Shown: in pieces, positions 1-64,000 of the stretch | Numbering within the stretch: position 1 is the stretch's first letter | How the letters are laid out: each line of letters begins with the position of its first letter | UHGV virus genome: UHGV-1370141 | Length of the DNA stretch: 64,000 nucleotides | Strand: one strand, 5' to 3' | Source of the DNA: a virus | Notes under the pieces: model-generated | What the model saw: the letters and a program-made list of their open reading frames with translations, nothing else | Database searches by the model: none | Told to the model about the DNA's origin: nothing | Program-made: the position numbers and the translations under genes

Positions 1-501
1 TGCTGCCCGAGACTTGCTTTTAATCCTGGCGTGTGCACCGCTTTCACCCCAGTGATAAGCCAATGCAATTTCTGCAATAGTGGGCTTGCGTTTGAGTCGT
101 TTAGTCAACCCCTTTTCTAAATGTTTAACGTAGACGGAAGCCAATAGCACCGCATTACGAGGATTGTACAAATCCGCGTTACGACTAAGTCCGATTTCGT
201 TGCCGTAGAGTTTTAGTAAATTACGCTTTGTGCTCGGTAGCATCTGAACCAGACTGTGCGCTTTAGACGTTCGATTATACGCCTTCGGATTAAACCGCGA
301 TTCCCGATAGATTAGCGTGGTCATCAACTTAGGATCGACGCCCTGCTTTCGGGAGATTTCCACAATCAACGGTTTTACCCGTTCGAAACGGTCTTGAATC
401 ATTTCGAATTCACGATGGTGTTTGGCACTGGGTGCGGATTTGGATGCGTATGCGTTAAACGCGAAAAGTGTTACCAGTAAAAGAAAGAAAATACGAAACA
501 T
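1..501 (-). CDS. Secreted lytic transglycosylase (SLT domain); partial, C-terminus beyond window start
   Basis: Minus-strand ORF with ATG at 501-499, absent from ORF track because it runs off the window; signal peptide MFRIFFLLLVTLFAFNAYA; SLT motif ESRFNPKAY...SKAHSLVQMLPST. Confidence 0.75.
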   Translation of the reverse strand, partial: MFRIFFLLLVTLFAFNAYASKSAPSAKHHREFEMIQDRFERVKPLIVEISRKQGVDPKLMTTLIYRESRFNPKAYNRTSKAHSLVQMLPSTKRNLLKLYGNEIGLSRNADLYNPRNAVLLASVYVKHLEKGLTKRLKRKPTIAEIALAYHWGESGAHARIKSKSRAA

Positions 502-601
502 ACTAGTTCTCCAGTTGGATTTATACATTTCCGTGTTCCGTAGAACGAAATCACGGCGCGGACAGCTGGAACTCCTTTGTTGTGTGCCCTAATGATAATA
601 T

Positions 602-1126
602 CTATTTAAAAAGGTTTGGAATTAAAGGTTTTGCTTCTTGGTAAAGCGTATCGGGTAAATAGAAACGGTAATGTTGTCTCCTCGGTACGAGTTTCTTTTC
701 GATAAACAAAAAGATTTGTTGACGTTCAGCTTTTGTCAACCAACCGTTAGCCATCCCTAACGGCGGTAAAGCCACCCCACCCTCTAAGTTTTCTGCGGCA
801 TCTGCCAACGCGGTGATACCCGCGATAACATAAGAAACCTGGGATTTCAGTTTCCAATGTGTTTTAGTTGGTAAGAGAATGCAGTTTTCCTCGGGATAAA
901 CATACACATTCCCTATTCGTATTTCGTTAGCGAAGCAACGTTCTCGGTAGTCCTGATAAAGCCCAGGATAGCGTTCTCTGCACGCTAAAGCGATACCCCG
1001 ACCCATTGCCCCTACACAATTTATCGTAACGACCTTGAAGCGCTCAGGGGCGTTAAACAGGTCGTTGTCAATATCCGATTCTGGAAGTATCGTTAGCATA
1101 ACGGTCTTACCGAGTGAGGTAAGCAT
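602..1126 (-). CDS. Macro-domain (ADP-ribose binding/processing) protein, putative
   Basis: VVTINCVGAMGRGIALA resembles macro VNAAN..GGGGVDGAI; later CILLPT and ALPPLGMANGW resemble HTVGP and FPAISTGVYG segments. Confidence 0.5.
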   Translation of the reverse strand: MLTSLGKTVMLTILPESDIDNDLFNAPERFKVVTINCVGAMGRGIALACRERYPGLYQDYRERCFANEIRIGNVYVYPEENCILLPTKTHWKLKSQVSYVIAGITALADAAENLEGGVALPPLGMANGWLTKAERQQIFLFIEKKLVPRRQHYRFYLPDTLYQEAKPLIPNLFK

Positions 1127-1199
1127 AATTGATGCACAGGGATAAACCGCGTTCCACCAATCGCCAACTCAACCAAAATCGCTATATACGTTTTAGACA

Positions 1200-1574
1200 T
1201 TAACGATTCCTTTTCACCCATTGACTGATAACGGACTCCAGTCCTTCGTGTTCGAGACCGAGGCGTTTCATGGCAAGGTGTAATTCCAGCGTGTGAGTAA
1301 TCTGTTCTCGGGTTTGGGCGTCGTTCATCTTCTCCCAGACCTTCTCCAGATTAATGTTAAATTTTGACAGCATATACGCTTCGCGACACGCACCACGACG
1401 CCACAAACTCGGTTTAACGAACGGTAATTCGATTTCTGGAATCAGCCACAGCAGTTTATTAACCCGCGTAAGTTCACTACCACCGATTTCGTGACACTGA
1501 TAACAGATTTGTAAGATGTCGCTGTTATCCAGTGGTTCACTAAATAGATACGGGGTTTGGGTTCCTGGTAACAT
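1200..1574 (-). CDS. Hypothetical protein
   Basis: 124-aa ORF; AAGGAG 7 nt upstream of ATG. Confidence 0.55.
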   Translation of the reverse strand: MLPGTQTPYLFSEPLDNSDILQICYQCHEIGGSELTRVNKLLWLIPEIELPFVKPSLWRRGACREAYMLSKFNINLEKVWEKMNDAQTREQITHTLELHLAMKRLGLEHEGLESVISQWVKRNR

Positions 1575-1776
1575 CTGGATTCTCCTTAGGCTCGAAAGGT
1601 GATTCAGGTGGCAGCGTTCCTAACGCACCTTGAATACAGGCTGTCAGTGCAGGTTTACCAAAACACACCTGACCGATCTTACCCATGTTGGGATGCTGGA
1701 GAAATGCTTTTGCGCGTTCGTATTCTTTCCAGCAAATGCTTGTATCCATTCCACCTACACCGAAACTGTTTAACAT
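1540..1776 (-). CDS. Hypothetical small protein
   Basis: 78-aa ORF; AGGAGA RBS; 35-nt overlap with downstream gene. Confidence 0.45.
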   Translation of the reverse strand: MLNSFGVGGMDTSICWKEYERAKAFLQHPNMGKIGQVCFGKPALTACIQGALGTLPPESPFEPKENPDVTRNPNPVSI

Positions 1777-1842
1777 AAGTAGCTCTCCTGACGTAAAATT
1801 CTCACACTCATAGTGAGGAACGTCAAGAGAGCCTTTATTGTT

Positions 1843-2286
1843 TTAGAAAGTTTTGCTGAAATCCACCCATTCTTTATCGTGAGAATAGGTTGCTTTGTAG
1901 CCACGACGAATGAAATACTCTTTCGCTTCTTTGCACTTCGTGTACATCCCAATGGCAATTTCACCGAATGCTTCATCAGCGGCTATCGCTTTGAAGATTT
2001 CTTTCATTACCCCACGCTGACGGTAATCAGGCAGCACGTATAACGAACGAATTTTGAGTACCCCGTTGCGATTACGGTAACTGCAATAACCCACCGCAAC
2101 ATCGTCGATATAAATCAGAACAACACAGTTGCCTTCGATCAGTTGACGCACGTTTAATTTCGGTACAGCGGTTTTGATTTTCAGCATCGTTGCTTGGTGA
2201 TCTAAGTAACGGTAATGAAGTGCGAGTAAATCTTTCGCTTGTTCTTCACCGATTTTAGAAAGTGCGTTCAACAAATAAATTTCCAT
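1843..2286 (-). CDS. GNAT-family N-acetyltransferase
   Basis: 147 aa; acetyl-CoA motif A-like LYVLPDYRQRGV(MKEIFKA). Confidence 0.6.
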   Translation of the reverse strand: MEIYLLNALSKIGEEQAKDLLALHYRYLDHQATMLKIKTAVPKLNVRQLIEGNCVVLIYIDDVAVGYCSYRNRNGVLKIRSLYVLPDYRQRGVMKEIFKAIAADEAFGEIAIGMYTKCKEAKEYFIRRGYKATYSHDKEWVDFSKTF

Positions 2287-2318
2287 TTATCAGACCTTAC
2301 AGACGCAAAAAGATGAAA

Positions 2319-2447
2319 TTAAAACCAACGTCCAATGATAAAAGCGGCAGCGGCGAGAAGCAGTACGGTAATAAAACCCGCACCCCATGTTAGTTCCGCG
2401 TTATATAAAGCGCCGATTGCAGCATTGGTAGTATTGACAACAGTCAT
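2319..2447 (-). CDS. Small hydrophobic peptide (42 aa, one TM helix), putative
   Basis: Own translation MTVVNTTNAAIGALYNAELTWGAGFITVLLLAAAAFIIGRWF; GAGGGAAG RBS before ATG; below ORF-track size cutoff. Confidence 0.3.
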   Translation of the reverse strand: MTVVNTTNAAIGALYNAELTWGAGFITVLLLAAAAFIIGRWF

Positions 2448-2461
2448 AGTTCTTCCCTCGT

Positions 2462-2492
2462 AAAACACCCTCCCAGTTACCCAGGAGGGGGT
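2462..2492 (-). terminator. Possible intrinsic terminator hairpin
   Basis: Inverted repeat CCCTCC...GGAGGG followed by T-run on minus strand. Confidence 0.3.
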
Positions 2493-2498
2493 TCTAAC

Positions 2499-2609
2499 TT
2501 AACTGTGCGTAGAGCCTTTGAAAGCCCATCCGTACTTATTAATCAGCCAGTTGAGAGATTTCCCAATAATCCACAACGACCCAAGTGTTAACAGAATACC
2601 CTCAATCAT
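2499..2609 (-). CDS. Small hydrophobic peptide (36 aa), putative
   Basis: Own translation MIEGILLTLGSLWIIGKSLNWLINKYGWAFKGSTHS; ATGA start/stop overlap with upstream ORF; GGAGGGAAG RBS. Confidence 0.3.
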   Translation of the reverse strand: MIEGILLTLGSLWIIGKSLNWLINKYGWAFKGSTHS

Positions 2610-2806
2610 GACTTCCCTCCAACACACCGCCACTCACATTCGCGTTGGTGCCAAATTGAACCCCAGGTGAGCCTAATCGCGTACGCTAAGACCACCCATA
2701 AAATCGCCGTTATACAAAATAGCACGTACAGAATGGCAACCAGCACCATGACGCTAAACCCTAAAACGCTTAGTAACTGACGCCACCAATCAGTTTGCGT
2801 AGACAA
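2606..2806 (-). CDS. Small membrane protein (66 aa, hydrophobic core)
   Basis: TTG start preceded by AAGGAG; start overlaps ATPase stop by 17 nt; hydrophobic stretch LLSVLGFSVMVLVAILYVLFCITAILWVVLAYAI. Confidence 0.4.
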   Translation of the reverse strand: MSTQTDWWRQLLSVLGFSVMVLVAILYVLFCITAILWVVLAYAIRLTWGSIWHQRECEWRCVGGKS

Positions 2807-5312
2807 TTTTTACTCCTTCGTTGTAAACCGCAGGCAGTGTTACGCCTTCAGGTTCAATAACACAGTATGCGGCTTCGTTAAGTTTTGAATGAATTTCTGC
2901 TTCGTGAGATACCACCAGTAACTGAGAGAACTCACCGGAATTCGCCAGGGTTTTAATAAACCCAACGAGGTTATTTCGGTGTTCTTCATCCATCCCTTCT
3001 GACGGCTCATCCAACAGTAGCGGATACTGATGAAGTTTCAGGGCTTTGTAAGCGGTTAAACGAAACATCAAATTAAAGATGGCTCGCTGCGCTTTCGACC
3101 CTTTCCGCACGTCAGGTACCGGTTCAGGATGGGTTTTTAACTGCACTGGGAACGTGTAGTCTAAGTCACCGTCGGTTAAGTCACACGGCATGACCCGCAT
3201 AGGGTAGGTCCAGACTTGTTCGATATATCGCGTCATCAATTCCGTGATTCTCACGATAGCGTTGTAGAAGTATTTGCGTAGTACCCCTTTCTCGGGCGAG
3301 AACGCTTGAATCATCAGTTTGTTATTGAATTGCTGTGCCTGTAAATCCGATAACTCCTTTTCTAACGCAGTAAGTTGGTTGAGCTCGTTTTCCATCTGAC
3401 GGTACCGTTCCCGTGCTGTGGTGAACGCATCCAACTTGTTTTCTCGGGCGTTTAATAACGTTTCGACCACCGTGTTGGTTAATGTTACCTTAACATCGTT
3501 CTCTAAACGCTCAAAAACCGCATTAAAATTGTCTACAGTGGCTTTAAGTTCGTTTAGATAACAAAAGGTATCATTAGCAACTGCGTGCTCTCTACGGCGC
3601 TCTGAGAGCGTTTCTGTCGCCTTACCCAAACGCTCCTGCTGGAAGGCAATTTTCTGCTGTAGAGCACCATCAACGTTACCTACCGCTGCAACTGCGTTTG
3701 CCCACTCTTTTTCCGCTTTAGCAAAACGGTGTTTCGTTTCGTGGTATTCAATTGCGGAATAAAGTTCACGATCGAACTCTGCACACAAACTGCCAAACTG
3801 ACTGCGGTTATCCGTAAAGACATTCCGCTCCTGGAGACGTTTAAAGAACAAACTCAATACCGGGTCTTTCGAGTATGTTAAAACGATTTCCCGCACTTGG
3901 CGCATGTAATTAACGTCCGACTCTAATTCCGTACGGTCTCGCAACACGGAATCAAGCTGAGTCTGTAACGTATTACGTTGCTCCATTTGTCCACGAATGG
4001 CTTCTTCCAATTCAGGCAAAGAACGACGCACGCCCGGACGGAATTTAAATTGACACTGCGGACAATCAACCTCTGCGGTTTCCAAATAGTGATTCCGTTC
4101 GTGGTTGAGGTTCTGCAATACGTTTTCAACGCGTTGTAGTCGGTCACGCAACCCAGATGAGTTCTGGTCTAAGGTCAACAGTTTCTCTTCCAGTACGTTC
4201 AACCGTTCCGTTGATTTAATAGCATCCAGCGTTGTTCCTAAACGTTGTCCCCAGACACGCGCATCCGTCGCTGCTTTAAGCTGGTCAATGTTAACGGTCT
4301 CCGCAAACAGTTCAGGGAAAAGATGTTCGGTGTCCCACTGCTTTAATAACTCACGCAGTTTTGCAACCGTGTTCTTTAACCCTTCGTGATTCCGCATCAG
4401 GTAATCTTGGCGGGTAGACTCGTCCATCAACAGAGACAAATCTTTGTTTAGCATAGACAGCTCTGTTTCAGCAGAGACCACCGCTTCACGGGCAGTGGCT
4501 TCAACGCGTCGTGCTTCCTCTACCTGTTCTTCCGTAGGTAATCCACCACGGTGTTCCAAGATAGCATTAATCGGTGCTTCGATTTTAAGCAATAGCGATT
4601 GAATCGTTGCCACCGTAACGTCACGATTCAGGCCCGGCAGTTGTTCAATCTGTTTGTTGAGTTCACGTAAATCTGCTTCTAATGCTTTTAACCGTGTTGC
4701 TAACTGCTGACGTTCTTCCTCGTTATCAATCACGCGGGTACGCAACTCTGCAATCTTGCGGCTGGTGATTTCAATACCGCCGTTTAACATCGTCAGGTTT
4801 TTTCGTAAACGTTGATAAAAACCTAACGCGTAAGTTAAGTCTGACGTACTTAAACGGTAGAACCACTTACGACGCAGTTCCGTTCCTGCATCCGTTAAAA
4901 GCACTTCTCCGTTCAGTAACTCTTTAATCTCTTTTGTAATGCCCGTGATTTCTTCTACACGAGAGTTATACACTTTCGCATTACCTTGTTCGACGATTTT
5001 GGTACCCGTCGTCAGGTTCTCGATATCGCAAACCAGTGAGTTGCCTTTACGTGCAACCTTAAATTTGTAACGATGGTCGTTAACCAAACAGATGTTGGTG
5101 TAAGAACCCCCGTCACGGAATTCGGATTTCGAAGGTGCGATAGGTAGAAACACGGACAGTAAGCTGGTCTTACCGCAGCCGTTACCACCGAGGATAATAG
5201 TGGTTGGGGAATGGATAGTAAAATCGAAGGTTTCGATTTCGTGTAGTCCCATCCCGGTAAACCCTTTAAGTACAATACGTTCAACTTTTAACATGTCCAC
5301 CTCCATATTCAC
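2790..5312 (-). CDS. SbcC/Rad50-like ATPase (Walker A, coiled coil with CxxC zinc-hook-like motif, Walker B)
   Basis: N-terminal GGNGCGKTS; long coiled-coil region with central CPQC; C-terminal LLLDEPSEGMD and VVSHEAE. Confidence 0.65.
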   Translation of the reverse strand: MNMEVDMLKVERIVLKGFTGMGLHEIETFDFTIHSPTTIILGGNGCGKTSLLSVFLPIAPSKSEFRDGGSYTNICLVNDHRYKFKVARKGNSLVCDIENLTTGTKIVEQGNAKVYNSRVEEITGITKEIKELLNGEVLLTDAGTELRRKWFYRLSTSDLTYALGFYQRLRKNLTMLNGGIEITSRKIAELRTRVIDNEEERQQLATRLKALEADLRELNKQIEQLPGLNRDVTVATIQSLLLKIEAPINAILEHRGGLPTEEQVEEARRVEATAREAVVSAETELSMLNKDLSLLMDESTRQDYLMRNHEGLKNTVAKLRELLKQWDTEHLFPELFAETVNIDQLKAATDARVWGQRLGTTLDAIKSTERLNVLEEKLLTLDQNSSGLRDRLQRVENVLQNLNHERNHYLETAEVDCPQCQFKFRPGVRRSLPELEEAIRGQMEQRNTLQTQLDSVLRDRTELESDVNYMRQVREIVLTYSKDPVLSLFFKRLQERNVFTDNRSQFGSLCAEFDRELYSAIEYHETKHRFAKAEKEWANAVAAVGNVDGALQQKIAFQQERLGKATETLSERRREHAVANDTFCYLNELKATVDNFNAVFERLENDVKVTLTNTVVETLLNARENKLDAFTTARERYRQMENELNQLTALEKELSDLQAQQFNNKLMIQAFSPEKGVLRKYFYNAIVRITELMTRYIEQVWTYPMRVMPCDLTDGDLDYTFPVQLKTHPEPVPDVRKGSKAQRAIFNLMFRLTAYKALKLHQYPLLLDEPSEGMDEEHRNNLVGFIKTLANSGEFSQLLVVSHEAEIHSKLNEAAYCVIEPEGVTLPAVYNEGVKIVYAN

Positions 5313-5378
5313 GGAGCGTGGTGTAAAAAGAAAAAAAATAAAAGAGAAGGGAGAGAACCCGAAGGTTCTCTCGTGGTA

Positions 5379-5987
5379 TTACGGCTGGTAGAGTTTGTAA
5401 CCCATCTCCTGCCAGTTTTGGATATTTTTCGATTGCTCAACCCAAGCCTGGCCTGCGTCGGACGCAACAACTTCCATCGTCAGTAAACAAATCAGATTGG
5501 TAACGGGAACACATTTGCCTGGTGTAACGTCATCCAAATACACCGGATACAGATAAGGTGATTTGATGCTTTGATACGGATAGGAATAATGCGTTCCTAC
5601 AACCCAACCTTCTTCCACCGGGCAGAGGTTAAAGGTACGCGTTTCTGGGATTTCCCCTTCAGAGATCCAATTTACAACGTCGGCCTTAATACGGCCGTTG
5701 TCGATGTAGTAGAACACAACACGTTGCGGGATACCTGCACCCCCGGTAGGGTCTATTGCTTCCAGCGCTTTAAACGGTGTATTATTTAGCGTAGTACGGT
5801 TATCTAACGCGTACATCAGCTTTTCGTAAGCGGTTGGCGTTTTACGTTCGAAATACGCTTTCAAACGCGGGTACGCTAAGAACCCTTCGACTTCTTCCTC
5901 CATTAAATCGATGAATAACGGAGAATGTGGATTAGCTTCGTTTAGTCGCATCGCTTCGATAAAACGAACCAAAGTAATTTCGTTCAT
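5379..5987 (-). CDS. Hypothetical protein
   Basis: 202-aa ORF, ATG start. Confidence 0.55.
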   Translation of the reverse strand: MNEITLVRFIEAMRLNEANPHSPLFIDLMEEEVEGFLAYPRLKAYFERKTPTAYEKLMYALDNRTTLNNTPFKALEAIDPTGGAGIPQRVVFYYIDNGRIKADVVNWISEGEIPETRTFNLCPVEEGWVVGTHYSYPYQSIKSPYLYPVYLDDVTPGKCVPVTNLICLLTMEVVASDAGQAWVEQSKNIQNWQEMGYKLYQP

Positions 5988-6003
5988 GTTTCAGTTTCCT
6001 TTG

Positions 6004-6034
6004 GCAAAAAAGAAGCCCCGTACACAGCGGGGCC
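6004..6034 (-). terminator. Intrinsic terminator
   Basis: Hairpin GCCCCG-tacacag-CGGGGC then T-run on minus strand, just downstream of 6042..6518. Confidence 0.6.
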
Positions 6035-6041
6035 GGGCTAA

Positions 6042-6518
6042 TCACAGCCCTAAGTGCGTGAGTGATAAGATAGGCTGTGAGACACCCTGGATAGTAGCGT
6101 GGGAACGATACATTTCGGCGTTGGTTGAGAATACCTCGTTAGCGATAATGCATTCACCCGTCTCTAAAGATAGGAGATAAATGTAATCGCTCCATACGCT
6201 TTGTACCAAGACCCACTCTAAGGATGGACCACAGTCTGATGTTGCTTGCAAATAGTGGAAATAAGGACGTATCGCATCCACCGCCGCATTAAAGCGACGA
6301 TGATAAATTCGAGTTAAGTCAAACGACCAAATTGTTTCCAGGTCAATAGGGCGTAAAGTACGCACGGTTTTGATAATAGTTTCCTGGTCGTTGTGTCGTG
6401 CAGCATCAGCAATCAATAGCAGTTTCCAAGCTACCGTTAAGTTGTGGCGAATATACTCAGGCTTAGCCGTCAGTTCGTGATGGAATTGGGCTGCTTGATA
6501 AACATTAGATAAACGCAT
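6042..6518 (-). CDS. Hypothetical protein
   Basis: 158-aa ORF. Confidence 0.55.
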   Translation of the reverse strand: MRLSNVYQAAQFHHELTAKPEYIRHNLTVAWKLLLIADAARHNDQETIIKTVRTLRPIDLETIWSFDLTRIYHRRFNAAVDAIRPYFHYLQATSDCGPSLEWVLVQSVWSDYIYLLSLETGECIIANEVFSTNAEMYRSHATIQGVSQPILSLTHLGL

Positions 6519-6545
6519 TTTAATTCTCCTTTAGGTAAAACAAGT

Positions 6546-6586
6546 CGTAAAAAGGACCCCGGACGAATCGGAACGTACCGGGGCCA
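6546..6586 (-). terminator. Intrinsic terminator
   Basis: GC-rich hairpin CCCCGGACG...CGTACCGGGG then TTTTT on minus strand, downstream of 6597..6986. Confidence 0.55.
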
Positions 6587-6596
6587 AGACTACACA

Positions 6597-6986
6597 TCAG
6601 TAATCTAATTCGATAGCACCTAACATCTCACCGCGTTCTTCGATGACGATAAGATGGCGGTCACGTGATTTGCTTTTCGCAAGCGTTAGTACAACTGTGG
6701 GGTCACACGTTTTGGTCGTTACAGGAAGCACCTCTTTTGCTACAGAGTCGAGTACGAAATAATAACCCGCAGGGCAGGTTGTCCCACCATCTGCTTTTAC
6801 GAGTATATAGCGTCCATCTGCGCCAACTTCTTGGCACTCGCCTGCATCGCCTTCGCAGACTTCAAAACCCGGTGGGTTGTAGTGATAGTCTGTGTTCGTT
6901 GCCGGGGTAAGTAATAAATCGTCGATGTGTGTAGAAGCCATAACTCCGATTGAGAAAAACGCCAACAAAGCGCAGATAAGACGCAT
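6597..6986 (-). CDS. Small secreted protein (signal peptide)
   Basis: MRLICALLAFFSIGVMAST N-terminus; 6 Cys in mature part. Confidence 0.55.
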   Translation of the reverse strand: MRLICALLAFFSIGVMASTHIDDLLLTPATNTDYHYNPPGFEVCEGDAGECQEVGADGRYILVKADGGTTCPAGYYFVLDSVAKEVLPVTTKTCDPTVVLTLAKSKSRDRHLIVIEERGEMLGAIELDY

Positions 6987-6996
6987 GGTTTACTCC

Positions 6997-7407
6997 TTAG
7001 ATTTTAAGTTTGTCCTGTGCTACAACGATTGGTGCTCCAGAGGTGTCGATAACACCTACAGTCGGCACACCATTTTTGATTTTGAAGAACGGTTTGTTTT
7101 CGCCTGAACACAATTGGTTGTCTTTGTATTCGATTTTCTGTGCTTTCCAAGTTTCCAGGTTGAGTACCGACATAGGGCTGTCGTAGCACCAGGCACCACC
7201 TTGCTCAACAACGAAAACATATCTGTTACCTTTGTATTCAAACAAATTCTTTGTCTGGCAATACAGACCGTCAATTTCTGTGCAGTAGAATTCATCGGTA
7301 CTGTTGACGTATTTGATACCCGCCGGTAGCTTTATTGTTTTTGCTGCTACGTTAAGAGAGAACAGAACAGTTACAGCAACGAGTAAAGTTTTGATAAACG
7401 TTTTCAT
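6997..7407 (-). CDS. Small secreted protein (signal peptide)
   Basis: MKTFIKTLLVAVTVLFSLNVAA then KT; Cys-containing mature region. Confidence 0.55.
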   Translation of the reverse strand: MKTFIKTLLVAVTVLFSLNVAAKTIKLPAGIKYVNSTDEFYCTEIDGLYCQTKNLFEYKGNRYVFVVEQGGAWCYDSPMSVLNLETWKAQKIEYKDNQLCSGENKPFFKIKNGVPTVGVIDTSGAPIVVAQDKLKI

Positions 7408-7422
7408 GACAGACTCCTTAAA

Positions 7423-7905
7423 TTAATTAACCGTAGCTACGTATTTCTTAACCAGATAGGCGAATTCATTAACGCCGATATCGCCAAACCAAACCAGGTA
7501 ACCTGGGTCGACGTTGTAATAGTAACCTACCACGACATGGGTCTGCGGGTTATAAAGCGTCGTGATGTATTCCCAACCACAAGCATTGCTTTTGCAAGCG
7601 GTAGATTCAAGCCAGATTTTGCCGTTGATTTGCACGGGAATAACATCGCCGCCAGGACCATCCATCACGCCATCTTTACCGAATAACCCGTCTAGTCCGA
7701 CAGGTTTCAACGCTTTATCGATTGCGGCTTTATAAGTCGCATCGTCGGTATAGAGTGTGTTGATATCAGGACATGCACTGGGTTGTTCAGCCCAGGCTTC
7801 CGGGTTACAACTAAGTGCTTGTTTTACACTAGCCGCTTCTGCGTTAAAGGTAAAGCCCGTGAACAGAACCGCCACGAAGAACATCAGGGTATGTAAACGT
7901 TTCAT
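7423..7905 (-). CDS. Small secreted protein (signal peptide)
   Basis: MKRLHTLMFFVAVLFTGFTFNAEA signal; contains ACKSNACG loop. Confidence 0.55.
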   Translation of the reverse strand: MKRLHTLMFFVAVLFTGFTFNAEAASVKQALSCNPEAWAEQPSACPDINTLYTDDATYKAAIDKALKPVGLDGLFGKDGVMDGPGGDVIPVQINGKIWLESTACKSNACGWEYITTLYNPQTHVVVGYYYNVDPGYLVWFGDIGVNEFAYLVKKYVATVN

Positions 7906-7923
7906 TGTAAATTCTCCATTAAA

Positions 7924-8310
7924 TTATTCAGCGCTACGATTTAAAGTAATACGACCGATCAGTTCTGCATTATGGAAGAAGTCCACAGCAGTATAGTTAC
8001 CGACCTCTAACGGATGAATACTGACTGACATGACTTTTGGTTGTTCGCAGGCGATATCCGTCAGACGTTGGTAGACTTGTGCACGAGTGTCAGCAATGAG
8101 TAATCCGGTACACGATTCACCACGCACTAAACGATAAACTTGCAGTTTACCGAAACTGCGCATTAACGTAGGCGACTCATCCGGGTTGATAATGGGTGAA
8201 TCAGGAGCCGGTTCGTAATGGCGGACGTCCGAATCGCCGAAAGCATAAGTGGCCGTAATACCGACTGCACAGAAAATAATGATGGTATAAAGTATAGTTC
8301 TGATATTCAT
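7924..8310 (-). CDS. Small secreted protein (signal peptide)
   Basis: ATG at 8310 (ORF track uses GTG at 8316); MNIRTILYTIIIFCAVGITATYAFG signal. Confidence 0.5.
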   Translation of the reverse strand: MNIRTILYTIIIFCAVGITATYAFGDSDVRHYEPAPDSPIINPDESPTLMRSFGKLQVYRLVRGESCTGLLIADTRAQVYQRLTDIACEQPKVMSVSIHPLEVGNYTAVDFFHNAELIGRITLNRSAE

Positions 8311-8338
8311 TTTCACGCACTCTAAAAAAGATTAATAC

Positions 8339-8800
8339 TTATTTGTTAGGACGGGTGTGTCCACAGTTCTGGAAGAAAGTTTCAGACAGACGTTCGCCTT
8401 CTACGGTAAAGTTAGCGGCTTCGTTTCCGTTGATATTCACACTGAAAGTTTTGGCATTGCCGATAGCATTAACGAAAGCCACCCAAGCGAGTTCTGCTTT
8501 GTCACTACCATCCACCGTAGGGATGTTGTAAGTTTTGCCATTTACGACAATATCCAGCGTGTTGTCTTCAGCGTTAGTTGCACCTACAGGTTCCCCGTAA
8601 TACCAAACCATGCGACCGTAAAATTTGCGATTCGCGGTTTCAGTGTCACAGTTGATAGACAGTCCGTTTCCGGTGGTGTCTTCGATTTCGTAAACAGCTT
8701 GACCTGGGTTCTGTAGTTGTTCCCAACTATTGATTGCAGCGTGTGCAGTATTGAATCCGATTGCGAAAAGGCCGATTAAAAAGGAAGTGAAGATTTTCAT
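8339..8800 (-). CDS. Small secreted protein (signal peptide)
   Basis: MKIFTSFLIGLFAIGFNTAHA signal; GAGGAG RBS. Confidence 0.55.
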   Translation of the reverse strand: MKIFTSFLIGLFAIGFNTAHAAINSWEQLQNPGQAVYEIEDTTGNGLSINCDTETANRKFYGRMVWYYGEPVGATNAEDNTLDIVVNGKTYNIPTVDGSDKAELAWVAFVNAIGNAKTFSVNINGNEAANFTVEGERLSETFFQNCGHTRPNK

Positions 8801-8845
8801 TGTTTTGCTCCTCGTGGGGTTAACAAGTAAAAGAGTTAATCTTAA

Positions 8846-8871
8846 CTCTCACCTAAGTAATATATATCTGA
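8846..8871 (-). promoter_or_regulatory. Conserved 26-bp promoter-like motif, copy 1 of 4
   Basis: Minus-strand TCAGATATATATTACTTAGGTGAGAG about 45 nt upstream of 8339..8800 start. Confidence 0.4.
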
Positions 8872-8892
8872 GATTATTTTTAATGTTAGATA

Positions 8893-8927
8893 ACAAAAAA
8901 TAAAAGGTGGGGTTTACACCCCACCGT
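8893..8927 (-). terminator. Intrinsic terminator
   Basis: Hairpin GGTGGGG-tttaca-CCCCACC then T-run on minus strand after 8930..9508. Confidence 0.6.
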
Positions 8928-8929
8928 TG

Positions 8930-9508
8930 TTAAACGTCGAATCGATACTGACGAGAATTGATTAAGAATTCTGTATTCAGTTCAATCCATTCGAGCAGGT
9001 CACCCAGTTGTAAACGACTTGGGTTTTCTAACTCGATAGTGGCAACCGGATAAGAGTTTACTAATTCCGTAATTGCCTCAATACCTTCTTGCGTTCCATC
9101 GTCTTCTAAGGTAATTATAAACGGCATATCGGTACGCTCTGCGTTCGGGTTATACAGACTGACTTTCGTTGCCTGTACAAACGCCGAGTAATCGTCACGC
9201 ATGATTCTAATGTCAGGCGCTAACGTTACCCAGAGGTGTTGTCCCGGTTGGAGTTTACGTTTTGCGTAGTTTAAGAACGGATTAGCCGGTAAGTTTTCCA
9301 AACCACTGCAAATGTTCCGTAAATGAATTCCTCGCGGGTCTTTATAGTCCACAGTGAAAATTCCTACCGGTTCACGGTCTGCCTGTTTTACCAGAAAGGC
9401 CAATACCGTGTCCGCTCTCTCTGGTAAGGAAAGCTCTATTCCCTCAAGCTCCCCGTCGACGAGGTTTTCCAACCAAACGTCTTTTCTCATTTCTATTAAT
9501 CGGTACAC
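8930..9508 (-). CDS. Hypothetical protein
   Basis: 192 aa; GTG start with AGAGGTGG RBS. Confidence 0.5.
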   Translation of the reverse strand: MYRLIEMRKDVWLENLVDGELEGIELSLPERADTVLAFLVKQADREPVGIFTVDYKDPRGIHLRNICSGLENLPANPFLNYAKRKLQPGQHLWVTLAPDIRIMRDDYSAFVQATKVSLYNPNAERTDMPFIITLEDDGTQEGIEAITELVNSYPVATIELENPSRLQLGDLLEWIELNTEFLINSRQYRFDV

Positions 9509-9520
9509 GGTACCACCTCT

Positions 9521-10294
9521 TTAGTTATTGAGATTTACATCTGCGATAAACAACAATTGTTTGCCGTGTTGCTGTACTTCTTTCCAACCTAATTTCATAG
9601 CAGTATCAACAACATCAACCATGCTGTAACGGGACATCAAAGATTCTGATTTTGTTCCTGACATTAAGTAAAGTGGCTCATTAGGGCTACGGTCACGTGC
9701 GTCAGGAAGTTCACGTACGACTGCCGAGCCTTCGGGTACGGTAACAAGATGAATCACGGTAAATGGCCTCTTGTGCGTTAAATAGATACGAAATCCAACG
9801 TGTTCAGATTCATGAAAGATTTTCCTCACAACCACATCTTTCAGTGTTGTTTGAACATCAGCCCCAGGCAATATCATGGATTCGCGTGAAACGAAACAAC
9901 GACTATTTTCAATTGTGGAGAAATAATTACGTAGCGGTAAACTGGCGTTATTATCGCGCAGTCTTTTGCTTAAACGGTCGTAATCCATTTCTTTAACTTC
10001 TTCTAACCATGCGTAGGCACGTTCAACGTAGTACAGACCAACAGCGCGATAAGTTAATACTTTGCCTGTGGCCACTTGCCAGAGCTTAACGGTTAGCGTA
10101 TCAGGTTTATATCGCCGATATTCTCCGCGTGTATAAGTGATACGTTGATAAAGACCCACGTCTTCTGTTGGCGCGGATTCGACCGATTGTAATTGCAGCG
10201 TTCGATGAAATCTATCGTCTAGCAACAATGAAGCCAGCGAACCTTTAACCATATACGGTTCAGATTTAAAGAGGTCGTCTAAATGAATTTTCAT
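9521..10294 (-). CDS. Hypothetical protein, paralog family with conserved C-terminal GW..V...G.QLLF.A motif
   Basis: 257 aa; C-terminus LGWKEVQQHGKQLLFIADV. Confidence 0.55.
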   Translation of the reverse strand: MKIHLDDLFKSEPYMVKGSLASLLLDDRFHRTLQLQSVESAPTEDVGLYQRITYTRGEYRRYKPDTLTVKLWQVATGKVLTYRAVGLYYVERAYAWLEEVKEMDYDRLSKRLRDNNASLPLRNYFSTIENSRCFVSRESMILPGADVQTTLKDVVVRKIFHESEHVGFRIYLTHKRPFTVIHLVTVPEGSAVVRELPDARDRSPNEPLYLMSGTKSESLMSRYSMVDVVDTAMKLGWKEVQQHGKQLLFIADVNLNN

Positions 10295-10361
10295 TTCTAT
10301 TTCCTTCTTAACAAAAGCCGCGACTAAAGCGCGGCAGTTAGAGAAAGTGTATTTTCACTTA

Positions 10362-11513
10362 TTAAAGGTCAGCAACAAACAGCAGCTGATTGCCGTACGG
10401 TTCGACAGATTTCCAACCGTAATCTTTACCGATCGTCGTTAGATGACCGGTATTTAACTTTTTGTCAACCATTCGCAGACGCATCATTAGCGTATTGGAT
10501 TCTGCCGCATCGAGTAATAACGCAGGTTCTTTTTCAGTGCGGTCATCTGCTTTCGGGAAGAAACTGTAATATTGACTTTTGGGCAGATCGATTGACAACG
10601 TATAATTTTTCTTTGTAACGAATAACGCCATCCCTTCGAAATTGCAATCGAAGCGATATTCCCAACCCGCTTCTGCTAAAACGTCCTTTAGCATCTCCAT
10701 GACTTTAAGCTGGTTAACGCTAGGCAGTCGGTAGATTGCAAGACCACTTGGGAAAATGCGTATACCGTCGACGACACTATCGGTGGTTTCGTCAATAAGT
10801 TCAGGATAGCGTTGTGAGAAAATGTGATCGCTCTTGCTTTTCTCTTCGACGTCACGAATGAATTGGGCTAATTCGTCTTTTAAGGCAGACATTTGATTTT
10901 CTCCTTTGTCTTCAATAATCAGGTGGGGTTCGCCGCTAACTAAAATGTGGTAAACAATGTCGTCGGTAGAACGGTAAGTGAGCTTGATAGCTTTATCACT
11001 TAACATTTCGTAGCGGAAGAAGCTTTCGTACCAGCTTGAGCCGAAATCGTTTTGTGTGAGTTCCTGCTCAACTTTGATGGTTTTTGCTTCAAAGCCAATT
11101 AACCCGCTTAATAACGCGAGTTCTGGTTTAGTTAAAATAGCTGCGCCGTGAAAGGACACTTGTTCAAGCTGAAAACATAAATTACTGACTTTACCACTTG
11201 GGAAGACTTTAAACATAATCTTCCGGTTGCTACTCTTTTCTCTAACAACGAGTTTACGGTAATTTAGTCCAGAATTTGTGTAAGCCGTGAACTGGTAACC
11301 TTCAATTTCTTCGTCGTAAGTACAGACATCGACAGGCGCGATAATCTCATCGTATTCACTCAGTACACAGCAGCCCAAGTTATAACCAAACAACTCGCGT
11401 TGTAATGAAGACTCGATGGTTAAGCTTGGCAGTGGCCATGTCCGATTATAGCATCTGTCCATCAGTTCTTTTAGGATCTTGACATGCCCTGGTTTAGAAA
11501 TAATATTTCGCAT
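10362..11513 (-). CDS. Hypothetical protein, same paralog family
   Basis: 383 aa; C-terminus YGWKSVEPYGNQLLFVADL. Confidence 0.55.
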   Translation of the reverse strand: MRNIISKPGHVKILKELMDRCYNRTWPLPSLTIESSLQRELFGYNLGCCVLSEYDEIIAPVDVCTYDEEIEGYQFTAYTNSGLNYRKLVVREKSSNRKIMFKVFPSGKVSNLCFQLEQVSFHGAAILTKPELALLSGLIGFEAKTIKVEQELTQNDFGSSWYESFFRYEMLSDKAIKLTYRSTDDIVYHILVSGEPHLIIEDKGENQMSALKDELAQFIRDVEEKSKSDHIFSQRYPELIDETTDSVVDGIRIFPSGLAIYRLPSVNQLKVMEMLKDVLAEAGWEYRFDCNFEGMALFVTKKNYTLSIDLPKSQYYSFFPKADDRTEKEPALLLDAAESNTLMMRLRMVDKKLNTGHLTTIGKDYGWKSVEPYGNQLLFVADL

Positions 11514-11541
11514 TTTTACTCTCCTTTAGGGTTTTCGTTAC

Positions 11542-12081
11542 TTAAACATCAAAAGCTAAGAACAACAGTTGCTGACCGAGTTTGCGCACAGTATGCCAGC
11601 CGTGCGCTTTTGCTGTTTCTACTAACGTTTCCCAATCGTCAACGTTACAACCGTCTTTTTTCAGTTTTGTAAGTAGTGTCTCTGCTTCTTTATCTGTCAA
11701 CAATAATCCTGGGTTACTTAACGTAGACGTAAGTGGGTTAGGGAAATATGCGTAGCGTCTTGCGAAAGTAAAGTTCACGAGATAACGTGCTTTCCCCGTG
11801 TCTAGAAGCGTAACAACATCCACGCCGCCGTCGTAGGACGCGCTCGTCACTTTCCATCCTGTACCGGAAAACAGTTGACTGAATAATTTGGTAAAGATAT
11901 CCCCGGAACCGCGATGATAAAGCACAGCATCTTCGTTGATTTTTTCTATTTCAATACCAGTGATCGTTGTACCCGGTTGAATAACGTTAGACAATATACT
12001 GTACGGGCTTTCAAAACGATGTTTACCCACACCCAGGTTAACAAACTTAATAGCTTGTTGTTTCATTTCGATACTAACCAT
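11542..12081 (-). CDS. Hypothetical protein, same paralog family
   Basis: 179 aa; C-terminus HGWHTVRKLGQQLLFLAFDV. Confidence 0.55.
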   Translation of the reverse strand: MVSIEMKQQAIKFVNLGVGKHRFESPYSILSNVIQPGTTITGIEIEKINEDAVLYHRGSGDIFTKLFSQLFSGTGWKVTSASYDGGVDVVTLLDTGKARYLVNFTFARRYAYFPNPLTSTLSNPGLLLTDKEAETLLTKLKKDGCNVDDWETLVETAKAHGWHTVRKLGQQLLFLAFDV

Positions 12082-12108
12082 GATATTTTCTCCTTTAGGT
12101 TTTTTTAC

Positions 12109-12948
12109 TTACGCGGTTTTAATTAACAGCAGATAGTCCTTCGTAATCTCAGCACAACCCCACCCTCTCATCGCGGCGATTTTACGAAGATCAATTTTCT
12201 CGTGATATTTCAATAAGGGATCGTCCGGGTTAATTTCAACCAGGTGTGTGGCTTTAGAAATCGTTTCCACATCTGGTATTTGTTTTGCTAAGTCCGATGC
12301 AATTAGTTCAATAACGCGGTATCCGTTTAACACAGAAACATAAATGCGTAAACCATATAGCGTGCCCTCGTCTTCTAATGGACAAAGATCGATGCCGGGT
12401 CCAAGCAGTGATAACTCGACGTTATCGGGAAGGTTTTCTGCATTTCGGAGTAACCCTATCCCATTTCTAAACAGAGGGAAGTAAGAGAATAGTGGTGGTA
12501 AAGCCCAACCATTCCCAATAAGCACATCAGCGATACTCGTAGGTGTGTTCGCAAGAAGACGAATGTGGTCAGCCACAACTTCAAGTTCGGCATCACTGAT
12601 CAACTTATAGATTAACATGACACTGGTTTCGGTATTAATAACAAAGAAGACGCGGTTGGCGTAACTGCCTATCACGTATTCGTCAATCATACAGTCGATA
12701 ACGTCACTGTCTGGATAATCTTCAGGTTTAATTGTTCCAGCATCGATTAACTTAGCAGGTTGCGATTGTTTTAATAGTTCTTTAACCACCGTAGAAGAAA
12801 GTTCTAAACTGGTGTTGGTAAAGATATCGTCTAACAATTCTCTCATGGGGTTTATTCTCCTAAAAAGGGATAAGGAAGTCACTACGTTCCTCTGGGAAGA
12901 GTATGTCGGTATACTACGTATACCTCCGCTATTTATATCCGTATACAT
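12109..12948 (-). CDS. Hypothetical protein, possible distant member of same family
   Basis: 279 aa; C-terminus MRGWGCAEITKDYLLLIKTA. Confidence 0.5.
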   Translation of the reverse strand: MYTDINSGGIRSIPTYSSQRNVVTSLSLFRRINPMRELLDDIFTNTSLELSSTVVKELLKQSQPAKLIDAGTIKPEDYPDSDVIDCMIDEYVIGSYANRVFFVINTETSVMLIYKLISDAELEVVADHIRLLANTPTSIADVLIGNGWALPPLFSYFPLFRNGIGLLRNAENLPDNVELSLLGPGIDLCPLEDEGTLYGLRIYVSVLNGYRVIELIASDLAKQIPDVETISKATHLVEINPDDPLLKYHEKIDLRKIAAMRGWGCAEITKDYLLLIKTA

Positions 12949-13024
12949 AATGCCCCCTACCCCCTACCGGTATCCCGAGTAGCAGAATAAAGGGACAATC
13001 TGTAAATTTTAAGTAATACTATGA

Positions 13025-13102
13025 TTACCGTGGTAGATAAGGTGAATAGTGACGGAAGAGTCTCACTACCTCTTCGATACCGTCTTTCTGTTCAGCGAAC
13101 AT
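13025..13102 (-). CDS. Possible 25-aa micro-ORF
   Basis: Own translation MFAEQKDGIEEVVRLFRHYSPYLPR; GGAGG 5 nt before ATG; lies between promoter-like motif and 12109..12948. Confidence 0.2.
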   Translation of the reverse strand: MFAEQKDGIEEVVRLFRHYSPYLPR

Positions 13103-13180
13103 GGTAGCCTCCACTATTGTTAGTATCCGTTTCGAAAAGAAACGTGCCCATAGGGGTTGAAGTGCGAGTTCAACCCCTAT

Positions 13181-13203
13181 TCACTTAAGTAAAATATATC
13201 TGA
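13181..13203 (-). promoter_or_regulatory. Conserved promoter-like motif, copy 2 of 4 (diverged)
   Basis: Minus strand TCAGATATATTTTACTTAAGTGA in the divergent intergenic region; a 10-bp hairpin (13151-13180) lies adjacent. Confidence 0.35.
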
Positions 13204-13231
13204 ATCTATTTCCGATCTAAGGAACGACCTA

Positions 13232-14197
13232 ATGGAGAAATCCAGCGTTGATTTTTTCTCAATTGGTATCGTCGCGGAAGACAAACCCCGTGGTACAGAT
13301 CGGGTAAAAGTGATACCAATTGAAACCAACTTTGCGAACCCTACCGTTGTACAATCGGTTTCCTCAACCGCTGAAAAGGTACACGATACTGGGGGTGCTA
13401 CTGACAACCTAACGATTAAAACAGGTAACACGATTACCGCAAAGTGGTGGAAGTTTAATTCCAACCGAATTAATTCCCCAGACGTTAAGCGAGAAGATTA
13501 CGTTATCTTGCTACGTCTAGGGCAAACCGATATTTATTTTTGGATTGATCTGAATTTTGCTAACGTTAAGCGATTAGAAGATGCGGTTTACGCGTGGTCT
13601 GCTGACCCTGAAAACCAGATGGCGGATGACTTGTCGAATGCGTATGTGTTAAACGTCTCAACGATTGACAAACACGTTACCCTAAGAACAAGTATGGTGA
13701 ACGGGGAGAAAGCGGCGTGGTTATTCCAATTCGATAACGCTAACGGGTCGTGGCAGTGCGTTGACCATAAAGGGAATAAGTATTACATTAACTCGGTGGA
13801 AGACGATTTAGGTTTTGAGAACGCGATGCTTTCGAAAGTGAACATCAACAAAGAAGATGCATTCATTTACGCAAAACGTTCGATTAACCTGGAAACGAAA
13901 ACGATTAATGAGAAATGCGAAGTTCGGAATACCGAAGCGTCGAAATCGGTTACCTTTAAAACAGAAACCTGGCTAACTGAAGCTTCTGGTTCAACAACGT
14001 ATAAAACGCCGAACTTCAAGCAAGAAGGTAATGAAGCGATGTTCACCGGTAATTTGGAAGTTGCTAAGAACTTCAAATACGGTGGTACGGGCGAAGGCGT
14101 GGGTATCTTTACGGTTAAGGATGCGGTTATTTCCGGTATTACCTTCAGCGTACACATCCATGACGGCGTCCATGGCCCAACTTCAGGCCCACGCTGA
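13232..14197 (+). CDS. Hypothetical protein (first gene of the rightward block)
   Basis: 321 aa; AAGGA RBS 8 nt before ATG. Confidence 0.6.
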   Translation: MEKSSVDFFSIGIVAEDKPRGTDRVKVIPIETNFANPTVVQSVSSTAEKVHDTGGATDNLTIKTGNTITAKWWKFNSNRINSPDVKREDYVILLRLGQTDIYFWIDLNFANVKRLEDAVYAWSADPENQMADDLSNAYVLNVSTIDKHVTLRTSMVNGEKAAWLFQFDNANGSWQCVDHKGNKYYINSVEDDLGFENAMLSKVNINKEDAFIYAKRSINLETKTINEKCEVRNTEASKSVTFKTETWLTEASGSTTYKTPNFKQEGNEAMFTGNLEVAKNFKYGGTGEGVGIFTVKDAVISGITFSVHIHDGVHGPTSGPR

Positions 14198-14315
14198 TTT
14201 CCCCTTTTTCTTACGTTGGTATTATATATTGTGACCTGACGTTGGTAAGCTTCTTATCAACACTTTTCTTAAACCTCATCGTTTAGTTAAGCAGGCCACT
14301 TTTTTCGCGCACTCA

Positions 14316-14335
14316 CTCCTCCCTTCGGGGAGGAG
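14316..14335 (+). promoter_or_regulatory. Stable UUCG-tetraloop RNA hairpin in 5' leader
   Basis: CTCCTCCC-ttcg-GGGAGGAG perfect 8-bp stem, no trailing T-run, 60 nt before 14397 start. Confidence 0.3.
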
Positions 14336-14396
14336 CTATCTTATGCTTTGGTTGTAACACGATACAGTCCTTCCTTTCTTTAACTGGAGAGTAGCT

Positions 14397-14606
14397 ATGG
14401 CTATTAAAGAATTCTCTTCTGCTGAACACATTCCTGAAGAGTTCAAGAAAATTGGTAACGTAAGCGCTTTCGGTGATACCGTAGACGACGTTACTGCTAA
14501 GCTGGCTGTCGAAGCTGAAAAGATCGGCGGTGAAGCGTTTAAAGTTATCGGTATTTCCGGTAACAACAAACTGCACGGTAACGCGATTGTCTACAAAAAA
14601 GACTAA
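14397..14606 (+). CDS. DUF1471 (YdgH/BhsA/McbA-like) domain protein lacking a signal peptide
   Basis: KKIGNVSAFGDTVDDVTAKLAVEAEKIGGEAFKVIGISGNNKLHGNAIVYKK matches the BhsA-type pattern ending ...HGTAVIYK; GGAGA RBS. Confidence 0.55.
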   Translation: MAIKEFSSAEHIPEEFKKIGNVSAFGDTVDDVTAKLAVEAEKIGGEAFKVIGISGNNKLHGNAIVYKKD

Positions 14607-14607
14607 G

Positions 14608-14664
14608 TGAAAAAAAAACGTGCTACTCCTACCCTCTAAGAGGGTAGGAGGTTACTTATTTTTT
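14608..14664. terminator. Bidirectional intrinsic terminator between convergent genes
   Basis: A9 run, 10-bp perfect hairpin CTCCTACCCT-ctaag-AGGGTAGGAG, then T7 run. Confidence 0.7.
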
Positions 14665-15918
14665 TCTTGCACGGAAACGATGCATTTCCAAATAGACTTT
14701 TTCCCAGGGACCGAAAGGCCCTACGATTGCCTGTGCATCGTTAATTTTCTTCTGGTTATACCAACGGGCCTCACGGAACACGTAGTTTTGACTGTCGAAT
14801 TCCGTGGTGTTAAATACCCATTCCCCTTCTTCCCACGTCGGCCAGTAACCAACGGTTTTACCGAAGCGGTTTAACAGATAACCCAGTTGTTTTTCCCCAT
14901 CAGGGTCATTAGGATCTTTAAGGTATAAACGTCCCCAGATAGCGTTGTGAGAAACCCCCACAACTTCTTCTTCCAGATACGGATTATCCACCGTAAAGAT
15001 AAACGACGACTCGTGGGTTAAAAGCGCCTTTAACGTTTCTGGGTTGCGGATACGCTGTACGCTGGTCGGGGATGACAGATCGCCAACGCCGATGCTATCC
15101 CAGTCGTAATAACGTCGGGTTTCTAGCACAGTACGCGCAACGTCAAAGTTCGGTAACGAGACCATAATGGCTTTGTCGGAGAAGTACCCAGTAACCGGTA
15201 ACCAGTGTATCAGACCCCCGATAACAAACCCCACGGTTTTACCCGTAATAGATTCCGGTAAAGAAATCATTAACGTGGAATAATAGTCACGGGTGGTGTC
15301 GAGTTTGTTTAAGGTCAAGTTAGCAATGGGGTACGTTTTAACATTCCCCAACTTACTAAAGACCATGCACCCGATATCCGGTGTCCCTGCACGACGTACT
15401 ATCTTACCCGCACCCGGTAAACGTACACCAACAGTATCCGACTGATGTGGTACCCATTGACCGTTGATGTTGTACAACACCCCGTTACGGTATTTGTCTT
15501 TCCATTTATCTTCGCAAACAATCACAACGTCGTCAGCATCGTCTATACTGAAATTTTGACTGTAGTGATAACCGGGAGGACACAGATAAGTTTCTACTGG
15601 AACATCAGCATTAATCGATTGGTAGTGTGCCCAATCAAACTCTAACGTCGGTAAACCGTCTTTCAACGCAGAGATAACCACACCGGCTTTTTCATTCAGC
15701 CAGTCTTGTAACGTATCGGTACGGTTTTGTAAGTCAGCGAGGTGATATTGGCTAATTAACGTATAGTCTTTACCAAGCGCACTCAGACCGACTTCGAAAA
15801 TATGGTAATCAGAACACAAGGTTTCTAAGGGTTGCGTGACGTCGATGGCTCCCCAGGTACGGGTCTCTCGAGAGAAGCCAAAAGCGCTGTCAGGCCGTAC
15901 TTGATAAGCAGTAGTCAC
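14656..15918 (-). CDS. Hypothetical protein
   Basis: ORF track gives 14656..16134, but that N-terminus overlaps the RBS-supported start of the divergent gene at 15986; proposed GTG start at 15918 preceded by GAGGAAAAGA. Confidence 0.5.
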   Translation of the reverse strand: MTTAYQVRPDSAFGFSRETRTWGAIDVTQPLETLCSDYHIFEVGLSALGKDYTLISQYHLADLQNRTDTLQDWLNEKAGVVISALKDGLPTLEFDWAHYQSINADVPVETYLCPPGYHYSQNFSIDDADDVVIVCEDKWKDKYRNGVLYNINGQWVPHQSDTVGVRLPGAGKIVRRAGTPDIGCMVFSKLGNVKTYPIANLTLNKLDTTRDYYSTLMISLPESITGKTVGFVIGGLIHWLPVTGYFSDKAIMVSLPNFDVARTVLETRRYYDWDSIGVGDLSSPTSVQRIRNPETLKALLTHESSFIFTVDNPYLEEEVVGVSHNAIWGRLYLKDPNDPDGEKQLGYLLNRFGKTVGYWPTWEEGEWVFNTTEFDSQNYVFREARWYNQKKINDAQAIVGPFGPWEKVYLEMHRFRARKK

Positions 15919-15985
15919 AGCTCTTTTCCTCAATAGATTCAAGTCATAGTATGAACTCGACGCCCACGGACTATAGGAGTAGATA

Positions 15986-18900
15986 ATGGCTGTCGTCCTA
16001 GACCCACACTTCAAAGAACCGGGGAATAAAATAACCGGTGAAGCGGTCGCCGTCATTGGTACGAAGTACCGAATGTTGGTACCTGCCCACGCCCCTTTTT
16101 TCACCACATCCCTGGTGGTCAAGAGCGGCGGCAAAATACTGACCTTAGGCGACGATTACGTTATTACACACCCGTACGAGACCGGTATGTTGCGCACAGC
16201 CTATCTCGTGCACGGGATGATTTGGATTGTTAACGACAAATACAAATCGAATTTCACGGTAGATTACCACGCCGTAGGTTGCGGTGAGGCAACCCAAGAA
16301 CAGATTACCGCAGAACGCGAACTCAATAAAGATAAATACCCGTCTGCGTGTCAATGGGATACCGTTATCGGCGACGTTTACTTTCCACCGGTCGACATTC
16401 AGTTCGACTGGGAAAACTGGAAAGGTGAACTGGAATTAATGCAGACCATTGCAGGCTTAGGTGATTCGTTAGGTAACGTGGTGAATCGGGTAGACCCGAT
16501 TGCACGTAACACGTTAGATATCGAGCATCGCGCTAATGGTACGGTTAGCACGTCTGAACAGTACGCAACGTACGACAACAAAGGTGGGTATACTTACAAT
16601 ACCGCTAAACGTCGTTTCTCCGTTACGTACAAAACCACCACGTTAAATGAATATTCCCTGTCGATGAAATACCGTATTCCGGCTATTTTTCCGAATATGG
16701 GGAGTATTAATCCGAACGAACAAATCGATTGGATGTTGTGCTATGCGAATGGTGGCGCAAGTATCCTTCGTCTCCAATTAAAACAACGTAAAATCAGCCT
16801 ACGACTGACGGTCGCGTTAGGCAGTGGTTCGACCGATTATGATTATACGTTAATCAACGGTTTGACCGATGACGAATTAAAAGGCGAATTAACGTTTAGC
16901 GTTGTCCGTCAACCGGGTAACGGTGTATACGTTATCGAGGTGACGACTAACAAACAGTCCATGGACTATACGTTTAACGTCGACACACCGCCAGACGAAT
17001 TCTCAGCAGGTTACAGCAAAACGGATGTTGCGAAGTGGCTGAAATACAAAACCAACGTTAACTTAAACTGGTGGGCGGCTGAAAACGATTACGCTCAATT
17101 CCTTGCGTTACCTGGTGCGCCAGAAGCAGACGTAAGTAACGACGTTTATCAGTTAATCGTTAAGTACCATCAGTTAGTAGAGCAACTCTATCGCAACGCA
17201 CCTGCACACGAACACGTTACACGTAAGGACAACCCGCACAGCGACACGTGGGGACCGATTCGTGCGTTAGAATTAAACGGCATTGCGTCCGACGCAGCGT
17301 TAACCTACGGGAAAACCAAGCGACAGTTAACGGACTACGTTAACGCTAAATACCCAACACAGGCAACGCTAACCACCCAGAGAAAACTGCTTCGAGAATC
17401 GGCGAGCAAGAACGTTAACGGCACGATTACAGCGCTCCCTGGCTTTACGTCATTTACTACTGAAGTCGACCCAGTGTCGATGTCGAAATACGTTAGTCGG
17501 CAATTTAGCGAATATTACGTTTCGAACGGAATTGGATACCACGGAGCACTTCGCTACGCTGGAACTAAAAACGGGTTCTCATGTTATTTTAACGGTGTTC
17601 CCGCTGATTTACAAGACATCGACTTTATTGTAACGGGTACAAGAGTTGCAGGCGATAATTCAGCGATCGGCGTGGCTCAGATGCGATTCTACGAGAATCC
17701 GGGTACCGAGTCCGGTAAGTATGTTGAGCTGGAAGGTTCGCTCTCCGGAGATCGCCTTTCCATCCAAGTATCGCTTGGCGGATATGGTGTCGGTACAGAC
17801 CCACAAGTCCGTTATATCTCCAAAGCACCTGATCCGGTGGTGCCTGCTGGCGATTTCACATTACGTTTCCAGATGAAACGAACCGGTAATCTTTTTGACG
17901 TTATCGTTACGGTGAACGGGAAAACCTACAGTGCGCGTGTCAATTTCGTCAATATGGATGCCGAGTTAGAAGCGCTGGAAAACCGTTATCACTTCAAGAG
18001 CTTTATTAATAACGTTGCAGATAGGGTCAGTATCCAATCTGCTCACAACAGAAACTACGTTACCATCAAAAAGGCTCCTGACGTTGTTGACGAAAGACGT
18101 TTAGGCGCTCAATTCGTTGTTGATCCGAAGTCCATTAAGTTTATCGGTCAAGGTTCTACCGATGTTCATGCGGGTAACAACCCTGTTACGTTACAGGCAG
18201 GCGATAACCAGCTTGTGCTATACCCCGATGACCGTGGACTGTTGTGGCGTGGTAAGAAACTCTTAGACCCCACTACGGTAGCGCCGTATTTGCCGGGTAA
18301 TACCGCAGGCGGTACAGGTCTGTTCTACGGTGCATCTACAGCTACAGTGGAACTTACTGGTAGCGGGATTAAAGCATCGCCGTTTGTCGCAACGTTTATC
18401 CTTCCGGTTGCCGAAGACGTCACGACGTTAGCCTGCTGGCAGTTAACGGATGAATTCGGTACGGCTGAAAACCTTGCAGCTACACCCGCGTTAATTGAAA
18501 AACTGGACGCAGAGTTTACCGGTAAGTTAGTTGCTGCCAAGTCGTACATCAACGACATGCAGCTTACCAGTTCGATTACTATCGACAAAATTACCTTTGG
18601 TTTAGGTAACGTTGCGAATACCCCGGACCTCGATTTGCCGATTTCTGTTGCACAACAGACTGAGTTAGACAAATACTCACCGAAGGTTCACCAACACCCG
18701 TCTTCTGTGTTCGGTGTTGAAAACGCAGACACCACGAAACGGGGTCTGATTAAATTCGGTCTGGAAGTGGATGATACCACTTTAGCACTCGATGGTAGTG
18801 TGGTGATGGCGCAGACTTCCCAGATTGAAAATTTGGAGAATACCGTCGGCGGGGTTGACTCGGGTGCGCGCGTTGACATTATTCGCTTTGGTAAGTCCGG

Positions 18901-20311
18901 TAACGACTTAATTGACGTTACGGTTAAAGACAATATCCTGGTGTCACTTCCTGCTTCCACGTATTTCGTTGGCGGCGAAACGTACGACGTGCCGTTGATG
19001 ACGGTTAACGTTACCGAACGTTTCCCGAACCCGAAAACAGTAATTTACGCAGGGATTTTTGTTGATATCGTTGACAACAAAGCGAAGTACATTATCCACG
19101 ACAGCTATAACCAAGCTGAGACGGATACCATGACGCGTGTGGGAAGACTCGTTGTTAATGATCTTTCCGAAGTGGATGTAGTGGAGTTGCGTAACGTGAC
19201 ACGGTTAGGCGATTTCCGTGAGCTGAAAGACCACGTCGCCAATGACAACGCACACATTCACCGCTCCGCGTCACGTGCAGTGCTGGGGTTAAGCAATTTA
19301 ACAGTAGGTGCGCCCTGCTGGGCTTCTGGACTTCAAGCGGTTGTGCGTGGCGAGGCAGATTGGCGCTATGTGGTTGGTGGTGGATATAAAGCACTCGATG
19401 GTGTGAAATACGACCAGCTTGCGTCGAAGTGGGTGTTTGATGCGAAAGGGGTAAGTGATAATGTTCACGGGTTTATCCACAACCTGTTCCCAGTATTTAA
19501 CAATGCGGGGATGCGAGTCAGTTGGGAAACCGAAAGCAACGCAAAAACCGGTACGGTGCTAGAAACCATCCTGGGTTGCTGGAAAAACACCGATGGCGAG
19601 TTTATGCGGTTGTCGTTACTTATCACCCGTGGTTACCGGTTAACTGACAGTAACGGTGAATATTGTTACGCGGGGTTCGGTTTGAACTTCAGTAACGGGA
19701 AATCGGTAGTGTTAGGTTTCACGCCAACGAAACGTGTTACAGCTGCACCATGGAGCACATTACAACCTGACGTAACGTTTAGTCACACCCGTGGTGCAAA
19801 CAACGCAATAACGTTTAATGCAACACTGACCTTAGCTGGTACTGCGTATACCATTGTGGTGTATTTGTCTGCGACGGATAAATACGTAAGCTGTACAGCA
19901 GCAGGGGGAACTACGCAGAAAATCTCACTGAGTGACCGTTTAACCGGGTTCAACCTCGCACCTATCGTTAACGATCCGTATACCCCTATTTACTACGGAT
20001 TAGGGGGACTTTATGAGGACGAAGTGCGTGCTAATATCCGTTCTACGGCAGACAGCATAATCGGGAACAAACTCTACGGTACGCTGTTGGATTATATCAG
20101 CAACTACTCCTCGTTAAATCGTGTACGCGTCGTGGAATTGGCCGGGACAAGCTCAGACCCTGAAACGCTTAATGCGCTAGTGGCGACTGAGTTTAATAAC
20201 AACCTGGCGGATTACGCTGCGTTACCGATACCTCCTTATCTTAACAAGGAGCGCGTAATGTCGTTTATCGACACCAACAATTTAGTGCAGGCGGTAATCA
20301 TTCGCGATTAA
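15986..20311 (+). CDS. Giant tail fiber / baseplate-associated fiber protein (1441 aa)
   Basis: TAGGAG RBS; internal phage-fiber-type repeat ...FGLGNVANTPDLDLPISVAQQTELDK...; size and context. Confidence 0.6.
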   Translation: MAVVLDPHFKEPGNKITGEAVAVIGTKYRMLVPAHAPFFTTSLVVKSGGKILTLGDDYVITHPYETGMLRTAYLVHGMIWIVNDKYKSNFTVDYHAVGCGEATQEQITAERELNKDKYPSACQWDTVIGDVYFPPVDIQFDWENWKGELELMQTIAGLGDSLGNVVNRVDPIARNTLDIEHRANGTVSTSEQYATYDNKGGYTYNTAKRRFSVTYKTTTLNEYSLSMKYRIPAIFPNMGSINPNEQIDWMLCYANGGASILRLQLKQRKISLRLTVALGSGSTDYDYTLINGLTDDELKGELTFSVVRQPGNGVYVIEVTTNKQSMDYTFNVDTPPDEFSAGYSKTDVAKWLKYKTNVNLNWWAAENDYAQFLALPGAPEADVSNDVYQLIVKYHQLVEQLYRNAPAHEHVTRKDNPHSDTWGPIRALELNGIASDAALTYGKTKRQLTDYVNAKYPTQATLTTQRKLLRESASKNVNGTITALPGFTSFTTEVDPVSMSKYVSRQFSEYYVSNGIGYHGALRYAGTKNGFSCYFNGVPADLQDIDFIVTGTRVAGDNSAIGVAQMRFYENPGTESGKYVELEGSLSGDRLSIQVSLGGYGVGTDPQVRYISKAPDPVVPAGDFTLRFQMKRTGNLFDVIVTVNGKTYSARVNFVNMDAELEALENRYHFKSFINNVADRVSIQSAHNRNYVTIKKAPDVVDERRLGAQFVVDPKSIKFIGQGSTDVHAGNNPVTLQAGDNQLVLYPDDRGLLWRGKKLLDPTTVAPYLPGNTAGGTGLFYGASTATVELTGSGIKASPFVATFILPVAEDVTTLACWQLTDEFGTAENLAATPALIEKLDAEFTGKLVAAKSYINDMQLTSSITIDKITFGLGNVANTPDLDLPISVAQQTELDKYSPKVHQHPSSVFGVENADTTKRGLIKFGLEVDDTTLALDGSVVMAQTSQIENLENTVGGVDSGARVDIIRFGKSGNDLIDVTVKDNILVSLPASTYFVGGETYDVPLMTVNVTERFPNPKTVIYAGIFVDIVDNKAKYIIHDSYNQAETDTMTRVGRLVVNDLSEVDVVELRNVTRLGDFRELKDHVANDNAHIHRSASRAVLGLSNLTVGAPCWASGLQAVVRGEADWRYVVGGGYKALDGVKYDQLASKWVFDAKGVSDNVHGFIHNLFPVFNNAGMRVSWETESNAKTGTVLETILGCWKNTDGEFMRLSLLITRGYRLTDSNGEYCYAGFGLNFSNGKSVVLGFTPTKRVTAAPWSTLQPDVTFSHTRGANNAITFNATLTLAGTAYTIVVYLSATDKYVSCTAAGGTTQKISLSDRLTGFNLAPIVNDPYTPIYYGLGGLYEDEVRANIRSTADSIIGNKLYGTLLDYISNYSSLNRVRVVELAGTSSDPETLNALVATEFNNNLADYAALPIPPYLNKERVMSFIDTNNLVQAVIIRD

Positions 20312-20324
20312 GGAGAATTTTTTG

Positions 20325-23300
20325 ATGAAAGCGTATCCTTACGATCCTCGGGGGACGAAAACCGAGAATCACTTCTTAGAGGAGCGTATCATCGGGTCAG
20401 AAAACAACAACGACCGGGTGGTGATTTTAGACCATCGCCCGTTCTTTGAAGACTTAGTCGTCAGACAACCAGGTTCAACCACCCCACTGAGCCGTGGGGT
20501 GGACTACGAACTGCAATATCAGCTGACGGAACTGGATGACTCGGTAGCAGCCAACGTGTATTGTGGGGTACACCTTATCAACCCATCCATTAAAGGTATT
20601 GTAACCTTTGAAGGACAAATGCTCGGCGGTACGTTCTACGACCCGTTCGTTGACATGCTCGACGAGTTGGTGAAATATTTGAATAACCCAGTCAGTGCAG
20701 ACTGGCTGTTGTTAGACGGTAGACCGTCATTATACCCAGCTACGCCTGCGGCAACGTCCTGGGCGGATTTGCTGAACAAAAAATACTTAGCGTCAGCGAT
20801 TCACGATATTGAGTTGAAAACCGATGACGCTAACCAGCTAATTAAAGATAAATTAGCCGAAGTTAAAGCGCTAGTGACTGCGTTGGGGAAAGAAATTGAA
20901 GCGTTTAACTACCCAGCACATATCGCCGCGACGAACCCGCACGAAACCACGAGCGCACAAATTAACGCCCATCCCGTTAACCTGAAAACACCTGACACCT
21001 TTATGGCGTACGGGTTAAAGTTGAAAGCGTTAACGGATGAACTGAAAGCGTTTCGTTTACCACAGTCAGTTATTGACACGTATATCTCCCACTGGATTTC
21101 TTCGGAAGTACGGGGCGTGTTTAACTGTACGGTGTCTGGAAACCGCGCACAATTCCGTTCGAAAAACGGTGAGTCAGAAATCATTTTTGCGAATGATGGC
21201 TTTACGTTAAAATCCAACGGTTCTGTGGTATTAGCGGTAGGGCATCTGGAAGGCACAGGTGCGGGGCGTTACATTAACTGGCGTGCGGGTAAAAACACGT
21301 TACGCATCGAGTCAACCGGTGACGCTTTAGGGATGAACAAACTCACCCTGAACGGTAACCCGTTGTTGACCACCACAGCGCTGATGGAGTATCAGCAAGA
21401 CCCTGATGCTGGCGGGAGTGGCGGTAGCGATCCTGATGACTCCAAAGTGTATATCGAAGGCCGTAACGGGATTAGTTTTACCGGTAAAGGTTCTCGTGCC
21501 GATCCCATCGTGGGGACTATCGACCCGACGAAAGCGACCACCGCTGAAAAAGGTGTTGTTAAGCTTAAAACCGGTAAAGGCACAGAAACGGTTGGGGTTG
21601 CTGCAACACCTGCGTCATTAACGCCGTATTCAACCGACTTATCAGGGTACGTGACTAAAACGACCATGATTAACGGTAAGCCGATGAACGACGGTTCCAG
21701 GACAATCACGAAAGCTGACCTGGGATTAGGGCAAGCGGATAACACCGCAGACCTTGACAAACCGTTGTCTACTGCACTGAATGCTTCGGTTAGTGGTTTA
21801 GCAGATGTTGGCCACCATCACGACTGGTCAGAGTTAGGCATTTATAAAGCCTCGCAGACGGTTTACGGTATCGGTCGTTACGCAACTAACCAGAATGGCT
21901 TAGTTGAAAACCGTGCAGTGGTACCGAACATCCTAAAAGAGCTTTCAGCACGTTTAGATGTGGTTGCTGCCGCAATTGCGAATGCGAAAGAAGGTACGGT
22001 AACTGATTTTGCTGCTGTGAAAGGTGCAGACTGGCGTTTTAATAGCCAGGGTACGGCAATCTCCGTTCAGGATTTGAAATATTTCTATTTGCTAAATGGT
22101 GAAAAGGCCGACGGTGTCGTTACCGGCGCGATTGACCTGCAAACCACCCCGATGTTTAACTGGTTCTCACCGAACAACCAGCTTGAGCTGACTTGGCCTA
22201 CGGGGAAAGTTAGTAGGGGTACTGGGATTAGTTGGGATGGAATTGTTGATCCTCCAACAATGGGGTTTCAGTCAGTTCCGGTAGGTAAAACCGCTATACA
22301 GATGGGTGACCAGTCAGTTGTTACGGTGCTGGCAAAAACACGGGTCAAAGCTTATCAGAATAGGCTGTTTGTTTACGCCGCTGGCGGTGGAATGATAACC
22401 GTTTATGTAAATGGTGTTGTGGCTGCTACCGGTGAATCTCCGTTGTTAATGAACTACACAACGTCGTCAGATGTTGAAAATTACACAATCGCTGTTAAAG
22501 CAGAATGTAGCGATACGGCTAAGTCCGCAGCGGTACAGTTTGAAGTTTACGATGGCGATTACCCTGTTTACTTCAGTGGCCCTGAAACACACGTAGAGCT
22601 TCTCCAGGAGTTTGTTACCACGCACGTAGGGATTCGTCACTATTTGTACGTTAACATGCTCACAGGCTCTCTATATTCGCGTGCTGAACCGATTCAGAGC
22701 ATCGCAGTTGATCCTGAACGTGGTTATATCGGTTACGTTGATATTGTTGCTGGTGAGAATTACGCGAATAAAACGGTAGGGTTCGAAACCACGTTTGATT
22801 TCGGGAAAAGTGCCGAGGTTAGTGAACACATCGACACGCGTAAAGCGCACGGACTCAGTTCTGTGGACTGGGCGTTAACGGATAACCCACGTTTGCCGTT
22901 ATTAAACCGTGCTATTGCCGAACCGAGAGCGTGTATCTTTAGGAAAGCGTTAGCAACCGGTACAGGCGATGTTTTCCATCTTGTCAGTCGTGGTCTTTAT
23001 ACTTACGCACACAACCAAAACGTGAAGTCCAGTCTTCAGTACGTTGTGATTCCTGAAGGTGCTACACCGTATTGCTGGTTTACACCGTTTAACCCGAAAG
23101 AAAACAACGCACCGACTTTCGAAGGTTCGTTTGCGTTTGACGTTGACGACGTCGGTGGGACGCAAGCCCTTGCTGCTGCGCCGGATTTGGTTCTATGCTC
23201 GTCAACGCAAGGGAGTAGCGTTAAACGTCGCTATCTGCGCATTGACCTAACTGCCAAAGCGTGTAAGCTGGGGATTGGTTCCCGTTCAGATTCTGCCGTT

Positions 23301-24506
23301 ACTGACATTCCGTTGGTAATGGAGGAGTCTGGGGAAACAGCGGTGAATGCAACGTTTAAGGACGTTTTGTTCAACGGTGAAGAAACGAATGCTGCGATTC
23401 TCGATTTGATTGGCTGGGGTGCCGCCCGAGATAAAATCTCTGCAAACCATGCACCTCGTGGGATGATTCGTTACCGTTATAACGTAAGTACGCGTGTGTT
23501 ACGTTTAGCGTTGTCGTTCTCGCAGTTTGGGACGACGACAGTTAAACAACGTCAGTTGGAAATTCAATTCCCGTTCGACTTAGTGGATTATTTCACCGGT
23601 GACGGAATAGGATTATCGTTTAAAGAACTGAGCGCGAAATGCCGAGTAACGATTAGCCATGCGTTGATTGATCCGGTTACGAACAACATCGACATTGATA
23701 AGTATCATTACTTACGTTCGTTGTTTGAGTCGTATTTGGATTCATCCGTTGGGTATTTGGCTGATAACAAAGACGCTGATTATAGTCAGTCTGTGATTGA
23801 CCCTGCGACTTATGAGATTAGTCAAAAATACCGTGCCACGGAGAGCATTGCCTTGCCAACTGGTCAGGGAAGTGTTGCGGTTTCTCACGATGGGCAGTTA
23901 CCTGCGCAGTTCTTTGACCGTAAACTGTCTCGTGGTGCGTTGATGGCGAAGAACAACGAACTGCACACTTCCTGGAACAATGTGTGGAGTACGACTAAGG
24001 TTGCTGCAAGTCGTTATCGTCACAAACTCATTCTCCGTTTTGCACAAGGTGTTGATAAACAGCAATACCGAGTTGCAAAAGTGACGGGAACGATAAAAAG
24101 TAACTGGCCAGGTAAAGTGATTATCGGCGACGCTGGGAAAGACCCATTCTTAGCGTCTACCGATAGCGCAGAGTTTGCTCTGTCAACCAGTTCTGATGCT
24201 GGTAAAGCGATTAGTATCACTGCCACTGACTTACGCGTGGGTCAGGACATCTATATTGTCTTAGACCCGCCAGGTAATAATCCAGAAGGTTATGAACTTA
24301 ACTTTACCTGTTCGTTAGACGTGACTGATGAGCAAAGCACTCGTCAGGATCAGCTTAATGCGCAGAGCTTCGAACTGCGTAGCGGTGAAAAGCAGTTCTT
24401 AATGGAGAAACGCAATCCGTACCATATCACGAGTAAAGCGTGGAAATGGATACTTTCTGTACTGAAACGAGAACTTAACGGGAAGCAGTTAGGGGATCGT
24501 ACTTAG
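20325..24506 (+). CDS. Tail fiber protein (1393 aa)
   Basis: ATG at 20325 with AAGGAG (track uses TTG at 20322); fiber motifs TAEKGVVKLKTGKGTETVGVAATPASL and DLGLGQADNTADLDKPLSTA. Confidence 0.65.
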   Translation: MKAYPYDPRGTKTENHFLEERIIGSENNNDRVVILDHRPFFEDLVVRQPGSTTPLSRGVDYELQYQLTELDDSVAANVYCGVHLINPSIKGIVTFEGQMLGGTFYDPFVDMLDELVKYLNNPVSADWLLLDGRPSLYPATPAATSWADLLNKKYLASAIHDIELKTDDANQLIKDKLAEVKALVTALGKEIEAFNYPAHIAATNPHETTSAQINAHPVNLKTPDTFMAYGLKLKALTDELKAFRLPQSVIDTYISHWISSEVRGVFNCTVSGNRAQFRSKNGESEIIFANDGFTLKSNGSVVLAVGHLEGTGAGRYINWRAGKNTLRIESTGDALGMNKLTLNGNPLLTTTALMEYQQDPDAGGSGGSDPDDSKVYIEGRNGISFTGKGSRADPIVGTIDPTKATTAEKGVVKLKTGKGTETVGVAATPASLTPYSTDLSGYVTKTTMINGKPMNDGSRTITKADLGLGQADNTADLDKPLSTALNASVSGLADVGHHHDWSELGIYKASQTVYGIGRYATNQNGLVENRAVVPNILKELSARLDVVAAAIANAKEGTVTDFAAVKGADWRFNSQGTAISVQDLKYFYLLNGEKADGVVTGAIDLQTTPMFNWFSPNNQLELTWPTGKVSRGTGISWDGIVDPPTMGFQSVPVGKTAIQMGDQSVVTVLAKTRVKAYQNRLFVYAAGGGMITVYVNGVVAATGESPLLMNYTTSSDVENYTIAVKAECSDTAKSAAVQFEVYDGDYPVYFSGPETHVELLQEFVTTHVGIRHYLYVNMLTGSLYSRAEPIQSIAVDPERGYIGYVDIVAGENYANKTVGFETTFDFGKSAEVSEHIDTRKAHGLSSVDWALTDNPRLPLLNRAIAEPRACIFRKALATGTGDVFHLVSRGLYTYAHNQNVKSSLQYVVIPEGATPYCWFTPFNPKENNAPTFEGSFAFDVDDVGGTQALAAAPDLVLCSSTQGSSVKRRYLRIDLTAKACKLGIGSRSDSAVTDIPLVMEESGETAVNATFKDVLFNGEETNAAILDLIGWGAARDKISANHAPRGMIRYRYNVSTRVLRLALSFSQFGTTTVKQRQLEIQFPFDLVDYFTGDGIGLSFKELSAKCRVTISHALIDPVTNNIDIDKYHYLRSLFESYLDSSVGYLADNKDADYSQSVIDPATYEISQKYRATESIALPTGQGSVAVSHDGQLPAQFFDRKLSRGALMAKNNELHTSWNNVWSTTKVAASRYRHKLILRFAQGVDKQQYRVAKVTGTIKSNWPGKVIIGDAGKDPFLASTDSAEFALSTSSDAGKAISITATDLRVGQDIYIVLDPPGNNPEGYELNFTCSLDVTDEQSTRQDQLNAQSFELRSGEKQFLMEKRNPYHITSKAWKWILSVLKRELNGKQLGDRT

Positions 24507-24542
24507 GACAGGCTGCCTGCGGGCAGTTGTGTGTCCGTAGGT

Positions 24543-24581
24543 AACCCCTCCCTGTAATGGGGAGGGGTATCCATTTTATTT
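24543..24581 (+). terminator. Intrinsic terminator/attenuator between fiber genes
   Basis: Hairpin ACCCCTCCC-tgtaat-GGGGAGGGGT followed by TTTTATTT. Confidence 0.55.
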
Positions 24582-24601
24582 AAAAAGTAGGAGTCTTTAC
24601 G

Positions 24602-27600
24602 ATGCCGAGAGAAGACGCGGCGCAGTTTAACGGTACGCTAAGCACAGCAACGTACCCTAACCGATTTAATGTGGTCATTCCACCTGAAGGACCTTTTTAT
24701 CGTATCGGATTAAAACTCACAGTAGCCGACGATACCGCGCCTAACGGACGTCGTACTCTGATTGAGGGGTTGGACTACTATTTAGGCTATTACTTTAAAG
24801 AACTCGCAGAAGCTGAACAAGATCAGATTTATGGCGGGTTTATGTTGCTTACTGCAACAGAAATCGAATATGAGATTTTAGGGGTAGCACGTCAATACCG
24901 TGTGCCGCAATCTGAAATCGGGAAGTTCTTAGTTCGTACTGACCTGAAAGACCCACGTAACGTGGACTGGTCTGAACTAATGGCGTATGCGCCGGTTATT
25001 CAGCCTATCGACCCGCCTGCTAACTTAGAAGAAGCGATTCTGAGGGATGAGGTTGTTAAGGCGTTAGAAGACATTCGCAAGAAAATCATTAAGCGTTCTA
25101 CGGAATTAGATGCTGCGTTCAGTGAAGTCACTAACCTGATTTACGAGAACGGGAAAAAGGTTTTCGACGAAGAATTATACCAGCATCACCGTAACCCTAA
25201 CGCGCATCATTACACCACCGATGACATTGCCGCTCTCCCCGTATTAGGACGTGCTGTTGACGCTACAAAAGCGTTTGGGTTGACGATTGACGAGTTGGCT
25301 ACGCTGATGGGTTCAGCGGGTATTGAGCAATCGGACGTTGACCAGTTAATGGGTGAAGCCCTCGGCACCGTTTACGGTCGATGGGGCACCACGAACGGTA
25401 ATGAATTAACGTTTAAAACGTCAGGTGGCCACATCATCAGTATTCGTGGTGATAAGTGGTTAATTACCTCGCCACAACCGTTGGTGATTAAAGCAGACCA
25501 GGACAACAACGAATCGGGTTTAGCGGTTGAATTCAGTGCGGGTCTGAATACGCTTTGGGTTCACTCGGGGTCAGAACAGGATGTATTAGCGCCAGTTTAT
25601 AACTCCGTGTATCTGGTTACGCCAGAAATGGTGAACATGTACCTGACGTCAGTAACGTTGCTCGAAGCAAACGCATATTTCAAAGCGTCAGACACTGTAA
25701 AACCGCACGGTACCGCAAAACAGACTAACCCGGTTACGTTAAACGCGAATATTCCTACAGCGACCGAATCAGTTTATGGGTTGTTCTCGATTACGAATAT
25801 CTCCACGTCTGCGGCGTTAGGTACTGCTATCTCCCAGAAAGCCGTAACCGAACTAAAAGACCGTTTGGACCTGTACGTTGACGATGACTATACCGTTAAC
25901 GGTAAAGGGTTTGTTAAAACAGGTGACAATATGGTGTTAACCTTAACGAAAACCGATTTCGGTATCGATAGGATGGATAACACCACGCCAAGTGCTAAGC
26001 CGGTGACGAAAGCGTTAGCGAACGTGTTGAAAAACAAGAGTTTGAAGACGCACACCCACACTACTGCTGATTTGGATAACGTTCCAATTGGTAGTGCAAC
26101 GGTTGACGGTATCTTACAGCTGTGGGATGCGATTGACACCACTAACGATAAAGCTGTCACGTCACGTCAAGGCTGGTTGTTCGCAAAAGAGATTAAGAAA
26201 GTCTCTGATAAACTCAATACCATCTTACCGGCATGGACGGTAGGTGGTGCGAAGTTCGGTAACAAGAACTTCTTACCTATTCCAGCGTTAGGCAACTACG
26301 CAGGCTACACCAAAAACCAGTCCTACCAGAAAGGGATCGTTGGGTATCAGCAGGGTAAGGTTTATTCACTCCGTAACGGTTCTAACGGCGTTCCAGGTAC
26401 GGAAGCTATCTATTACGGCTATGCTGACATTAACACGTCAAACGCGTTTGTAAATCCGCAGCAAACCTCAGTGAAATATCACCCTGCCGGGATGAGTAAA
26501 TATCCTGGCGTGACCCTAAAAGCGATATTGATTGGTGGGCAGGAAGCGATTATTTGTCTGGGTTCTGACAATAACCGATATTTGGTGCTGTTCAATGGTT
26601 CGATGGACCACACTAAGCACACGGTGGTATGTCGTGTTACGATGCCTATGTACCGTAACGACAACCCCGGCGGTACTACGGAACAGACCTGGAATCCCCG
26701 GCCAGAAGCTGACGATGTTGTGTTAGTTGACGATCACGTTTATCTTCTCCGTTCTTCGGTAAGTAACATTGCTTATGGCGTGGCAGCATGGCGTTTACGT
26801 AAAGCCGATTTGACTACTAATACTGAGTTAGAGTTTGAACGCGTAACCCTAACCGGTGAAATGGGGCAATTCGGAGATAACCTCTGGTTACGATTTGGTC
26901 AGAAGACCGAAGAGTCGCAAACGGGTCAATTCTTTACATTTCTCACGCCGGAGGGTCGTGCTAAATGGACGATCGGACGTAGCTTTGTTCACGGTCCAGA
27001 ATGTAACCACGCCTGTGCTGTACGCGAAAGCGTGATTCGTGTGAACCATATGCCTACTGTGTGGTTTGCAGCGGCCGACGGTACGACGATTAATTTCCGT
27101 CAATGGGCAACAAGTTTTACAATCGATACGTTAACGGGAAAAGTTACGTTAGAAGGAGGCGAACGCTTCCCCATCAAGGCTGATGCTACTACACTCTCGT
27201 TCGCGGATGGTTCAACTGTAGAAACCAGTCGTAAGTGGGGTGGTGGTCTGGCAAACAACCGTTGTTTCGCGACATATGCTAAACCCAACGGTACAGGAAT
27301 GATGCTTTCCTGTTGGCAGATTAACGATGCGGACCAAATGCCTAATGTTTCTATTAAAGGAACACAAGGCAAAGAGCTTTTCGATTATCTGCGTTATGAT
27401 AACCCAAACAACACCTCGGGCGAAGGAACGTTTACCTGGGATAAAGGTCGCGGTTCTATTTATACCATCGGTCTTTCCCATCCGGTCGGCATTGGCGGTT
27501 CGAATAAGGTGTGGTTGTCTAATCCACGTAACCGTTACACCATCGAAGTAGAAGTTGATCCGAACAAACCTTACGATGTTCCAGGTTATGGCGGATACGG

Positions 27601-29785
27601 TCCGAACAACAACCGTCGTGAAGTCGATGCGACGCTTTACGAGCAGCTTAGCTGTATGGCTGCGTGCATGACTCCTGAGGAGCGTCACGGACAGTTAAAC
27701 GGTTGGTATTTGACCAAAGCAGAAACGTTCCCGTATCGCAACATCTACGGTAACTTCGCGTTGTCTTCCGAACGCTTAACGCTAGAAGAAGCCGATCGCC
27801 AGAAAATGATTCGGATGATCGTTGACGGTGCGCCATCTGGTCAAGCAAATGGTTACGCGAACGAACGTATTAGTGCTGCCCATCAAACCGGTAATGCATT
27901 GTTTGCTCTTTGGATGTTGGGTATCAACACCGTGTGCGAATTTGACTTGTTGCAAGTTTCGTGCATGAAAACCTCAAGTAACGGACGTCGAATTCTTGAC
28001 ATCTATTACTTCATGGTGAGTCCATCTAAAGAGAACGGCTACTTACGGTTCAACTCAGCCACCTTTAAGTTGGTGGACTGGTTCTTAGACCTCGATTATG
28101 GTTTAAGTTATCAGTCTCTGAGGGAAGAAGCGGGTAATAAAACGCGACGTGTAGGCCAGCCAATTTTTGCTTCTGCCGACGGTGTAAACTTCGGTCTATG
28201 GCTACCTTATACGCTGACAATACGGAATATCGGGGACCTAAATGCTTTGGGTTACGCTGCGAAGTACACCTTCGACCCTGGGTCGGGTTGGACTCGCGTT
28301 CCTGGTAAGTCACAGTTGCGTCAGATGGCCCCTGCTCATAATCCCGAATCAGGTTGCTACATGGGTGCGGGTAATTGGGACAAGATGGCGTTGATTTTCT
28401 CTAAAGCTGACCGTGTTTTCTGTTCAGGTAACGCGTATACAGCCGCAGAGTTCGTTAACGACACGACGTTCTCAACGGGAGGTCAGGCTGTTATTATTGC
28501 TGGTGTGGAAACAGCGGAAGGTTGGATTCTGTATTTGACAGAAGAAGTCAAATTAGATTTCGGTAGCAGCAGTTACACACTCCCAACGTGGTCTGTGGAT
28601 TTAAGCAGCGAGTTCCCGTCCAATCACGCTAACCAGACGTTCTACGTACACGCTGAGGTGTCGGGTTCTACCGCACAATACCGCATCGGTTTGGAGCAGT
28701 TAGCCGATACTTCAACAAGACTGTTCGTCGGGACAGTAACCACCGATTCCAGCCGTATTACTGATATCAGTATCGACAAAGTAAAACGCTTGGGTCGTGT
28801 AAAAGAGCTGGAAGACCACGCAGCAATTATCGACCAACACGATGTTGCAGCAGCGTTTGACAGAAAGACGGGTCCTCTATTAACGCTGGTTAACAAGCCC
28901 GTTAAAGCACCTACGGCGTCTGCGTCGAAAGGCGAAGGGTATGTTGACGGTCAGAAATGGGGTTCACTGTCTGGCATCACGACGCGTCCTAAGTTACCAA
29001 TTCAGGAAACGTATTCGGGTTATAAGAGTGTGGCCAGAGTAGCGTATGAGAACTGCGCCGACCAATTCTGGCAGAAAGCGGTAGCTGCTAACATTACGAC
29101 AGCCACTGCTTCTGAGAACTCGCAGGCAGCGTCTGCGAACATGAAATGGATAGGTGCGTATACGAAACCGACTACCGGAACGTATGCTTACTTAGCATTG
29201 AGTTTGCGCGTTCAAGTGCCAGGTAATCCAGGAACGGCGAATCGTGCTCTGAAGCTGAGACTTGCTGCACCAACCGGTATTGTTGAAGCTCGGTATGCAA
29301 TAAACCAGGCCGGTGGTACGATGAAAGAGCAGGACGTCACGTTAACCGCCAACCAGTACCTGGAAAAAGAGCACAGTGGGTTTAAACCTGCCGAGGAGGT
29401 TCGTGTTCATGTCACGTTCGTTATTCCGAAGAACGAATATGAAAGTTATCGTACGAAGTTTGGGGCGGTACAGTTGATTGACGTCGAGTCTGGTACTACA
29501 ATCAAACAGGCAGATATTGATACGCCGTTCTTTGTCTTTACGGACACTGAACTGTCTGCACAATCCGGTTTGGTGTATAAAGCGGTCAAGGGTCAGTTTG
29601 ACAATCTCCCGAGTGAACCTACACTCATTGTGCGAGATGGTCAGACCGGAACTAACCCACCGGTGAAATCGTCTTACGCTGACGGTACGCTAACGGTTTA
29701 CGTAGCGACCGCGTACGATGGTGTGAATCCGGCAGAAACTCGCGATATCGACAAACTCCAGTTCAATCTTATGTTTACATCTTAA
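24602..29785 (+). CDS. Giant tail fiber protein (1727 aa)
   Basis: AGGAG RBS; fiber-type motifs TESVYGLFSITNISTSAALGTAISQKAV and HTHTTADLDNVPIGSATVDG. Confidence 0.6.
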   Translation: MPREDAAQFNGTLSTATYPNRFNVVIPPEGPFYRIGLKLTVADDTAPNGRRTLIEGLDYYLGYYFKELAEAEQDQIYGGFMLLTATEIEYEILGVARQYRVPQSEIGKFLVRTDLKDPRNVDWSELMAYAPVIQPIDPPANLEEAILRDEVVKALEDIRKKIIKRSTELDAAFSEVTNLIYENGKKVFDEELYQHHRNPNAHHYTTDDIAALPVLGRAVDATKAFGLTIDELATLMGSAGIEQSDVDQLMGEALGTVYGRWGTTNGNELTFKTSGGHIISIRGDKWLITSPQPLVIKADQDNNESGLAVEFSAGLNTLWVHSGSEQDVLAPVYNSVYLVTPEMVNMYLTSVTLLEANAYFKASDTVKPHGTAKQTNPVTLNANIPTATESVYGLFSITNISTSAALGTAISQKAVTELKDRLDLYVDDDYTVNGKGFVKTGDNMVLTLTKTDFGIDRMDNTTPSAKPVTKALANVLKNKSLKTHTHTTADLDNVPIGSATVDGILQLWDAIDTTNDKAVTSRQGWLFAKEIKKVSDKLNTILPAWTVGGAKFGNKNFLPIPALGNYAGYTKNQSYQKGIVGYQQGKVYSLRNGSNGVPGTEAIYYGYADINTSNAFVNPQQTSVKYHPAGMSKYPGVTLKAILIGGQEAIICLGSDNNRYLVLFNGSMDHTKHTVVCRVTMPMYRNDNPGGTTEQTWNPRPEADDVVLVDDHVYLLRSSVSNIAYGVAAWRLRKADLTTNTELEFERVTLTGEMGQFGDNLWLRFGQKTEESQTGQFFTFLTPEGRAKWTIGRSFVHGPECNHACAVRESVIRVNHMPTVWFAAADGTTINFRQWATSFTIDTLTGKVTLEGGERFPIKADATTLSFADGSTVETSRKWGGGLANNRCFATYAKPNGTGMMLSCWQINDADQMPNVSIKGTQGKELFDYLRYDNPNNTSGEGTFTWDKGRGSIYTIGLSHPVGIGGSNKVWLSNPRNRYTIEVEVDPNKPYDVPGYGGYGPNNNRREVDATLYEQLSCMAACMTPEERHGQLNGWYLTKAETFPYRNIYGNFALSSERLTLEEADRQKMIRMIVDGAPSGQANGYANERISAAHQTGNALFALWMLGINTVCEFDLLQVSCMKTSSNGRRILDIYYFMVSPSKENGYLRFNSATFKLVDWFLDLDYGLSYQSLREEAGNKTRRVGQPIFASADGVNFGLWLPYTLTIRNIGDLNALGYAAKYTFDPGSGWTRVPGKSQLRQMAPAHNPESGCYMGAGNWDKMALIFSKADRVFCSGNAYTAAEFVNDTTFSTGGQAVIIAGVETAEGWILYLTEEVKLDFGSSSYTLPTWSVDLSSEFPSNHANQTFYVHAEVSGSTAQYRIGLEQLADTSTRLFVGTVTTDSSRITDISIDKVKRLGRVKELEDHAAIIDQHDVAAAFDRKTGPLLTLVNKPVKAPTASASKGEGYVDGQKWGSLSGITTRPKLPIQETYSGYKSVARVAYENCADQFWQKAVAANITTATASENSQAASANMKWIGAYTKPTTGTYAYLALSLRVQVPGNPGTANRALKLRLAAPTGIVEARYAINQAGGTMKEQDVTLTANQYLEKEHSGFKPAEEVRVHVTFVIPKNEYESYRTKFGAVQLIDVESGTTIKQADIDTPFFVFTDTELSAQSGLVYKAVKGQFDNLPSEPTLIVRDGQTGTNPPVKSSYADGTLTVYVATAYDGVNPAETRDIDKLQFNLMFTS

Positions 29786-29825
29786 TGACTCGGGACAAGG
29801 ATGTCTCGAATAAAGGAGAGTGGCC

Positions 29826-31025
29826 ATGGCCTCCATTGTTTATCAATATCCTTTAGATTTAACGGGCTCGCTAACGTCTAACGCTGTGGAGCGTCAGATT
29901 ACGTTAGGTACAGGTAAAGTAAACCGTGCTTTTGCTTTTCCTGACGGCCCGTTCTTTGCGGACACGTTCCGTTTACGTGTTGCTAACCGACCGGATGCAA
30001 CCTACGAACGTGGTACCGATTATGAGTTGATTTTTGCACACCCGACTTATGAAAAGCTGACTAAAAACCGCGAGATTGTTATGGCGGTGGTGGTCACTAA
30101 CACAGCGATTCCAACAGATATTACGGTATCTGCGCAGGTCGTTGGTGGACCACAGTCTGCGAACATCGTGGCTATCGAACAGGCGATTGCTGAATTAAAC
30201 CTCGATAACCGTACGGTTGCGTTTAAAGACCTGCGTAACGTACCAGATACATTCCCTTCTGCACCGACGTATAAAGACGTAGGTGACATCTACGGTTTTG
30301 AATATATCATTACCGTATTGGCGGGTATTAAAGATGCGATCAGTTCCGGTGACGCAGTACAGTTAGAGAACATTAAAGCGATTTTAGAAAGCCTGAAAAA
30401 TGACTTCTTAGACGCTTTAAATGCACACATTAACGCAACCGGTAACGTTCACCATCTTGATATTCATCAGGTTAACGGGTTAACAGAAACTGAAATCCGT
30501 GCGCTTATTCGTGACGTCCAGTCTGCCATCGACGCAACGATTACGGAAATCAATGCACTGAAGAAAGCGGACGAAGCTTTAGGTAAACGTATTGACGCTG
30601 TTGTCAACTCTCTGGAAGCGTGGAACGACCAACTTAACGTGGTTGCTCAAAACTACCAGAAAATGGCCTTAGCGTTGGCGAACCTGAACTCGTTAGTGTT
30701 ACAGCTGCAAAAGAGCATTAACGATCTGAACACGAAACTGAATCAGGTTATTCAGCGTGTTGATGCGTTAGAGCAACAGGGTCAAGAAACCGATCAGAAA
30801 ATCGATCAGCTACAACAAAACCTGGATGCGCTTAAACAGCAGGTTAACAATAACACGAACGCAATCAGTCAAGCGAACCAGAACCTACAAAACCACATTG
30901 CGGCAGATGACCCGCACACCGGTTATCTCCACAAGAGATACGGTGGTGTGGTTCAGGCCCCAGTACACGTTAACGCTAACCTGACGTCTCGTGATGACGT
31001 ACAGGCGGAAGCGGGTACGAAATAA
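29826..31025 (+). CDS. Coiled-coil fiber-like protein (399 aa)
   Basis: ATG at 29826 with AAGGAG at correct spacing (track GTG at 29820 is too close); Q/L/N-rich heptad coiled coil in C-terminal half. Confidence 0.55.
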   Translation: MASIVYQYPLDLTGSLTSNAVERQITLGTGKVNRAFAFPDGPFFADTFRLRVANRPDATYERGTDYELIFAHPTYEKLTKNREIVMAVVVTNTAIPTDITVSAQVVGGPQSANIVAIEQAIAELNLDNRTVAFKDLRNVPDTFPSAPTYKDVGDIYGFEYIITVLAGIKDAISSGDAVQLENIKAILESLKNDFLDALNAHINATGNVHHLDIHQVNGLTETEIRALIRDVQSAIDATITEINALKKADEALGKRIDAVVNSLEAWNDQLNVVAQNYQKMALALANLNSLVLQLQKSINDLNTKLNQVIQRVDALEQQGQETDQKIDQLQQNLDALKQQVNNNTNAISQANQNLQNHIAADDPHTGYLHKRYGGVVQAPVHVNANLTSRDDVQAEAGTK

Positions 31026-31034
31026 TTTAATTAC

Positions 31035-31080
31035 AGGAGGAACTATGCTTATGGGCGTAGTCCTCCTCTTTTTTATTTTA
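31035..31080 (+). terminator. Possible terminator before peptide cluster
   Basis: AGGAGGA...TCCTCCT inverted repeat with large loop followed by TTTTTTATTTT. Confidence 0.4.
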
Positions 31081-31090
31081 AGGATACGGA

Positions 31091-31483
31091 ATGGCGATTA
31101 GTGTTAAAAACGTACGCGACCGAATCACCAACGTAGAGAATCAGATGGCGACTGGGCCACGCATAGATCCTCAGGTTGCGTCAAAGGCGCACAATGCCGC
31201 AGACTCTTTTTCAGGTTGGACGCCAGGTCGTCTAGACTGTGGCGGTAGCTGTAGCTGGACGTGCTCGAACGGCTGCACACATGGTTGTACGAGTTGTTCA
31301 GGTACGTGTACATCTGTGTGTGTAGGAAGTTGTTCGTCTGCTTGCGGTAATCAGTGTACCGGATGTTCCGCTACATGCTCTGGTGGGTGCACTGGTTGTA
31401 GCGCTACATGCAGCGGTAGATGTTCCGGGCGTTGTAGCTCGGGTTGTAGTGGCGCGTGTGCGTCTTGTTCAGGGCCGACTTAA
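31091..31483 (+). CDS. Cys-rich precursor-like peptide 1 (130 aa; about 21 Cys in C-terminal 80 aa)
   Basis: Leader-like N-terminus then DCGGSCSWTCS... core of C/S/G/T with regular CxxxC or CxxC spacing; directly upstream of radical-SAM gene. Confidence 0.6.
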   Translation: MAISVKNVRDRITNVENQMATGPRIDPQVASKAHNAADSFSGWTPGRLDCGGSCSWTCSNGCTHGCTSCSGTCTSVCVGSCSSACGNQCTGCSATCSGGCTGCSATCSGRCSGRCSSGCSGACASCSGPT

Positions 31484-31507
31484 TTTAACAGATAGGTATT
31501 ATCTCTG

Positions 31508-32419
31508 ATGATAGAATTAACCACACCGACAGTATCCGATCAATTGTATTCTGAAGCAAGAACGTTAAATGTTATTACTACATCCAAATGTAATCTGGAC
31601 TGTAGTTTCTGCGGCGGAGCCTATTACATGCATAGAGAGGATACAACCGCAGAAGTACAAAAGAAAAGTATTATCGAGGCGCTGGAAAATAACCCAACCA
31701 TTACAAACATTCAATGGTCAGGGGGTGAACCATTACTCGCTTCGCGTAAAATTGATACCCTTATAGAAGAGATAAGGGAGAAGTATCCTCGTTGCGATCA
31801 TTACCTCTATACCAACGGTTTAAAGATGCGTAAAACGCATCTCCCGTTGTTAAAGGGTTTCGATAGTATCTTTTTTAGCATGGACGGATTCAAAGAATCA
31901 GAGCGCCCATTCATGCGGATTATCGAAGAAAAACAATACGAGGTTTTGGAGACAATTTACGAGTTGAAAAATATTCGTACTTGGGCAGTCTTGACGCGAG
32001 AACGTATTGGTGATAAACGCTGGTATGAGGATATAATTGCGTTACATAATCACATCTACCATTACGGTTTTCGCGAGATGTCGCTAGTTTTGGACAAAAA
32101 CATGCCAAAACCGTTATCTCCCGATCACGTTATGAACTTTATTTACGGGTATTTTAGAATTCAGGAAAATATAGAAAGACTGAACTCGTCCAATCGAAGC
32201 GAGTGCGCGTTTACGCTAAACGCGTTATTTGATGAACCCTGTAATACATGTAGTCGTTGTTTTCGTATCGAGTCTGACGGTGCCCAGAACCAAGTAAAAA
32301 ATGTTGAAATCGTAACGCAGCATGGCTGTAGTGACTTGGCCAGAAAGGTTGGCTTAGAAGCTTACGATTATATACGACGAGTGGTAGGGGCTAAGAATAG
32401 GATTCCAGCAAAATTGTGA
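31508..32419 (+). CDS. Radical SAM enzyme (paralog A)
   Basis: CNLDCSFCGG (CxxxCxxC with aromatic) and GGEPLL SAM motif; C-terminal extra Cys (CNTCSRC). Confidence 0.75.
   Translation: MIELTTPTVSDQLYSEARTLNVITTSKCNLDCSFCGGAYYMHREDTTAEVQKKSIIEALENNPTITNIQWSGGEPLLASRKIDTLIEEIREKYPRCDHYLYTNGLKMRKTHLPLLKGFDSIFFSMDGFKESERPFMRIIEEKQYEVLETIYELKNIRTWAVLTRERIGDKRWYEDIIALHNHIYHYGFREMSLVLDKNMPKPLSPDHVMNFIYGYFRIQENIERLNSSNRSECAFTLNALFDEPCNTCSRCFRIESDGAQNQVKNVEIVTQHGCSDLARKVGLEAYDYIRRVVGAKNRIPAKL
32102..32184 (+). repeat. 83-nt tract identical to 34620..34702 (gene-conversion tract between radical-SAM paralogs)
   Basis: Identical DNA read by eye; further identical tracts 31572-31630 = 34090-34148 and 31811-31854 = 34329-34372. 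Confidence 0.7.
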
Positions 32420-32480
32420 TATTTTTACAGAGAATGAATTATAATGTGCCTTAGCTGGCACTGAACCAGTAGGTGTTAAA

Positions 32481-32879
32481 ATGGCGATTGGTTTATCTTC
32501 TTTAAAAGCGCGTTTGGATAATATAGATTCTTCCGCGCTAAAAAACACTGGAGCAGTACAGAACTATATTCGTGGAAAGGCTACGAATAATGTCGATCTA
32601 TTTGGCGGCCAACCTAAAAACCATTACGACTGTGGCGGTAGCTGTAGCTGGACGTGCTCTAGTTGTTCTGGTGGTTGTACCGGTAATGCTTCAGGAGGTT
32701 GTGGTTCCTCATGTTCAGCAAACTGTGTTTCTGGTTGTAGTTCTGGATGTTCAGGTTGCTCTAGTTCATGTTCTGGAGGCTGCACGGGGACATGTATAGG
32801 CCAATGTACGACTACATGTACAGGTACATGTAGTCGTACCTGTCATGGTGGCTGTTCACAATCGTGTACGGGAAGATAA
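32481..32879 (+). CDS. Cys-rich precursor-like peptide 2 (132 aa; about 20 Cys)
   Basis: Shares DCGGSCSWTCS junction (32 nt DNA identical to 31234-31265) then Cys/Ser/Gly/Thr core. Confidence 0.6.
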   Translation: MAIGLSSLKARLDNIDSSALKNTGAVQNYIRGKATNNVDLFGGQPKNHYDCGGSCSWTCSSCSGGCTGNASGGCGSSCSANCVSGCSSGCSGCSSSCSGGCTGTCIGQCTTTCTGTCSRTCHGGCSQSCTGR

Positions 32880-32882
32880 GAA

Positions 32883-33092
32883 ATGATAAGTCTTAAAAAC
32901 ATACGCGACAGATTAGTAACGGCAGAAGGGTACATTACCACAGCAGGAGCAAACAACTATATTGCAAACCAAGGTACAGTGTCATCTACTAATAACCTTT
33001 CTGGTTTACCGTTGAGTCACTATAACTGTAACGGTGGGTGTAGCTGGTCCTGTAGCGGTAGTTGTAGCCGTGGTGCTGGCGGTAGTAAGTAG
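32883..33092 (+). CDS. Short Cys-rich precursor-like peptide 3 (69 aa; 4 Cys)
   Basis: Leader similar to peptides 1 and 2 (KNIRDRL; NNYIANQGT), core NCNGGCSWSCSGSCS. Confidence 0.5.
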   Translation: MISLKNIRDRLVTAEGYITTAGANNYIANQGTVSSTNNLSGLPLSHYNCNGGCSWSCSGSCSRGAGGSK

Positions 33093-33115
33093 TAGAAACG
33101 TGTCAGAGGTATTCA

Positions 33116-34003
33116 ATGAAAAACGATTTACATTTAGCATATAACACTACATTTAACCATCCTTTGCAAATCTCTTCTCCAGATTCTGTACGTTATCATT
33201 TAAGTGATGACGTTCGTTTAATTACCATGCTACCTGGCGAATGGCCGAAATTACGGGGCCGTGATATCGTCAACCGTGATAATATCTCCGTAGAAAATAC
33301 TTTTACAATTCGTGATCTGCCGGTCGAACGTGTGATTGTTTTTACAGGAGATGATGAACTTTATGGAATGATTGTTGATGGTAAATACTTCTTCAGTGAC
33401 GGGGTTTTAAATGCTGGTAGCGATTTAGAACTTTTTTTTACACCGTTTGCTGAGCTTGACGCTAAGCCTATGGTTCGCAGATGGTGGAGTCCAGATTACA
33501 TGGGGGCTTTTCCGTATTACTATACTCTTGTTGGTAAGGATGTTGAAGAGTATTCCGATAGTGAACCATACACCAACATTGAAGGTTATCAGGACCTCGG
33601 AATTGCACATTTAGCTGATTTAATGGCTTATAGCTATAAGTTCGAATGGATTCGTGAACGTTCTGTTTGGAAAGCCATTACTGACGACCATGTTATTACG
33701 AAACGTATTCGTAAACCATGGATGCAACATCTTGTTCAAATACGATTTGGCCAAAGTCCAGTAACCGAGGCTGATATTTCTAAACTTGTTAGTTTTTTAT
33801 TGTCTAAGGTTGAATTGACTGATGAAGAAGCCGAAGCTGTTAAGCCGATGCTTGATCGTATTGTGACCTTAGAAGACCTCAAAAGAATGAATAGTCGTTA
33901 TAACGATCTTAATCGGTTGCTAGAGGCGTATAATTCGACAAAGGTTTTAAAACCTGGAGTCAATTTCGACGAAGATCCGTTGTTCGCTATCGACTATAAT
34001 TAA
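33116..34003 (+). CDS. Hypothetical protein within the radical-SAM cluster
   Basis: 295 aa; GAGGT RBS; no recognised motif. Confidence 0.55.
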   Translation: MKNDLHLAYNTTFNHPLQISSPDSVRYHLSDDVRLITMLPGEWPKLRGRDIVNRDNISVENTFTIRDLPVERVIVFTGDDELYGMIVDGKYFFSDGVLNAGSDLELFFTPFAELDAKPMVRRWWSPDYMGAFPYYYTLVGKDVEEYSDSEPYTNIEGYQDLGIAHLADLMAYSYKFEWIRERSVWKAITDDHVITKRIRKPWMQHLVQIRFGQSPVTEADISKLVSFLLSKVELTDEEAEAVKPMLDRIVTLEDLKRMNSRYNDLNRLLEAYNSTKVLKPGVNFDEDPLFAIDYN

Positions 34004-34025
34004 ATAATTAATGGAGTCACCTGCA

Positions 34026-34949
34026 ATGGCGACCAATGCGGAACCAAAATTATCAGATCAGTTATTTGACAATCCAACAATATTAGCCGTTATTACTACA
34101 TCCAAATGTAATCTGGACTGTAGTTTCTGCGGCGGAGCCTATTACATGAATCGTGAAGATTCTTCTCGAGAGTTTCAACGTGACCGAATTATGGAGGCGT
34201 TAGAAGCTAACCCAACAATCACCGAGATTCAATGGACGGGTGGTGAGCCTTTGTTAGCCACTCGTAAAATTGAGGCGTTTGTTGACGAGTTAAAAGTAAT
34301 TCGTCCAGAGCTCAAACATCAGTTATATACCAACGGTTTAAAGATGCGTAAAACGCATCTCCCGTTGTTAAAACAATTTGATAATGTGTATGTTAGCATC
34401 GACGGGTTTGAGTTGTCTGAACGCCCTTTTAAGCGTTTTATTAACGATGGTTGCTACGAAGCTTTAGAAGTAATGCATGAGCTTGAAAATGTTCATACAT
34501 GGGCCGTTTTAACTCGAGAACAGTTGGGTAACAAACGGTGGCATGAAGACATTATTGAGCTTCATAATGCGATCTATCACTACGGTTATCGTACCATGAC
34601 GTTGCTGTTAGACGCGAATATGCCAAAACCGTTATCTCCCGATCACGTTATGAACTTTATTTACGGGTATTTTAGAATTCAGGAAAATATAGAAAGACTG
34701 AATGTTTCCAACTCGAAAAGGTGTGACTATGTCGTAAGCAAAGTTTTTGATGGTGGGTGTAACGTATGCAGCAATAGTTTATGGTTAAGAGCAGATGGAA
34801 CCGAATATCAGTTGCAAAATGCCCCGAGATTATTAGAATCGGGATGTAACCAATTAGCTTGTTCCATCGGGTTAGAAGCCTACGAGTATATTCGACGAGT
34901 GGTTATGGCCAACCGTAATAGTGGAGTATTAAATGAACCAAGAAAATAA
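34026..34949 (+). CDS. Radical SAM enzyme (paralog B)
   Basis: ATG at 34026 has GGAG RBS (track ATG 34011 has none); CNLDCSFCGG, GGEPLL; identical DNA tracts shared with paralog A. Confidence 0.75.
   Translation: MATNAEPKLSDQLFDNPTILAVITTSKCNLDCSFCGGAYYMNREDSSREFQRDRIMEALEANPTITEIQWTGGEPLLATRKIEAFVDELKVIRPELKHQLYTNGLKMRKTHLPLLKQFDNVYVSIDGFELSERPFKRFINDGCYEALEVMHELENVHTWAVLTREQLGNKRWHEDIIELHNAIYHYGYRTMTLLLDANMPKPLSPDHVMNFIYGYFRIQENIERLNVSNSKRCDYVVSKVFDGGCNVCSNSLWLRADGTEYQLQNAPRLLESGCNQLACSIGLEAYEYIRRVVMANRNSGVLNEPRK
34620..34702 (+). repeat. 83-nt tract identical to 32102..32184
   Basis: See paired repeat. Confidence 0.7.
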
Positions 34950-36255
34950 TTACCCGAAACAGTTGACTTACCAGATTGTTACAAACTTGTCGTGTAATTT
35001 GGACTGTGAGTATTGTTACGAGCGTAAATATCCCCGCAATAACAAAGCAGCAGATATTGTAGATTTTCTTCATGCCTGTTTCGAGCGTGATAAAGATTTA
35101 CCAAACGTAGAAGTCGTCATTGACATTATCGGCGGCGAGCCGTTTATGCAGCCTAAGCTTCTAATGGCCGCTTTCGAAACAGCCGAGCAGTTGTGTGAAG
35201 AACATAAACGCCCGTTTATGTTTAGTATCTCTACTAATGGGACATTATTAGATAGGCCGTTGAACAGGGAAATTATTGAACGTTGGAAGGACAGACTTTC
35301 TATCGGGGTGTCTATTGATGGGTTACCTGAGTCGCACGATAAGTACCGTATTTTTACAACGAGTCGCGAAGGTTCTTACGAGGCCGCTGTACGTGGTTAC
35401 AATTATCTAAAAGAAGTAGGTATCGCGGAGCTTGGGGTTAAAGCGACATTTACTTTGGAAACGCTCCCACATTATGCGGCGGGTATGAAATCCCTAATCG
35501 ATTTGGCTGGAGGTGGAACCATTTCTGGTAACGTAACCTTCGAAGACATTATGCCACGGAGTATGGCTACGTCGATAGCGCTACAAATGATGGATGTAGT
35601 CGATTATTGGGTTGAAAAGGGTTTACACACCAACCCACGTAATACCCTATCACATATCATCCCGGAAGGGTTAGATTTCGACACTATCTGGGAACCGAAC
35701 TGGCGGGATCAGCTACTTTACAACGATACTGTACGTTTAAACCCGGAACGCTTGCGTCCGTTCTGCGGGACATTAACTCACATGACTTGTTTAGGGTTTG
35801 ACAGGAAGATTTTCGGTTGTAACCGTTTCATGTCGACTGTAACGTCACGTTCTGCGGTATTTGAGTTAGTCGGTCGTGAGTTTGTTAGCTTAGACGGTGG
35901 GAAACTGCTGGAAGAGATTCAGACGCAATACACCAACTATCCTGAGACGTGCTTAGGTTGTCCGATGAAACACGCTTGTGGTAGCTGTGCAGCAGCTTCC
36001 TACGAGAATGGGGAAGGGACGTTAGAAGACCGTAAAGCGTATCACGCTGAACGTCGTCAATGTGGTTGGACAACTGCAAAATTAATGGTCGCGGAATACT
36101 GGAAACAGAAGATGGGTACAACATCTGTGAAGGATTTCCACGATAATAGCATGTGTTACTGCCCTCGCTGTGTACGTGAACGTGCCCAAAAAGAAAAACA
36201 ATTGAGAGAAGCCAAAGATGAAGCCAATTCTGATCCACAATATTACGAAGCGTAA
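34933..36255 (+). CDS. Radical SAM enzyme with C-terminal SPASM-like Cys cluster
   Basis: CNLDCEYC, GGEPFM; C-terminal FCGTLTHMTC...CLGCPMKHACGSC...CYCPRC; start overlaps upstream stop by 17 nt. Confidence 0.75.
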   Translation: MNQENNYPKQLTYQIVTNLSCNLDCEYCYERKYPRNNKAADIVDFLHACFERDKDLPNVEVVIDIIGGEPFMQPKLLMAAFETAEQLCEEHKRPFMFSISTNGTLLDRPLNREIIERWKDRLSIGVSIDGLPESHDKYRIFTTSREGSYEAAVRGYNYLKEVGIAELGVKATFTLETLPHYAAGMKSLIDLAGGGTISGNVTFEDIMPRSMATSIALQMMDVVDYWVEKGLHTNPRNTLSHIIPEGLDFDTIWEPNWRDQLLYNDTVRLNPERLRPFCGTLTHMTCLGFDRKIFGCNRFMSTVTSRSAVFELVGREFVSLDGGKLLEEIQTQYTNYPETCLGCPMKHACGSCAAASYENGEGTLEDRKAYHAERRQCGWTTAKLMVAEYWKQKMGTTSVKDFHDNSMCYCPRCVRERAQKEKQLREAKDEANSDPQYYEA

Positions 36256-36790
36256 ATTCCGTTTTCTGGAAAAGTTTTTAGAAACTACGAAACTGTTTGG
36301 CTGTTATGTGCAGATTAACGGCGAAGATTTCAATGACGATGTTAAGCGTTTATTAATTCGTCACGGAATCACCGTTGTTATCCCGATGTATTGTACAGAA
36401 CTTACCGAACTTTCTGTGGCCGAAATCGAGAAACAAAATCCAGGCTTTGAACAGCGCGTGCTGGAATTTCCTAAACATAAAATCGTTCTTTTACGCCGCG
36501 CTTTGCAAGAGCCGAGCGTTGAATCTGTTGCTGCTCTAGGTTTATCGTTTCCTGGTGTGACAATTTATGTCACACGAAACCCAGAGTCCACCATCGATGG
36601 TTTTTACGATGAAAGGGAAACTTTTCATAGTTTAGTTTATCCCGAGCTTACAGAAGACGAACGTCAAGGACTACATATTGACTGGGACTCAAATTTTGAT
36701 AGTAAGTTTCGTAAAATCGATTTTGATCTTCTGATCGAGCTGGGTTTAATTAAAGGAGAAGACGAATGCCTGCTCTTGACAAAAGCTTAA
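36218..36790 (+). CDS. Hypothetical protein (cluster-associated)
   Basis: 190 aa; overlaps upstream gene end, translationally coupled. Confidence 0.5.
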   Translation: MKPILIHNITKRKFRFLEKFLETTKLFGCYVQINGEDFNDDVKRLLIRHGITVVIPMYCTELTELSVAEIEKQNPGFEQRVLEFPKHKIVLLRRALQEPSVESVAALGLSFPGVTIYVTRNPESTIDGFYDERETFHSLVYPELTEDERQGLHIDWDSNFDSKFRKIDFDLLIELGLIKGEDECLLLTKA

Positions 36791-37440
36791 TAAACGAAGA
36801 TATTCGCGCCAGATTTTTTAGCCGACTTTCCCCAATTGATCGCCACGGAAACTTTTTGGGTCATATAGGTACTGAAGATCGCGGCAGAACGGGTTTTTGT
36901 ACAATGCTTCATTACAAACTACTCGATGGCATGTCCGATGAAGACGCGTTAGATCAAATGCGTAGTTACAATATGTCAGATATTGAAGCAAATTTCACCC
37001 TGAAAAAAGCAAAAGAGTTCATTTCAGATGTATTGGAGATAGATCTGGATGAAATTCGAAGTAACGTTCGTTCAACAGCACGATATATTTATTTAGATGT
37101 TCAAAAGATCATGAAGGCGTTGGAGTCGCGTTACGAAGCAGAACGTTACGAACCAATTCAGCTGAATGATCGTCATTTTCAGGCTGATGCAATCTCCCGA
37201 CAAATGTTAGGGCAATATATCCAATCTGAAACTGCGCCAGAATATTGGTTGGATACCGCCAATACGCGTTTAGAACCCTTTACATTAGAAGAATGTAAGG
37301 AACTATTGTCCGAGATCGTAAAACGTGATCAGAAACTGCATGGACAAATGACCGCGCAGAAAAAAGAGCTTCGCCTCTTAGCTGAACAGCGTGACTACGA
37401 CACTATCCGTGCACTTGCACTGGAAATGGGATTAGAATAA
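36766..37440 (+). CDS. Hypothetical protein (cluster-associated)
   Basis: 224 aa; AAGGAG RBS; followed by terminator. Confidence 0.55.
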   Translation: MPALDKSLINEDIRARFFSRLSPIDRHGNFLGHIGTEDRGRTGFCTMLHYKLLDGMSDEDALDQMRSYNMSDIEANFTLKKAKEFISDVLEIDLDEIRSNVRSTARYIYLDVQKIMKALESRYEAERYEPIQLNDRHFQADAISRQMLGQYIQSETAPEYWLDTANTRLEPFTLEECKELLSEIVKRDQKLHGQMTAQKKELRLLAEQRDYDTIRALALEMGLE

Positions 37441-37444
37441 AAAA

Positions 37445-37488
37445 TACCTACCTCCGTAAAGGAGGTAGGTAAACTTATTATTTTTTTG
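37445..37488. terminator. Intrinsic terminator between convergent blocks
   Basis: Hairpin CCTACCTCC-gtaaa-GGAGGTAGG then T-rich run ending TTTTTTT. Confidence 0.6.
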
Positions 37489-37509
37489 TTATAGTAGTTG
37501 ACTTAGCGG

Positions 37510-38040
37510 TTAAGCAGTAAAACCGTCCAATTCACCGTTGGTGGTGGCCAGGTCAATACGATTATCGACAACCTTCGGTGTAATTACGAAAGTTGCCATT
37601 ACACCCGGTTTATAACGGAGGTTCTGTTCAGTAACGGTGCACGTCACGGTACGCAGAGTGACGTTTTCATGTTCGTCTTTCTGGTCTTCGGTGCTGTACA
37701 CAACGTCACCTGGCGCGATAGCGTCGTCAGGTTTTACTTTGTTGATGTAATATTGTAACCAAGCGCGGAGTTCGTTTTCTTGAACCCAGCGAGACAGATC
37801 ATCAGTTAGTTCAATCCGTCCTACAACACCTGGCTCCAGACGATCGTAATGCAGTTCGATTGCACCTTTGAAATTCTCAGAACCTGGTAGTGCAGTCATG
37901 GTAACTTTGGTATTCTTACTTTCGCCTTCCAGCGCAGTAGGGAGACCAAAGGACACTTCTTTATCAGTAATCTGATGTGGTAGCTCAGTGTTAGCAGCAT
38001 TATAAAGCGCGACCAACATCATCTGGTTAGTAGCGGCCAT
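37510..38040 (-). CDS. Hypothetical protein, paralog of 38112..38648 (C-terminal GELDGFTA)
   Basis: 176 aa; shared NTK(V/I)T(M/L)TA...NFKG...HY.RL and C-terminal GELDGFTA. Confidence 0.55.
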   Translation of the reverse strand: MAATNQMMLVALYNAANTELPHQITDKEVSFGLPTALEGESKNTKVTMTALPGSENFKGAIELHYDRLEPGVVGRIELTDDLSRWVQENELRAWLQYYINKVKPDDAIAPGDVVYSTEDQKDEHENVTLRTVTCTVTEQNLRYKPGVMATFVITPKVVDNRIDLATTNGELDGFTA

Positions 38041-38089
38041 TATCTTAGGTCCTTAATAGAACAAGTTAGAGAAATATCGGGGGAGGTCA

Positions 38090-38099
38090 CCCCCCCCCC
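38090..38099. repeat. C10 homopolymer in conserved intergenic context TCA-C(n)-GATT
   Basis: Read directly; preceded by GGGGGAGG giving a G/C hairpin; about 50 nt upstream of 37510..38040 start. Confidence 0.8.
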
Positions 38100-38111
38100 G
38101 ATTTAACTTAC

Positions 38112-38648
38112 TTAGCCACCGACACCCGGCGCAGTGAAGCCATCAAGTTCACCTTCCAGACCGCCCAGTGCTACCTTCTCAGGAGCTGGGTTGGAATAAG
38201 TGAAAGTAGCAATAGTACCCGCCAGGAATTTAATGTGGCCATCGTTTACTTTGACAGTGTAAACTTTAGCACCGCTGTCGCCTTCGGATTTAACGATAGT
38301 GAGTTCGCTCTCTGCAAACGCGTCATCGACATAACCTTTAGTAACCATTTCTTTGTTCAGTTTGGTTACAATGGCAGAGTTTTCCAGATCGAGACTACCA
38401 GCTTGTTCGTAAGCTTTAGCACCGATCAGGTCTTGGGATGCCAGACGGATATAATGGAATTCTTTCTCGCCTTTGAAGTTCTGGCTTTCTGCCTTGGCGG
38501 TCAGTGTAATTTTGGTGTTACGACCAGCGTCTCCGCTGTGCGCTTCGACAGCACCAAAATCGACATCACCAACCGTCAGATTAGAAGCGGTTGCAGAGTT
38601 TTTAGCAATTACAGCTTCGATGAGCTGTTGTTTGAAGGCTTTAGCCAT
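38112..38648 (-). CDS. Hypothetical protein, paralog of 37510..38040
   Basis: ATG at 38648 has GAGG RBS (track start 38684 lacks one); C-terminal GELDGFTA. Confidence 0.55.
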   Translation of the reverse strand: MAKAFKQQLIEAVIAKNSATASNLTVGDVDFGAVEAHSGDAGRNTKITLTAKAESQNFKGEKEFHYIRLASQDLIGAKAYEQAGSLDLENSAIVTKLNKEMVTKGYVDDAFAESELTIVKSEGDSGAKVYTVKVNDGHIKFLAGTIATFTYSNPAPEKVALGGLEGELDGFTAPGVGG

Positions 38649-38786
38649 CTTTTTTACCTCGTAAGTGGTAGGGGTGGATTGCATAAGAAAGTTATTTTAG
38701 ACATTTCCTAAAATATAGATATGACGGTTGGCAGTAGGCGCTAACCTGAAAAAATAATTTTTCTTAATTTTAATAAGGGTGAGTTT

Positions 38787-39266
38787 ATGCTAAAACGCAT
38801 TCTCGTGGTCGTTGCTTTTGTAATGACGTTGGCAGGTTGTGCTATTCAGCCGAACGCAGAAGGTCAGTTCTCCACCGTACCTGTTGACCAACATGATATG
38901 GTCATTTACACCTGTACAGGTGCTTCTCAAGAATTCGTCGATTTTAAACCGGTACCGTCTAGCCTAAAACTGATGCCCCTTTCGGTGTTAGTCATGGATA
39001 CAGGGGCGAATTGGGTCGCTACATGGGACGAAGGTAAAATCGAATCTCCGCAACTTTATAAAGACCTGTTAGGTAAGGTGGACGGTAACTTAAACGTTGT
39101 TACCGGTGAGCGCTATTACCGTGTAAACGGGTTACTGTCAAAAACTCCAACGTTTGCGTATTCTACCATCAACTACAAAACAGGTGAAGGTAAAGGTGTA
39201 ACGTTCTTCAGATGTCACGAAGGTAGCATTCCGGATACCGGCACTATGCTGCACCCGGTAGAATAA
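38787..39266 (+). CDS. Lipoprotein (lipobox LAGC), isolated on opposite strand
   Basis: MLKRILVVVAFVMTLAGCA signal with lipobox; own terminator downstream. Confidence 0.6.
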   Translation: MLKRILVVVAFVMTLAGCAIQPNAEGQFSTVPVDQHDMVIYTCTGASQEFVDFKPVPSSLKLMPLSVLVMDTGANWVATWDEGKIESPQLYKDLLGKVDGNLNVVTGERYYRVNGLLSKTPTFAYSTINYKTGEGKGVTFFRCHEGSIPDTGTMLHPVE

Positions 39267-39269
39267 TAA

Positions 39270-39307
39270 ATACCCTCCTGCTTAGCAGGAGGGTAGGTTT
39301 ATTTTGT
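39270..39307. terminator. Bidirectional intrinsic terminator
   Basis: Hairpin ACCCTCCTGC-tta-GCAGGAGGGT then TTTATTTT; A/T-rich on both sides. Confidence 0.65.
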
Positions 39308-39386
39308 CCGTAGAACGCGCTAGAACGCGTTCTAAGACGGTTTATACAAAATAAGGTACAATCATCCTAAGTTTCGGTTTACGCGC

Positions 39387-39902
39387 TTAGATTTTAACTA
39401 AGGCGCTCCAATCGATAGGGCTTTGTTTCACGACTTTCGCAGTACCGCGATTCGGTGACCAGAACGTGATATTCGGTTGGTTACGAACGTCGATATGCAA
39501 CCAACTGATGTCGCATTCGATAAAGTGAATAAACGGAAACTCATCAGGATTAGCGGCAATATAATCGTGGACTTGTTTTACCGTTGAATCTAACAGTGTC
39601 GCGTCGAACGCATTACCGAACTTGTGCTGACTCCCTGAATCGGAATAGAGTTGTAACGCACGTTGTTTATAGTTACCGCCCTTAGGCTTTTCTTGATTGA
39701 TGAAAAAGTCTAAGGTTCTTAGGCCACGCTGTTGCGCAGCAGACGAGTTAATCACCATTCTGCCGAAACGGTTACGAATCTGTTGCAGCGAAATCATTAA
39801 CAACGGGTTCATAAACCGAATTGCAGAATCACCGTATTTGGCGATGTACGATTGCGGTACTAACTCTTTGAGTTTAAAGTTACTCGGATTTGGATGAAAC
39901 AT
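39387..39902 (-). CDS. Peptidase M15 (VanY / L-Ala-D-Glu peptidase-like) cell-wall hydrolase, putative endolysin
   Basis: SQHKFGNAFDATL matches M15 S.H..G.A.D zinc-binding motif; C-terminal WLHIDV. Confidence 0.55.
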   Translation of the reverse strand: MFHPNPSNFKLKELVPQSYIAKYGDSAIRFMNPLLMISLQQIRNRFGRMVINSSAAQQRGLRTLDFFINQEKPKGGNYKQRALQLYSDSGSQHKFGNAFDATLLDSTVKQVHDYIAANPDEFPFIHFIECDISWLHIDVRNQPNITFWSPNRGTAKVVKQSPIDWSALVKI

Positions 39903-40545
39903 CTTCCCTCCCAGACAGAAAAGCCCGTTTGATGTTCAGGTATTTGACATTAACGGGACAACCTGTGGTGATATCAACACGTTCGTGGTCAGGAATAGCA
40001 GGCTCCTTAAACTCACGAACGAACAAATAGTTTCGATTGTAATCTAACGTACGGTAATCGTTAGTGGTATAAGACGGCTTCGCGTTAGGGTCTACGTAAG
40101 CATCCCAACCGAACCCCGCCACGGCTTTATAAAACGTTTGGCAGATATACGGTGAGATTTCCAACGACTGCATAATACGCAGGAATGTTAAGTCAGAGAA
40201 CTCTTTATCGATAATACGCGAAACGTTACCACCCGGTGTCATGGGATAGCTACGCTCCGTGTTACATTTTTGATAGAGTAAGTCGTGAATGCAGGCCGCA
40301 GGTGCCCACGGTCCGTCAGGATGGAAAATTCCCTGGAGGTGTTCAGGAATTGACGCTAAATCGGTAACGAACCCTTTCGGTGCTGTTAACCACAGTTGCG
40401 TGTCAGGCAATACACCCGTTAAATAAACCGCACGGTCTAAGTGTACGTGGTCGTGATAAATCTCACGTAACGTAAACGGATAATGGTAATCCTCCGTTAA
40501 TACAAACCACTTATTGTCTAAACGTTTATATTGAAGCTTCTCCAT
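39880..40545 (-). CDS. Hypothetical protein
   Basis: ATG at 40545 with AAGGTG RBS (track GTG 40554). Confidence 0.5.
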   Translation of the reverse strand: MEKLQYKRLDNKWFVLTEDYHYPFTLREIYHDHVHLDRAVYLTGVLPDTQLWLTAPKGFVTDLASIPEHLQGIFHPDGPWAPAACIHDLLYQKCNTERSYPMTPGGNVSRIIDKEFSDLTFLRIMQSLEISPYICQTFYKAVAGFGWDAYVDPNAKPSYTTNDYRTLDYNRNYLFVREFKEPAIPDHERVDITTGCPVNVKYLNIKRAFLSGREDVSSKSE

Positions 40546-40661
40546 TACCCACACCTTTCCTTACAAAAACCAGAAGAACTCTTGCCCACGCTTTTCGTCT
40601 TTACGTTTTCGACCAGACGTTAACGCTTTCCACAATAACGCTAAGAGTTTAGCAAACCAGT

Positions 40662-41252
40662 TCATTTTACTAACCCCGCTTTTACCGCATAATCTGCCAT
40701 TTCTCTGAAGACGCGGCCGTACCAACCGTAGGTGTATTTCTCGTTTCTCTTACGTTTTTCGGAGATTTCCGTGTAGTAAGTTACTTGGTGCGAGATTAAC
40801 GCAAAGATTAAAATGCTCAACCCTTCATCTTTACGATATTTCAGGTAGGCGTTCAACGCACCCAGTGTCTTAGGACCCATACCGCCGTCGGTGTCAATAT
40901 CTGCGTAAAGTTTCCCTTCGTTATTTAAAACGTTGAGAATACGTTGTAACGATTTCACACAGTTAGCACGCCCTGCGTTAATACCAAAATCAAACATCCG
41001 GTCTGCGAGTAACGGTGAGATAGCGAAAATCTCATCAAGTTTGAGCTTCTTCCACCAACCGCGATCGTAAATATCAAACGCTTGTGCACGGGTGAGGTCT
41101 TTCATTTTCCCTGTGTAGCCGTATTCGCGTGCAGTAGTTAAAGTTACACCGTGACAGGTTTCTCCACCTTTGTCGTCAGGGTCGTTGACGTACCCGCCTT
41201 CTAAATCCGTTTTGGATTCAATAATACCTTCTTTAGTCCAACGTTCAGCCAT
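40662..41252 (-). CDS. Glycoside hydrolase family 108-like lysozyme with C-terminal peptidoglycan-binding domain
   Basis: N-terminal EGGYVNDPDDKGGETCHGVT typical of GH108; C-terminal DTDGGMGPKTLGALNAYL typical of PG_binding_3. Confidence 0.7.
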   Translation of the reverse strand: MAERWTKEGIIESKTDLEGGYVNDPDDKGGETCHGVTLTTAREYGYTGKMKDLTRAQAFDIYDRGWWKKLKLDEIFAISPLLADRMFDFGINAGRANCVKSLQRILNVLNNEGKLYADIDTDGGMGPKTLGALNAYLKYRKDEGLSILIFALISHQVTYYTEISEKRKRNEKYTYGWYGRVFREMADYAVKAGLVK

Positions 41253-41261
41253 TTTCGTTCA

Positions 41262-41312
41262 ACTCCTCTTTTACACAAAAAAGAAAAGAGGGTGGGGATT
41301 ACCCCCACCCTG
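41262..41312 (-). terminator. Intrinsic terminator
   Basis: Hairpin AGGGTGGGG-attac-CCCCACCCT then T-run on minus strand. Confidence 0.5.
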
Positions 41313-41315
41313 TAA

Positions 41316-41795
41316 TTATTTTTTCTTCTTAGCGCGTGATGGCTTAGCTGGCGGTGTTTCAACAGCCGGTTTACGTGCAACACGCACTGTAAAACCACCA
41401 ACCCAGGTCAGACACTCAGGACGGAAGAAAATACCGTGTTCGATTGCGCTACCGTCCAACGGTAACTCACCAACCTGTTCTACCCATACATCGTCTTCTG
41501 TAAGGGTTAGGCTATACTGTTCGTTAATTACGGGCAGTAGGTCAGCGGTAGTCGTTGCAGACTCCACTAACAGTTTCGGTAATACGTTCAGGAAATACAA
41601 ACCTGCGTCAATGCGGTTATACTGGAACGTTTGTTCGTTAGTGTAACCGAGATTCTTAATTGACGCAACTGTGATTTCGGTATTGTACGTACCGGTGGTT
41701 ACGACCGGGTCACCCAGCGTGACTTTGGTGGTGTCGAACTCAGCGTCTGGGTTAGCCTTTTTAATAAGGTCGAAGATAGTTTCTTGATTGGTCAT
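41316..41795 (-). CDS. Hypothetical protein (Lys-rich C-terminus)
   Basis: 159 aa; AGAGGA RBS; C-terminal PAKPSRAKKKK. Confidence 0.55.
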   Translation of the reverse strand: MTNQETIFDLIKKANPDAEFDTTKVTLGDPVVTTGTYNTEITVASIKNLGYTNEQTFQYNRIDAGLYFLNVLPKLLVESATTTADLLPVINEQYSLTLTEDDVWVEQVGELPLDGSAIEHGIFFRPECLTWVGGFTVRVARKPAVETPPAKPSRAKKKK

Positions 41796-41808
41796 TACTG
41801 TAATCCTC

Positions 41809-42657
41809 TTAATCTAAGAATCCCGGTAAGACCGGATTAGTCTGCGCTAATTCAATCTTCGACTTCGGACGATCGGTGCCGTTAAAGTGGATTAACAGAT
41901 TACCGGTCAGGTTAGAACACAGCGGGCTGAGCGTCAGCACCAACACACGCGTGAACTTCGTATTTGCGCCTTCGTAACCTGCGGTTGGACCATCGTAAAT
42001 AATCTTCGCACCATACAGGTTGTTAGCCGCGTTCTTAGGTACACTTACCCATTTCTCATCAACGACGTTAGCCAGTTTAGTGGCTAACTCAGCCAGGTCG
42101 ACGGTGTCGTTGATAGTAATCGGGTCAAGGTAATCTTTTTCTGCGGTGAAATCAATCGGGTGAGAATAAACCGCAGCGTTACCTTTCTTAGTAGACGGAT
42201 ACTCTACCAGATTCTCTAATTGAGTAACTGGTAACAGTTCAGTCAGGTCAATAGGATCACGCAGCGTAAGTGTTACTACACCGCACCACTCGTAAGATTT
42301 CTCGTTAGCGGTAAGCTGATGGGTTTCACCTTCAACTTTTGCGTCAACGATATCCGAGGGTAAAATATTTAGGTTGTATTTTGCGTTAATCGCATTAAGC
42401 AAATCCGATGCGGTTACCACACTGTCGTTACCGAACACCAACTCACCGGTTAGGTAGTCAGGTAAATTACGACGGTGGTAAGTCACGGTTAAAGTAGTAG
42501 ACTCATCGCCTTTGAGTTTAGAGGTCAGAACCACCTGGGTATCAACCCCAGTACCGGTAGGTTCTCCGATATCAACATCACTGAAAGTCAACGGTGGACT
42601 AATATTGTTTTCAGTGTTGATGAGTTTTAGCAGTTTCTGTTTTGACGTAAGAGACAT
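41809..42657 (-). CDS. Hypothetical protein
   Basis: 282-aa ORF. Confidence 0.55.
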   Translation of the reverse strand: MSLTSKQKLLKLINTENNISPPLTFSDVDIGEPTGTGVDTQVVLTSKLKGDESTTLTVTYHRRNLPDYLTGELVFGNDSVVTASDLLNAINAKYNLNILPSDIVDAKVEGETHQLTANEKSYEWCGVVTLTLRDPIDLTELLPVTQLENLVEYPSTKKGNAAVYSHPIDFTAEKDYLDPITINDTVDLAELATKLANVVDEKWVSVPKNAANNLYGAKIIYDGPTAGYEGANTKFTRVLVLTLSPLCSNLTGNLLIHFNGTDRPKSKIELAQTNPVLPGFLD

Positions 42658-42769
42658 CGCGTTAACTCACAGTAAGTAAAAAGGTTTAAGAGGTCGTTTT
42701 ACATCCCTCAGCCAGCATAGGAATAGTCGGGTAGGGTGTAAGTAAAGCGGTGTCAAAATAACAAAAAAG

Positions 42770-42816
42770 AAAAGGGAAAGAAAATTAATTCCGCTATAGA
42801 CCGAAGCCTATAGCGG
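42770..42816 (-). terminator. Intrinsic terminator
   Basis: Perfect 9-bp hairpin CCGCTATAG-accgaagc-CTATAGCGG next to stop of 42824..43255, T-rich downstream on minus strand. Confidence 0.5.
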
Positions 42817-42823
42817 AGAGTGG

Positions 42824-43255
42824 TTAGCGAACGTTGTGTGCTAAGTACATTAGCGTACGGGTGTCGATATCACGAGAAGTTTGTGACATTTGGTTCAGTA
42901 GAGTGCTGGCAGTAGGGTCGTTGTAAACACGACTTAACCACTCGTCAACCATTTCTGGTACAGTGTCGACTAAAAGCGGATAGTTAAGATTTTCCAGTGT
43001 GTATTCAACGAATTCGTGCATCAGATTCTGGTCACGATGCATAGTGTCACCTAACTCACCTACAGGGTACTCTTCACGAGGACGTTTACCCCAGCTACAG
43101 ATGTGCATGTAGTTAGTATTCACAATTTCTTGATATTCTTCTAACTTAACTAAATCGAAGTCAGTATTTGGACGACAGAAACCTGCTAAAACGCCTAAAG
43201 CAATCGGATTGTTACGAATGTAGTTACGGATATCATCTTTTAATAGGAAAAACAT
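42824..43255 (-). CDS. Hypothetical protein, paralog of 44521..44952
   Basis: LKDDIRNYIRNNPIALGVLAGF vs LKLELRDYIRKYPASIPVLASL. Confidence 0.55.
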   Translation of the reverse strand: MFFLLKDDIRNYIRNNPIALGVLAGFCRPNTDFDLVKLEEYQEIVNTNYMHICSWGKRPREEYPVGELGDTMHRDQNLMHEFVEYTLENLNYPLLVDTVPEMVDEWLSRVYNDPTASTLLNQMSQTSRDIDTRTLMYLAHNVR

Positions 43256-43271
43256 TTTAATGCTCCTTTAG

Positions 43272-43308
43272 GTAAATACAATAATAGAGGGGTGGATTAC
43301 CACCCCTT
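43272..43308 (-). terminator. Intrinsic terminator
   Basis: Hairpin AGGGGTGG-atta-CCACCCCT then T-rich on minus strand. Confidence 0.5.
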
Positions 43309-43331
43309 GGTTGAATTTAGAACGTCGTTAA

Positions 43332-44498
43332 TTAACGACGTTTTTGACAATTAGGGCAGTTGCAACCTACGCCAGAAGATATTTCTCTAAAGTACGCGTC
43401 GAGTAAGTGCTCGTTATTATTAAGAAAACGAACTGACCACAAGTCACGCAGATGAGTTTTTAACTTTCCAATAATACCGGGTTCATAGTTGAGTAGAATG
43501 GTAAGTGCGTTGTCTGTGTAAGTCCACTGACGGACTTTCTCAGGAAACCAACGAGTGATATCACGCATAAACGTATCGGCATCTTCTTTCCCAATAGCAG
43601 TGATTGTCAGAAGACGTAGACGGTTGTTAACAAACTCATCAATGAGACTATGAATTTCTTCTTCAAAAGCAATGTTCCACCATTTCCATTTAAAGGTGAG
43701 TTTTTCGCCCTCGAGTTTGGTCTCTACCTTGGTAGAATAGAATGCTGTCAAAGTGTCATTAATCGCTTCGGCATCTGGACCAGTGTATGTAAAGGCTTTC
43801 AACACATCGGACTCTTCACGCGGTTGCTCCCCTTCTTCGAGTTGGTTAAGAAAAATTTTCTTTGTTAACTTACGCATACAGATGTTCAATTGATTAATAA
43901 CAACAGGGTCATTATCAACAATCACTGTTAAAGTATCGCCAACATAATTAGACTGGCGAATTTTCTCCTTGTGTTCGTGAACAACTATACGCATGAATTC
44001 GTCCGCTTCACCTTTTCCGATACCTTGAAACGAAATAAGACGAACGGTGTCGTTATCGATCATCTCAGCGACAGAACGTACTTCTTCCATGAGGTTACGA
44101 TCGTCTTTCTTCAATCGAACGACGAGTTTGCTGTTATCCCAGTAAATGCCTAAATCGTCGGGATAGAAGGTCTCTAACGCCTCTTTAATATCCTTAATCT
44201 TTTCGCCTTCGTACCAGAGGACGTGCGGTTCGTCTTTCTGCTGCTCTTCGACTTTCGGTTGTTCAGTCTCGGCCGTTTCTACCGGGTTGAGCAACTCACC
44301 GATTTCCACCGCGATAGTGTCGCAAAGATAATCGTTGCAGTGAGTCCAGTAGAACACGATGCTTTCATCATTGACCTGCTCTACGCGGAAATGTACACCT
44401 TTATCCAGGAATATACGATAAAGTTGATCGAGTAACTGTGCTTCAGGAACCGGACGGATTTCGGTTTTAACGAGCGGTGTAATCTCGATATTATACAT
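43332..44498 (-). CDS. Hypothetical protein with internally repeated domain and C-terminal CxCPxC
   Basis: Two similar segments (...GKGEADEFMR... / ...GKEDADTFMR...) also related to 48200..49042; ends GVGCNCPNCQKRR. Confidence 0.55.
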   Translation of the reverse strand: MYNIEITPLVKTEIRPVPEAQLLDQLYRIFLDKGVHFRVEQVNDESIVFYWTHCNDYLCDTIAVEIGELLNPVETAETEQPKVEEQQKDEPHVLWYEGEKIKDIKEALETFYPDDLGIYWDNSKLVVRLKKDDRNLMEEVRSVAEMIDNDTVRLISFQGIGKGEADEFMRIVVHEHKEKIRQSNYVGDTLTVIVDNDPVVINQLNICMRKLTKKIFLNQLEEGEQPREESDVLKAFTYTGPDAEAINDTLTAFYSTKVETKLEGEKLTFKWKWWNIAFEEEIHSLIDEFVNNRLRLLTITAIGKEDADTFMRDITRWFPEKVRQWTYTDNALTILLNYEPGIIGKLKTHLRDLWSVRFLNNNEHLLDAYFREISSGVGCNCPNCQKRR

Positions 44499-44520
44499 GT
44501 CAATTTTCCTTTTTGGTAAA

Positions 44521-44952
44521 TTATTCGTAGTTGTGCTTAAGGAACTCTAAAGCACGTTGGTCATTGGTTAATGCTACTGCCGACATTTTCTTTAAGGCTT
44601 GACGACAGTAAGCGTCACTCACAATACGTTGTTGCCAAGCATTGACAATTTCCGTAACGGTTTCTCCTTCTACAGCCGTATTGAGTTTATCGATAAAGTG
44701 ACGTCCCATCAGATACGCAACTGCGTAGTCCGTGAACATCTCTGTACCGAAATCACCGTCTGGGTAGTCAGCACGTTTCCGCACTGACATATCGGTAACG
44801 ATTTGATACGACGACTTCACCACTTCGTGGAATTTTTCTACCGTTAAGGTGTTAAGGTCCATACCCGATAAAGAGAGTGAAGCCAGTACCGGAATACTGG
44901 CTGGGTATTTACGAATGTAATCACGCAACTCTAATTTCAGTTCTTTGCTCAT
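44521..44952 (-). CDS. Hypothetical protein, paralog of 42824..43255
   Basis: ATG at 44952 with GGTGAG RBS (track GTG 44964). Confidence 0.5.
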   Translation of the reverse strand: MSKELKLELRDYIRKYPASIPVLASLSLSGMDLNTLTVEKFHEVVKSSYQIVTDMSVRKRADYPDGDFGTEMFTDYAVAYLMGRHFIDKLNTAVEGETVTEIVNAWQQRIVSDAYCRQALKKMSAVALTNDQRALEFLKHNYE

Positions 44953-44957
44953 TGAAC

Positions 44958-45431
44958 TCACCACTTATATTCAAACAAATAGCTGGAGAAAACATCGGCG
45001 AAATTTTCTAAATCATCGGTGTCAATCAAATCCAATCCTTTATTCAGAGATCCTAGCCATGTACCGTCGTAGCAAACTGCCATTACAGAATGGCGAACTT
45101 TTAGTTTACCGTCATTAGTAAATGAACGTTCACCGTTCTCGCCCGCCTCGTAGCGTTCCCCATTGTCAGCCAAGATAACCAGTTTGTCTAACGGGATGAA
45201 AGCGTCCATTACAACAAAGTCATAACGTGCAGTGACATGATTGTCGGTTACAGTTAAACGTTCAATAATGTAAAGGTTTGAATCACGTTTCAGCTCTTTG
45301 CTTTTTCTCCATCCATTCTTAATCAGCGAAAAAGCATCGCTTCTGCCAGTAAACAGATCTTTAATTTTATAGGTTTTTTCTACTGAATGGAAAGCGGCAT
45401 GAACGTTGCTGTTGATTTCTAAGCTAAACAT
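44958..45431 (-). CDS. Hypothetical protein
   Basis: 157-aa ORF. Confidence 0.55.
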   Translation of the reverse strand: MFSLEINSNVHAAFHSVEKTYKIKDLFTGRSDAFSLIKNGWRKSKELKRDSNLYIIERLTVTDNHVTARYDFVVMDAFIPLDKLVILADNGERYEAGENGERSFTNDGKLKVRHSVMAVCYDGTWLGSLNKGLDLIDTDDLENFADVFSSYLFEYKW

Positions 45432-45479
45432 ATTCTATTCCTTATATACAAGTCGAAGAGTTAATGTGTTAATTTTCGT

Positions 45480-45974
45480 TTAGAGATGTTTTTCGATAAC
45501 TTCCGAAACTAATTCGTAAAGGTCATCGTCGCTGCACACTTCTACACTAATTCCGATATCGATACTACGACTACGGAACCCAACTTTGAGCGATTTACCG
45601 AACTCGGTTTGAAAGGCTTTATAGAGGATGTTCTTATCTTCTTCTGTGAGGCGAACAGGTAGTCTAACGGTGAACTTGTAATGTTCTTTCGAAACAAGTT
45701 CGTTGGAATAATTGAGTCGTTTGGCTCCACGCGTTCCGACAATCTGTGTTACCAGCTTAAACATTTCCTCGTCGGTATACGCTGTTGCGCTATAACCGAT
45801 ATCGATAGTGTTTCTGCGGAAACCTGCGCAGAACAAAGCACCGAACTGTTCACGGAATTCTTTGTACAGGACGTCTTTTTCTACGTCCAGTAATCCGTAA
45901 CCCAAGTCAACAGTAAATTTGTATTTTTCTTTGTCAACCAATTCATTAGTGTAATCAAGTCTAGTGAAGTTCAT
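45480..45974 (-). CDS. Hypothetical protein made of two tandem ~80-aa repeats
   Basis: LDYTNELVDKEKYKFTVDL...FRRNTIDIGYS vs LNYSNELVSKEHYKFTVRL...FRSRSIDIGIS. Confidence 0.55.
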   Translation of the reverse strand: MNFTRLDYTNELVDKEKYKFTVDLGYGLLDVEKDVLYKEFREQFGALFCAGFRRNTIDIGYSATAYTDEEMFKLVTQIVGTRGAKRLNYSNELVSKEHYKFTVRLPVRLTEEDKNILYKAFQTEFGKSLKVGFRSRSIDIGISVEVCSDDDLYELVSEVIEKHL

Positions 45975-46019
45975 GGTATATGCTCCTAAAATGGTTTTAG
46001 TTAAGTGAGAGCTTTCGTA

Positions 46020-46045
46020 CTCTCACCTAAGTAATATATATCTGA
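46020..46045 (-). promoter_or_regulatory. Conserved 26-bp promoter-like motif, copy 3 of 4
   Basis: Minus strand TCAGATATATATTACTTAGGTGAGAG about 50 nt upstream of 45480..45974. Confidence 0.4.
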
Positions 46046-46056
46046 AAATATTTTAA

Positions 46057-46338
46057 TTAAAACCCAGCAATAAAACTGCCTAATGAAAGACGCTGTAAGT
46101 ATTTTGGCTTACGTGCCAGGTAACAGTTCTTAGGATTACCTATCGCCATCTGTGCAACCGCACGTTCTAAACGCGGTGCTTCTAAGATAGCACGATAGTT
46201 CCCTTCGTAATGCATTAACCATGCACACTCTTCAACAAAACGTTTTGCTTCTCGGTATTCTAACGTACGAATACGTTTCTTACCACGATACAAAACCACA
46301 TCACCATTACTACGAAATACAACCGTTTCACGATTCAT
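46057..46338 (-). CDS. Hypothetical protein
   Basis: Track gives GTG at 46395; internal ATG at 46338 reduces overlap; start uncertain. Confidence 0.4.
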   Translation of the reverse strand: MNRETVVFRSNGDVVLYRGKKRIRTLEYREAKRFVEECAWLMHYEGNYRAILEAPRLERAVAQMAIGNPKNCYLARKPKYLQRLSLGSFIAGF

Positions 46339-46624
46339 TGATTTTACCCCATAATTCTCGCCGTAAAACTTGTTTATACATATCGACCTGAGCACGACAA
46401 TCTTTTGTGGCCTTCTCTAGTATTAAAAAACCAGCTTCTTTTGGCAATTTCTCCTCGCAAATGTACTCGGTAATAGCACAAAGCTTGTAATAAAGCTCTA
46501 GCTGTTCCCTGAGCGATTTTTCCTGCACTTTAATTAATTCATCTTGCTTAGCAATAACCTTTTCATTAACTTCGCAGACAGGACATTTCTTACGTTTAAA
46601 TAGCCGAATTAGTTTAAAAACCAT
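46328..46624 (-). CDS. Hypothetical protein (CPVC motif)
   Basis: ATG at 46624 with GGTGG RBS (track TTG 46642). Confidence 0.45.
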   Translation of the reverse strand: MVFKLIRLFKRKKCPVCEVNEKVIAKQDELIKVQEKSLREQLELYYKLCAITEYICEEKLPKEAGFLILEKATKDCRAQVDMYKQVLRRELWGKINES

Positions 46625-46922
46625 TATCGCCACCGTTTGCAATCCAGGTTGCTACACGAACGTGTGCACTGTGAAAGTTAGAGACTAAGAGTATTACACC
46701 ACCTAACGTACGTGGAACGCGTAAGGCTTCGAAACGACGACAGTAAGAACGTACACAATACTCAGAACCTAAGATAACGATTTCGCAGTATTCTGAACGA
46801 ATCGGCAGTAGTTGAGAAACGAGTTTATCACACGTTTCTTTGTTGTCTTCTAATAACCCGCCACTGAGAATATAGTTGACGATGTTCTCAGGTGCCGATG
46901 TGTTTGCGATTTTATTTTCCAT
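46614..46922 (-). CDS. Hypothetical protein
   Basis: 102 aa; AGGAG RBS. Confidence 0.5.
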   Translation of the reverse strand: MENKIANTSAPENIVNYILSGGLLEDNKETCDKLVSQLLPIRSEYCEIVILGSEYCVRSYCRRFEALRVPRTLGGVILLVSNFHSAHVRVATWIANGGDNGF

Positions 46923-46924
46923 CG

Positions 46925-47314
46925 TTAAACTCCTATAGTGATCTCCGTGATGTGCATTCTTCGCATCTCACGAGTCATTCTGTCTATTGCCCGTTGACAT
47001 TCGAATAAATTGTCGTAGTATTTCTGGGCAGTAACGTTGAATATAATCCGACCTTCTTTCAATTGTTTAGCAACGACTTTTGTAGTTTCCGATTCAAACA
47101 GCAGACCACCTTCCCTGCCAATCTTAACTAAAACGTCACGAATAGCAACGTTTATAAGCTCGCCATTTGGGGAAACCACGATTTCCGTATACCAGTCGCC
47201 CTCACTAACGATACGTTGTACCCTTTCACCGCATAGCCAGTTTTTGACTTTCCCATTGACGAATAATTGGGCCTTTAGTAACAAACGTCTTTTTAAGTAA
47301 GATAAACGCATCAT
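46925..47314 (-). CDS. Hypothetical protein
   Basis: ATG at 47314 with AAGGTG RBS (track GTG 47323). Confidence 0.5.
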   Translation of the reverse strand: MMRLSYLKRRLLLKAQLFVNGKVKNWLCGERVQRIVSEGDWYTEIVVSPNGELINVAIRDVLVKIGREGGLLFESETTKVVAKQLKEGRIIFNVTAQKYYDNLFECQRAIDRMTREMRRMHITEITIGV

Positions 47315-47357
47315 GCAAATCACCTTATCTCCCTCGGGAAAACCGAGGGAGTGCTAA

Positions 47358-47639
47358 TCACAGTTTCTCTTCTATTGTATCGATTCGAACTAACGCATCG
47401 TGACTGACTTTACGTGCGTGTCCAATCGTACTACCTAAAGCTTTTGTTGTTGGGTCTAAGGTATTCAGACGGTGATACTGATAATCGATATCTCGTATAC
47501 AACGCGCCTGTTGTTTTACCATCCGAATTAATTGTCGTTTGGTCTGACGATTGTTACTAAGTTCCTGTCGTAATCGCGTGTTTTCTTTATAAAGCTCCTG
47601 TTGACGTGTGTTAATTAAACCCAACAACCAATCTAACAT
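47358..47639 (-). CDS. Hypothetical coiled-coil protein
   Basis: 93 aa; GGGGGT RBS. Confidence 0.5.
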   Translation of the reverse strand: MLDWLLGLINTRQQELYKENTRLRQELSNNRQTKRQLIRMVKQQARCIRDIDYQYHRLNTLDPTTKALGSTIGHARKVSHDALVRIDTIEEKL

Positions 47640-47641
47640 TT

Positions 47642-48157
47642 TTACCCCCTGTGCAAGAAAATGCGGTTAGTGTTTTCGAATTTCGGTTCTGTCCACTCTA
47701 GTTCCCAGTAAGCCTGGTTAATATCGCGAGACGTGAGTTTCAAATTCGAAACACCGGGGATATCGATCTGTTGCAGTAAATTAATAATCGTCACCAGCTC
47801 TTTACGAGGACGGTTCCAGATAACTTCAAGATACTCTTTCAGACGTTCTGGGTAAGCAACGGGGCGAATATAGACTAGCCCAGAAGGATACTCAATTGCT
47901 GAGGGTGTTCTTGGCACTAACCAAACCCAGTCTTTTAATAGCGGTCCTGGGTGATAATTCGAGAGTTGGGTAAGCGCGTTCGCGACGGAACAACAGCGAA
48001 AATACATGATGTCCCAGTCTTTTTCGAAACAATTACGTGCGACCAGGACCTTTAGCTTATCGATAGGTTTACCGTCAATCGTAGTAACACCTGGCTGATT
48101 AGCCAAGATTTGACGTTCACGTTTGGTATAAAGATTCATGTTGATTGTTACAGACAT
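47642..48157 (-). CDS. Hypothetical protein
   Basis: 171 aa; AAGGAG RBS. Confidence 0.55.
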   Translation of the reverse strand: MSVTINMNLYTKRERQILANQPGVTTIDGKPIDKLKVLVARNCFEKDWDIMYFRCCSVANALTQLSNYHPGPLLKDWVWLVPRTPSAIEYPSGLVYIRPVAYPERLKEYLEVIWNRPRKELVTIINLLQQIDIPGVSNLKLTSRDINQAYWELEWTEPKFENTNRIFLHRG

Positions 48158-48199
48158 TTAATGCTCCTTTAGGTAAATAGTGGGGTAATTAAGCCTTCG

Positions 48200-49042
48200 T
48201 TATTTAAGATTCCGAACTTCTCTCATCTCGTTACAAAATCTATCAAACAGCTGGGCGTATTCGCCAACGTGAGCTTCTAGCTGTCCAAAAAAGTGGCGTG
48301 AAAGTCGTTCGCTGATTTCTTTTTCGTATTTCTTGAGAACGTGTTTAAAATATTCACCGTCTCTCTTAATTTTCTGCGCAAGGGGTTCCAGAACTTTAAG
48401 AACCCATGGTTTGTTTGGGATCAAGAGATTCAGGTTACCTTCAAGATATTTGCTTTGATAAATTATAAATAGATGGTGTTCGTGTTCATCTTTCACTGCG
48501 CGAATAAACTCGGCAGCATCGGCCTCGCTAATATCCTCAACTGTAAATAGCAGAATATTTTCTTTCTCTATGTCATTCAATAGGTTATTTAAAAAAGCGC
48601 GATAAGTAGCACCTTCATAGTTCACTTTAAGCACGTTGTTTTCAACCAGATAAGTGAATTTGTCGTTGTAAAAAAGGTATAATATCGAACCGATTTTACC
48701 TGCCTGTTTGGGGGTAAGTGGAATCTCGTCTGTGAAGTAAGCGACGTCTTTCGCAGTTGGCTTGTCTTTTAGCCTACAAGTCATTTGATCCGGAATTTCT
48801 GGATCTTTAGGCGTCTCAACAGCCCGTACTAAAATATCCATAACCGCACTAATGAGCTTGTTAGGGAAATCGACCTCGCCTTCTACCCAGAAAATGTTAA
48901 ACGCTTCTGATTTAACTTTATAGTAAAACGTGTATGTGTTTTGTAGCTCAGTGATTTCTTTAATTTGATCCTCAGTAGGGATAGGGGAAATTTTAAACTT
49001 GTTGATAACCTTTTCTTCTTCGGTGAGTTCGAACTGAAACAT
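48200..49042 (-). CDS. Hypothetical protein (domain shared with 43332..44498)
   Basis: 280 aa; AAGGAGG RBS; EADAAEFIRAVKDEHEHHL segment. Confidence 0.55.
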   Translation of the reverse strand: MFQFELTEEEKVINKFKISPIPTEDQIKEITELQNTYTFYYKVKSEAFNIFWVEGEVDFPNKLISAVMDILVRAVETPKDPEIPDQMTCRLKDKPTAKDVAYFTDEIPLTPKQAGKIGSILYLFYNDKFTYLVENNVLKVNYEGATYRAFLNNLLNDIEKENILLFTVEDISEADAAEFIRAVKDEHEHHLFIIYQSKYLEGNLNLLIPNKPWVLKVLEPLAQKIKRDGEYFKHVLKKYEKEISERLSRHFFGQLEAHVGEYAQLFDRFCNEMREVRNLK

Positions 49043-49053
49043 GCTACTCCTCC

Positions 49054-49497
49054 TTAAATCATTGCTGGGAATTCGAAATCAATCTTATTTACGATCCCGT
49101 AATCTTCTTTTAGTTGAATGTTTAATGTTCCCTGAAATAACTCAAGAGAACCGATGAAGAACGCTGTGTAGCAGTTTCCACGAACAGAAAAGGCAAGATC
49201 CAATCCCCTTAAACAGCGTTTTAAGGTATCGTGTTCTTCTTTACTACCGAACAACTGGAAATTGATAACGGTAATCTGTTTGTTAATGATTGCCATTAAC
49301 CAATTTTTAATTCTTTTCGTGGTTATACTCTCTTTAAAATCGTTAGCTTCTGGTAGCCAACTAACGTGAACAAACGGAGCGGCATAATCCACGCGAACCT
49401 TTTGCTGCCAACGTACTTGCATCAAACCACGAATACGATTTGCTAACGTTTCAGAATCACAAAGTAGCATAATGCCATTAGTAGTATTTGGTTTCAT
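49054..49497 (-). CDS. Hypothetical protein
   Basis: 147 aa; AAGGAAGGA RBS. Confidence 0.55.
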   Translation of the reverse strand: MKPNTTNGIMLLCDSETLANRIRGLMQVRWQQKVRVDYAAPFVHVSWLPEANDFKESITTKRIKNWLMAIINKQITVINFQLFGSKEEHDTLKRCLRGLDLAFSVRGNCYTAFFIGSLELFQGTLNIQLKEDYGIVNKIDFEFPAMI

Positions 49498-49563
49498 AAT
49501 TGTCCTTCCTTCTTAATGTACTCTTCAACTCAGCTATAACTAGTGGAGTGAACGTAATTTTCA

Positions 49564-49589
49564 CTCTCCCCTAGGTAATATATATCTGA
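49564..49589 (-). promoter_or_regulatory. Conserved 26-bp promoter-like motif, copy 4 of 4
   Basis: Minus strand TCAGATATATATTACCTAGGGGAGAG about 65 nt upstream of 49054..49497. Confidence 0.4.
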
Positions 49590-49636
49590 GAAAAAATAAA
49601 AAAGGTAGTAGGGGCTAAGCCCCTACTACCTAAAAT

Positions 49637-50257
49637 TTATTTCATTCCGTTCTGAGAAAGTGTTGTCCCTGCAAGATGCTTAATAACGATCTTGACAGGC
49701 AAATTACTATTCTCGTACTGTACTTCGGTTTCAGACAAATCGGTGATATCGACAACTTTAGAAGGTACTTTCGCTAAGACAACCCGAATGGTGTGGGTTA
49801 TCGTACTGGCTGTGGTCTTTGTATTACTAATGTAGAAGTACGCATCAATAATACCGCCGTCTTCTGCCAGATAAACCAATTTATTTTCCAACAGACACTG
49901 GGTATAAATTGACACTCCAGATAATTGCGAAATCCCCAGTCTATTATTAACGTCAACTGTTGTTTTGCAGATTACCGCACCACCTGTCAACGTTTTTTCT
50001 ACCACCATATTTCCCGATAAGGTTTTTGCATCCATTTTTGGTACAATCGGATGAGTGCCGTCAACAAACAACCCATCGCTGTTAGACTTAAGGATGTTAT
50101 TCGCCGACGGACTCACTGTAACCTCGCCACCCCCTAATTTCTCAATCGGGAGTTGGTATTCAGTTTGTTCCTTAGACGCTAAGACTACTACACCCGTGAT
50201 GTCTTCTGAAAGTGTCTCCAGTTCATGAATGCGCACCTTTCCTACCAGTTCAGCCAT
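49637..50257 (-). CDS. Short receptor-binding / fiber protein with conserved N-terminal anchor domain
   Basis: N-terminus MAELVGKVRIHELETLSEDITGVVVLASKEQTEYQLPIEKL matches N-termini of 52032..56513 and 59597..60058. Confidence 0.55.
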   Translation of the reverse strand: MAELVGKVRIHELETLSEDITGVVVLASKEQTEYQLPIEKLGGGEVTVSPSANNILKSNSDGLFVDGTHPIVPKMDAKTLSGNMVVEKTLTGGAVICKTTVDVNNRLGISQLSGVSIYTQCLLENKLVYLAEDGGIIDAYFYISNTKTTASTITHTIRVVLAKVPSKVVDITDLSETEVQYENSNLPVKIVIKHLAGTTLSQNGMK

Positions 50258-50772
50258 TAGTGGCCTCCGAATGTTAAGACACGGTTATCTGCGGTAACGA
50301 TTAAATCGTTGTCTTTTACTACAGCGGCTTCTTCATCGTTACCGAAAACCAGAACGGAGAATTGGCCTTTATAACCTAACGAGTTGGGTGAAACCTGTAA
50401 CGTTACAGCGTCTTTCCCTACGGTAAATGATTCGTCGGTAAGATCGTCGGGTTGTAAATTACAACCACAAGCCGCGTTAATTCCGTCGATTAGATCGTGT
50501 GCGGTAAAGCCATTACCGGAAACCTTTACCAGAATAGGTTGCTGGTTTAACCACCGCTCTGCGGTTAAACGGTTGTAATAAATCTGTAACGTTCTGTTGT
50601 CCGGACGTTTTATCTTTACAACAGCAGTGGTGTCACGATCCATTTCGTTACTGGTCTTTACGTCGCTGACTTCAACCTCGTTCTCTTGCAGGTCGAGCTG
50701 GAGGTCATGGTTAACCAGTGAAATAACCATGTTAAGTGAAGTTAACGACAAATCTGGCGTGAATTGTTCCAC
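50257..50772 (-). CDS. Hypothetical protein, paralog of 60024..60587
   Basis: GTG start with GGAGGT RBS; N-terminus FTPDLSLTSLNMVISLVNHD vs YVPDLSLTSAELVVALINHD; TAATG overlap with downstream gene. Confidence 0.55.
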   Translation of the reverse strand: MEQFTPDLSLTSLNMVISLVNHDLQLDLQENEVEVSDVKTSNEMDRDTTAVVKIKRPDNRTLQIYYNRLTAERWLNQQPILVKVSGNGFTAHDLIDGINAACGCNLQPDDLTDESFTVGKDAVTLQVSPNSLGYKGQFSVLVFGNDEEAAVVKDNDLIVTADNRVLTFGGH

Positions 50773-50827
50773 GTATGGTTACCTCCTATGATTGGGGAGA
50801 CGTAAAATGTTGGCTAAAAACATTTCA

Positions 50828-50836
50828 CCCCCCCCC
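50828..50836. repeat. C9 homopolymer in conserved intergenic context TCA-C(n)-GATT
   Basis: Read directly; about 55 nt upstream of 50257..50772 start. Confidence 0.8.
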
Positions 50837-50870
50837 GATTACGTTTTCAAGCACACTCGCTTGAAAATTA

Positions 50871-51377
50871 TTAACTGATTTTGAAATCTCTTAACGTACC
50901 AGTTGATCTCATCACGTTTTGAAAAGCAGTGCTGATGTTATTAGTCCAGTAGTAATGCTGTCCGTTAATAACCTGCTGATAGGTCAGTGCGCAAGTGTTA
51001 CCGCCTAGATTTACAGTGATGTTAGAGGCCCTGCCGCCTTGTAAGTAAACCGCTAAACTAGGCCTTGCGTTGCCAACTACCGTCGTTAACTGTAATTCGA
51101 TACCTACTAAAGTTCCCACCCCGCAGTTACCCGCGTTTTGAATGGTCCCCTGATTTTTCTGGTTTAACGGCCAATTTGGTCCTACTGCGCCCCATTTCTT
51201 ACCTAAAGAATCTCTATATGCGGCAGTTGCAATTTTACAGCCCATAGATCTTCCCACCATTTGACTCATCATAAAAGGTCTACTCAATCCTAATTTACTA
51301 CCCGCAGCGCTCATCCACTGTTCGCCCGTTTCATTCCTAGCTGAAGATCCGACCCATCCTGACGCTACCCCCCCCAT
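50871..51377 (-). CDS. Putative fiber-tip adhesin-like protein (paralog of 51394..52032 N-terminus)
   Basis: AAGGAGGG RBS; N-terminal GWVGSSARNETGEQWMSAA shared with neighbour; G8 run spans the start codon (ATGGGGGGGG). Confidence 0.5.
   Translation of the reverse strand: MGGVASGWVGSSARNETGEQWMSAAGSKLGLSRPFMMSQMVGRSMGCKIATAAYRDSLGKKWGAVGPNWPLNQKNQGTIQNAGNCGVGTLVGIELQLTTVVGNARPSLAVYLQGGRASNITVNLGGNTCALTYQQVINGQHYYWTNNISTAFQNVMRSTGTLRDFKIS
51368..51375. repeat. G8/C8 homopolymer overlapping the start codon of 50871..51377
   Basis: Plus strand C8 at 51368-51375 = minus-strand ATG-GGG-GGG-G. Confidence 0.8.
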
Positions 51378-51393
51378 CTACCCTCCTTTTTAA

Positions 51394-52032
51394 TTAAACA
51401 CGTGAACCGTATATTGCACCTACTGCGTCCCATCTTGGCGCATTACCAGTAACAGCTTTACCAGCTGCTCCGCCGTTATATTCTGTACCGTTACCATGAG
51501 TATTACATCTTCCTCCAGCAGCACCGACATTACCACCCGAACCGCCTGTATATGCACTAAGAGACCCCTCACCAACAGATCCTCTACCAGGAGCGGAAAT
51601 AGTACCAGCAGCTGCACCGGAACTCATATGAGAGGAAGACCCACCAGCACCGCCTGGCGAGTTAGAACCACCGTTGCCTCCTCTGCCGTATACTGTAACC
51701 CCAGGATTGATGATGAGTGTAATATACGAATTTGGAAGATTGCTAGGGAATTCTAAACAAGGAACCCCGCTACTATAAGACACTAAATCCCCTGTAATGG
51801 TCACAACGACAGCAGTAGAGCCTAAAGAACGTAAATAGTTAATAAGAGTATCCTTATTATAGCTATGGTTAGCACCAATAGAATAATGGACCTCTTTTGA
51901 TTTTCCCGCCAATTGCGACATCCAGCCTGGAACCGGCACACCAAGTGTGCGCATCGCGCCAGACATCCATTCGTTACCAGCTTCAGCTTTTGCTGAAGAA
52001 CCAATCCAACCACCTACGCCGACAACTGCCAC
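51394..52032 (-). CDS. Glycine-rich adhesin-like protein (gp38-type architecture), putative
   Basis: GTG start coupled to fiber stop; conserved N-terminal domain then Gly-rich tracts (GRGGNGGSNSPGGAGG..., TGGSGGNVGAAGG). Confidence 0.5.
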   Translation of the reverse strand: MAVVGVGGWIGSSAKAEAGNEWMSGAMRTLGVPVPGWMSQLAGKSKEVHYSIGANHSYNKDTLINYLRSLGSTAVVVTITGDLVSYSSGVPCLEFPSNLPNSYITLIINPGVTVYGRGGNGGSNSPGGAGGSSSHMSSGAAAGTISAPGRGSVGEGSLSAYTGGSGGNVGAAGGRCNTHGNGTEYNGGAAGKAVTGNAPRWDAVGAIYGSRV

Positions 52033-55000
52033 TAGGATCTCCCTTTGATTTCGTTAACCTCTTGACGCAACGCTTTCATACCCTCTACTAACAGCGCAAT
52101 AACGCCATTGTAGTTTAGACGTAAACGTTTTTCGCCTGAAATGGCATCATCATCCTCAGACACAAGTTCAGGTAACGCTTCTAATGCGTCTTGAGCAATT
52201 AGACCTACAGAAGTTTGCCAACCGTCATCCGGATGCTGAATTTCGTACAAATAACCAGTTAGTAACTCTAACCGATCCAAAGCCTTATCCAGCTTCACCA
52301 GATTACGTTTGTTACGACGGTCAGAACGAATCTGTACGTCGTTAAACGAACCGTTACCGCTGCCAGTAACGTTATGACCAAAGGTTACTTGGCCATTAGC
52401 GTTATTAAAATACAACGGACGTAGTCCGTTCCAGGAACCCGTTGCAGCTTGTCCGGCGTCGGTTACTAAGAAATAGGTATTGGCACCATCGTTACGTAAC
52501 ATAAAGCCGTAGTTGCCGTAAGCGATTCGAAAATCAGGGTACTTAGTGACCAATTTACCGTTAACGGTTAAATCGCCACCTATAGTACCGCCCCCTGACG
52601 GTAACGCACCGATGTCACCAGCGTTAGGTTTGTTGTGTGTGCTGTAAATCAGATAGACGGTACCGTCTGTTAGTCCTGCGGGTTTATTAGCCGTATAGCT
52701 TGGCGATGTGTGAATCGTTACGTTGGCATTACTAGTGTAGTCCCACTGAATATTAACACCGGTGGCGTAATTACCTATTTCAACATAAATATCGTAAGTG
52801 TCACCAGATGTATTCACCCATGCAAAATTAGTGAAGCCGACTGAGGTCAGTCGCCATAACGCACCAGTAATACCTTTTGGATTCCCATTTCCTGCACGCA
52901 GAACCAGCTCAGAGATACCTGCTTGATGCGGGGAACCAACGTTAAACCCTGCACCACCAATCAGGCTTATGTAAACCACGGAACTGGCTTGTGGCATCGT
53001 TACAGTTGCTAGTTTGAACCATCCGGCACCACCATTAAAAGACACAGTTGTTGTGTTCGCGGCACCAACATTTCGTAAGAATTTTCTCTTATCTGGAATA
53101 TCGGCACCGTTCTGTTTCTTCTGCAATGACCCACCGGCCAATTCTACAGTTTGGCCAAGATTTAAACTTTCAGCCGTTATTTCGATGTTTTTAGTGCCGT
53201 CAAACGCAATACCGTTGATGGTTCTTGCAGTTTGCAACTTTGTTGCAGTGGCCGCGTTTCCGGTGGTCGACTGATTACCCGTTTGGTTTACTCCAGGAAG
53301 ATTAACGTCTTTCGTCCCATCGAAAACCACACCACCGATCCTACGTCCTGTTTGTAACTTGGTAGCGGTTGCTGCATTACCTGTCGTATTCTGGTTGCCT
53401 TGCTGGTTAACCCCCGGTAAATTGATATCCCCAGTACCGTCAAAGGTAACGCCGCCGATTCTGCGAGCGGTTTTCAGTTTCGTCGCGGTAGCGGCGTTGC
53501 CGGTAGTATCTTGATTACCTGTGGTATTTACGCCAGGAATACTGTCACGGGCAGTATAAACTTGTGCCCAATCTGACCACGGCGCATCTGCCGTATCACG
53601 TCGACTACGAATATAAACTGGCGCGTGCGCACCACTCGTGCCCGACCAACCAATTAACAACTCGCCTTCGCCTAGCGCAGCAGAACCACCCAAATGCAGT
53701 AAGTTACCATAAGCGGTCGGATAACCGTTATTGTAAACTTCGTACATCTGAATACCAGGCGTACCTTTGTTTGAACCAGTCAGTGCAGTAACACGTCCAC
53801 GTCCTACCAACGTGTTGATATTGATGTCTCTAGACCCATCAAATTTCACACCGTTGATGTTTCGAGCCGTTTGTAATTTGGTTGCGGTTCCCGCGTTCCC
53901 AGAGGTGTTTTGATTACCTTGTTGGTTAACACCTGGGAGGTTAACGTCGCCGCTACCGTCGAAGGCGACCCCACCAATTCTACGTGCCGTCTTTAATTTA
54001 GTGGCGGTTGAAGCATTGCCTGTTAACTCACCTGCTAACCCTTTTGCAAAGGTCTGTTTTTCTGCCCAGGTGTGCGCTGCGTTCAATACAGGCATCTGGC
54101 GTGGCGTAATTGTTCGACTACCTTTCTCACCAGCGATACGAACAGCAAAGAAGCGATAGTTGGCAGTAGACACCGTACTACGCCAAACCAACATGCTCCG
54201 ACCGGTGCCGGTGTCATCAGACGGCCCTACAAGGATGTTAACTAAGTTACCGTCAATCACACCCCAATCCATTCCCGCAGGAATATTTTTCATGGTGTTC
54301 AACGGTGACGTTAACATCTGACCGGGAACGAAGTCGTAGGTTTGCCAGTCTAACGGGTCAACCTTAGCAGCTACACCACCAATGCCTAAAACTAACGGAA
54401 GTGAATACGAGGTGAAAACCTCTCGCCACCCACTCCAAATGTTACCCGTACGGATACGTTGGAATTTACGACCTTTAGTTTCTCTACCCGTGCCGTATGT
54501 GGTATAATTCTGTTCGACCCCTGTACCGTCTAAGCGTAAGGTAACTTCACAAACGCCTACCACGGTTTCGCTAGAAGAACCGATAAGTGGACCGTTAGTT
54601 GCCTCACCAGTGACACTGAAACGACCCGGTTTAACGAGATCGTTAAAATTGGCTTTAAAGAAAGCACCGTCAGTCTGATAACCAACCTGAATCCAATCTT
54701 CCCATTGTGGGTTTGATGAATCCCACGTTGCAGTCAAACCACGGACATACATTGTGCCACGACGCGTAGTGTATCGCTGCAACCGTCCGAAAAGACCACC
54801 TTCCATTACTTCTAGTACGCCTTGCGCGTTACCGCCTTCTTCAGGGTAATGCCGGTCGAACACCGCTAACGAACTGGACGAGTTCCGCCAGTTACCCATA
54901 TGCTCAGCGCCACCCAGAGAGTTCAAGTCTATAGAGGTAGACAGTGGGCGAACACCAGTGGTTACCATTCTCCACGGTGACCAGGGTCCATTAGTTCCGT

Positions 55001-56513
55001 TCCACACACCTGACAACATACGGTTGTACACGTTACCATTACGACAGGTAAAACGTTGCGCGCCACTGTAGTTGCCCGCTTTATACACTTCCAGATAACC
55101 GACTGCACCGTCTTCTGGGAAGTGTTTTGCCATCGACGCATTGGTTGATGTCGACTTAGACCACGTTCCTGTGTAATTAGCATCTGGAGCAAATGTGTTA
55201 ATATCAGCATCTACAGGCATTTCGCCACGGAAACGCAGGTAGGTATCAGGAGATAGGCCGATGTTGCGAGCAAAAGTTTCTTTATCTGGGATATCAGCGC
55301 CGTTAGAGTTTTTCTGTAACGCACCATTCGCTTTATCGACGGTAGTTTTCAAACCCAGGAAGTTAATGATATCCGCCGTCGACCCTTTCGCTAACAAATC
55401 GCGCGCAGTCGAGGTGAAATCCGCTAATCCCACCCGATTACTACCGGTAAAGTAAGGGAGTTTGTTTGCAGCGGTGGTGACTGCGGCAATCGCTGTCAGT
55501 AACGGACTTAACGGCTGTTTACCCGCGAGTTGGTTCGTTATCGTTGTCGCAAAGTTAGGATCGTTTCCTAACGCGGCTGCAATTTCTGATAACGTATCTA
55601 ACGTCTCGGGTGAAGAGTCCACTAATTCAGCAATCGCTTGCCGTACCCATGCCGTCGTTGAGACTGTCGTGTCGTTAGAATCCGCAGCAGGAGTCGGAGC
55701 TTTTACTACGCCAGTAAACGTCGGCGAGTGACGGTTTGCTTTTAACTGCAAATCATCATTTAACTGCTTAACCGTTGACGGTGTAGCCGCTTCCGTAACC
55801 GAGTCACTGGTTAAGGTATTATTAAGTTTAACGATACCTTTACTGGACGTTGTTGCATCAACGTTACCTTTTGCAGCGATTTCCTCTGCACGCTTAGCGG
55901 CTGCCTCAGAACGCGTTGCCGCATTCTCTGCGGTTTCTTTGTCTGAGGTAACTTGCGTTGCTGTAGCCTCTACAGAGGCTTTTGACGACTCTACTGACGC
56001 GACAGCTTCGTTAACTGCCGTAAGCGACTGTTCTACTTGACCGGCTTGTGTGGCAACAGTTTCTGCTTTCTTCGTAACGGTAGTCACCGCTTGTGTGACG
56101 TTGGCCTCGCTTGCCGCTACCGCTTGTGCTTTCTCATTAACGGACACAACCTGGGTATCTACCGCCGTTTTCGCGGCTAACACTTCAGTGTGTTTTGTAC
56201 CGACCTCAGTTGCTTTTTCGGTTACAGTTTGCGCTTGTTGAGCAACCGTAGCCGCAACGGTGTCAGTTTGTTGTTTTGCTGTTTCTGCTAAATTCTTTGC
56301 TTGTGTAGCCTGAGTTGCAGCTTCTTGTGATTGTGTTGCTGCTGCTTGTGCATCAGACACCGCATTACGCACGGTGTCAATATCTGCAACGATCTCACGG
56401 ACTGGTAACTTATAATCTTTCTCATCTTTGGAGAAAAGTAAAACACCTTCACCGATATCCCCGGTGTATGGACGTAAGTCGTGTAAACGAATTTTCTTTA
56501 CCGCTTTAGCCAT
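52032..56513 (-). CDS. Long tail fiber (1493 aa) with N-terminal anchor, coiled-coil stalk, 40-aa repeats and C-terminal intramolecular chaperone (S74-like) domain
   Basis: Anchor MAKAVKKIRLHDLRPYTGDIGEGVLLFSKDEKDYKLPV; fiber motifs ATPSTVKQLNDDL and PTFTGVVKAP; repeats TGNAATATKL.TARRIGGV.FDGT.D.NLPGVNQ; C-terminal SDRRNKRNLVKLD...GLIAQDALEALPELV chaperone-like. Confidence 0.75.
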   Translation of the reverse strand: MAKAVKKIRLHDLRPYTGDIGEGVLLFSKDEKDYKLPVREIVADIDTVRNAVSDAQAAATQSQEAATQATQAKNLAETAKQQTDTVAATVAQQAQTVTEKATEVGTKHTEVLAAKTAVDTQVVSVNEKAQAVAASEANVTQAVTTVTKKAETVATQAGQVEQSLTAVNEAVASVESSKASVEATATQVTSDKETAENAATRSEAAAKRAEEIAAKGNVDATTSSKGIVKLNNTLTSDSVTEAATPSTVKQLNDDLQLKANRHSPTFTGVVKAPTPAADSNDTTVSTTAWVRQAIAELVDSSPETLDTLSEIAAALGNDPNFATTITNQLAGKQPLSPLLTAIAAVTTAANKLPYFTGSNRVGLADFTSTARDLLAKGSTADIINFLGLKTTVDKANGALQKNSNGADIPDKETFARNIGLSPDTYLRFRGEMPVDADINTFAPDANYTGTWSKSTSTNASMAKHFPEDGAVGYLEVYKAGNYSGAQRFTCRNGNVYNRMLSGVWNGTNGPWSPWRMVTTGVRPLSTSIDLNSLGGAEHMGNWRNSSSSLAVFDRHYPEEGGNAQGVLEVMEGGLFGRLQRYTTRRGTMYVRGLTATWDSSNPQWEDWIQVGYQTDGAFFKANFNDLVKPGRFSVTGEATNGPLIGSSSETVVGVCEVTLRLDGTGVEQNYTTYGTGRETKGRKFQRIRTGNIWSGWREVFTSYSLPLVLGIGGVAAKVDPLDWQTYDFVPGQMLTSPLNTMKNIPAGMDWGVIDGNLVNILVGPSDDTGTGRSMLVWRSTVSTANYRFFAVRIAGEKGSRTITPRQMPVLNAAHTWAEKQTFAKGLAGELTGNASTATKLKTARRIGGVAFDGSGDVNLPGVNQQGNQNTSGNAGTATKLQTARNINGVKFDGSRDININTLVGRGRVTALTGSNKGTPGIQMYEVYNNGYPTAYGNLLHLGGSAALGEGELLIGWSGTSGAHAPVYIRSRRDTADAPWSDWAQVYTARDSIPGVNTTGNQDTTGNAATATKLKTARRIGGVTFDGTGDINLPGVNQQGNQNTTGNAATATKLQTGRRIGGVVFDGTKDVNLPGVNQTGNQSTTGNAATATKLQTARTINGIAFDGTKNIEITAESLNLGQTVELAGGSLQKKQNGADIPDKRKFLRNVGAANTTTVSFNGGAGWFKLATVTMPQASSVVYISLIGGAGFNVGSPHQAGISELVLRAGNGNPKGITGALWRLTSVGFTNFAWVNTSGDTYDIYVEIGNYATGVNIQWDYTSNANVTIHTSPSYTANKPAGLTDGTVYLIYSTHNKPNAGDIGALPSGGGTIGGDLTVNGKLVTKYPDFRIAYGNYGFMLRNDGANTYFLVTDAGQAATGSWNGLRPLYFNNANGQVTFGHNVTGSGNGSFNDVQIRSDRRNKRNLVKLDKALDRLELLTGYLYEIQHPDDGWQTSVGLIAQDALEALPELVSEDDDAISGEKRLRLNYNGVIALLVEGMKALRQEVNEIKGRS
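53165..53560 (-). repeat. Three or more tandem 120-nt (40-aa) repeats inside the tail fiber gene
   Basis: Period 120 nt seen at 53211, 53331, 53451; diverged at DNA level. Confidence 0.6.
53810..54045 (-). repeat. Two further copies of the 40-aa fiber repeat
   Basis: Protein repeats ...GNASTATKLKTARRIGGVAFDGSGDVNLPGVNQQGNQ / ...GNAGTATKLQTARNINGVKFDGSRDININ. Confidence 0.5.
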
Positions 56514-56542
56514 GATATTTAATTCTCTATCGGGAGCTAAAA

Positions 56543-56576
56543 GATCTGGGGGAGGTAAGCACCTCCCCCAACATTT
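56543..56576 (-). terminator. Intrinsic terminator / attenuator upstream of the long fiber gene
   Basis: Perfect hairpin TGGGGGAGGT-aagc-ACCTCCCCCA flanked by short T-runs. Confidence 0.5.
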
Positions 56577-56590
56577 TTATAAGCGGGTTA

Positions 56591-59500
56591 TTATTGCTCC
56601 GGTTTTAATGGAACATCTTCTACCGTTAACGTAACGTCTAAGGCCGCTTGACTGTGGTCAGTAATCGCTAAGTCACGATAAATATTAGCATTGGCTCCGT
56701 AGGTTTTATAAGTAACGTAGAGACCTAACGCACGTAGCACTTCCCCAGTGTAGAACCCATAAGCCATTCCGTTATCAGAAGACTCTCGAGCGGCTGGAGA
56801 CCACGCTCCATTAATCGGCTTATTCGGAATTGAGGTAATCGTAAACCCTTCACCTAACTCCTTAATTGCCGCATTAACCACTTTATCGTAGTTCGGATTC
56901 GTTGCACCGGCGAGTAATGCCCAGCAACACCCTGCTAACCACAACCCACACATATGTGCGGTGAAGTCGTTTTCCACCCAAACAGCTTTATCCGGTGCTG
57001 TAGGGAACTCGTTAGGAGTGTGGCCATTAAACCGATCCACAAACCCACCTAGCCAATTCACCCAGTTGTCAATATAGCTTGTTAACGCCTCGGGAACGTC
57101 TTTACCTCGCAGTTTCAGTTCGTACCAACAGCGACATGCGGCATGAAACGCACGAGGCTGATACCCTGCCCAAGGATGGTCATCACCCCAATGGAACGTC
57201 GTCCAGGTATCCGCTTCTCCGTAGCTGTAGTTGTCCCAACGGTTCCAGATATAAGCTGCACAACCAGGTCCTAATTCCCCAATTTGCTGTTGGTAAGCCA
57301 ACTGCGAATCGTACAGGAATTGAATCTGGTTATCTAACCACAGCTTATACCGGTCGTCTTTGTGGATACTGTACATAAACGGATACTGATAACCCGGATA
57401 AGGCATCCCGTGCCAAGCACCTAACTGTTCCGAACCTTCTAAGTAGCTGTTCGTGAACGGTATCGTACCCGGACAGTACGCTAACGAATCCAATCGGTAA
57501 TCTACAATCGTACAATCACCCACTTTTGCATCAAACTCTGCACCACCGCGTAAGGCAATACGGAAGGTTAAAATATAACCATCGTCTTTATTAAAGACCG
57601 GTGGAACATCGTTAACACAATAGTAAGCAAAGTGCGCATGGTCAACCGTAGAGTCAGGAAGAATCGTGACCTGATCCACCTTATCGAAATTCGGTGCTGA
57701 AGGTTTAGGGTCAGCGTCTGTGTGGTCTGGCTGATAACCGGAAAGTGTGGCTTCATCTGGATTCAACGTTACCTGACGCCATTCGTTGTTTGTGTTGGGT
57801 AACATCCACCACCAACGCCAGTTATCACTGTCGACTAAACGCAAGTTAAAATCTGCGTCTGCACGGTAAACAATAGAAACGGGTTTTACCTTCTCTTCAG
57901 CGGTTAACCAAAACCCGATAATAAACCCGGCACTGTCATCAGGAAATTCAGCTTCTACCACGGTACCCGCGCGACCATCGTAAATGCTATCCTCAAAACG
58001 TTCTTCCCATGTACAACCACCATAGTCCGAACACGCACGGGCTTCAGCTATCAGGTAGTCTCCCCCTTCTGGGGTGGTAATACGGGAAAGTTGGCCTAAG
58101 TCAATATCGTACTGTTTAACGGTATTTACCGTAGACCGAGGTAAGGTTAAACCGTACCAGTTTACTTCCTCGGTATCAGCTTTCGCAGGGTTAATGTTCA
58201 CCATCGCTTTACAGTAGACAGGATCGCCATTCTTACAAACTCCACCGTACGTGACACGAAGTTTGGAGTCTTTGTTAATCCTGAATCGAACCGCTTGCTG
58301 CTCCATAAAGTGTTGTACCGCTTCAGGCGCATGGATGGTAATGTCTCCATTCTCATCACGGCCGTAGGTAACACTTACGGTGTCCGGGTAATTGAAGTCG
58401 TACGAAATGCCATCCGTAAACGGTGTTTCCGCAGCGGTAGAACGACGGAAGAATTTATCTACCGCATCAATATACGTGTACTCGTGTGCTGTGTAGAAAG
58501 CACAGTCTAACGCTTGTTTGTATTTCTCTTCACCTGTTATACGCCACAGCAAATAACAGGCGTCGATAAACCACAGTTCAGCATCAGCGGCGTTACCGTA
58601 TTGGTTTTTCGACCCTAAGAACGGTGTGTGGACCGGACGGTTGTGCCACGGCTCATTACGTTTAAATTCGTAACCGCCGTGTTCGACGGGAAGTTTTACC
58701 GCGTAGTTAATTAAATAGACACCGTTTAACTGTGTGTCTTTTAACTGTACGGTACCTTTATCAGCGTCTGCTAATCCCGTCTCAATAATTTCACTATCCT
58801 GGATTTTGTTACCCGTCCAGGCAATTATCCAGTCAACGTCGTATTTAGGAGCTTTTGTTGCAGACCCGCCCCAAAGCGGGGTGTAACCTGTAGCATTATT
58901 TAGCAGTGTTGGCCAATCGACCCAAGCGATGCTTTCGTAAGGCTTATCAGGATTAGTAATAACGTGAGTTAAAACGTCTTCCCAATTAATCGACCCTTCT
59001 TTGTCTTCCTTGATAATCTGTACATCTGCGTTAATCGCGGCCCAGGCAGGGTGGCCACGATGTGCAAACGTACAGATATCCAAATACTCTCCCCAGAAAG
59101 GTGCACCGTGCGGTATCTTACATTGGCCATTTGTAAACCTTACAGGAACACATTTATACCCGCCGTTGGTAGGTTCCGTAGGGTGAATAGGATAGTGTGC
59201 TAATACCGGTTCTTTCCCGTTTACTAACCAGTTACAAATCCGACGCTGGGGTGTTGTCGGAATAGGCTGTCCGGCGTAGAAGTACGTGTTGTACGCATCC
59301 CAGGCGTGTTTCGCAGCATCTAACCATCTTTCGTCTTTTGTTGCGATATACATGTGGCAATAACCGATAATGTGTAACGACTGACCCTCGGTCGTTGCGT
59401 CACCATTCGGTTGGTATTCCGCCATGGTATCAGCGATGAAATGACGGTTATTCGACAGAACACCTTCTTCGTTTTGAATATAGTGTTCGTTGTGCGCGTC

Positions 59501-59596
59501 GTGAGTCGTTCCCGTATTCCGGGTAACGAAGGATTGGTGTCCGTAAGCTAACGATAACGCGTAGCTAATCGCGTGACGCTGAAAATGTTTTCTCAT
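56591..59596 (-). CDS. Large Trp/Tyr-rich protein (1001 aa), candidate enzymatic (glycan-degrading?) receptor-binding module; in frame with upstream anchor ORF
   Basis: ATG immediately follows the TAA of 59597..60058 in the same frame; no RBS upstream; no recognised catalytic motif by eye. Confidence 0.5.
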   Translation of the reverse strand: MRKHFQRHAISYALSLAYGHQSFVTRNTGTTHDAHNEHYIQNEEGVLSNNRHFIADTMAEYQPNGDATTEGQSLHIIGYCHMYIATKDERWLDAAKHAWDAYNTYFYAGQPIPTTPQRRICNWLVNGKEPVLAHYPIHPTEPTNGGYKCVPVRFTNGQCKIPHGAPFWGEYLDICTFAHRGHPAWAAINADVQIIKEDKEGSINWEDVLTHVITNPDKPYESIAWVDWPTLLNNATGYTPLWGGSATKAPKYDVDWIIAWTGNKIQDSEIIETGLADADKGTVQLKDTQLNGVYLINYAVKLPVEHGGYEFKRNEPWHNRPVHTPFLGSKNQYGNAADAELWFIDACYLLWRITGEEKYKQALDCAFYTAHEYTYIDAVDKFFRRSTAAETPFTDGISYDFNYPDTVSVTYGRDENGDITIHAPEAVQHFMEQQAVRFRINKDSKLRVTYGGVCKNGDPVYCKAMVNINPAKADTEEVNWYGLTLPRSTVNTVKQYDIDLGQLSRITTPEGGDYLIAEARACSDYGGCTWEERFEDSIYDGRAGTVVEAEFPDDSAGFIIGFWLTAEEKVKPVSIVYRADADFNLRLVDSDNWRWWWMLPNTNNEWRQVTLNPDEATLSGYQPDHTDADPKPSAPNFDKVDQVTILPDSTVDHAHFAYYCVNDVPPVFNKDDGYILTFRIALRGGAEFDAKVGDCTIVDYRLDSLAYCPGTIPFTNSYLEGSEQLGAWHGMPYPGYQYPFMYSIHKDDRYKLWLDNQIQFLYDSQLAYQQQIGELGPGCAAYIWNRWDNYSYGEADTWTTFHWGDDHPWAGYQPRAFHAACRCWYELKLRGKDVPEALTSYIDNWVNWLGGFVDRFNGHTPNEFPTAPDKAVWVENDFTAHMCGLWLAGCCWALLAGATNPNYDKVVNAAIKELGEGFTITSIPNKPINGAWSPAARESSDNGMAYGFYTGEVLRALGLYVTYKTYGANANIYRDLAITDHSQAALDVTLTVEDVPLKPEQ

Positions 59597-60058
59597 TTAG
59601 TAACCCGCTGCAAGAAGAGAACCTTTCCAGGTGGCACCCCCATCAAGGGTATAAAGCGACAGAGTGTCTTCCGCATTTGCCGCGTAGGATAAAACCGGTT
59701 GTGCACCGTGAGGCCATTTAACGTTTTCAGGCCAGGTTACTTTATTCGCCCCTGTTCCTTGCTTAATCGTTAGCATTACTTCGAAACGGGTATTTTCTGC
59801 AACGTTGGTAAGGGCTGCGAACGTCACTGTAGTGTTAGGATCGTTTAACACCAGAATAATGTCAGTGCTGGTATTGAAATCCAACGTGGCGGCATTATTC
59901 GAACCGTTAACCGTGGTGACTGTCGCAACCGGGGCTAACTTATCAACATCAATTTTATATTCTTTATTGTCTTTGCTATACAGCAGTACCCCGCCTTGGG
60001 GTGTGCCTGCGTAGCTTTCGAGCTCATGGAGTCTCGTCTTCTTCAGTGCTGTCGCCAT
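59597..60058 (-). CDS. Anchor-domain protein (154 aa) with conserved receptor-binding-protein N-terminus
   Basis: ATG at 60058 with GAGG RBS (track start 60109); N-terminus MATALKKTRLHELESYAGTPQGGVLLYSKDNKEYKIDV. Confidence 0.55.
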   Translation of the reverse strand: MATALKKTRLHELESYAGTPQGGVLLYSKDNKEYKIDVDKLAPVATVTTVNGSNNAATLDFNTSTDIILVLNDPNTTVTFAALTNVAENTRFEVMLTIKQGTGANKVTWPENVKWPHGAQPVLSYAANAEDTLSLYTLDGGATWKGSLLAAGY

Positions 60059-60587
60059 CTGGAACCTCAAATGTAAGAACGGCATCGTCACCAATACAGA
60101 AGATTGCATCTTCTTCGTTTGCTAATGCCCGTTCGGTTGTATCAAACAACGTCACCATAAACGCGTTCATCCACGCAGGAGAATCGTCGGCAACGTTAAC
60201 GGAAATGGGATCGTTACCTAAAGTGATATCTGAAGCACGTAAATCCTCGGGTTGTAAGTTCGTTCCGCAGAATTCATTTACAACACTAAGAATGTCACGA
60301 ACGTTGTCTTCAGTACCGTCTAACGAAATCAGAATGGGTTCATACGTTAATACTTCATCTGCGTCGAGTCTGTCGTAGTAAACCACAACAGACGCGCCAT
60401 CCGGTTTTCTGATTTTACTGATTTCGGTAATGGTGTTACGACGCGAAGTTGTTGGGGATGGGTTTGTTACAGTTCCGCTAATACGGATTTCGTTTAGTGT
60501 AAGCTGTAACCCGTTATCATGATTGATTAAAGCGACCACTAGCTCTGCTGAGGTCAGACTCAAATCAGGTACGTATGGTGTGGCCAC
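60024..60587 (-). CDS. Hypothetical protein, paralog of 50257..50772
   Basis: GTG start with GGAGGG RBS; shared PDLSLTS N-terminus; acidic C-terminus. Confidence 0.55.
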   Translation of the reverse strand: MATPYVPDLSLTSAELVVALINHDNGLQLTLNEIRISGTVTNPSPTTSRRNTITEISKIRKPDGASVVVYYDRLDADEVLTYEPILISLDGTEDNVRDILSVVNEFCGTNLQPEDLRASDITLGNDPISVNVADDSPAWMNAFMVTLFDTTERALANEEDAIFCIGDDAVLTFEVPDGDSTEEDETP

Positions 60588-60713
60588 TTAACCCTCCGAG
60601 ATCAAAAAAAATAAAACACCTACCGCCCATAGAATCGGGCGGTAGGAGACTATTCTGTAGTTAAAAATCAAGAACGATTAGTGATTTTTTTCGGAAGATT
60701 TCGATAGAATTTT

Positions 60714-61088
60714 TTATTCGGTTAATTCTCCACACAACACAACGTCGATACCAAACATCATTCCCACTTCTTGAAGTTTGTTCGCCAGTAAGTGACGATG
60801 ACAAAACTTACCTGCGGGACAATAACACATCAAAACCAAATCATCGTGTCTGAGTAATGACACTAAAACTTCGGCGTTGGTATCTAACAGTCGTTCGAGC
60901 TTATATAAATACTTTATCGTGTACTCACGTTCAGCGACAGTGTCCTTGGCAGAGTTTTTATACGCCATTAAGAAATCCCAGTCTGGGGCGAGTTCCTTTC
61001 TCCCCGATTTGACTGTAATATCCACTGCGTGAAATCCTTTCTGCTTAGCTAACCGCCACTTAGCGAGTTGTAACGTCCAGATACGCAT
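60714..61088 (-). CDS. Hypothetical protein with C-terminal CYCPxGxxCHRH motif
   Basis: 124-aa ORF; possible metal-binding Cys/His cluster. Confidence 0.5.
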   Translation of the reverse strand: MRIWTLQLAKWRLAKQKGFHAVDITVKSGRKELAPDWDFLMAYKNSAKDTVAEREYTIKYLYKLERLLDTNAEVLVSLLRHDDLVLMCYCPAGKFCHRHLLANKLQEVGMMFGIDVVLCGELTE

Positions 61089-61285
61089 TAGGAACGGGTC
61101 TGCGATTCAGCCATCAGCGCACAACTTTTCACAGCCTGTGCATGAAGTTCTGTACCCGGTGTGTAATCCTTTATACAATCCTGATACAATTCGCTTTTCT
61201 TTTCTAAAACACGATTGTCACACTCGGCACTTGCTAGTGCCCCTGCGATAAGGATAAAAACTAGAATCGGCAACCAAATTTTCAT
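61088..61285 (-). CDS. Small secreted protein (signal peptide, 4 Cys)
   Basis: MKIWLPILVFILIAGALASA signal. Confidence 0.45.
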   Translation of the reverse strand: MKIWLPILVFILIAGALASAECDNRVLEKKSELYQDCIKDYTPGTELHAQAVKSCALMAESQTRS

Positions 61286-61494
61286 TGCCCACCTCCCATT
61301 CGTTTAGCGTATTCCGTACATGCCATTACTAATTCAGCATAACGTGGGTTATCGACAGTGGTACCTGACATACATTCACGATAAAGGGACTCTTTACGCG
61401 ATTCGTCAGACGTCTTAACGTAGAACATCAGCATCGTTACAATCAGCGCAGTTGAAACAATTGCTGAGATGATATATCCGTCATTTATTTTCAT
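61282..61494 (-). CDS. Small membrane-anchored protein
   Basis: N-terminal TM ISAIVSTALIVTMLMFYV; ATGA overlap with downstream gene. Confidence 0.45.
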   Translation of the reverse strand: MKINDGYIISAIVSTALIVTMLMFYVKTSDESRKESLYRECMSGTTVDNPRYAELVMACTEYAKRMGGGQ

Positions 61495-62011
61495 CTATAA
61501 AGCACCAAGGTTCTGGATAAAACTCTGTAAGTAAATCAACGTAAAAGCAGTTTAGGTGGGTTAATTTTATAACACAACCCAACAGATCGTGTTCCCTCCA
61601 ATGGTAGATTACCACGGACGTTTCTGATAATCGCTTAACGTTCGTATATCCCGCATCTTTAATCGTACGATAAAATTGACCGAAATCGATTTGACCAGTA
61701 ACGTCCTTGTCGTCTGCGGTGAGATAACGTATTCGTGGAGCCTCGTTATTTACTAACGAAAGAAATTTCTCCACACTTTCAGCATGGATTCGTTCCATAA
61801 GGGATAAATGTGGGAACACTTCTTTACGTAATGCACCACTTGAAATCTTAGCAAAAACCTGACGTTCCGTTAAGCGCATTAACTCGCCTAATCTTTTCAA
61901 GTCTTTGTTATATCCCAAAAAAAGAGCCACTTTCTCGTCATGCGTAATAGGCGGCCATTCGACCGCCTTTGCCCGACGTTGCTTAAACCAACTCGCAAGT
62001 CGCGCTATCAC
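61481..62011 (-). CDS. Hypothetical protein
   Basis: 176 aa; GTG start with AGGAAGAGGA RBS. Confidence 0.5.
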   Translation of the reverse strand: MIARLASWFKQRRAKAVEWPPITHDEKVALFLGYNKDLKRLGELMRLTERQVFAKISSGALRKEVFPHLSLMERIHAESVEKFLSLVNNEAPRIRYLTADDKDVTGQIDFGQFYRTIKDAGYTNVKRLSETSVVIYHWREHDLLGCVIKLTHLNCFYVDLLTEFYPEPWCFIDENK

Positions 62012-62013
62012 GT

Positions 62014-62706
62014 TTAGTAATCCTCTTCCTGATTGACTACCGATTGGATACGGGTTGCGACTTCGCTGGTGTCCAGGTCAGTTTCGTCTACCTTATCCAC
62101 GAGTTTCTGTACTTTACGTACATGAGATTCGGTAATATCAAAACGACCACGATCGGCTAACAACAACGTTACCATATCCTTACGCGTAACCATCAGTTCT
62201 TCTTCAGGTAAGTGTAAGGATTTGTCTAACAGACCCGAATGCATGAAGTTTTCCAGTAAGCGTTCTTCTCCCTGGTCGAAATCATAACGTTCGTTAGGTG
62301 CAGCAACGAAAGCGTAACCGAAGTAGTTTTCTTCCGTCTCACGTAGCGACTTGATGATTTTATCACCATGCTGACAGAAATCACTTAACGTGTAGTCGTC
62401 AAGCGTTGCAACGATGGTTTCTGCTTGTACACCATTATCTGTTTCGTACAGATGTGCAACCCAAAGTTTCCAGTTACGCGGTTCGTCAAACAAACCACCG
62501 ATTAACATGTCGGTGGCTGCCATGCGCATACGCGGTGACGTTGTAAACTGGAAACCACGACCTGCATACGGACCGATAGGACGAATAGAGCTACCGACGA
62601 AAGTAATGCGGTTTAGCGCATTTTCAGCAATGGTGTGTGCAGTACGGTTAGCAGCCGCTTTCGGGTTATACTTTTTGTTACGAGGTTTCTTTTGTTTGGT
62701 AGCCAT
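62014..62706 (-). CDS. Hypothetical protein (basic N-terminus)
   Basis: 230 aa; N-terminal KQKKPRNKKYNPK. Confidence 0.55.
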   Translation of the reverse strand: MATKQKKPRNKKYNPKAAANRTAHTIAENALNRITFVGSSIRPIGPYAGRGFQFTTSPRMRMAATDMLIGGLFDEPRNWKLWVAHLYETDNGVQAETIVATLDDYTLSDFCQHGDKIIKSLRETEENYFGYAFVAAPNERYDFDQGEERLLENFMHSGLLDKSLHLPEEELMVTRKDMVTLLLADRGRFDITESHVRKVQKLVDKVDETDLDTSEVATRIQSVVNQEEDY

Positions 62707-63188
62707 TATTTATTCTCAACTAATACTGTGTGAAATGCTTTATAAAGAGCTTGACGTGTCTCAATTAACACAGGGCGATTAATCAAGCACATATATCCGA
62801 TTTTCCAAGACCAGTAAGACGTGTCGTCGGTATTTAACCCGTAATCGGGTTCAAGATATACCAAATCCGTGTATGAATCTGGTATATAAAGACGACACAA
62901 ACTAAGATTCCAAAAATTAGGTAAATCCGATTTTGCAAGTTCGGACATAACCTGCATTGGAAGCCAGCTTCCAATGGCATCTGTTGCAAAAACAATGTGC
63001 AGATTTCCAGGCGACTTAGAATACATACCGTGACCTTCACAGCTCCACATTGTCGCCAAGTGCGGATGGTCGTTGATTAGTTTACAAGTATCACGAACAC
63101 CTTTCTCAATGTAACCGTTTTTGATTGCAGACTGAGCACGCTCTTTAAACGACGCCAATCTTTCTGCGTCAACAGAAAATTGAATCAT
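62706..63188 (-). CDS. Hypothetical protein
   Basis: 160 aa; TAATG overlap with downstream gene. Confidence 0.55.
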   Translation of the reverse strand: MIQFSVDAERLASFKERAQSAIKNGYIEKGVRDTCKLINDHPHLATMWSCEGHGMYSKSPGNLHIVFATDAIGSWLPMQVMSELAKSDLPNFWNLSLCRLYIPDSYTDLVYLEPDYGLNTDDTSYWSWKIGYMCLINRPVLIETRQALYKAFHTVLVENK

Positions 63189-63649
63189 GACGGATTCTTC
63201 CCTAAAATTATCTCGCGCATTTCCAGGTAGGTGTCAAACGGCACCACGGTGTCTTTGTAACGCAACGTTACGTAGGTTACGAAATGCTGGGGTGCCAGGA
63301 AAGCACGTTTTGGCGACCCGTCGTGGTTGTAATACTGTTTCGGACGATAGTTGTTGAAAATGTCTTCACGCGGGAACAACGATTTCTGAATAACCACTTC
63401 CCAGCGATGCGGCGTTTCCAAAAGCGCGATACGGTTCAGTATGTCATCTACCCAACGTTCCTTATTTTCAGTTAACACGAAACTCACGTGATGGTGTTGG
63501 ACTTCTGCTAATGCGATTTCGGGTTCTTTATCCAGTTTCAACAATACCGCAAACAGAGGACGATAATCAGAATCGTACAGGTCACGGAAAGCGGTTTTCT
63601 CACGCTGTTTAAACAACTCAACAATTTCTTTAGATTCGAAGCAATTCAT
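63185..63649 (-). CDS. Hypothetical protein
   Basis: ATG at 63649 with GGGGA RBS and ATGA overlap (track GTG 63691). Confidence 0.5.
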   Translation of the reverse strand: MNCFESKEIVELFKQREKTAFRDLYDSDYRPLFAVLLKLDKEPEIALAEVQHHHVSFVLTENKERWVDDILNRIALLETPHRWEVVIQKSLFPREDIFNNYRPKQYYNHDGSPKRAFLAPQHFVTYVTLRYKDTVVPFDTYLEMREIILGKNPS

Positions 63650-64000
63650 TTTGAAATCCCCAATTCGTAAGTAACCAAATCGAACAAACACATTTCCAGC
63701 ATCGCTTGATACAACGTGTGTTCCCCATTACCCACAAAACCGTTGGTCAACATTTTATACGTATCTGCCCCAAACATCGTCTTTATGTCTATAGGACGTT
63801 TTTCGATAATACGTAATAGCGATATTTCCATTACAATCCAATAAGCAGGCTCAACCCTAATTCTAAATAACGGATTGATTTTACTTATTGTTTTATCCCA
63901 AATCCTAAACCAGCGAACCCATTCTGTGCTATTCTGGGGTTTACGCAATCTAAGACGCGTATACGGTGAGTTGTTATATTGGTCAATAAATGTCTCAATG
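63646..64000 (-). CDS. Hypothetical protein, partial (N-terminus beyond window end)
   Basis: Reading frame stays open to position 64000; track TTG start at 63948 is probably internal. Confidence 0.45.
   Translation of the reverse strand, partial: IETFIDQYNNSPYTRLRLRKPQNSTEWVRWFRIWDKTISKINPLFRIRVEPAYWIVMEISLLRIIEKRPIDIKTMFGADTYKMLTNGFVGNGEHTLYQAMLEMCLFDLVTYELGISK

Follow-up and report, generated by a model that had tools for sequence, protein, structure and literature searches.

How does a giant phage hang several proteins with unrelated bodies on one virion? The question is raised by the minus strand of a 64,000-nucleotide stretch of UHGV virus genome UHGV-1370141 (hereafter the window). A sequence-only reading of it had picked out three genes beginning with one domain, two of them directly preceded by small proteins that share the N-terminus PDLSLTS. 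All five of these ORFs are present at the coordinates given there. Judged by its sequence, the window is that of an SPN3US-like chimallivirus, a giant phage, and it shows 71–76% nucleotide identity to SPN3US- and phiEaH2-type jumbo phages.

We regard the region as an accessory receptor-binding locus of two cassettes bounded by terminator-like hairpins, a reading that is somewhat probable together with the explanation of attachment given below. Cassette 1 is a conserved trio: a short DUF7941 protein, then one of 153 aa, then a glycosidase-like tail protein of 1001 aa. Cassette 2, an acquired unit, encodes a long fibre of T2/S16 type and two gp38 adhesins, together with another short DUF7941 protein and a 206-aa protein. 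Upstream of cassette 1 lies a hairpin followed by a T-run (60619–60646, on the minus strand like every feature located below; 11-bp stem with 8 GC pairs, then TGTTTTATTT). A second hairpin (56546–56571) separates the cassettes and a third (49603–49631; 13-bp stem, then TTTTTATTTT) closes cassette 2.

A shared N-terminal module with unrelated bodies

The 153-aa, 1493-aa and 206-aa proteins have in common a collinear N-terminal module of 41–42 aa, which aligns from residue 1 and which we call the plug. The earlier claim of one domain of about 40 residues in all three genes was borne out by pairwise BLASTP. The long-fibre plug matched that of the 153-aa protein at 26 of 50 residues (E = 9e-12) and that of the 206-aa protein at 16 of 41 (E = 7e-8), and the two shorter proteins matched each other at 17 of 42 (E = 2e-8). 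When an HMM built from the three N-termini was run on all 611 six-frame window ORFs of at least 40 aa, it recovered its source proteins at E-values of 1e-27 to 1e-29 and no fourth carrier, the next best match having an E-value of 2.6. The plug family is defined here and is not in Pfam. A search of 1.84 billion representative proteins returned 22 matches, with the plug always at residues 1–43 of proteins that range from 133 to 1494 aa and have unrelated bodies. In relatives, the plug precedes, among others, a SASA esterase that also has DUF6645; further carriers are 710, 273 and 188 aa long. At this one locus, a fibre with an S74 chaperone, a SASA esterase, an adaptor beta-sandwich and others all occur behind a plug. 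These results support the shared N-terminus as a genuine modular attachment domain.

Plugs fall into two sequence classes, class 1 (VKKxRLH) and class 2 (GKxR[IV]HEL). In monomer AF2 models, residues 1–44 fell below pLDDT 50 in both proteins modelled, as expected if the segment folds on binding, and we propose from these models that the plug is not a stable fold by itself. The search for a homolog of solved structure found none for the plug.

In cassette 1, the 153-aa protein (59597–60058; given as 154 aa in the sequence-only reading) joins a class-1 plug (59933–60058) to a C-terminal beta-sandwich, modelled at pLDDT 80–90. Its start was placed at 60058 rather than at the longest-ORF start, 60109, on the basis of orthologs and a GAGG ribosome-binding site. 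The protein is the ortholog of SPN3US gp123 and matches phrog_9017 (1.6e-38). Its C-terminal domain carries an invariant QGTGANK..W motif (QGTGANKVTWP...W.G) and is invariably accompanied by a homolog of the 1001-aa protein, here encoded next to it (56591–59596; SPN3US gp124 ortholog; phrog_2871 ‘tail protein’, 1458 bits). The earlier reading had counted the 153-aa protein among three receptor-binding proteins with a common anchor and had omitted its adjacent 1001-aa partner. The modular attachment domain stands, but we reject a receptor-binding role for the 153-aa protein. Its C-terminal domain is one half of a mobile two-gene module, the other half being the 1001-aa protein. The small protein is an adaptor that bridges to this large one, which is likely its enzymatic cargo. 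The 1001-aa protein is 42% identical to ISAO8 gp39 and 41% to the phi92-like bas62_0025. Across ISAO8 and JohannJBalmer, identity is 41–42% over ~960–1000 aa, and a small-protein gene is adjacent in both. Homologs are annotated ‘Glycosyl hydrolase’ in other records; the match to Pfam GH76 was sub-threshold (18 bits, cut-off 25.9), and the PDB gave no sequence match. Goslar gp92 is 40% identical over 969 aa (its residues 277–1188) and has in addition an N-terminal extension of ~276 aa. The extension is DUF7941 according to the Goslar preprint, an assignment that Pfam and hhalign did not reproduce.

In cassette 2, the long tail fibre (1493 aa; 52032–56513) consists of a class-1 plug (56388–56513), a coiled coil, fibre repeats, Gp34_trimer and a C-terminal S74 intramolecular chaperone, predicted to be self-cleaving; Pfam matches are Phage_fiber_2, Gp34_trimer and Peptidase_S74 (residues 1397–1451 of 1493). 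Two gp38-type proteins follow. Adhesin a, a tail-fibre tip adhesin (212 aa; 51394–52032; Pfam GP38 5e-45, Gp38_N 4e-14), is encoded by a gene whose 3' ~260 nt are 85–92% identical to Krischvirus gp38 genes. Adhesin b (168 aa; 50871–51377) matches Gp38_N only (1e-18), has a different C-terminus, and matches phrog_1121 ‘tail fiber adhesin’ (5e-44). The 206-aa protein (49637–50257) joins a class-2 plug (50132–50257) to a variable body whose C-terminus matches that of phrog_33169; in relatives the same slot holds a SASA esterase of 706 aa, proteins of 709/710 aa or one of 133 aa. The long-fibre gene is absent from SPN3US, Asesino, SNUABM_29 and EC001. The sequence-only reading had also counted three giant fibres on the plus strand. 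These are paralogs with one N-terminal domain common to all, and by analogy with PhiKZ they probably form a single hetero-oligomeric fibre together, not three fibres.

Short DUF7941 genes and plug classes

Both PDLSLTS proteins match Pfam DUF7941 (PF25613; curated gathering cut-off 27 bits). The type A protein upstream of the 153-aa gene (187 aa; 60024–60587) scored 72.0 bits over profile positions 3–153 of 276, and the type B protein upstream of the 206-aa gene (171 aa; 50257–50772) scored 62.3 bits. As had been noted earlier, they are paralogs (36% identity over 169 aa, E = 5e-36) with GTG starts, each preceded by a strong Shine-Dalgarno sequence (GGAGG / AGGAGG). Similarity was thus significant in both sets that had been put forward for alignment, the three N-termini and the two PDLSLTS proteins. 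Type A is the ortholog of SPN3US gp122 and is 46% identical to the SPN3US and Asesino orthologs; all tblastn matches of the protein were in jumbo phages of 197–288 kb. Since the profile matches run from position 3 to 153–166 of 276, these proteins resemble Goslar gp23 in having no more than the N-terminal domain and linker, and they end in an acidic, strand-like tail. The missing DUF7941 C-terminal domain is not supplied by the plug of the downstream protein, and no DUF7941–plug fusion was found among the 1.84 billion representatives. A profile of the PDLSLTS proteins matched PhiKZ gp127 (9xqd chain 0; E = 2.6e-6, residues 16–153), which according to the PhiKZ atlas occurs once per star lobe and caps the gp139 band of the outer baseplate. 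The window encodes two further paralogs, one full-length and of Goslar gp22 type (282 aa; 41809–42657; 2.6e-52, 178 bits, profile positions 5–275 of 276) and one short and of Goslar gp23 type (159 aa; 41316–41795; 3.9e-28, 99 bits, positions 7–156).

The type A gene overlaps the start of the 153-aa gene by 35 nt, and the type B gene meets the 206-aa gene in a TAATG overlap. The window and the locus records of relatives, a few of these records overlapping on one contig, together contain 18 short PDLSL-type DUF7941 genes, and in 17 cases a plug or plug remnant opens the gene that follows. The two genes overlap by 1–35 nt or lie a few nt apart; if a plug remnant comes between, the next intact plug gene begins ~175–200 nt downstream. 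Type A preceded VKKxRLH plugs and type B preceded GKxR[IV]HEL plugs, without exception; the plug gene next to a type B gene in relatives was always of class 2. By the nucleotide-identity profile, the cassette boundary lies inside the type B gene, and the plug is therefore exchanged together with the last ~45 aa of the DUF7941 protein. Tight linkage alone could cause both the class correlation and this co-variation of the DUF7941 tail. Similar alternation recurs independently in the Klebsiella chimallivirus Eowyn, in which five short DUF7941 genes are interleaved with six RBP-like plug-headed genes; hhalign showed the N-termini of these six to be homologs of the window plug (probability 97.5%, E = 5e-12). 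The repertoire, described earlier as unusually large, is so relative to SPN3US with its one plug, but is smaller than that of Eowyn with six.

The PDLSLTS proteins had been suggested to be dedicated adaptors or chaperones. An adaptor role fits the DUF7941/gp127 homology, the synteny and the co-variation of type with class, but the pairing is not strictly one per fibre. The window has three plugs and two short DUF7941 genes of this kind, the long fibre having no PDLSLTS gene of its own, and L015 has three intact plugs (plus one remnant) and two. Elsewhere among relatives one DUF7941 gene is followed by two plug genes or by none, as in L010, where no plug gene follows the type B gene.

Attachment to the virion and its alternatives

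Published SPN3US proteomics bear on where these proteins reside. Gp123 gave 16/16/23 PSMs in virions and 0 in tailless heads, and gp124 gave 186/185/159 and 8/9/3, respectively; both are classed ‘Tail’. The orthologs of the 153-aa and 1001-aa proteins are thus absent from tailless heads or more than 10-fold depleted there, in agreement with the tail location assumed earlier. For gp122 the PSM counts were 7/7/8 in virions against 0/0/0 in tailless heads, which suggests a low-copy tail component. By our own arithmetic, PSMs per kDa for gp122 : gp123 : gp124 stand at 1.2 : 3.3 : 4.7, a ratio that fits roughly one DUF7941 protein per trimer. Most SPN3US DUF7941 paralogs (‘family B’), in contrast, are abundant and co-purify with tailless heads, which conflicts with a purely baseplate location for DUF7941. 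In Goslar, all ten DUF7941 proteins were found in virions (preprint).

We propose that plugs dock in matching short DUF7941 proteins, which would act as their sockets on the outer baseplate, an explanation that, taken as a whole, seems to us somewhat more probable than not. Every protein of the locus that is hung on the virion would start with a plug of ~42 residues in one of two classes, and its socket would be the short DUF7941 protein encoded immediately upstream and translationally coupled to the plug gene. The socket may be tied to the outer peripheral baseplate, or to the network of DUF7941 proteins, through its gp127-like N-terminal domain; plugs of the matching class would be captured either by the tail of the socket or by a surface of that domain. 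Type A would serve the 153-aa adaptor, which would hold the 1001-aa enzyme through its beta-sandwich, and also the long fibre, tipped by either of the two gp38 adhesins; type B would serve the 206-aa protein or, in relatives, its counterpart in that slot. Whole C-terminal bodies would then be swapped, and host range changed, by recombination within the plug and at the DUF7941 gene end. The analysis demonstrates the homologies, the domain boundaries, the synteny, the correlation of classes, the exchange of cassettes and the tail-specific occurrence of the SPN3US orthologs; we infer the physical contact between plug and DUF7941 protein, its direction and its stoichiometry.

The short DUF7941 proteins might instead be non-structural or transient assembly chaperones, comparable in role to tail-fibre assembly proteins, that hold the unfolded plug or aid its trimerisation or docking and then leave, the plug itself binding another baseplate component. 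The disorder of the plug in monomer models, the excess of plugs over short DUF7941 genes (as expected of a catalytic helper) and a gene order and translational coupling typical of a helper next to its fibre would all suit such a role, as would the record of SPN3US gp122, which was undetected in the 2017 data set and a trace in that of 2023, and which its authors class as ‘Non-virion’. We nevertheless consider this unlikely, although it is the strongest alternative: the solved family member, PhiKZ gp127, is a structural baseplate protein, the Goslar proteins are all virion constituents, and gp122 peptides occur in three of three virion replicates and in no tailless-head replicate. The covalent fusion of DUF7941 to an enzyme in Goslar gp86, which we confirmed, likewise argues for a structural tether.

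A slightly less likely alternative has the plug docking on a conserved baseplate or fibre protein (gp139-, gp130- or gp131-like), with the short DUF7941 proteins as independent members of a filament ‘cloud’ that merely share a hypervariable locus. DUF7941 proteins can, on their own, build homotypic head-to-tail filaments (Goslar preprint), the two further DUF7941 genes of the window adjoin no plug gene, and the long fibre and the 273-aa and 710-aa proteins bear plugs without a DUF7941 gene of their own. Left unexplained are the strict adjacency and coupling, the perfect correlation of plug class with DUF7941 type, the same alternation in Eowyn, and the tail dependence of gp122, which sets it apart from other SPN3US family-B members. 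Finally, the shared N-terminus might have no docking role and be kept as a recombination or translation-initiation region that promotes cassette exchange. Plug remnants at deletion and replacement junctions do show that recombination occurs within the plug. However, conservation is at the protein level (40–52% identity between classes, and 29% with the motif preserved in a distant genus), the long-fibre plug is almost invariant in relatives while the fibre body is only 77–85% identical, and podophage and phi92-like adaptors have a phage-specific N-terminus at the equivalent position. This reading is therefore very improbable.

Relation to known systems and implications

Like other chimallivirus DUF7941 proteins (Goslar gp22/gp23 and gp86/gp92/gp161; PhiKZ gp126/gp127; SPN3US ‘paralog family B’), those of the window are tied to host-recognition domains and the outer baseplate. 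In Goslar-type proteins the recognition domains are fused, whereas here they are separate genes with a dedicated plug in two matched classes. Cassette 1 is orthologous to SPN3US gp122-gp123-gp124 (RefSeq gp144-gp143-gp142), and the trio recurs in SPN3US, the Erwinia phages Asesino and pEa_SNUABM_29 and E. coli phage EC001 in the same order, with the same overlaps and at 39–47% identity. Those phages have one plug-bearing protein only; the window has a further cassette that brings in the long fibre, both gp38 adhesins, another DUF7941 type and another plug class. The Yersinia podophage ISAO8 (gp38/gp39) has the same module of small tail fibre protein plus large glycosidase, with the enzyme conserved over its full length, and phi92-like phages have it as a phi92 gp140-type protein plus lateral tail fibre. 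In both, the small protein has a phage-specific N-terminus; the 42-aa plug occurs in that position only in the SPN3US clade.

The fibre tip is of the T2/S16 type, in which a gp37 with a C-terminal intramolecular chaperone is followed by a gp38 adhesin; the window likewise has an S74-ended fibre and then Gp38_N/GP38 proteins. It differs in its 42-aa plug mount, where the T2/S16 type has a gp36/gp34-type proximal fibre mount, and in its two gp38-type adhesins in tandem. Conserved N-terminal anchors with exchangeable C-terminal bodies, and adaptors that bridge further RBPs, are also features of CBA120 TSP1-4, G7C gp63.1/gp66 and the Klebsiella dual-RBP podophages. We know of no sequence relationship between these systems and that of the window. 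The logic is the same, but the proposed socket here is a chimallivirus-specific DUF7941 protein on a very large peripheral baseplate.

Interchangeable plug-headed proteins could explain host-range swaps of SPN3US-like phages. More generally, class-specific DUF7941 sockets may mount interchangeable RBPs throughout enterobacterial chimalliviruses, as orthogonal pairs, with host-range evolution driven by recombination within plug and socket tail; we offer this tentatively, with somewhat less than even confidence. Even the 2026 structures of PhiKZ and Goslar leave the peripheral baseplate and fibres unresolved, and published data sets disagree on whether the DUF7941 family is located in the head or the baseplate. 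For one branch of that family a role is offered here. The locus provides a testable wiring diagram, with a 42-residue attachment tag, a candidate partner and two apparently orthogonal classes, and it supplies natural cassette swaps between fibre, esterase and glycosidase. If such orthogonal pairs exist, there would be at least two here and up to five or six in Eowyn, giving several recognition devices per virion. The protective nucleus of chimalliviruses evades many bacterial defences, which makes these phages attractive for therapy, and on this reading their host range would be re-programmable by placing a new binding domain behind the 42-residue plug.

The plug and the DUF7941 proteins

Three minus-strand proteins, one of 153 aa (59597-60058), a long fibre (52032-56513) and one of 206 aa (49637-50257), share an N-terminal module, here called the plug. 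Pairwise comparison aligned them from residue 1, with 26/50 residues identical between the 153-aa protein and the long fibre (E 9e-12); E values for the 206-aa protein were 7e-8 against the long fibre and 2e-8 against the 153-aa protein. Of the window's 611 six-frame ORFs, an HMM of the three N-termini matched these proteins and no others. The sequence-only reading had proposed this common domain, and the five ORFs it listed are all present. The domain is real, with a length of about 42 aa where about 40 had been given; the protein listed as 154 aa likewise exists, starting at 60058 and measuring 153 aa.

The same reading described two small proteins with a PDLSLTS motif (60024-60587, here type A, and 50257-50772, type B; both minus strand) as paralogs with GTG starts. 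They are 36% identical (E 5e-36), and strong ribosome-binding sites precede both GTG codons. Each gene overlaps the start of the gene after it. [quoted passage not shown] The window also encodes a full-length DUF7941 paralog (41809-42657) and a further short one (41316-41795). A split gene, with the plug as the missing C-terminal domain of DUF7941, was ruled out: Pfam matches to DUF7941-plug concatenates ended at profile position ~154-166. The plug alone matched nothing in Pfam.

A preprint on phage Goslar (2026) describes DUF7941 as chimallivirus-specific, abundant in virions and at times fused to carbohydrate-active domains. It predicts a head-to-tail assembly in which each protomer uses its linker and C-terminal domain to bind the N-terminal domain of its neighbour. 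Purified gp22 formed filaments in negative-stain EM, and the authors propose that DUF7941 decorates the peripheral baseplate. Our profile of the window's PDLSLTS proteins and their orthologs matched the solved PhiKZ gp127 chain (9xqd; E 2.6e-6, residues 16-153), which the PhiKZ atlas places at one per star lobe, six per virion, capping the gp139 band at the outer baseplate. SPN3US "paralog family B" appears to be the same family as DUF7941; the SPN3US authors considered its members head proteins since they stay in tailless particles. This placement conflicts with the baseplate model; both assignments could hold if self-assembling filaments are purified along with the heads.

Two units and the exchange of cassettes

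Three strong hairpins of terminator-like form, all on the minus strand (60646-60619, 56571-56546 and 49631-49603), mark off two units in the locus. Unit 1 holds type-A DUF7941, the 153-aa protein and a 1001-aa "tail protein" (56591-59596, minus strand), and SPN3US, Asesino, pEa_SNUABM_29 and EC001 likewise have this trio in identical order. Unit 2 comprises the 1493-aa long fibre, two gp38-type adhesins, type-B DUF7941 and the 206-aa protein; the four phages are without it. A DUF488-N3a protein gene (60714-61088, minus strand) lies directly upstream of the first cassette, a position kept in SPN3US and metagenomic relatives.

The long fibre carries fibre repeats, a Gp34_trimer domain and a C-terminal Peptidase_S74 chaperone. 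Its distal ~1 kb (51430-53128) is ~81-90% identical to phage CMS-2020a and Yersinia phages, and the 3' ~260 nt of the first adhesin (51392-51652) are 85-92% identical to gp38 genes of the RB49/JSE-type Krischvirus. These nucleotide identities indicate that unrelated phages have recently exchanged fibre-tip segments with this one in mosaic fashion. The tandem adhesins (50871-51377 and 51394-52032) have the Gp38_N attachment domain in common and differ in their C-termini, which suggests alternative tips of one fibre. On the plus strand, three giant proteins and a 401-aa protein (15986-20311, 20322-24506, 24602-29785 and 29820-31025) share an N-terminal domain, phrog_2163. If they resemble the PhiKZ gp131 paralogs, these proteins may form one hetero-oligomeric fibre base and not separate fibres; the giants had no meaningful sequence match in the PDB. 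Two radical-SAM / 4Fe-4S domain proteins (31508-32419 and 34011-34949, plus strand) are encoded just downstream.

No close relative of the window was found among deposited phages. SPN3US, SEGD1, EC001, phiEaH2, Asesino and pEa_SNUABM_29, chimalliviruses with jumbo genomes of ~240 kb, showed patchy nucleotide identity of 71-76%. Far closer kin are uncultivated contigs of 150-226 kb (IMG/VR, ENA, NCBI assemblies), some of them from assemblies that carry the label Salmonella, Shigella or E. coli. Sampling IMG/VR more widely with DUF7941 alignments yielded no further contigs. Near-identical homologs of the 206-aa protein (P0042, P0043, P0045, P0049 and P0050) occur in assemblies labelled Salmonella Chester/Kentucky, Shigella boydii/sonnei and E. 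coli, on contigs of which some measure 157-226 kb. These homologs suggest that bacterial isolates carry along whole phage genomes, and point to enterobacterial hosts.

Searched exhaustively by HMMER with the plug profile, 1.84 billion representative proteins gave 22 matches, and the plug formed residues 1-43 of every full-length significant one. The proteins bearing it measure 133, 154/156, 188, 205, 259, 273, 706, 710 and 1494 aa, and the genomic contexts of relatives show that they are alternative occupants of one locus. Type-B DUF7941 is followed by the 206-aa protein, by a 706-aa SASA esterase with DUF6645, by a 709-aa protein, or by a 133-aa and then a 348-aa protein. One relative has 207-aa and 710-aa plug proteins after a single DUF7941 gene, another an extra 273-aa plug protein after gp38, and one keeps type B with nothing after it. 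In one relative, a 644-aa fusion protein (L007:6217-8151) has a 475-aa helix-rich domain without Pfam match ahead of type B, the reverse of the order in the Goslar DUF7941-enzyme fusions. Several relatives have lost the C-terminal domain of the 153-aa protein and the 1001-aa protein, a putative enzyme, and retain a plug-only remnant of 55-65 codons; in these, type-A DUF7941 adjoins the long fibre. The remnants (L005:3204-3401, L015:2857-3024 and L018:1391-1558; also proteins P0003 and P0002) hold an almost complete class-1 plug (see below), and the end of the type-A gene still overlaps them. They could be deletion scars or expressed plug-only peptides.

Clustering of 24 plugs yielded two main classes. 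Class 1 (signature VKKxRLH) contains the orthologs of the 153-aa protein, all long fibres, and the 273-aa and 188-aa proteins, always downstream of type-A DUF7941. Class 2 (GKxR[IV]HEL) contains the 206/207-aa proteins, the SASA esterase, the 709/710-aa proteins and the 133-aa protein, always downstream of type B. The divergent orthologs from pEa_SNUABM_29 and EC001 fell outside both classes at the threshold used, and start with VKK as in class 1. In relatives with another class-2 cassette, the first ~120 codons of the type-B gene share 82-100% nucleotide identity with the window; the last ~45 codons share ~50%, and identity stays low on into the plug. The DUF7941 tail and the plug have therefore been exchanged together.

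The adaptor, the putative enzyme and SPN3US proteomics

The sequence-only reading took the 153-aa protein for a receptor-binding protein. This did not hold: its C-terminal domain recurs paired with homologs of the 1001-aa enzyme, and by this sequence evidence it is an adaptor rather than a receptor binder. The domain (~100 residues) contains an invariant QGTGANK..W motif and was modelled by AF2 as a beta-sandwich (pLDDT 80-90). Small "tail fibre" proteins with N-termini of a very different kind also end in this domain, and the enzyme homolog directly follows in each case examined, namely Yersinia podophage ISAO8 (gp38/gp39; enzyme 42% identity over 961 aa) and the phi92-like phage JohannJBalmer (bas62_0024/0025; 41%). 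The plug is therefore the phage-specific part, and would connect a mobile adaptor-plus-enzyme module to the SPN3US-like virion.

The Goslar enzyme homolog, gp92 (40% identity over 969 aa), instead has an N-terminal extension of ~276 aa, assigned to DUF7941 in the preprint on the basis of AlphaFold. We found no DUF7941 in the N-terminus of Goslar gp92 by Pfam or by hhalign (probability 0.2%), so this step of the fusion argument rests on the preprint's assignment; for Goslar gp86, the DUF7941-enzyme fusion was confirmed here by Pfam. The 153-aa, 206-aa and 1001-aa proteins and the plug profile had no meaningful match among PDB sequences. Foldseek with the 153-aa model returned weak PDB hits (Solidus gp83 tailspike, E 7e-4, TM 0.37; a KP1 baseplate chain, E 0.07), from which no assignment was drawn. 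The AF2 model of the 206-aa protein was unusable (mean pLDDT 36.9).

Original SPN3US gene numbers equal 266 minus the RefSeq number, so that the trio corresponds to gp122 (DUF7941), gp123 (adaptor) and gp124 (enzyme). A 2023 data set (PMC10052503, Table S2) gives triplicate PSM counts for virions and tailless heads: 7/7/8 and 0/0/0 for gp122, classed by its authors as Non-virion; 16/16/23 and 0/0/0 for gp123, classed as Tail; and 186/185/159 and 8/9/3 for gp124, also Tail. These counts place the plug-bearing adaptor and the enzyme on the tail. By our own arithmetic, PSM per kDa for gp122, gp123 and gp124 are ~1.2 : 3.3 : 4.7, with 11.7 for the 12-copy portal. Unlike other family-B proteins, gp122 is tail-dependent and of low copy number.

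Recurrence and mode of attachment

In Klebsiella chimallivirus Eowyn, six tail-fibre/enzyme genes (gp227, 230, 233, 235, 237 and 239) are interleaved with five short DUF7941 genes (gp226, 228, 229, 234 and 238, all Pfam-confirmed). The N-termini of the six proteins encoded by the tail-fibre/enzyme genes are mutually homologous (E 1e-5 to 1e-25) and align with the window plug, positions 1-42 to 1-43 (hhalign probability 97.5%, E 5e-12). More than one lineage therefore has the arrangement. It is not universal among chimalliviruses either, since the sampled locus of Erwinia phage Ea35-70 has tandem full-length DUF7941 only and no alternation of short DUF7941 with plugs. It is well established that exchangeable receptor-binding proteins can carry a conserved N-terminal anchor, and publications already cover DUF7941 as well as gp123 and gp124 of the SPN3US tail. 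We found no prior description of the plug family and its two classes, of the systematic pairing of plug and short DUF7941 genes in two chimallivirus lineages, or of a chimallivirus acquiring a T-even-style fibre with gp38 tips through this plug.

How the plugs attach can be read in several ways. The short DUF7941 proteins may be transient chaperones, a reading favoured by the almost complete lack of gp122 in virions and by the unequal numbers of plugs and DUF7941 proteins; we consider this rather doubtful, and the PSM pattern of gp122, despite its Non-virion class, fits a low-copy tail component. Independent docking of the plugs on another baseplate protein seems less probable still. Joint exchange of the DUF7941 tail and the plug, seen here in sequence comparison, is predicted if the two are in contact; close linkage alone could also yield it.

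We lean towards a plug-and-socket model, in which we infer physical contact between plug and DUF7941. The plug had pLDDT below 50 in both monomer AF2 models, which fits a segment that folds upon binding and proves nothing. In the plug-and-socket model, the short DUF7941 proteins would sit on the peripheral baseplate or on a DUF7941 network, and each would capture plugs of its own class.

Follow-up and report, generated by a model that had tools for sequence, protein, structure and literature searches.

The DNA analysed, called the window throughout, is a stretch of 64,000 nt from the viral genome UHGV-1370141. The phage is an uncultured SPN3US/Asesino-like jumbo phage of about 225 kb that has been seen in metagenomes of the human gut as well as in read sets from Salmonella and E. 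coli; the conserved 1001-aa tail protein encoded in the window was 71-77% identical to its counterparts in Erwinia phage Asesino and Seoulvirus phages. Downstream of the latter protein's homologue, the cultured relatives Asesino and Seoulvirus Lh1B carry nothing comparable to the ~6.9-kb block found here (49637-56513), in which genes for a long tail fibre, a gp38-type adhesin, a second adhesin (adh2), a DUF7941 protein and a 206-aa protein (p206) follow one another, and the block is thus specific to this lineage (Table 1). An earlier note on this DNA had reported two reading frames downstream of the long fibre, and both are indeed present, on the minus strand.

The TAG stop of the fibre gene and the GTG start of gp38 share one base (TAGTG; TAATG in close relatives), an overlap typical of translational coupling and in line with the coupling that had been claimed for this junction. 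The start of adh2 lies 16 nt past the gp38 stop and is preceded by a strong Shine-Dalgarno sequence, AAGGAGGG; a good ribosome-binding site stands in front of both adhesin genes. A terminator scan found no terminator between the fibre, gp38 and adh2, and since a promoter scan returned fewer sigma-70-like sites than shuffled controls did, we claim no promoter. Further downstream, the intergenic region after adh2 contains a run of G residues whose length ranged from 9 to 11 across relatives, and the DUF7941 gene, which is part of the inserted block, was kept in all sister loci. p206 is probably a short fibre-like protein, in which a Pfam search found neither a chaperone domain nor a tip motif.

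Table 1. Features of the fibre and adhesin block in the window, listed in the direction of the minus strand.
Feature	Position	Strand	Description
Long tail fibre, 1493 aa	52032..56513	(-)	Native N-terminal anchor, repeat-containing shaft, Gp34_trimer-like domain (aa 1302-1368), C-terminal intramolecular chaperone
Intramolecular chaperone (Peptidase_S74) domain, 97 aa	52035..52325	(-)	Starts at SDRRNK motif
Last 12 fibre codons (ALRQEVNEIKGRS)	52035..52070	(-)	Contain the gp38 Shine-Dalgarno; part of the imported cassette
gp38-type adhesin, 212 aa	51394..52032	(-)	GTG start, N-terminal attachment region, truncated glycine-rich specificity domain
Junction of in-frame 144-nt (48-aa) deletion	51652..51653	(-)	From alignment to the 260-aa allele
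Second adhesin (adh2), 168 aa	50871..51377	(-)	Gp38_N at aa 3-41 plus beta-sandwich C-terminal domain, not glycine-rich
Structured intergenic region 3' of adh2	50773..50870	(-)	Two hairpins and a G9 run; RNA fold -36.8 kcal/mol, z=-4.3
DUF7941 virion-structural-like protein, 171 aa	50257..50772	(-)	Pfam DUF7941 7e-17; phrog_2935 'virion structural protein'
p206, 206-aa protein	49637..50257	(-)	N-terminal anchor as in the long fibre, 16/41 identities
Operon terminator	49603-49631	(-)	13-bp stem and T-run, 3' of p206

The long tail fibre and its tip

Pfam matches along the fibre were to Phage_fiber_2, Gp34_trimer and Peptidase_S74 (aa 1397-1451), the last of which is a self-cleaving intramolecular chaperone. 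The N-terminal ~40 residues are native to the phage, and the same anchor also occurs in p206, in a 153-aa fibre protein, likewise of the window, and in Asesino gp140. At the other end of the protein, the last ~135 aa aligned to gp37 of Salmonella phage S16 (6f45_A, E=1e-13), the tip of which was crystallised together with gp38 (6f45). Because this chaperone-bearing tip is homologous to S16 gp37, the layout of fibre plus adhesin is the canonical T2/S16 arrangement.

In T-even phages, gp37 sheds its chaperone domain, after which one gp38 monomer per fibre attaches (PMC9569957; bioRxiv 10.64898/2026.05.12.724579). By analogy with the T-even/S16 literature (PMC9569957), the chaperone domain of the window fibre is presumed to be auto-cleaved, leaving a mature tip that would end in ...GNGSFNDVQIR. 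The motif at the presumed cleavage site, GNG(S/N/D)FN(D/N)V(Q/Y)IR followed directly by SD, was kept in fibres that partner gp38, adh2 or both, in a comparison that took in jumbo phages, the phage-plasmid CMS-2020a, an Stx podophage, Winklervirus Kc304 and RB16. Such conservation fits a common docking mode in which Gp38_N domains would attach to the matured tip.

Two adhesin classes with a common N-terminal domain

By family, the 212-aa protein is a genuine gp38 adhesin of the T2/S16 type, homologous in sequence and probably also in fold to solved gp38 proteins. It matched Pfam GP38 (PF05268) at E=5.3e-45 (154.4 bits, cutoff 25), Gp38_N (PF21721; Pfam gathering cutoff 25 bits) at E=3.8e-14 over aa 1-42, which is the full length of the profile, and phrog_2056 at 4e-69. 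Its sequence matched S16 gp38 (6f45_D, E=2.3e-30) and PP01 gp38 (9v85, E=1.2e-15), and its AF2 model reached a Foldseek TM of 0.74 to 6f45_D and also matched the PP01 gp38 structure 9v85. The proposed likeness to gp38-family adhesins holds for the sequence and probably for the fold, an attachment domain joined to a polyglycine-II sandwich. The glycine-rich gp38 layout that had been read into this gene stands only in part: the protein is about 21% Gly and belongs to the GP38 family by its Pfam match, but the layout is incomplete, a 48-aa block of the 260-aa allele being absent from it.

Like T2/T6/S16-type gp38 (PF05268 + PF21721; 6F45, 9V85), the 212-aa protein carries both Pfam domains, with an N-terminal attachment region and a glycine-rich specificity domain that ends in the conserved ...APRWDAVGAIYGSRV, and its gene sits directly behind a fibre with a self-cleaving chaperone, with overlapping stop and start. 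It differs from those proteins in being found in an SPN3US/Asesino-like jumbo phage rather than in the Straboviridae, in its length (212 aa against about 260, owing to the in-frame deletion), in being followed by a second adhesin gene, and in lying behind a fibre tip of a type that elsewhere partners the other adhesin class. The 3' third of the gene was 85-92% identical at the DNA level to gp38 of RB49-like and Mosigvirus phages. As to receptors, dependence on OmpA is known for FL18 and FL20, and use of OmpA or O antigens for RB49-like phages (PMC12032242; PMC9569957); this likeness offers only a lead to the receptor that the ancestral gp38 allele may have used.

The sole Pfam match of adh2 was to Gp38_N (PF21721, E=9.6e-19, aa 3-41). 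Against phrog_1121 ('tail fiber adhesin') it aligned over aa 3-162 of its 168 residues (4.6e-44), and the same PHROG was matched by RB16 gp38, by the Stx-phage 'receptor recognizing protein Gp38' and by both of the corresponding genes of Kc304. In hhalign, a profile of the adh2 family that already includes RB16-like sequences aligned to RB16 gp38 over 165 columns. Identity was 56-60% to the adhesins of the Stx podophages 75/02 Stx, P13374 and phi191 and of phage-plasmid CMS-2020a, and 39-45% to those of T4-like PEi20, PEi26 and Kosakonia phage 305. On this sequence evidence, adh2 is a member of the RB16/RB43- and Stx-phage-type 'gp38-like adhesin' family. Like the RB43/RB16 and Stx-phage adhesins (PHROG 1121; PF21721 only), it is ~170 aa long and joins Gp38_N to a C-terminus that is not glycine-rich; unlike them, it is carried by a jumbo phage and is parted from the fibre by an inserted gp38 gene. 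BamA was considered as an adh2 receptor by way of the Stx-phage literature and was dropped, the searched papers tying no receptor to the protein.

The earlier note had also described a common N-terminal domain joined to divergent C-termini, and this description proved sound. Both proteins fit GW.GSS...E.G..WMS.A, align with 20/38 identities in BLASTP (E=2e-10) and match Gp38_N, whereas pairwise BLASTP found the C-termini of gp38 and adh2 to be unrelated. Judged from the two sequences, the shared N-terminal motif is far beyond chance. Among 18 distinct relatives of adh2, mean column entropy was 0.26 over residues 1-45 versus 0.74 over residues 46-168, making the C-terminal part about three times more variable, in line with the suspected hypervariability across relatives; the variable positions were not clustered in predicted loops (entropy 0.75 vs 0.73). 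Host-range mutations of RB43 gp38, which is closely related to RB16 gp38, lie in its C-terminal domain (PMC3157838). Along with the entropy contrast, this suggests indirectly that the C-terminal domain may set host range in this family. A single-sequence search with the adh2 C-domain against 1.8 billion representatives gave 10 representative clusters at E<=1e-3, which says little beyond the apparent narrowness of this family.

Many records of homologues are labelled 'distal long tail fiber assembly catalyst', in keeping with a role for one or both proteins as fibre-assembly chaperones that, like T4 gp38 or the Tfa proteins of Mu and P2, are not kept in the virion. We find this scarcely credible. 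T4 gp38, from which homologues inherited the label, is a different protein, and T2/T6-type gp38 is reported to have no relation to T4's version of the gene (PMC3157838). Moreover, the fibre has an intramolecular chaperone of its own, the solved S16 complex shows the gp38 family bound to the mature tip (6f45), and neither protein matched a tail-fibre-assembly Pfam family at E<=0.1.

Distribution of the adhesin genes and the gp38 deletion

We compared 14 related jumbo-phage loci, the window included, and found adh2 in 14/14 and gp38 in 10/14. The fibre was followed by adh2 only in L006, L007, L008 and L015, by a 260-aa gp38 and adh2 in L009 and L017, and by the 212-aa gp38 and adh2 in the window, L003, L004, L010 and L011; in L005, L014 and L016, a fibre with a different, CMS-2020a-like tip was followed by a 261-aa gp38 and adh2. 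Where gp38 was absent from a sister phage, adh2 started 3-4 nt past the stop of a fibre with the same tip. An adh2-type gene lay 3' of a chaperone-motif fibre in 44 of 45 loci, either directly or with only gp38 between; the sole exception (L043) has a truncated adh2. In Stx-like prophage and phage-plasmid loci with upstream sequence, the adh2-type gene always stood alone behind a chaperone-bearing fibre. Two CMS-2020a phage-plasmid records carry different adhesins at the same site, gp38 in one and adh2 in the other, which is direct evidence that the two classes are exchangeable alleles. The idea of exchangeable receptor-recognition modules is borne out by these alternative alleles, by the presence or absence of gp38 among sister jumbo phages and by the entropy contrast within adh2.

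The same distribution bears on whether the two adhesins might belong to separate fibres, with gp38 capping the 1493-aa fibre and adh2 either serving a fibre outside the window or working with the DUF7941/p206 pair. The genome is about 225 kb, of which only 64 kb is visible, and several proteins share the N-terminal anchor, so multiple fibre types exist. Nevertheless, such a division of labour seems highly unlikely to us given the position of adh2 immediately behind the same-tip fibre in gp38-less sisters and behind a chaperone-bearing fibre in all but one of the 45 loci. Within the 64-kb window there was no second chaperone-motif fibre, the three largest other open reading frames had no Pfam match at all, and the absence of a chaperone domain and tip motif from p206 also speaks against it as a partner.

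The window fibre was nearly identical to the fibres of adh2-only sisters up to ...LLVEGMK and then diverged from them (SLRRELKELKEK in L006-L008); the inserted cassette consists of the last 12 fibre codons together with gp38. Since the window fibre tip is nearly identical to that of sisters carrying only adh2, adh2 is best understood as the adhesin cognate to this fibre and resident at the locus. The cassette itself showed a dS of 0.04-0.10, compared with 0.3-1.2 for the flanking fibre and 0.4-2.3 for adh2, and in L011 its neighbours were a fibre of 79% identity and an adh2 of another type. The low dS of the cassette and the varied fibre and adh2 backgrounds around it argue for recent horizontal spread of gp38, the deleted allele included, rather than decay, and point to gp38 as a recently spread add-on.

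adh2 is under strong purifying selection, with dN/dS of 0.05-0.11 at dS 0.4-1.0 within type, genomes that also carry gp38 included; because dN/dS was low in those genomes as well, adh2 has stayed functional alongside gp38. For gp38, dN/dS between the window and L009 was 0.09, and among the short alleles it was 0.23-0.48, at a dS of only 0.03-0.04 and with very few substitutions, which leaves the latter values uninformative.

Aligned to the 260-aa sister allele (P0014/L009), the 212-aa gp38 was without one 48-aa block and was 99% identical elsewhere. In the full-length allele, an 11/12 direct repeat, CGGTGC(A/T)GGTGG, lies on either side of the deleted stretch and codes for the Gly-Ala-Gly-Gly in two of the glycine-rich motifs; the 48 residues were probably lost by recombination between these two repeats. 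Metagenomic contigs contained further gp38 deletion variants of odd length (167, 176 and 199 aa), which suggests that such deletions arise readily. The published scheme of the gp38 specificity domain has five glycine-rich motifs (GRMs) separating four hypervariable segments (HVSs) (Trojet 2011). By approximate mapping to this scheme, the deletion joins GRM1 to GRM3, taking out HVS1, GRM2, HVS2 and most of GRM3. The window gp38 therefore falls short in one feature that defines the family, the complete array of five GRMs and four HVSs. In T6 gp38, single deletions of GRM2, GRM3 or GRM4, or of HVS1, HVS2 or HVS3, yielded no viable phage (PMC3157838).

With HVS1, GRM2 and HVS2 gone, each of them reported as essential in T6, the 212-aa gp38 might be a crippled remnant that may dock on the tip and cannot bind a receptor, leaving adh2 alone functional; the phage would tolerate the remnant because it has another adhesin and other fibres. 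AF2 confidence is in keeping with this, the pLDDT being 80-92 over the N-terminal 120 residues, 46-63 in what remains of the glycine-rich domain and under 50 where the deletion joins, as are the presence of adh2 in every sister locus, where gp38 is optional, and the further deletion variants in metagenomic contigs. However, the gp38 reading frame is intact, its overlapping start and ribosome-binding site are preserved, and a cap that took up fibre tips without binding a receptor would carry a cost and be expected to disappear under selection. In addition, the short allele occurred in three or more diverged genomic backgrounds and in several independent samples, and its copies were 98-99% identical even though the flanking genes stood at dS 0.7-2.3, a pattern that fits spread or retention better than decay. 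We regard a crippled gp38 as possible but not probable.

Proposed capping of the fibre tip by gp38 and adh2

The explanation we favour, with a probability of roughly 0.7, is that the products of both genes are small, monomeric adhesins that bind receptors and cap the distal tip of the upstream fibre, adh2 as the resident and gp38 as the add-on, giving rise to mixed tips. The fibre would form trimers aided by the chaperone domain at its C-terminus, which would then cut itself off between ...GNGSFNDVQIR and SDRR. One adhesin monomer would dock on the exposed tip by means of its ~45-residue Gp38_N, and its C-terminal domain would touch the host surface. gp38 would have arrived as a mobile cassette, bringing with it the last 12 codons of the donor fibre gene. 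From then on, gp38 and adh2 would most likely compete for the same fibre tips; virions would contain both proteins and bear a mixture of tips, receptor use would be wider or hedged, and the deleted gp38 may still bind a receptor.

Several observations count against this explanation. The tip of the window fibre is one of those that partner adh2, unlike the gp38-partner tips of CMS-2020a or L005, so the docking of gp38 on it is an assumption drawn from the conserved last ~11 residues. The gp38 of the window has lost HVS1, GRM2 and HVS2 together, when the loss of any one of them is nonviable in T6 (PMC3157838), and the low AF2 confidence predicted for its truncated glycine-rich domain may weigh in the same direction. 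The higher dN/dS among the short gp38 alleles (0.23-0.48) is a further point against it, albeit one based on few substitutions. That one fibre type is capped combinatorially by two unrelated modules with a universal docking domain, an RB16/Stx-type adhesin and a functional 'mini' polyglycine gp38 of altered specificity, so that every virion would show both kinds of tip, strikes us as rather doubtful; if true, the five-motif core would not be obligatory.

A comparable tandem is found in the cultured Winklervirus Kosakonia phage Kc304, in which two consecutive Gp38_N genes follow a gp37 with Peptidase_S74, as here; both Kc304 copies belong to phrog_1121, whereas the window has two different classes. 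Tandem Gp38_N genes are also probable, from the annotation, in Serratia phage LC53 (PMC10132071). In the literature that we searched, no functional study of the tandem adhesins of Kc304 or LC53 was found. A tblastn search for phages with two Gp38_N copies, made with a 46-aa N-terminal peptide of which low-complexity masking hid residues 1-13, returned 195 records with one matching place each and was too insensitive to count tandem loci.

Together, both genes belong to described adhesin families, and only the tandem layout and the internal deletion set this otherwise ordinary locus apart. Novelty is confined to the host lineage, a jumbo-phage one, to two different adhesin classes being stacked and to an allele with a GRM-to-GRM deletion that circulates in nature; current understanding is unchanged, with known families reaching into a further host lineage. 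As the locus shows, the Gp38_N docking system passes freely among very different phages: fibres taken to shed their own chaperone and then to accept a small monomeric adhesin occur in T-even phages, Stx podophages, phage-plasmids and human-gut jumbo phages of ~225 kb, and two different adhesin classes can stack behind one fibre. Host-range prediction and phage engineering could draw on the conserved tip motif plus Gp38_N as a plug-and-play interface, and the naturally spreading gp38 deletion allele provides a cheap test of whether all of the glycine motifs are essential.

Length variation in the adhesin genes

Besides the 212-aa gp38, the glycine-rich adhesin of the window, further natural lengths of this protein were found in the homologues P0016 (176 aa), P0034 (199 aa) and P0064 (167 aa). 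Each of the three carries a different internal deletion between glycine motifs; deletions of this kind in gp38 therefore recur. The P0016 contig is 169 kb, the size of a T4-like phage, and P0034 and P0064 come from short contigs of 11-13 kb.

G runs occur both within and behind the gene for the second adhesin, adh2. In the window the 5' run, directly behind the start codon, is eight G long and encodes one glycine more than in several relatives, where it has five G; with one G fewer the frame would stop at once (ATG GGG GGG TAG). In the intergenic region after adh2, the run varies from 9 to 11 G across contigs that are otherwise near-identical, a variation that could be assembly noise or could reflect a slippage-prone tract.

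Adhesin loci and possible hosts in other records

CMS-2020a, a phage of ~108 kb that is probably a phage-plasmid, is represented by two records (L001, CP053388; L013, CP054387) with unequal fibres of 1576 and 1123 aa, and the same locus in the two holds different adhesin classes, gp38 and adh2. The RB49 gp38 gene (NC_005066, 45367-46143) lies among small hypothetical genes with no adjoining fibre gene, which shows that the adhesin gene is separable from its fibre.

Near-complete copies of the jumbo phage (contigs of loci L005 and L008 and of the proteins P0003/P0004) were found in sequencing runs and assemblies whose labels name Salmonella enterica or E. coli isolates, which suggests either that these bacteria carry the phage, in pseudolysogeny or a carrier state, or that the data are contaminated. 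Elsewhere in the window are genes for a radical-SAM protein (440 aa, 34933-36255) and an SMC/RecN-like ATPase (840 aa, 2790-5312).

Organization of the fibre block

The block at 49637-56513, comprising the fibre, gp38, adh2, a DUF7941 gene and the 206-aa protein gene, is absent 3' of the homologous tail protein in cultured Asesino (Erskinevirus) or Lh1B (Seoulvirus), and thus looks like a lineage-specific insertion.

Features of the fibre region and related paralogues in the window
Feature	Position	Strand	Remark
DUF7941 paralogue	41316-41795		
DUF7941 paralogue	41809-42657		
DUF7941 paralogue	50257-50772		
DUF7941 paralogue	60024-60587		
Anchor of 206-aa protein	50135-50257	minus	
Anchor of 1493-aa fibre	56391-56513	minus	
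Anchor of 153-aa 'tail fiber protein'	59906-60058	minus	
Intergenic region after adh2	50773-50870	minus	two hairpins (z=-4.3), G9 run
Start of adh2, with G8 run after the start codon	51364-51377	minus	ATGGGGGGGGTAG

DUF7941, a virion-structural-like family, has four paralogues in the window. Two of these lie directly upstream of a protein with a shared N-terminal anchor, an arrangement that resembles a repeated module of DUF7941 plus anchored fibre. This anchor of ~40-50 aa (MA..V.K.R.H.L...) is common to the 1493-aa fibre, the 206-aa protein and a 153-aa 'tail fiber protein', and it recurs at the N-terminus of Asesino gp140 (58% over 36 aa). The shared anchor suggests that one baseplate site takes several fibre types.

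Follow-up and report, generated by a model that had tools for sequence, protein, structure and literature searches.

What a tail fiber binds with, and whether its length can vary, is the question raised by a gene that joins 40-aa repeats to a chaperone-like C-terminus. The earlier note had placed a long tail fiber with these elements at 52035-54045 of the window (the whole 64-kb stretch analyzed); that region is real, and covers merely the C-terminal ~670 aa (45%) of a 1493-aa ORF (Table 1). Its identification as a tail fiber held up, as the ORF matches Gp34_trimer, Peptidase_S74, and Phage_fiber_2 in Pfam, the structures of Mu S and T4 gp34, and 63 PHROG families, mostly tail-fiber families among the matches listed. 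A search of NCBIfam with the fiber gave weak SMC/Rad50 coiled-coil noise alone, in the Ala/Thr/Gln-rich N-terminal part. The best explanation for the whole, with a probability of about 0.8, is that the region forms the distal half of a mosaic fiber whose S74 domain would cleave itself off, after which a gp38-type adhesin would cap the exposed tip.

The genome carrying the fiber is that of a ~225-kb jumbo phage (myovirus) that has Erwinia phage Asesino and Seoulvirus among its relatives. Asesino and Lh1B, the two cultured relatives that were compared, lack the cassette at this position, and a megablast of the fiber gene against the phage collection returned short 10-12% matches alone, with no near-identical cultured phage there. 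Among the related loci, the fiber gene appeared split in two public assemblies, and both splits are most likely artefacts: in L004 it coincides with a 10-N scaffold gap, and in L003 (a Logan assembly) with a 1-nt frameshift, which may be an assembly error or real.

Table 1. Features of the fiber gene and the two genes downstream of it, with positions in the window
Feature	Residues (aa)	Position	Strand	Basis
Tail-fiber gene	1493 aa	52032..56513	(-)	ORF list; TAG stop at 52032-52034
N-terminal segment, probable baseplate anchor	N-terminal ~45	56379..56513	(-)	anchor role predicted from sequence
Phage_fiber_2 motif	221-259	55737..55853	(-)	Pfam PF03406, E = 1.9e-9
Junction motif 1, ...NGADIPDK..F.RNIG	386-424	55242..55358	(-)	56% identical to aa 1117-1155, E = 1.4e-11
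Two duplicated knob domains	432-517 and 524-610	54684..55220	(-)	self-BLAST, 35% identity, E = 4e-16
Repeat run 1: unit 1 and unit 2 core	832-871 and 872-899	53817..54020	(-)	
Knob and half-unit SIPGVNTTGNQDTT, between repeat runs	905-990 and 991-1004	53502..53801	(-)	
Repeat run 2: units 3, 4, and 5 (core)	1005-1044, 1045-1084, and 1085-1112	53178..53501	(-)	
Junction motif 2	1117-1155	53049..53165	(-)	self-BLAST
Distal variable domain	1156-1301	52611..53048	(-)	phrog_3299, phrog_21552
Gp34_trimer-type beta-prism	1302-1368	52410..52610	(-)	Pfam PF21446, E = 1.4e-16
Tip segment	1369-1396	52326..52409	(-)	aligned to S16 gp37 6f45_A just ahead of cleavage site
Intramolecular chaperone / Peptidase_S74	1397-1493 (97 aa)	52035..52325	(-)	PF13884 and 6f45_A alignment
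Adhesin 1, gp38-type receptor-binding protein	212 aa	51394..52032	(-)	Pfam GP38, E = 5e-45; Gp38_N
Adhesin 2, Gp38_N with SSU5-type adhesin body	168 aa	50871..51377	(-)	Pfam Gp38_N, E = 1e-18

The N-terminus of the fiber recurs at the N-terminus of the ORF at 49637-50257 (BLASTP: 39% identity over 41 aa, E = 7e-8), and junction motif 1 is also present in the Mu tail fiber S (5yvq). The two duplicated knobs sit inside a T2-type gp37-homologous block, aa 417-826, which is 54% identical to aa 105-515 of gp37 from phage WL-3, and the third knob, between the repeat runs, is weakly similar to knob 2 (self-BLAST, E = 0.014). Further towards the C-terminus, the distal variable domain is replaced by unrelated sequence in relatives P0017, P0022, and P0097, and the beta-prism that follows aligns to Mu S (5yvq) and T4 gp34 (4uxe/5nxf).

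The chaperone-like C-terminus is of the S74 type, as had been proposed. The PF13884 match at aa 1397-1451 (E = 3e-10, 40.7 bits against a cut-off of 22) covers profile positions 1-57 of 58, and the domain forms the last 97 residues of the protein, after the Gp34_trimer domain. With phmmer, aa 1377-1491 aligns to the S16 gp37 chain 6f45_A (E = 1e-12), SDRRxK site included. In S16, gp37 removes its own last 113 residues by cleavage at S^SDRRIKK (DLNVS^SDRRIKK), which uncovers the gp38 dock (PMC7917993). The predicted cleavage motif in the present fiber is IR^SDRRNK, with Ser1397 (codon 52323-52325) at the scissile position and Lys1402 (codon 52308-52310) five residues downstream. In a motif survey of 121 sequences (120 homologues and the query), 57 end in an S74 domain, and every one of these (56 homologues and the query) carries the Ser...Lys motif unchanged, 96-97 residues from the C-terminus. 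By homology to S16 gp37, K1F endosialidase, and T5 pb1, the S74 domain would start trimer folding from the C-terminal end and would then cut itself off between Arg1396 and Ser1397 through the Ser1397/Lys1402 pair. The tip segment would thereby become the mature C-terminus of the fiber and the docking site for an adhesin, by analogy with S16 (PMC7917993). The residues ahead of the predicted cut are NDVQIR in this fiber and RDLNVS in S16, so the docking surface need not equal that of S16.

Immediately downstream of the fiber gene come two genes for gp38-type adhesins, neither of which appeared in the earlier note. The GTG start of adhesin 1 overlaps the fiber stop codon by 1 nt (TAGTG), a coordinate overlap also found in SSU5 and in locus L004, and the two genes are probably translationally coupled. 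Adhesin 1 matches S16 gp38 (6f45_D, E = 2e-30) across the attachment, beta-helix, and polyglycine parts, and its alignment to S16 and PP01 gp38 (6f45_D, 9v85_A) includes their glycine-rich C-terminal part. Adhesin 2 is preceded by its own AAGGAGG ribosome-binding site and matches phrog_1121 'tail fiber adhesin' from end to end (E = 5e-44) in place of the polyglycine receptor-binding domain, which is absent from it. The two proteins have only the ~40-aa attachment domain in common. Adhesin 1 has the motif of this domain, GW[IV]GSS...G..WMS...P.W, with all three tryptophans, and adhesin 2 keeps the first two with a methionine in place of the third. Adhesin 2 is a likely second adhesin, with the same N-terminal attachment domain and a different body.

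The position of gp38-type genes directly downstream of an S74-bearing fiber makes this a locus with a T2/S16-type fiber tip, and it changes the functional reading of the C-terminus: by homology to S16, loss of the S74 domain would expose a dock for a separate receptor-binding protein, and the tip would be capped by a monomeric gp38-type adhesin as in T2/S16-type long tail fibers. It could instead be argued that the fiber binds its receptor through the distal variable domain, like T5 pb1 and T4 gp37, and that the gp38-like proteins are assembly chaperones outside the virion. T4 gp38 is indeed a chaperone and not an adhesin (PMC12032242), and the swapping of aa 1156-1301 among relatives is what would be expected of a receptor-binding element. 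However, the similarity of adhesin 1 to the adhesin-type gp38 of S16 and PP01 extends over its whole length, the glycine-rich receptor-binding part included, and both gp38 paralogues retain the attachment motif that in S16 is inserted into gp37 (PMC7917993). Moreover, a separate chaperone would be redundant because the fiber has its own intramolecular one. We consider receptor binding by the fiber itself very improbable.

Upstream of the tip, the repeats follow the consensus GNAATATKLxTARxIxGVxFDG...LPGVNQxGNQxTT. At least five copies with a period of 40 aa (120 nt) had been reported; five were recovered, with the period exact within each run and with unit starts at aa 832, 872, 1005, 1045, and 1085 (window 53142-54020). 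They do not form the single tandem array described before: two runs, of two and three units, are split by the ~86-aa knob and the half-unit SIPGVNTTGNQDTT, which matches the tails of the 40-aa units in self-BLAST, and the terminal unit of each run retains the first ~28 residues alone. Among units 1, 3, and 4, protein identity is 78-88%, far above chance, and the divergence at the DNA level noted earlier was confirmed for all unit pairs (47-69% in-register identity). The longest exact DNA string common to any two units within the gene is 6-10 nt, Tandem Repeats Finder reported no array in 50-56 kb even at a minimum score of 30, and the repeats are detectable only at the protein level or with gap-free seeds.

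Within the mature fiber, the 40-aa units may serve as shaft modules that trimerize into thin segments spacing the knob domains. They were considered as Phage_fiber_2 repeats and rejected as such, because PF03406 matches aa 221-259 alone and is absent from the repeat region at E <= 10; the same scan of aa 824-1130 detected no fiber-repeat family. A sequence search of aa 824-1124 against all PDB chains gave nothing below E = 0.3, and modeling aa 824-1130 as a monomer with AlphaFold2 (8-sequence alignment) gave an unusable result, with a mean pLDDT of 41 and a pTM of 0.21. Judged by its sequence, the unit is a distinct motif outside Pfam coverage. It is also very common, occurring in at least 8000 proteins at E <= 1e-10, and a unit so common yet lacking a Pfam model or a solved structure represents a small annotation gap worth filling.

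The suggestion that the array could expand or contract by recombination, and so alter fiber length, finds some encouragement in the relatives. Repeat number is not constant among them: the second run has three units in the window and in loci L002, L006, and L007, and four in L003, L005, and L014, so that close relatives differ by whole units, while in the wider family runs span 1-6 units and totals 1-13. On the basis of unit-wise DNA identity, the second run is composed of units a, b, and d in the window, a, c, and d in L002, and a, b, c, and d in L014, with losses or gains apparently at different positions. A recombination-prone length switch that frequently grows and shrinks in the phage population is nevertheless improbable in our view. 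The DNA identity between units in the gene falls short of what recombination or slippage would need, given the short exact strings, none above 10 nt, the low in-register identity, and the lack of any array found by Tandem Repeats Finder. Synonymous sites between units are at or beyond saturation (165 codon differences observed against 144 expected, summed over unit pairs; 28/33 against 20.1 expected for adjacent units 3 and 4, z = 2.9); selection for codon divergence between units is not claimed, the excess over saturation being merely modest. Compared at the DNA level, each unit resembles the unit at the matching position in other genomes (78-100%) more closely than it does any neighbor, so the copies are old and stable, and even the extra unit pair in the four-unit alleles is merely 74-75% identical in DNA. 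Frequent slippage in this genome, or ongoing expansion and contraction by recombination, is therefore unlikely, and the difference between three and four units reflects old whole-unit insertions and deletions together with allele exchange between phages.

The preferred reading, cleavage followed by adhesin capping, has its closest precedent in the tip of Salmonella phage S16 and T2-type phages (PDB 6F45), which has the same C-terminal S74 chaperone with SDRRxK and likewise a gp38 homologue directly downstream, with the attachment-domain tryptophans conserved. The present genome is that of a jumbo phage, whereas the S16/T2-type phages are Straboviridae, and in place of their gp34-gp35-gp36-gp37 chain there is here one 1493-aa protein that carries a probable N-terminal anchor of its own. 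The T2-type gp37 examined (WL-3) has one 40-aa unit and the chaperone where this fiber has five units, and S16/T2-type phages have one adhesin gene where there are two here. Salmonella phage SSU5 (tail fiber SSU5_021, adhesin SSU5_022) is a ~100-kb phage with another genome backbone, and matches aa 826-1492 in pieces by tblastn (59% identity, 36% of the query covered). Its fiber has a similar chaperone, DVYIR^SDRRSK, and its adhesin has the N-terminal attachment motif in common with adhesin 2, but it carries a single recognizable 40-aa unit and a single adhesin. Related fibers are carried by SSU5-like plasmid prophages of E. coli and Shigella.

More distant likenesses concern separate parts of the protein. 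K1F endosialidase, T5 pb1, and GA-1 gp12 belong to the same PF13884 family, with the C-terminal domain after a trimeric fiber domain and the Ser and Lys five apart at the domain start, as here. In those proteins the domain simply matures a fiber or spike that is its own receptor binder, whereas here, by homology to S16, cleavage would be linked to the uptake of a separate adhesin. T4 gp34 and Mu S have the Gp34_trimer beta-prism seen at aa 1302-1368, the present fiber has two copies of the Mu S-like junction motif NGADIPDK, and the P1 S fiber matches aa 245-1383 in pieces. Unlike the present fiber, those of T4 gp34, Mu S, and P1 S lack an S74 domain. The Mu and P1 fibers depend on a separate Tfa-type chaperone.

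The tandem adhesin pair was found in the window and in 6/6 of the examined related loci that come from or resemble large phage contigs, and was absent from every examined non-jumbo adhesin-bearing locus, SSU5 and a T-even phage among them. Literature searches on gp38-type adhesins in jumbo phages, and on SSU5 together with gp38, returned nothing specific. One processed fiber tip in the jumbo lineage may accept either a T2/S16-type polyglycine adhesin or an SSU5-type adhesin, giving mixed tips on a virion and two receptors, a proposal that we make tentatively and regard as rather doubtful. Adhesin 2 could also be taken up by a second fiber bearing an intramolecular chaperone, encoded elsewhere in the ~225-kb genome outside the window.

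The overall design is already well known, and what is new is the genome that carries it; the findings at this fiber locus do not overturn current understanding. They would extend the T2/S16 design, in which the chaperone is cleaved and an adhesin then docks, to a jumbo phage, a relative of Asesino and Seoulvirus, in which one gene combines putative shaft units, knobs, and tips, along with adhesins, from T-even, P1/Mu, and SSU5-type phages. If host range is to be predicted or engineered, the receptor-binding determinant to look at is probably the downstream adhesin pair and not the fiber protein.

The span described in the earlier note as a long tail fibre (52035-54045) falls within one minus-strand ORF in the ORF list and corresponds to the C-terminal ~670 residues (aa ~824-1493) of its product. 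This 1493-aa protein was assigned as a tail fibre because of its Pfam matches, its matches to 63 PHROG families, most of which carry a tail-fibre annotation among the matches listed, and the similarity of parts of it to solved structures of Mu tail fibre S, T4 gp34 and gp37 of Salmonella phage S16. The proposal that the fibre ends in a self-cleaving S74-type chaperone passed all in-silico tests. Peptidase_S74 scored 40.7 bits at aa 1397-1451 (cut-off 22; E = 3e-10), and phmmer aligned aa 1377-1491 with gp37 of S16 (PDB chain 6f45_A, E = 1e-12), including the SDRRxK motif and the C-terminal LNYNG...helix. In S16 gp37, the last 113 residues are reported to form an intramolecular chaperone (IMC) that is autocleaved after trimerisation at DLNVS^SDRRIKK (PMC7917993). 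The final 97 residues of the fibre start at Ser1397 in FNDVQIR^SDRRNKRNL, where ^ marks the predicted cleavage site, with Lys1402 five residues on, and by analogy we infer self-cleavage at Arg1396^Ser1397. Among 121 sequences (the query and 120 homologues), 57 end in the chaperone domain, and in every one of them the motif lies 96-97 residues before the C-terminus. The other 64, some of them partial, show no C-terminal IMC motif, suggesting that the shaft modules also appear joined to other tip types. Only one IMC-bearing fibre was found in the 64-kb window.

Directly downstream of the fibre are two Gp38_N-bearing genes that the earlier note had overlooked. Adhesin 1 matched S16 gp38 (6f45_D, E = 2e-30) across its attachment, β-helix and glycine-rich parts, and also PP01 gp38, 9v85. 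It begins with a GTG codon that shares one base with the TAG stop of the fibre (TAGTG), and GGGAG lies upstream; the fibre and adhesin coordinates likewise overlap by 1 nt in SSU5 and in L004, a related locus from another assembly. Adhesin 2 matched phrog_1121 "tail fiber adhesin" from end to end, and its attachment motif is also present in the SSU5 adhesin. Similarity between the two adhesins is limited to the first ~40 residues (53% identity), and the tryptophans that in S16 act as prongs inserted into gp37 are kept at three of three positions in adhesin 1 and two of three in adhesin 2. On the basis of the chaperone domain and the downstream gp38-type genes, the locus is predicted to be a T2/S16-type tip module.

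Features of the fibre locus (window coordinates; aa, fibre residues)
Feature	Window (strand)	Residues	Remarks
Tail protein	56591-59596 (-)	1001 aa	phrog_2871; upstream of fibre
Fibre	52032-56513 (-)	1493 aa	
Probable N-terminal anchor	56391-56513 (-)	aa 1-41	Common to 206-aa ORF; 39% identity, E = 7e-8
Ala/Thr/Gln-rich, probably coiled coil		aa ~46-220	Weak SMC matches
Phage_fiber_2 motif		aa 221-259	Pfam
Mu S-like junction motif	55242-55358 (-)	aa 386-424	
gp37-like block		aa 417-826	54% identical to gp37 of T2-type phage WL-3
Duplicated knobs	54684-55220 (-)	aa 432-517, 524-610	Within gp37-like block
Repeat run 1 (units 1-2)		aa 832-899	
Knob		aa 905-990	
Half-unit		aa 991-1004	
Repeat run 2 (units 3-5)		aa 1005-1112	
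Second junction motif	53049-53165 (-)	aa 1117-1155	Match to first copy, 56% identity, E = 1e-11
Distal domain		aa 1156-1301	Unrelated sequence in its place in relatives
Gp34_trimer prism		aa 1302-1368	Pfam, E = 1.4e-16
Tip		aa 1369-1396	
Intramolecular chaperone		aa 1397-1493	Pfam, phmmer
Adhesin 1	51394-52032 (-)	212 aa	Pfam GP38, E = 5e-45
Adhesin 2	50871-51377 (-)	168 aa	Own ribosome-binding site, AAGGAGG
DUF7941 protein	50257-50772 (-)		Between adhesins and 206-aa ORF; matches PHROGs annotated 'virion structural protein'
Fibre-like ORF	49637-50257 (-)	206 aa	First 41 residues match fibre N-terminus

The junction motif of 39 aa (L.K..NGADIPDK..F.RN[IV]G), which also occurs in Mu tail fibre S, lies where modules meet and may be a favoured site of crossover when fibre modules are exchanged. 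The two adjacent ~87-aa knobs are duplicates of each other (35% identity, E = 4e-16) and show weak similarity to the knob lying between the two runs of 40-aa repeats.

The shaft repeat, with consensus GNAATATKLxTARxIxGVxFDGxxDxxLPGVNQxGNQxTT, is present in five copies starting at aa 832, 872, 1005, 1045 and 1085 (window 53142-54020), spaced within a run by exactly 40 aa or 120 nt. The copy number, period and DNA-level divergence previously described were thus borne out, but the array is not uninterrupted, as a knob and a half-unit separate two runs, and the final unit of either run retains just its first ~28 residues. Protein identity among units 1, 3 and 4 is 78-88%, whereas in-register DNA identity across all unit pairs is 47-69%, the longest exact string common to any two units is 6-10 nt, and Tandem Repeats Finder detected nothing over the repeat region. 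Residues identical between units are mostly encoded by different codons (165 differing, summed over pairs, versus 144 expected from random codon choice), with 28 of 33 in the adjacent units 3 and 4 versus 20.1 expected (z = 2.9). The contrast in identity and the differing codons indicate that the duplications are old and maintained by selection on the protein; the codon excess is modest and could reflect selection against recombinogenic identity. Identification of the unit as the Pfam Phage_fiber_2 repeat was rejected, and searches with the repeat region found no Pfam family or PDB sequence covering it; modelling the region as a monomer with AlphaFold2 gave no usable structure (pLDDT 41). The unit is nonetheless widespread: the C-terminal 670 aa retrieved at least 8000 proteins, all with E <= 1e-10, and a single copy is found near the N-terminus of WL-3 gp37.

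Repeat number varies among close relatives, mostly on jumbo-sized contigs, with 2+3 units in the window and three related loci (L002, L006, L007) and 2+4 in three others (L003, L005, L014). The wider family carries 1 to 13 units in total, grouped into runs of 1-6 with inserts of set lengths (~93, ~237 and ~303 aa) between them. Window units share 78-100% DNA identity with their positional counterparts elsewhere and <=71% with non-counterparts, the b/c pair defined below excepted, so the units are positionally orthologous. The middle unit of the second run in the window matched unit 4 of the 4-unit allele (88%), and that in L002 matched unit 5 of this allele (92%), giving the arrays a-b-d (window), a-c-d (L002) and a-b-c-d (4-unit allele). 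These arrays show that whole units have been gained or lost, probably more than once or via unequal exchange between alleles. Such events were rare and old, units b and c being only 74-75% identical in DNA. The suggested expansion and contraction of the array therefore holds on an evolutionary timescale, but the data do not support frequent switching in this genome. Two public assemblies of related phages break within the repeat region, L004 at a 10-N scaffold gap (7805-7814) and L003 at a 1-nt frameshift (~7925-7945) that may be an assembly error. The split fibre genes were traced to these breaks and are most likely artefacts; since the fibre is then called as two ORFs, repeat counts from database proteins can mislead.

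The window derives from a jumbo phage, and DNA elsewhere in it showed 72-75% matches to the Erwinia phages pEa_SNUABM_29 and Asesino. The tail protein upstream of the fibre shares 77% identity with Asesino gp141 and ~71% with Seoulvirus proteins. In Asesino and E. coli phage Lh1B the tail protein is followed by small genes only, and by no long fibre/adhesin cassette, which argues that the cassette is a lineage-specific acquisition. The lineage was found in metagenomic contigs of 152-225 kb and two shorter contigs. Among the matches listed, fibre modules share 64-90% identity with proteins annotated in genomes of E. coli, Shigella, Enterobacter and Salmonella, suggesting an enterobacterial host. 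The shared N-terminus of the 206-aa ORF and the fibre suggests a common baseplate anchor; the equivalent position in L003 is occupied by a 706-aa protein containing SASA and DUF6645 domains. L003 and L004 carry a second DUF7941 gene, upstream of the tail protein or fibre, and DUF7941 proteins may be adaptors for fibre slots.

The locus passed the sequence-based tests for both a Peptidase_S74 domain and a gp37-IMC/gp38 module, and by analogy it would work like the S16/T2 long-tail-fibre tip, whose cleave-then-cap design is already well established. The chaperone would fold the fibre trimer and then depart, after which a monomeric adhesin would cap the tip. Unlike the S16/T2 tip, the module resides in a jumbo phage, for which our literature search found no description of a gp37-IMC/gp38-type module; the fibre consists of one long polypeptide and has five shaft units instead of one, and behind it come tandem adhesins that differ in their bodies. 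These bodies are T2/S16-type polyglycine and SSU5-type (phrog_1121). The window and all six related loci examined, which are from or resemble large phage contigs, carry the tandem pair; only one adhesin gene is found in SSU5, in a T-even phage and in other non-jumbo loci carrying such a gene. We tentatively propose, while considering it rather unlikely, a dual-adhesin tip in which the processed fibre would accept either of two different adhesins.

Follow-up and report, generated by a model that had tools for sequence, protein, structure and literature searches.

We found that two abutting genes in the window, the whole 64,000-nt stretch of viral DNA analysed here, likely encode a two-protein tail appendage, composed of a small adaptor and a separately encoded glycosidase-like protein, and that they form a conserved two-gene module and no broken gene. 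The two-gene state, its conservation and the domain make-up of both products were demonstrated, and stop read-through, nonsense mutation and sequencing error were effectively excluded. Both genes, like all features given below, lie on the minus strand. The small gene (59597-60058) starts with an ATG at 60058, with GAGG located 6 nt upstream, and its 153 codons (60058-59600) end in ...GGT TAC before the TAA at 59599-59597. The ATG of the large gene (59596-56591; 1001 codons and a stop) follows this TAA directly at 59596-59594 and in the same frame, as the first-pass annotation had described when it proposed a single receptor-binding gene split by the TAA. The hypothetical read-through product of the two ORFs would be 1155 aa long; the 1156 aa given in that annotation corresponds to a codon count of the joined ORFs that includes both stops.

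The junction between the two genes was compared among relatives. The layout of 153 aa plus 1001 aa was present in at least nine independent assemblies of close relatives (ENA, Logan and NCBI), with 153-aa small-protein orthologues at 97, 84, 69 and 68% identity. The window-type junction, TAC TAA ATG, occurred in three separate assemblies at 97% identity, TAC TAG ATG in three assemblies at 84%, and TAC TAA CG ATG, which is out of frame owing to a 2-nt offset, in two assemblies at 68%. The relative at 69% identity carried three tandem stops in the small frame (TAA TGA TGA), its large gene lying in frame +1; offsets of 2 nt or 1 nt take the second gene out of frame in sister lineages. Among the SPN3US-like relatives, SPN3US itself, Proteus phage 7, SPAsTU and pEa_SNUABM_29 have the junction TAA NNN ATG, Asesino has TGA G ATG, which is out of frame, and JN03 has a 19-nt overlap. 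Of the six junction types of the SPN3US-like clade, two keep the second gene in frame, as expected by chance. Moreover, the large-gene ATG and its N-terminal MRK/MSK motif were conserved in relatives. A nonsense mutation, or a sequencing or assembly error, that recently broke a single tailspike gene would fit the in-frame abutment, its sole point in favour, but not the persistence of the layout in these independent assemblies, the replacement of TAA by TAG in one lineage, or the two genes at every locus of the wider census described below; we consider the chance of such an event negligible.

The census covered 106 loci, 92 of which carried both genes. The pair consisted of two ORFs in all 92, each with the small-gene stop kept as TAA, TAG or TGA, and no fused gene was among them; two large protein searches likewise returned no fused small and large protein. 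The genes were in the same frame at 14 loci (SPN3US type and window type only) and out of frame at 78. Junctions ranged from overlaps of 47 nt, through TAATG, which was the most frequent single type, and ATGA, to spacers that reached +13 nt, and other forms in relatives included 8- to 20-nt overlaps and spacers of +1 to +3 nt. For one locus (L018) the start of the large gene has two readings, one from an ATG situated 47 nt upstream and one that assumes a 1-nt indel within an A/T run, and this locus was used for frame and stop information only. Phage records numbered 523 for the small protein and 539 for the large protein, with the same taxon distribution. The two genes are separate, tightly abutted and kept apart in hundreds of phages, and the in-frame stop is thus where the first gene normally ends. 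A 0-nt spacer places the second gene in frame by definition, and we infer that the shared frame in the window is an accident of this spacer. The abutment itself is no more than chance gives; by our reading of the ORF list, 9 of the 14 junctions between consecutive minus-strand genes from 63691 to 49637 fall within -14 to +2 nt.

Separate products have been documented for the orthologous pair of SPN3US by published GeLC-MS. SPN3US gp123 (16.5 kDa, 5 unique peptides) peaked in slice 1, the lowest-mass slice, and gp124 (113.7 kDa, 39 unique peptides) in gel slice 9, and neither was flagged as a head protein (PMC5694885, Suppl. Table 1); both appear only in this supplementary table and are not discussed in the main text (PMC5694885). 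These data show that gp123 and gp124 are separate virion polypeptides, and no fused polypeptide was seen for the SPN3US orthologues. This result bears on whether programmed or tolerated read-through or suppression of the stop might yield a functional 1155-aa anchor-enzyme fusion besides the separate products. Such a fusion would be compatible with two in-frame ORFs lacking a spacer, with the weak Shine-Dalgarno (SD) sequence before the second ATG, with the SPN3US-type relatives that are also in frame, and with P2-like phages in which an anchor is covalently fused to the large protein, which indicates that an N-terminal extension of this protein is tolerated. However, among bacterial stop codons UAA is the least prone to read-through, and the stop context at the junction is UAA-A in the window and UAG-A in one relative. 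Folding of the junction RNA revealed no structure beyond that of shuffled sequences (z 0.2), and a tRNA scan of the window found no tRNA gene, hence no suppressor within it. The frame is shared only at chance level in the SPN3US-like clade and lost at most loci of the family, one close relative carries the tandem stops, the large gene keeps its own start, and gp123 peptides peak far from the gp124 slice. Read-through as a conserved mechanism is largely refuted by these observations, and we regard a functional read-through fusion as very improbable.

How the large gene is translated was considered from the sequence around its ATG. Only a weak SD-like GGGU (GGGT at 59603-59606, in the last small-gene codons) was found at -10 to -7, with -4.1 kcal/mol; the first-pass statement that no SD is recognizable was roughly right as to strength, although this motif is present. 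Among 60 window genes, 27% have an SD of equal or lower strength, and 17% of random 20-mers reach -4.1 kcal/mol. In relatives, an AGGAG with -6 to -11 kcal/mol lies at the corresponding position inside the last small-gene codons. Most relatives show a clear ribosome-binding site before the second gene, as expected of two genes rather than a split one, whereas that of the window is weak. Overlap of stop and start, or their proximity within a few nt, is conserved in relatives, as termination-reinitiation coupling requires. Thus, the second gene is probably translationally coupled to the first: with the TAAATG abutment and the weak SD, synthesis of the large protein would depend on ribosomes terminating on the small gene, and the ATG at 59594-59596 is the proposed reinitiation site.

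The small protein, an orthologue of SPN3US gp123 and Phi92 gp140 (phrog_9017, 'tail fiber protein'), would be a 153-aa adaptor with an anchor of about 45 residues followed by a C-terminal beta-sandwich. Its predicted anchor (about aa 1-45; 59924-60058) was recognized by BLASTP/phmmer, with residues 1-50 matching the start of the 1493-aa long tail fibre (ORF 52032-56513) at 52% identity (E 2e-10) and residues 1-42 being 40% identical (E 3e-6) to the 206-aa ORF at 49637-50257, which bears out the conserved anchor noted earlier on this ORF. In the low-confidence part of the AF2 monomer model, residues 1-44 had pLDDT below 50, and this N-terminal part is lineage-specific across the family. The beta-sandwich of about 105 residues (aa 46-153; 59600-59923; motif KQGTGANKVTWP..VKWP..PVLSY) is the family hallmark and the proposed docking domain. 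This small-domain family comprises 11,117 clusters; in 135 of 150 representatives no more than 10 residues separate the end of the domain from the C-terminus, and the large domain was absent from all 150. The 153-aa protein, with its domain at the C-terminus, leaves no distal receptor-binding or enzymatic domain. Pfam Phage_T7_tail scored above threshold in the small-protein orthologues of the T7-like phages ISAO8 and VpaP_G1, and Tail_spike_N was found in that of FV3. PDB sequence and profile searches gave no real matches for either protein (RagA matches, with E about 0.03, were dismissed as noise), and NCBIfam returned nothing. With the stop conserved, the frame variable, the SPN3US products separate and the small domain C-terminal family-wide, a genuinely two-piece receptor-binding protein is favoured among the options that the first-pass annotation had listed; its split gene, nonsense mutation or sequencing error, and programmed read-through did not hold up. 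Two genes throughout the related phages and separate products by proteomics are the outcome that this annotation had itself named as refuting the split gene.

The large protein, an orthologue of SPN3US gp124 (phrog_2871, 'tail protein'), was modelled by AF2 with pLDDT 91 as an (alpha/alpha)6 toroid resembling the barrels of GH8, GH76, GH88 and GH105. Two beta-rich insertions with approximate boundaries were delineated from the modelled secondary structure, namely insertion 1 (about aa 120-330; 58607-59239) and insertion 2 (about aa 398-700; 57497-58405), the latter jelly-roll/CBM-like according to Foldseek. When the model was searched against the PDB with Foldseek, no relative matched it over its whole length, and all matches were partial, of low TM and to CBM/jelly-roll domains. 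The Pfam GH76 profile scored 18.3 bits against a cutoff of 25.9 bits and covered residues 49-109 only, and the protein was not placed in a CAZy/Pfam glycoside-hydrolase family. At least 316 members of its family were found in a word-limited search. Many D/E/W/Y columns are invariant in the family, with D66, E70, D338, D377 and D380 among the invariant acidic residues. No similarity to the anchor sequence was detected in the large protein, and the small domain was absent from the 120 large-protein homologues listed. The second gene encodes a 1001-aa tail protein with a glycoside-hydrolase-like (alpha/alpha)6-barrel core, beta-sandwich insertions and no anchor of its own, which may bind or cleave a host surface glycan.

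We propose that the adaptor holds the enzyme-like large protein non-covalently at the baseplate periphery, in the manner of anchor-branch/adapter systems. Alternatively, the two products might form no complex, the small one serving as an independent short baseplate appendage or cap and the large one being attached otherwise, so that the genes are neighbours through synteny and co-expression. The large-protein model, in which the N-terminal helix 2-26 is buried as part of the barrel, is in line with this, and the small-domain family looks far larger than the large-protein family, which suggests that the small domain may partner with other proteins or with none. However, strict adjacency of the genes, whose stop and start either overlap or touch, is seen in unrelated virion types (jumbo, rV5-like, phi92-like, FelixO1-like, Rosemountvirus and T7-like), and the phage-collection record counts of the two proteins are nearly equal. 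In ISAO8 and VpaP_G1 the pair lies between the internal core genes and holin/terminase, which we take to be the gp17 tail-fibre position by T7-like genome order. No other fibre gene surrounds it in the annotated region of these phages, so the large protein would need the Phage_T7_tail domain of the small one to reach the tail. Moreover, the fusion of the large protein to gpI puts it where a fibre is anchored. We consider two products without a complex unlikely, and retain the adaptor-held large protein as the preferred reading.

More tentatively, the pair might be a very widespread putative host-recognition device, in which a universal small adaptor domain (more than 11,000 sequence clusters) plugs a monomer-fold (alpha/alpha)6 glycosidase, instead of a trimeric beta-helix spike, onto jumbo, rV5, phi92, FelixO1 and T7-like tails, and rare read-through in the SPN3US-type and window lineages might add a minor covalently tethered isoform; this broader picture seems to us possible rather than probable. 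The DUF7941 gene upstream (60024-60587, 187 aa, orthologue of SPN3US gp122), whose 3′ end overlaps the small-gene start by 35 nt, was considered as a third component common to all such modules and rejected, since it lies upstream only in SPN3US-like loci. For annotation, the two-gene reading keeps a conserved gene pair from being taken for a pseudogene, a tailspike gene with a frameshift or a case of recoding. More than 500 sequenced phages with widely differing architectures carry the module of small adaptor and (alpha/alpha)6 glycosidase-like tail protein, which would make a sensible subject for structural and host-range studies but overturns nothing known.

Several known systems were compared with the pair. 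Programmed read-through in phages (Qbeta A1 protein) shares with the pair only its form, an ORF that continues in frame beyond a stop; here, the second ORF starts at a conserved ATG of its own, relatives differ in frame, the UAA or UAG has no stimulatory structure, and the products of the orthologue are separate. The Dpo42 depolymerase is, according to the paper on it, an unrelated 747-aa beta-rich protein. The only fused architecture found was that of P2-like contigs, where V-W-J is immediately followed by a gpI fused to the large protein. In one such fusion (P0092, 1097 aa, contig L025), the same large protein is covalently joined to a complete Tail_P2_I wedge domain, but the anchor is gpI, which is unrelated to the small-protein family, and no small gene is present.

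The closest system is SPN3US gp123 and gp124 (JN641803, SPN3US_0123/0124; RefSeq 'tail fiber protein' and 'tail protein'), direct orthologues whose small protein is 46% and whose large protein is 71% identical to that of the window. The order of DUF7941 gene, small gene and large gene and the in-frame TAA are shared, and both are virion proteins by GeLC-MS, whereas SPN3US has a 3-nt (one-codon) spacer and, at this position, lacks the 1493-aa long tail fibre and accessory genes that lie directly downstream in the window. Both families, in an unchanged order and with a stop-start overlap that is mostly TAATG, were identified in Phi92 (gp140 and the downstream gene), rV5 (gp43/gp42), the FelixO1-like phiEa21-4 (gp71/gp72), Rosemountvirus birk (gp69/gp68), PBECO4 and the T7-like ISAO8 (gp38/gp39). 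These pairs differ in the small-protein N-termini, and all are out of frame. In a 2026 cryo-EM study of phi92, gp140 is an unplaced fibre candidate. Finally, anchor-branch/adapter systems include the gp37 adapter of K1-5, SP6 and K1E with its tailspikes, KP34virus group A and KP32virus group D ('first RBP truncated'), G7C gp66-gp63.1 and the TSP4/TSP2 hubs of CBA120 (Latka et al. 2019, PMC6872550). As in these systems, the short first protein appears to combine a tail-attachment module with a small beta-sandwich and no enzymatic domain, and the separately encoded second protein is of enzyme type and has no anchor of its own. The resemblance to the KP34 and K1-5 adapters extends to the T7 gp17 N-terminal domain, which is also found in podovirus members of the small-protein family.

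The small ORF (153 codons, minus strand) starts with an ATG at 60058, with GAGG located 6 nt 5′ of it, and ends with ...GCG GGT TAC TAA, the stop lying at 59599-59597. The large ORF (1001 codons, minus strand), encoding a glycosidase-like protein, follows directly in the same frame, with its ATG at 59596-59594 and its end at 56591. The first-pass annotation had described these abutting in-frame ORFs and their coordinates accurately, and had interpreted them as one receptor-binding gene split by the TAA, with a read-through product of 1156 aa; the frame agrees, but the predicted length is 1155 aa. Its statement that the large gene has no recognisable Shine-Dalgarno (SD) sequence is roughly right, the sole SD-like element being GGGU at -10 to -7 (-4.1 kcal/mol), a value attained by 17% of random 20-mers, while 27% of 60 window genes have an equal or weaker SD. 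According to the ORF list, 9 of 14 consecutive minus-strand junctions from 63691 to 49637 lie at -14 to +2 nt, so the abutment is unremarkable for this genome, and genes separated by a 0-nt spacer necessarily share a frame. Read-through of the small-gene stop would join the two products in their shared frame. However, a scan of the window found no tRNA genes, the junction RNA folded no better than its shuffled counterparts (z 0.2), and among bacterial stop codons UAA leaks least. None of the features tested for membership in the programmed read-through class was found.

We compared the junction with those of close relatives drawn from independent assemblies (ENA, Logan and NCBI), in which 153-aa small proteins at 97, 84, 69 and 68% identity are each followed by a gene of about 1001 aa. 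The junction is in frame in the 97% group (TAC TAA ATG, 3 assemblies) and in the 84% group (TAC TAG ATG, 3 assemblies), where the stop codon is altered yet still a stop. A 2-nt spacer (TAC TAA CG ATG) puts the large gene out of frame in the 68% group (2 assemblies), and the 69% relative (1 assembly) carries three stops in the small frame, TAA TGA TGA, with the large gene in frame +1. In this last relative (L018, a Logan contig from ERR14141103, 4416-4480), the large frame has no ATG at the junction, which is ambiguous between a start at an ATG 47 nt upstream within the small gene and a 1-nt assembly indel in an A6T3 run. SPN3US, Proteus phage 7, SPAsTU and pEa_SNUABM_29 show TAA NNN ATG, while Asesino (TGA G ATG) and JN03 (19-nt overlap) are out of frame; 2 of 6 junction types in the SPN3US-like clade are in frame, as expected by chance.

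A census of 106 loci (annotated phage regions, metagenome loci, 80 IMG/VR loci and the window) contained both genes at 92, and as two ORFs at all 92. Only 14 of these were in frame, all of the SPN3US or window type, and 78 were out of frame; the junctions ranged between overlaps of 47 nt and spacers of +13 nt, with TAATG as the most frequent single type and ATGA also represented. The small domain was absent from all 120 large-protein homologues among the matches listed. Searched with a profile, 1.84 billion representatives yielded 11,117 clusters with this domain; among the best 150, the domain ended no more than 10 residues from the C-terminus in 135 cases (median 2 residues), and the large domain was absent from all 150. 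By the census and the C-terminal domain position, the stop after ...GY is the native end of the small-protein family.

The window comes from an SPN3US-like jumbo phage whose best matches in the phage collection are only ~72% identical, and no close match was found there. SPN3US has orthologues of both ORFs. Its gp123 is 46% identical to the small ORF, which also matches phrog_9017 'tail fiber protein' and is labelled 'Phi92_gp140' in several records; its gp124 is 71% identical to the large ORF, which has a match to phrog_2871 'tail protein'. By tblastn, the small and large proteins occurred in 523 and 539 phage records, respectively, with equal taxon spread (Escherichia 240/242, Salmonella 99/101, Vibrio 61/62, Erwinia 33/33, others likewise). 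Since the SPN3US pair is also in frame, its virion GeLC-MS amounts to the proteomic check for a fused product proposed in the first-pass annotation, carried out on a relative. Separate products were seen: gp124 (113.7 kDa; 39 unique peptides, 48% coverage) had its peak in gel slice 9, and gp123 (16.5 kDa; 5 unique peptides, 32% coverage) had its peak in slice 1 (Ali et al. 2017, PMC5694885, Supplementary Table 1); neither was marked as a head protein. The gene pair is already annotated and verified by mass spectrometry in SPN3US. Taken together, close relatives, the SPN3US-like clade, the family census and orthologue proteomics concordantly show that this is not a single gene broken by a stop. 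Of the alternatives in the first-pass annotation, only the genuinely two-piece receptor-binding protein survives, and the explanation of an accurate observation is ordinary.

The anchor reported as common to other fibre genes was recovered: residues 1-50 of the small protein match the N-terminus of the 1493-aa tail-fibre ORF 52032-56513 (52% identity, E 2e-10), and residues 1-42 match the 206-aa ORF 49637-50257 (40% identity, E 3e-6). In the AlphaFold2 model the N-terminal 44 residues, the shared anchor, are disordered or unmodelled, and residues 45-153 form a confident beta-sandwich (pLDDT 80-90) with the invariant motif KQGTGANKVTWP..VKWP..PVLSY. Across lineages this C-terminal sandwich is kept and the N-terminal part varies with virion type, being a Tail_spike_N (TSP1/gp66) domain in FV3 and a Phage_T7_tail domain in the T7-like ISAO8 and VpaP_G1. 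In the latter two the pair is flanked by the internal core genes on one side and holin/terminase on the other, which in T7-like genome order corresponds to the gp17 tail-fibre position, and the annotated region shows no other fibre genes. Three to five tandem or internal sandwich copies occur in the giant proteins P0132 (2036 aa), P0133 (1415 aa), P0134 (1389 aa) and P0185 (1705 aa), which could be multi-branch hubs for several appendages.

In P2-like contigs, the gene that comes immediately after V-W-J joins the large protein to a complete gpI (Tail_P2_I) wedge domain and apparently replaces a separate gpI and fibre, which puts the large protein at the fibre-anchoring position on the baseplate. 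Such fusions were seen at L025 (5001-8294 of an ENA ERZ1755730 contig) and at loci L050, L051, L053, L055-L060 and L062. The large-protein homologue P0119 (1161 aa) has a C-terminal Pfam Gp77 domain ('Podophage GP4 fiber-tail adaptor'), suggesting that the large protein can act as an attachment platform in some phages.

A cassette of a DUF7941/phrog_2935 protein followed by an anchor-bearing protein occurs twice on the minus strand: at 59597-60587 (187-aa ORF 60024-60587, then the 153-aa adaptor) and at 49637-50772 (paralogous 171-aa ORF 50257-50772, then the 206-aa ORF, the two overlapping by 1 nt). The DUF7941 proteins may be a docking partner or assembly factor for the anchor; the SPN3US orthologue, gp122, was not detected in virions. 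Downstream, the minus-strand block 50871-56513 comprises the 1493-aa long tail fibre (Phage_fiber_2 repeats, a Gp34_trimer domain and a C-terminal S74 intramolecular chaperone) and two adhesin/assembly-like ORFs of 212 aa (phrog_2056) and 168 aa (phrog_1121). In SPN3US the region downstream of gp124 is without this block, and since fibre length varies from 1385 to 1540 aa among close relatives, the block looks like a swappable host-range cassette. Three consecutive giant paralogous ORFs (1441, 1394 and 1727 aa; 15986-29785, plus strand) share phrog_7449/7557/8078/2163 and resemble, by size only, SPN3US gp168-170 (paralogue family C, 'baseplate/tail fiber candidate'). Two minus-strand stretches (5379-12948 and 39387-50257) contain long series of 130-280-aa ORFs in tandem, which look like possible counterparts of SPN3US head-protein paralogue family B (Ali et al. 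2017, PMC5694885). One relative of this jumbo phage (L019, NCBI GCA_031875345.1, CP134655.1, 114.5 kb) was submitted within an Enterobacter ludwigii assembly as one of its replicons, which hints both at the host genus and at carriage in, or co-assembly with, a bacterial isolate.

An adapter-type two-protein appendage is the best-supported model. The small protein would fix the glycosidase-like large protein to the tail in a physical complex, and the large protein would presumably act on a glycan substrate. The stop-start abutment may couple translation of the large gene to that of the small gene; relatives carry AGGAG within the last codons of the small gene, and the window has the weak SD only. 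We found no publication giving the adaptor reading of the small-protein family and no solved structure for the module family. Among described systems, the nearest in logic are those of anchor-branch or adapter architecture, exemplified by the gp37 adapter of K1-5/SP6/K1E, KP34virus group A and KP32virus group D ('first RBP truncated'), G7C gp66-gp63.1 and the CBA120 TSP4/TSP2 hubs (Latka et al. 2019, PMC6872550). Unlike those systems, the module has a distal protein of monomer-type (alpha/alpha)6 fold rather than a trimeric beta-helix, its putative branching domain is only weakly gp10-like, it shows no obvious free N-terminal docking peptide, and its two genes are contiguous.
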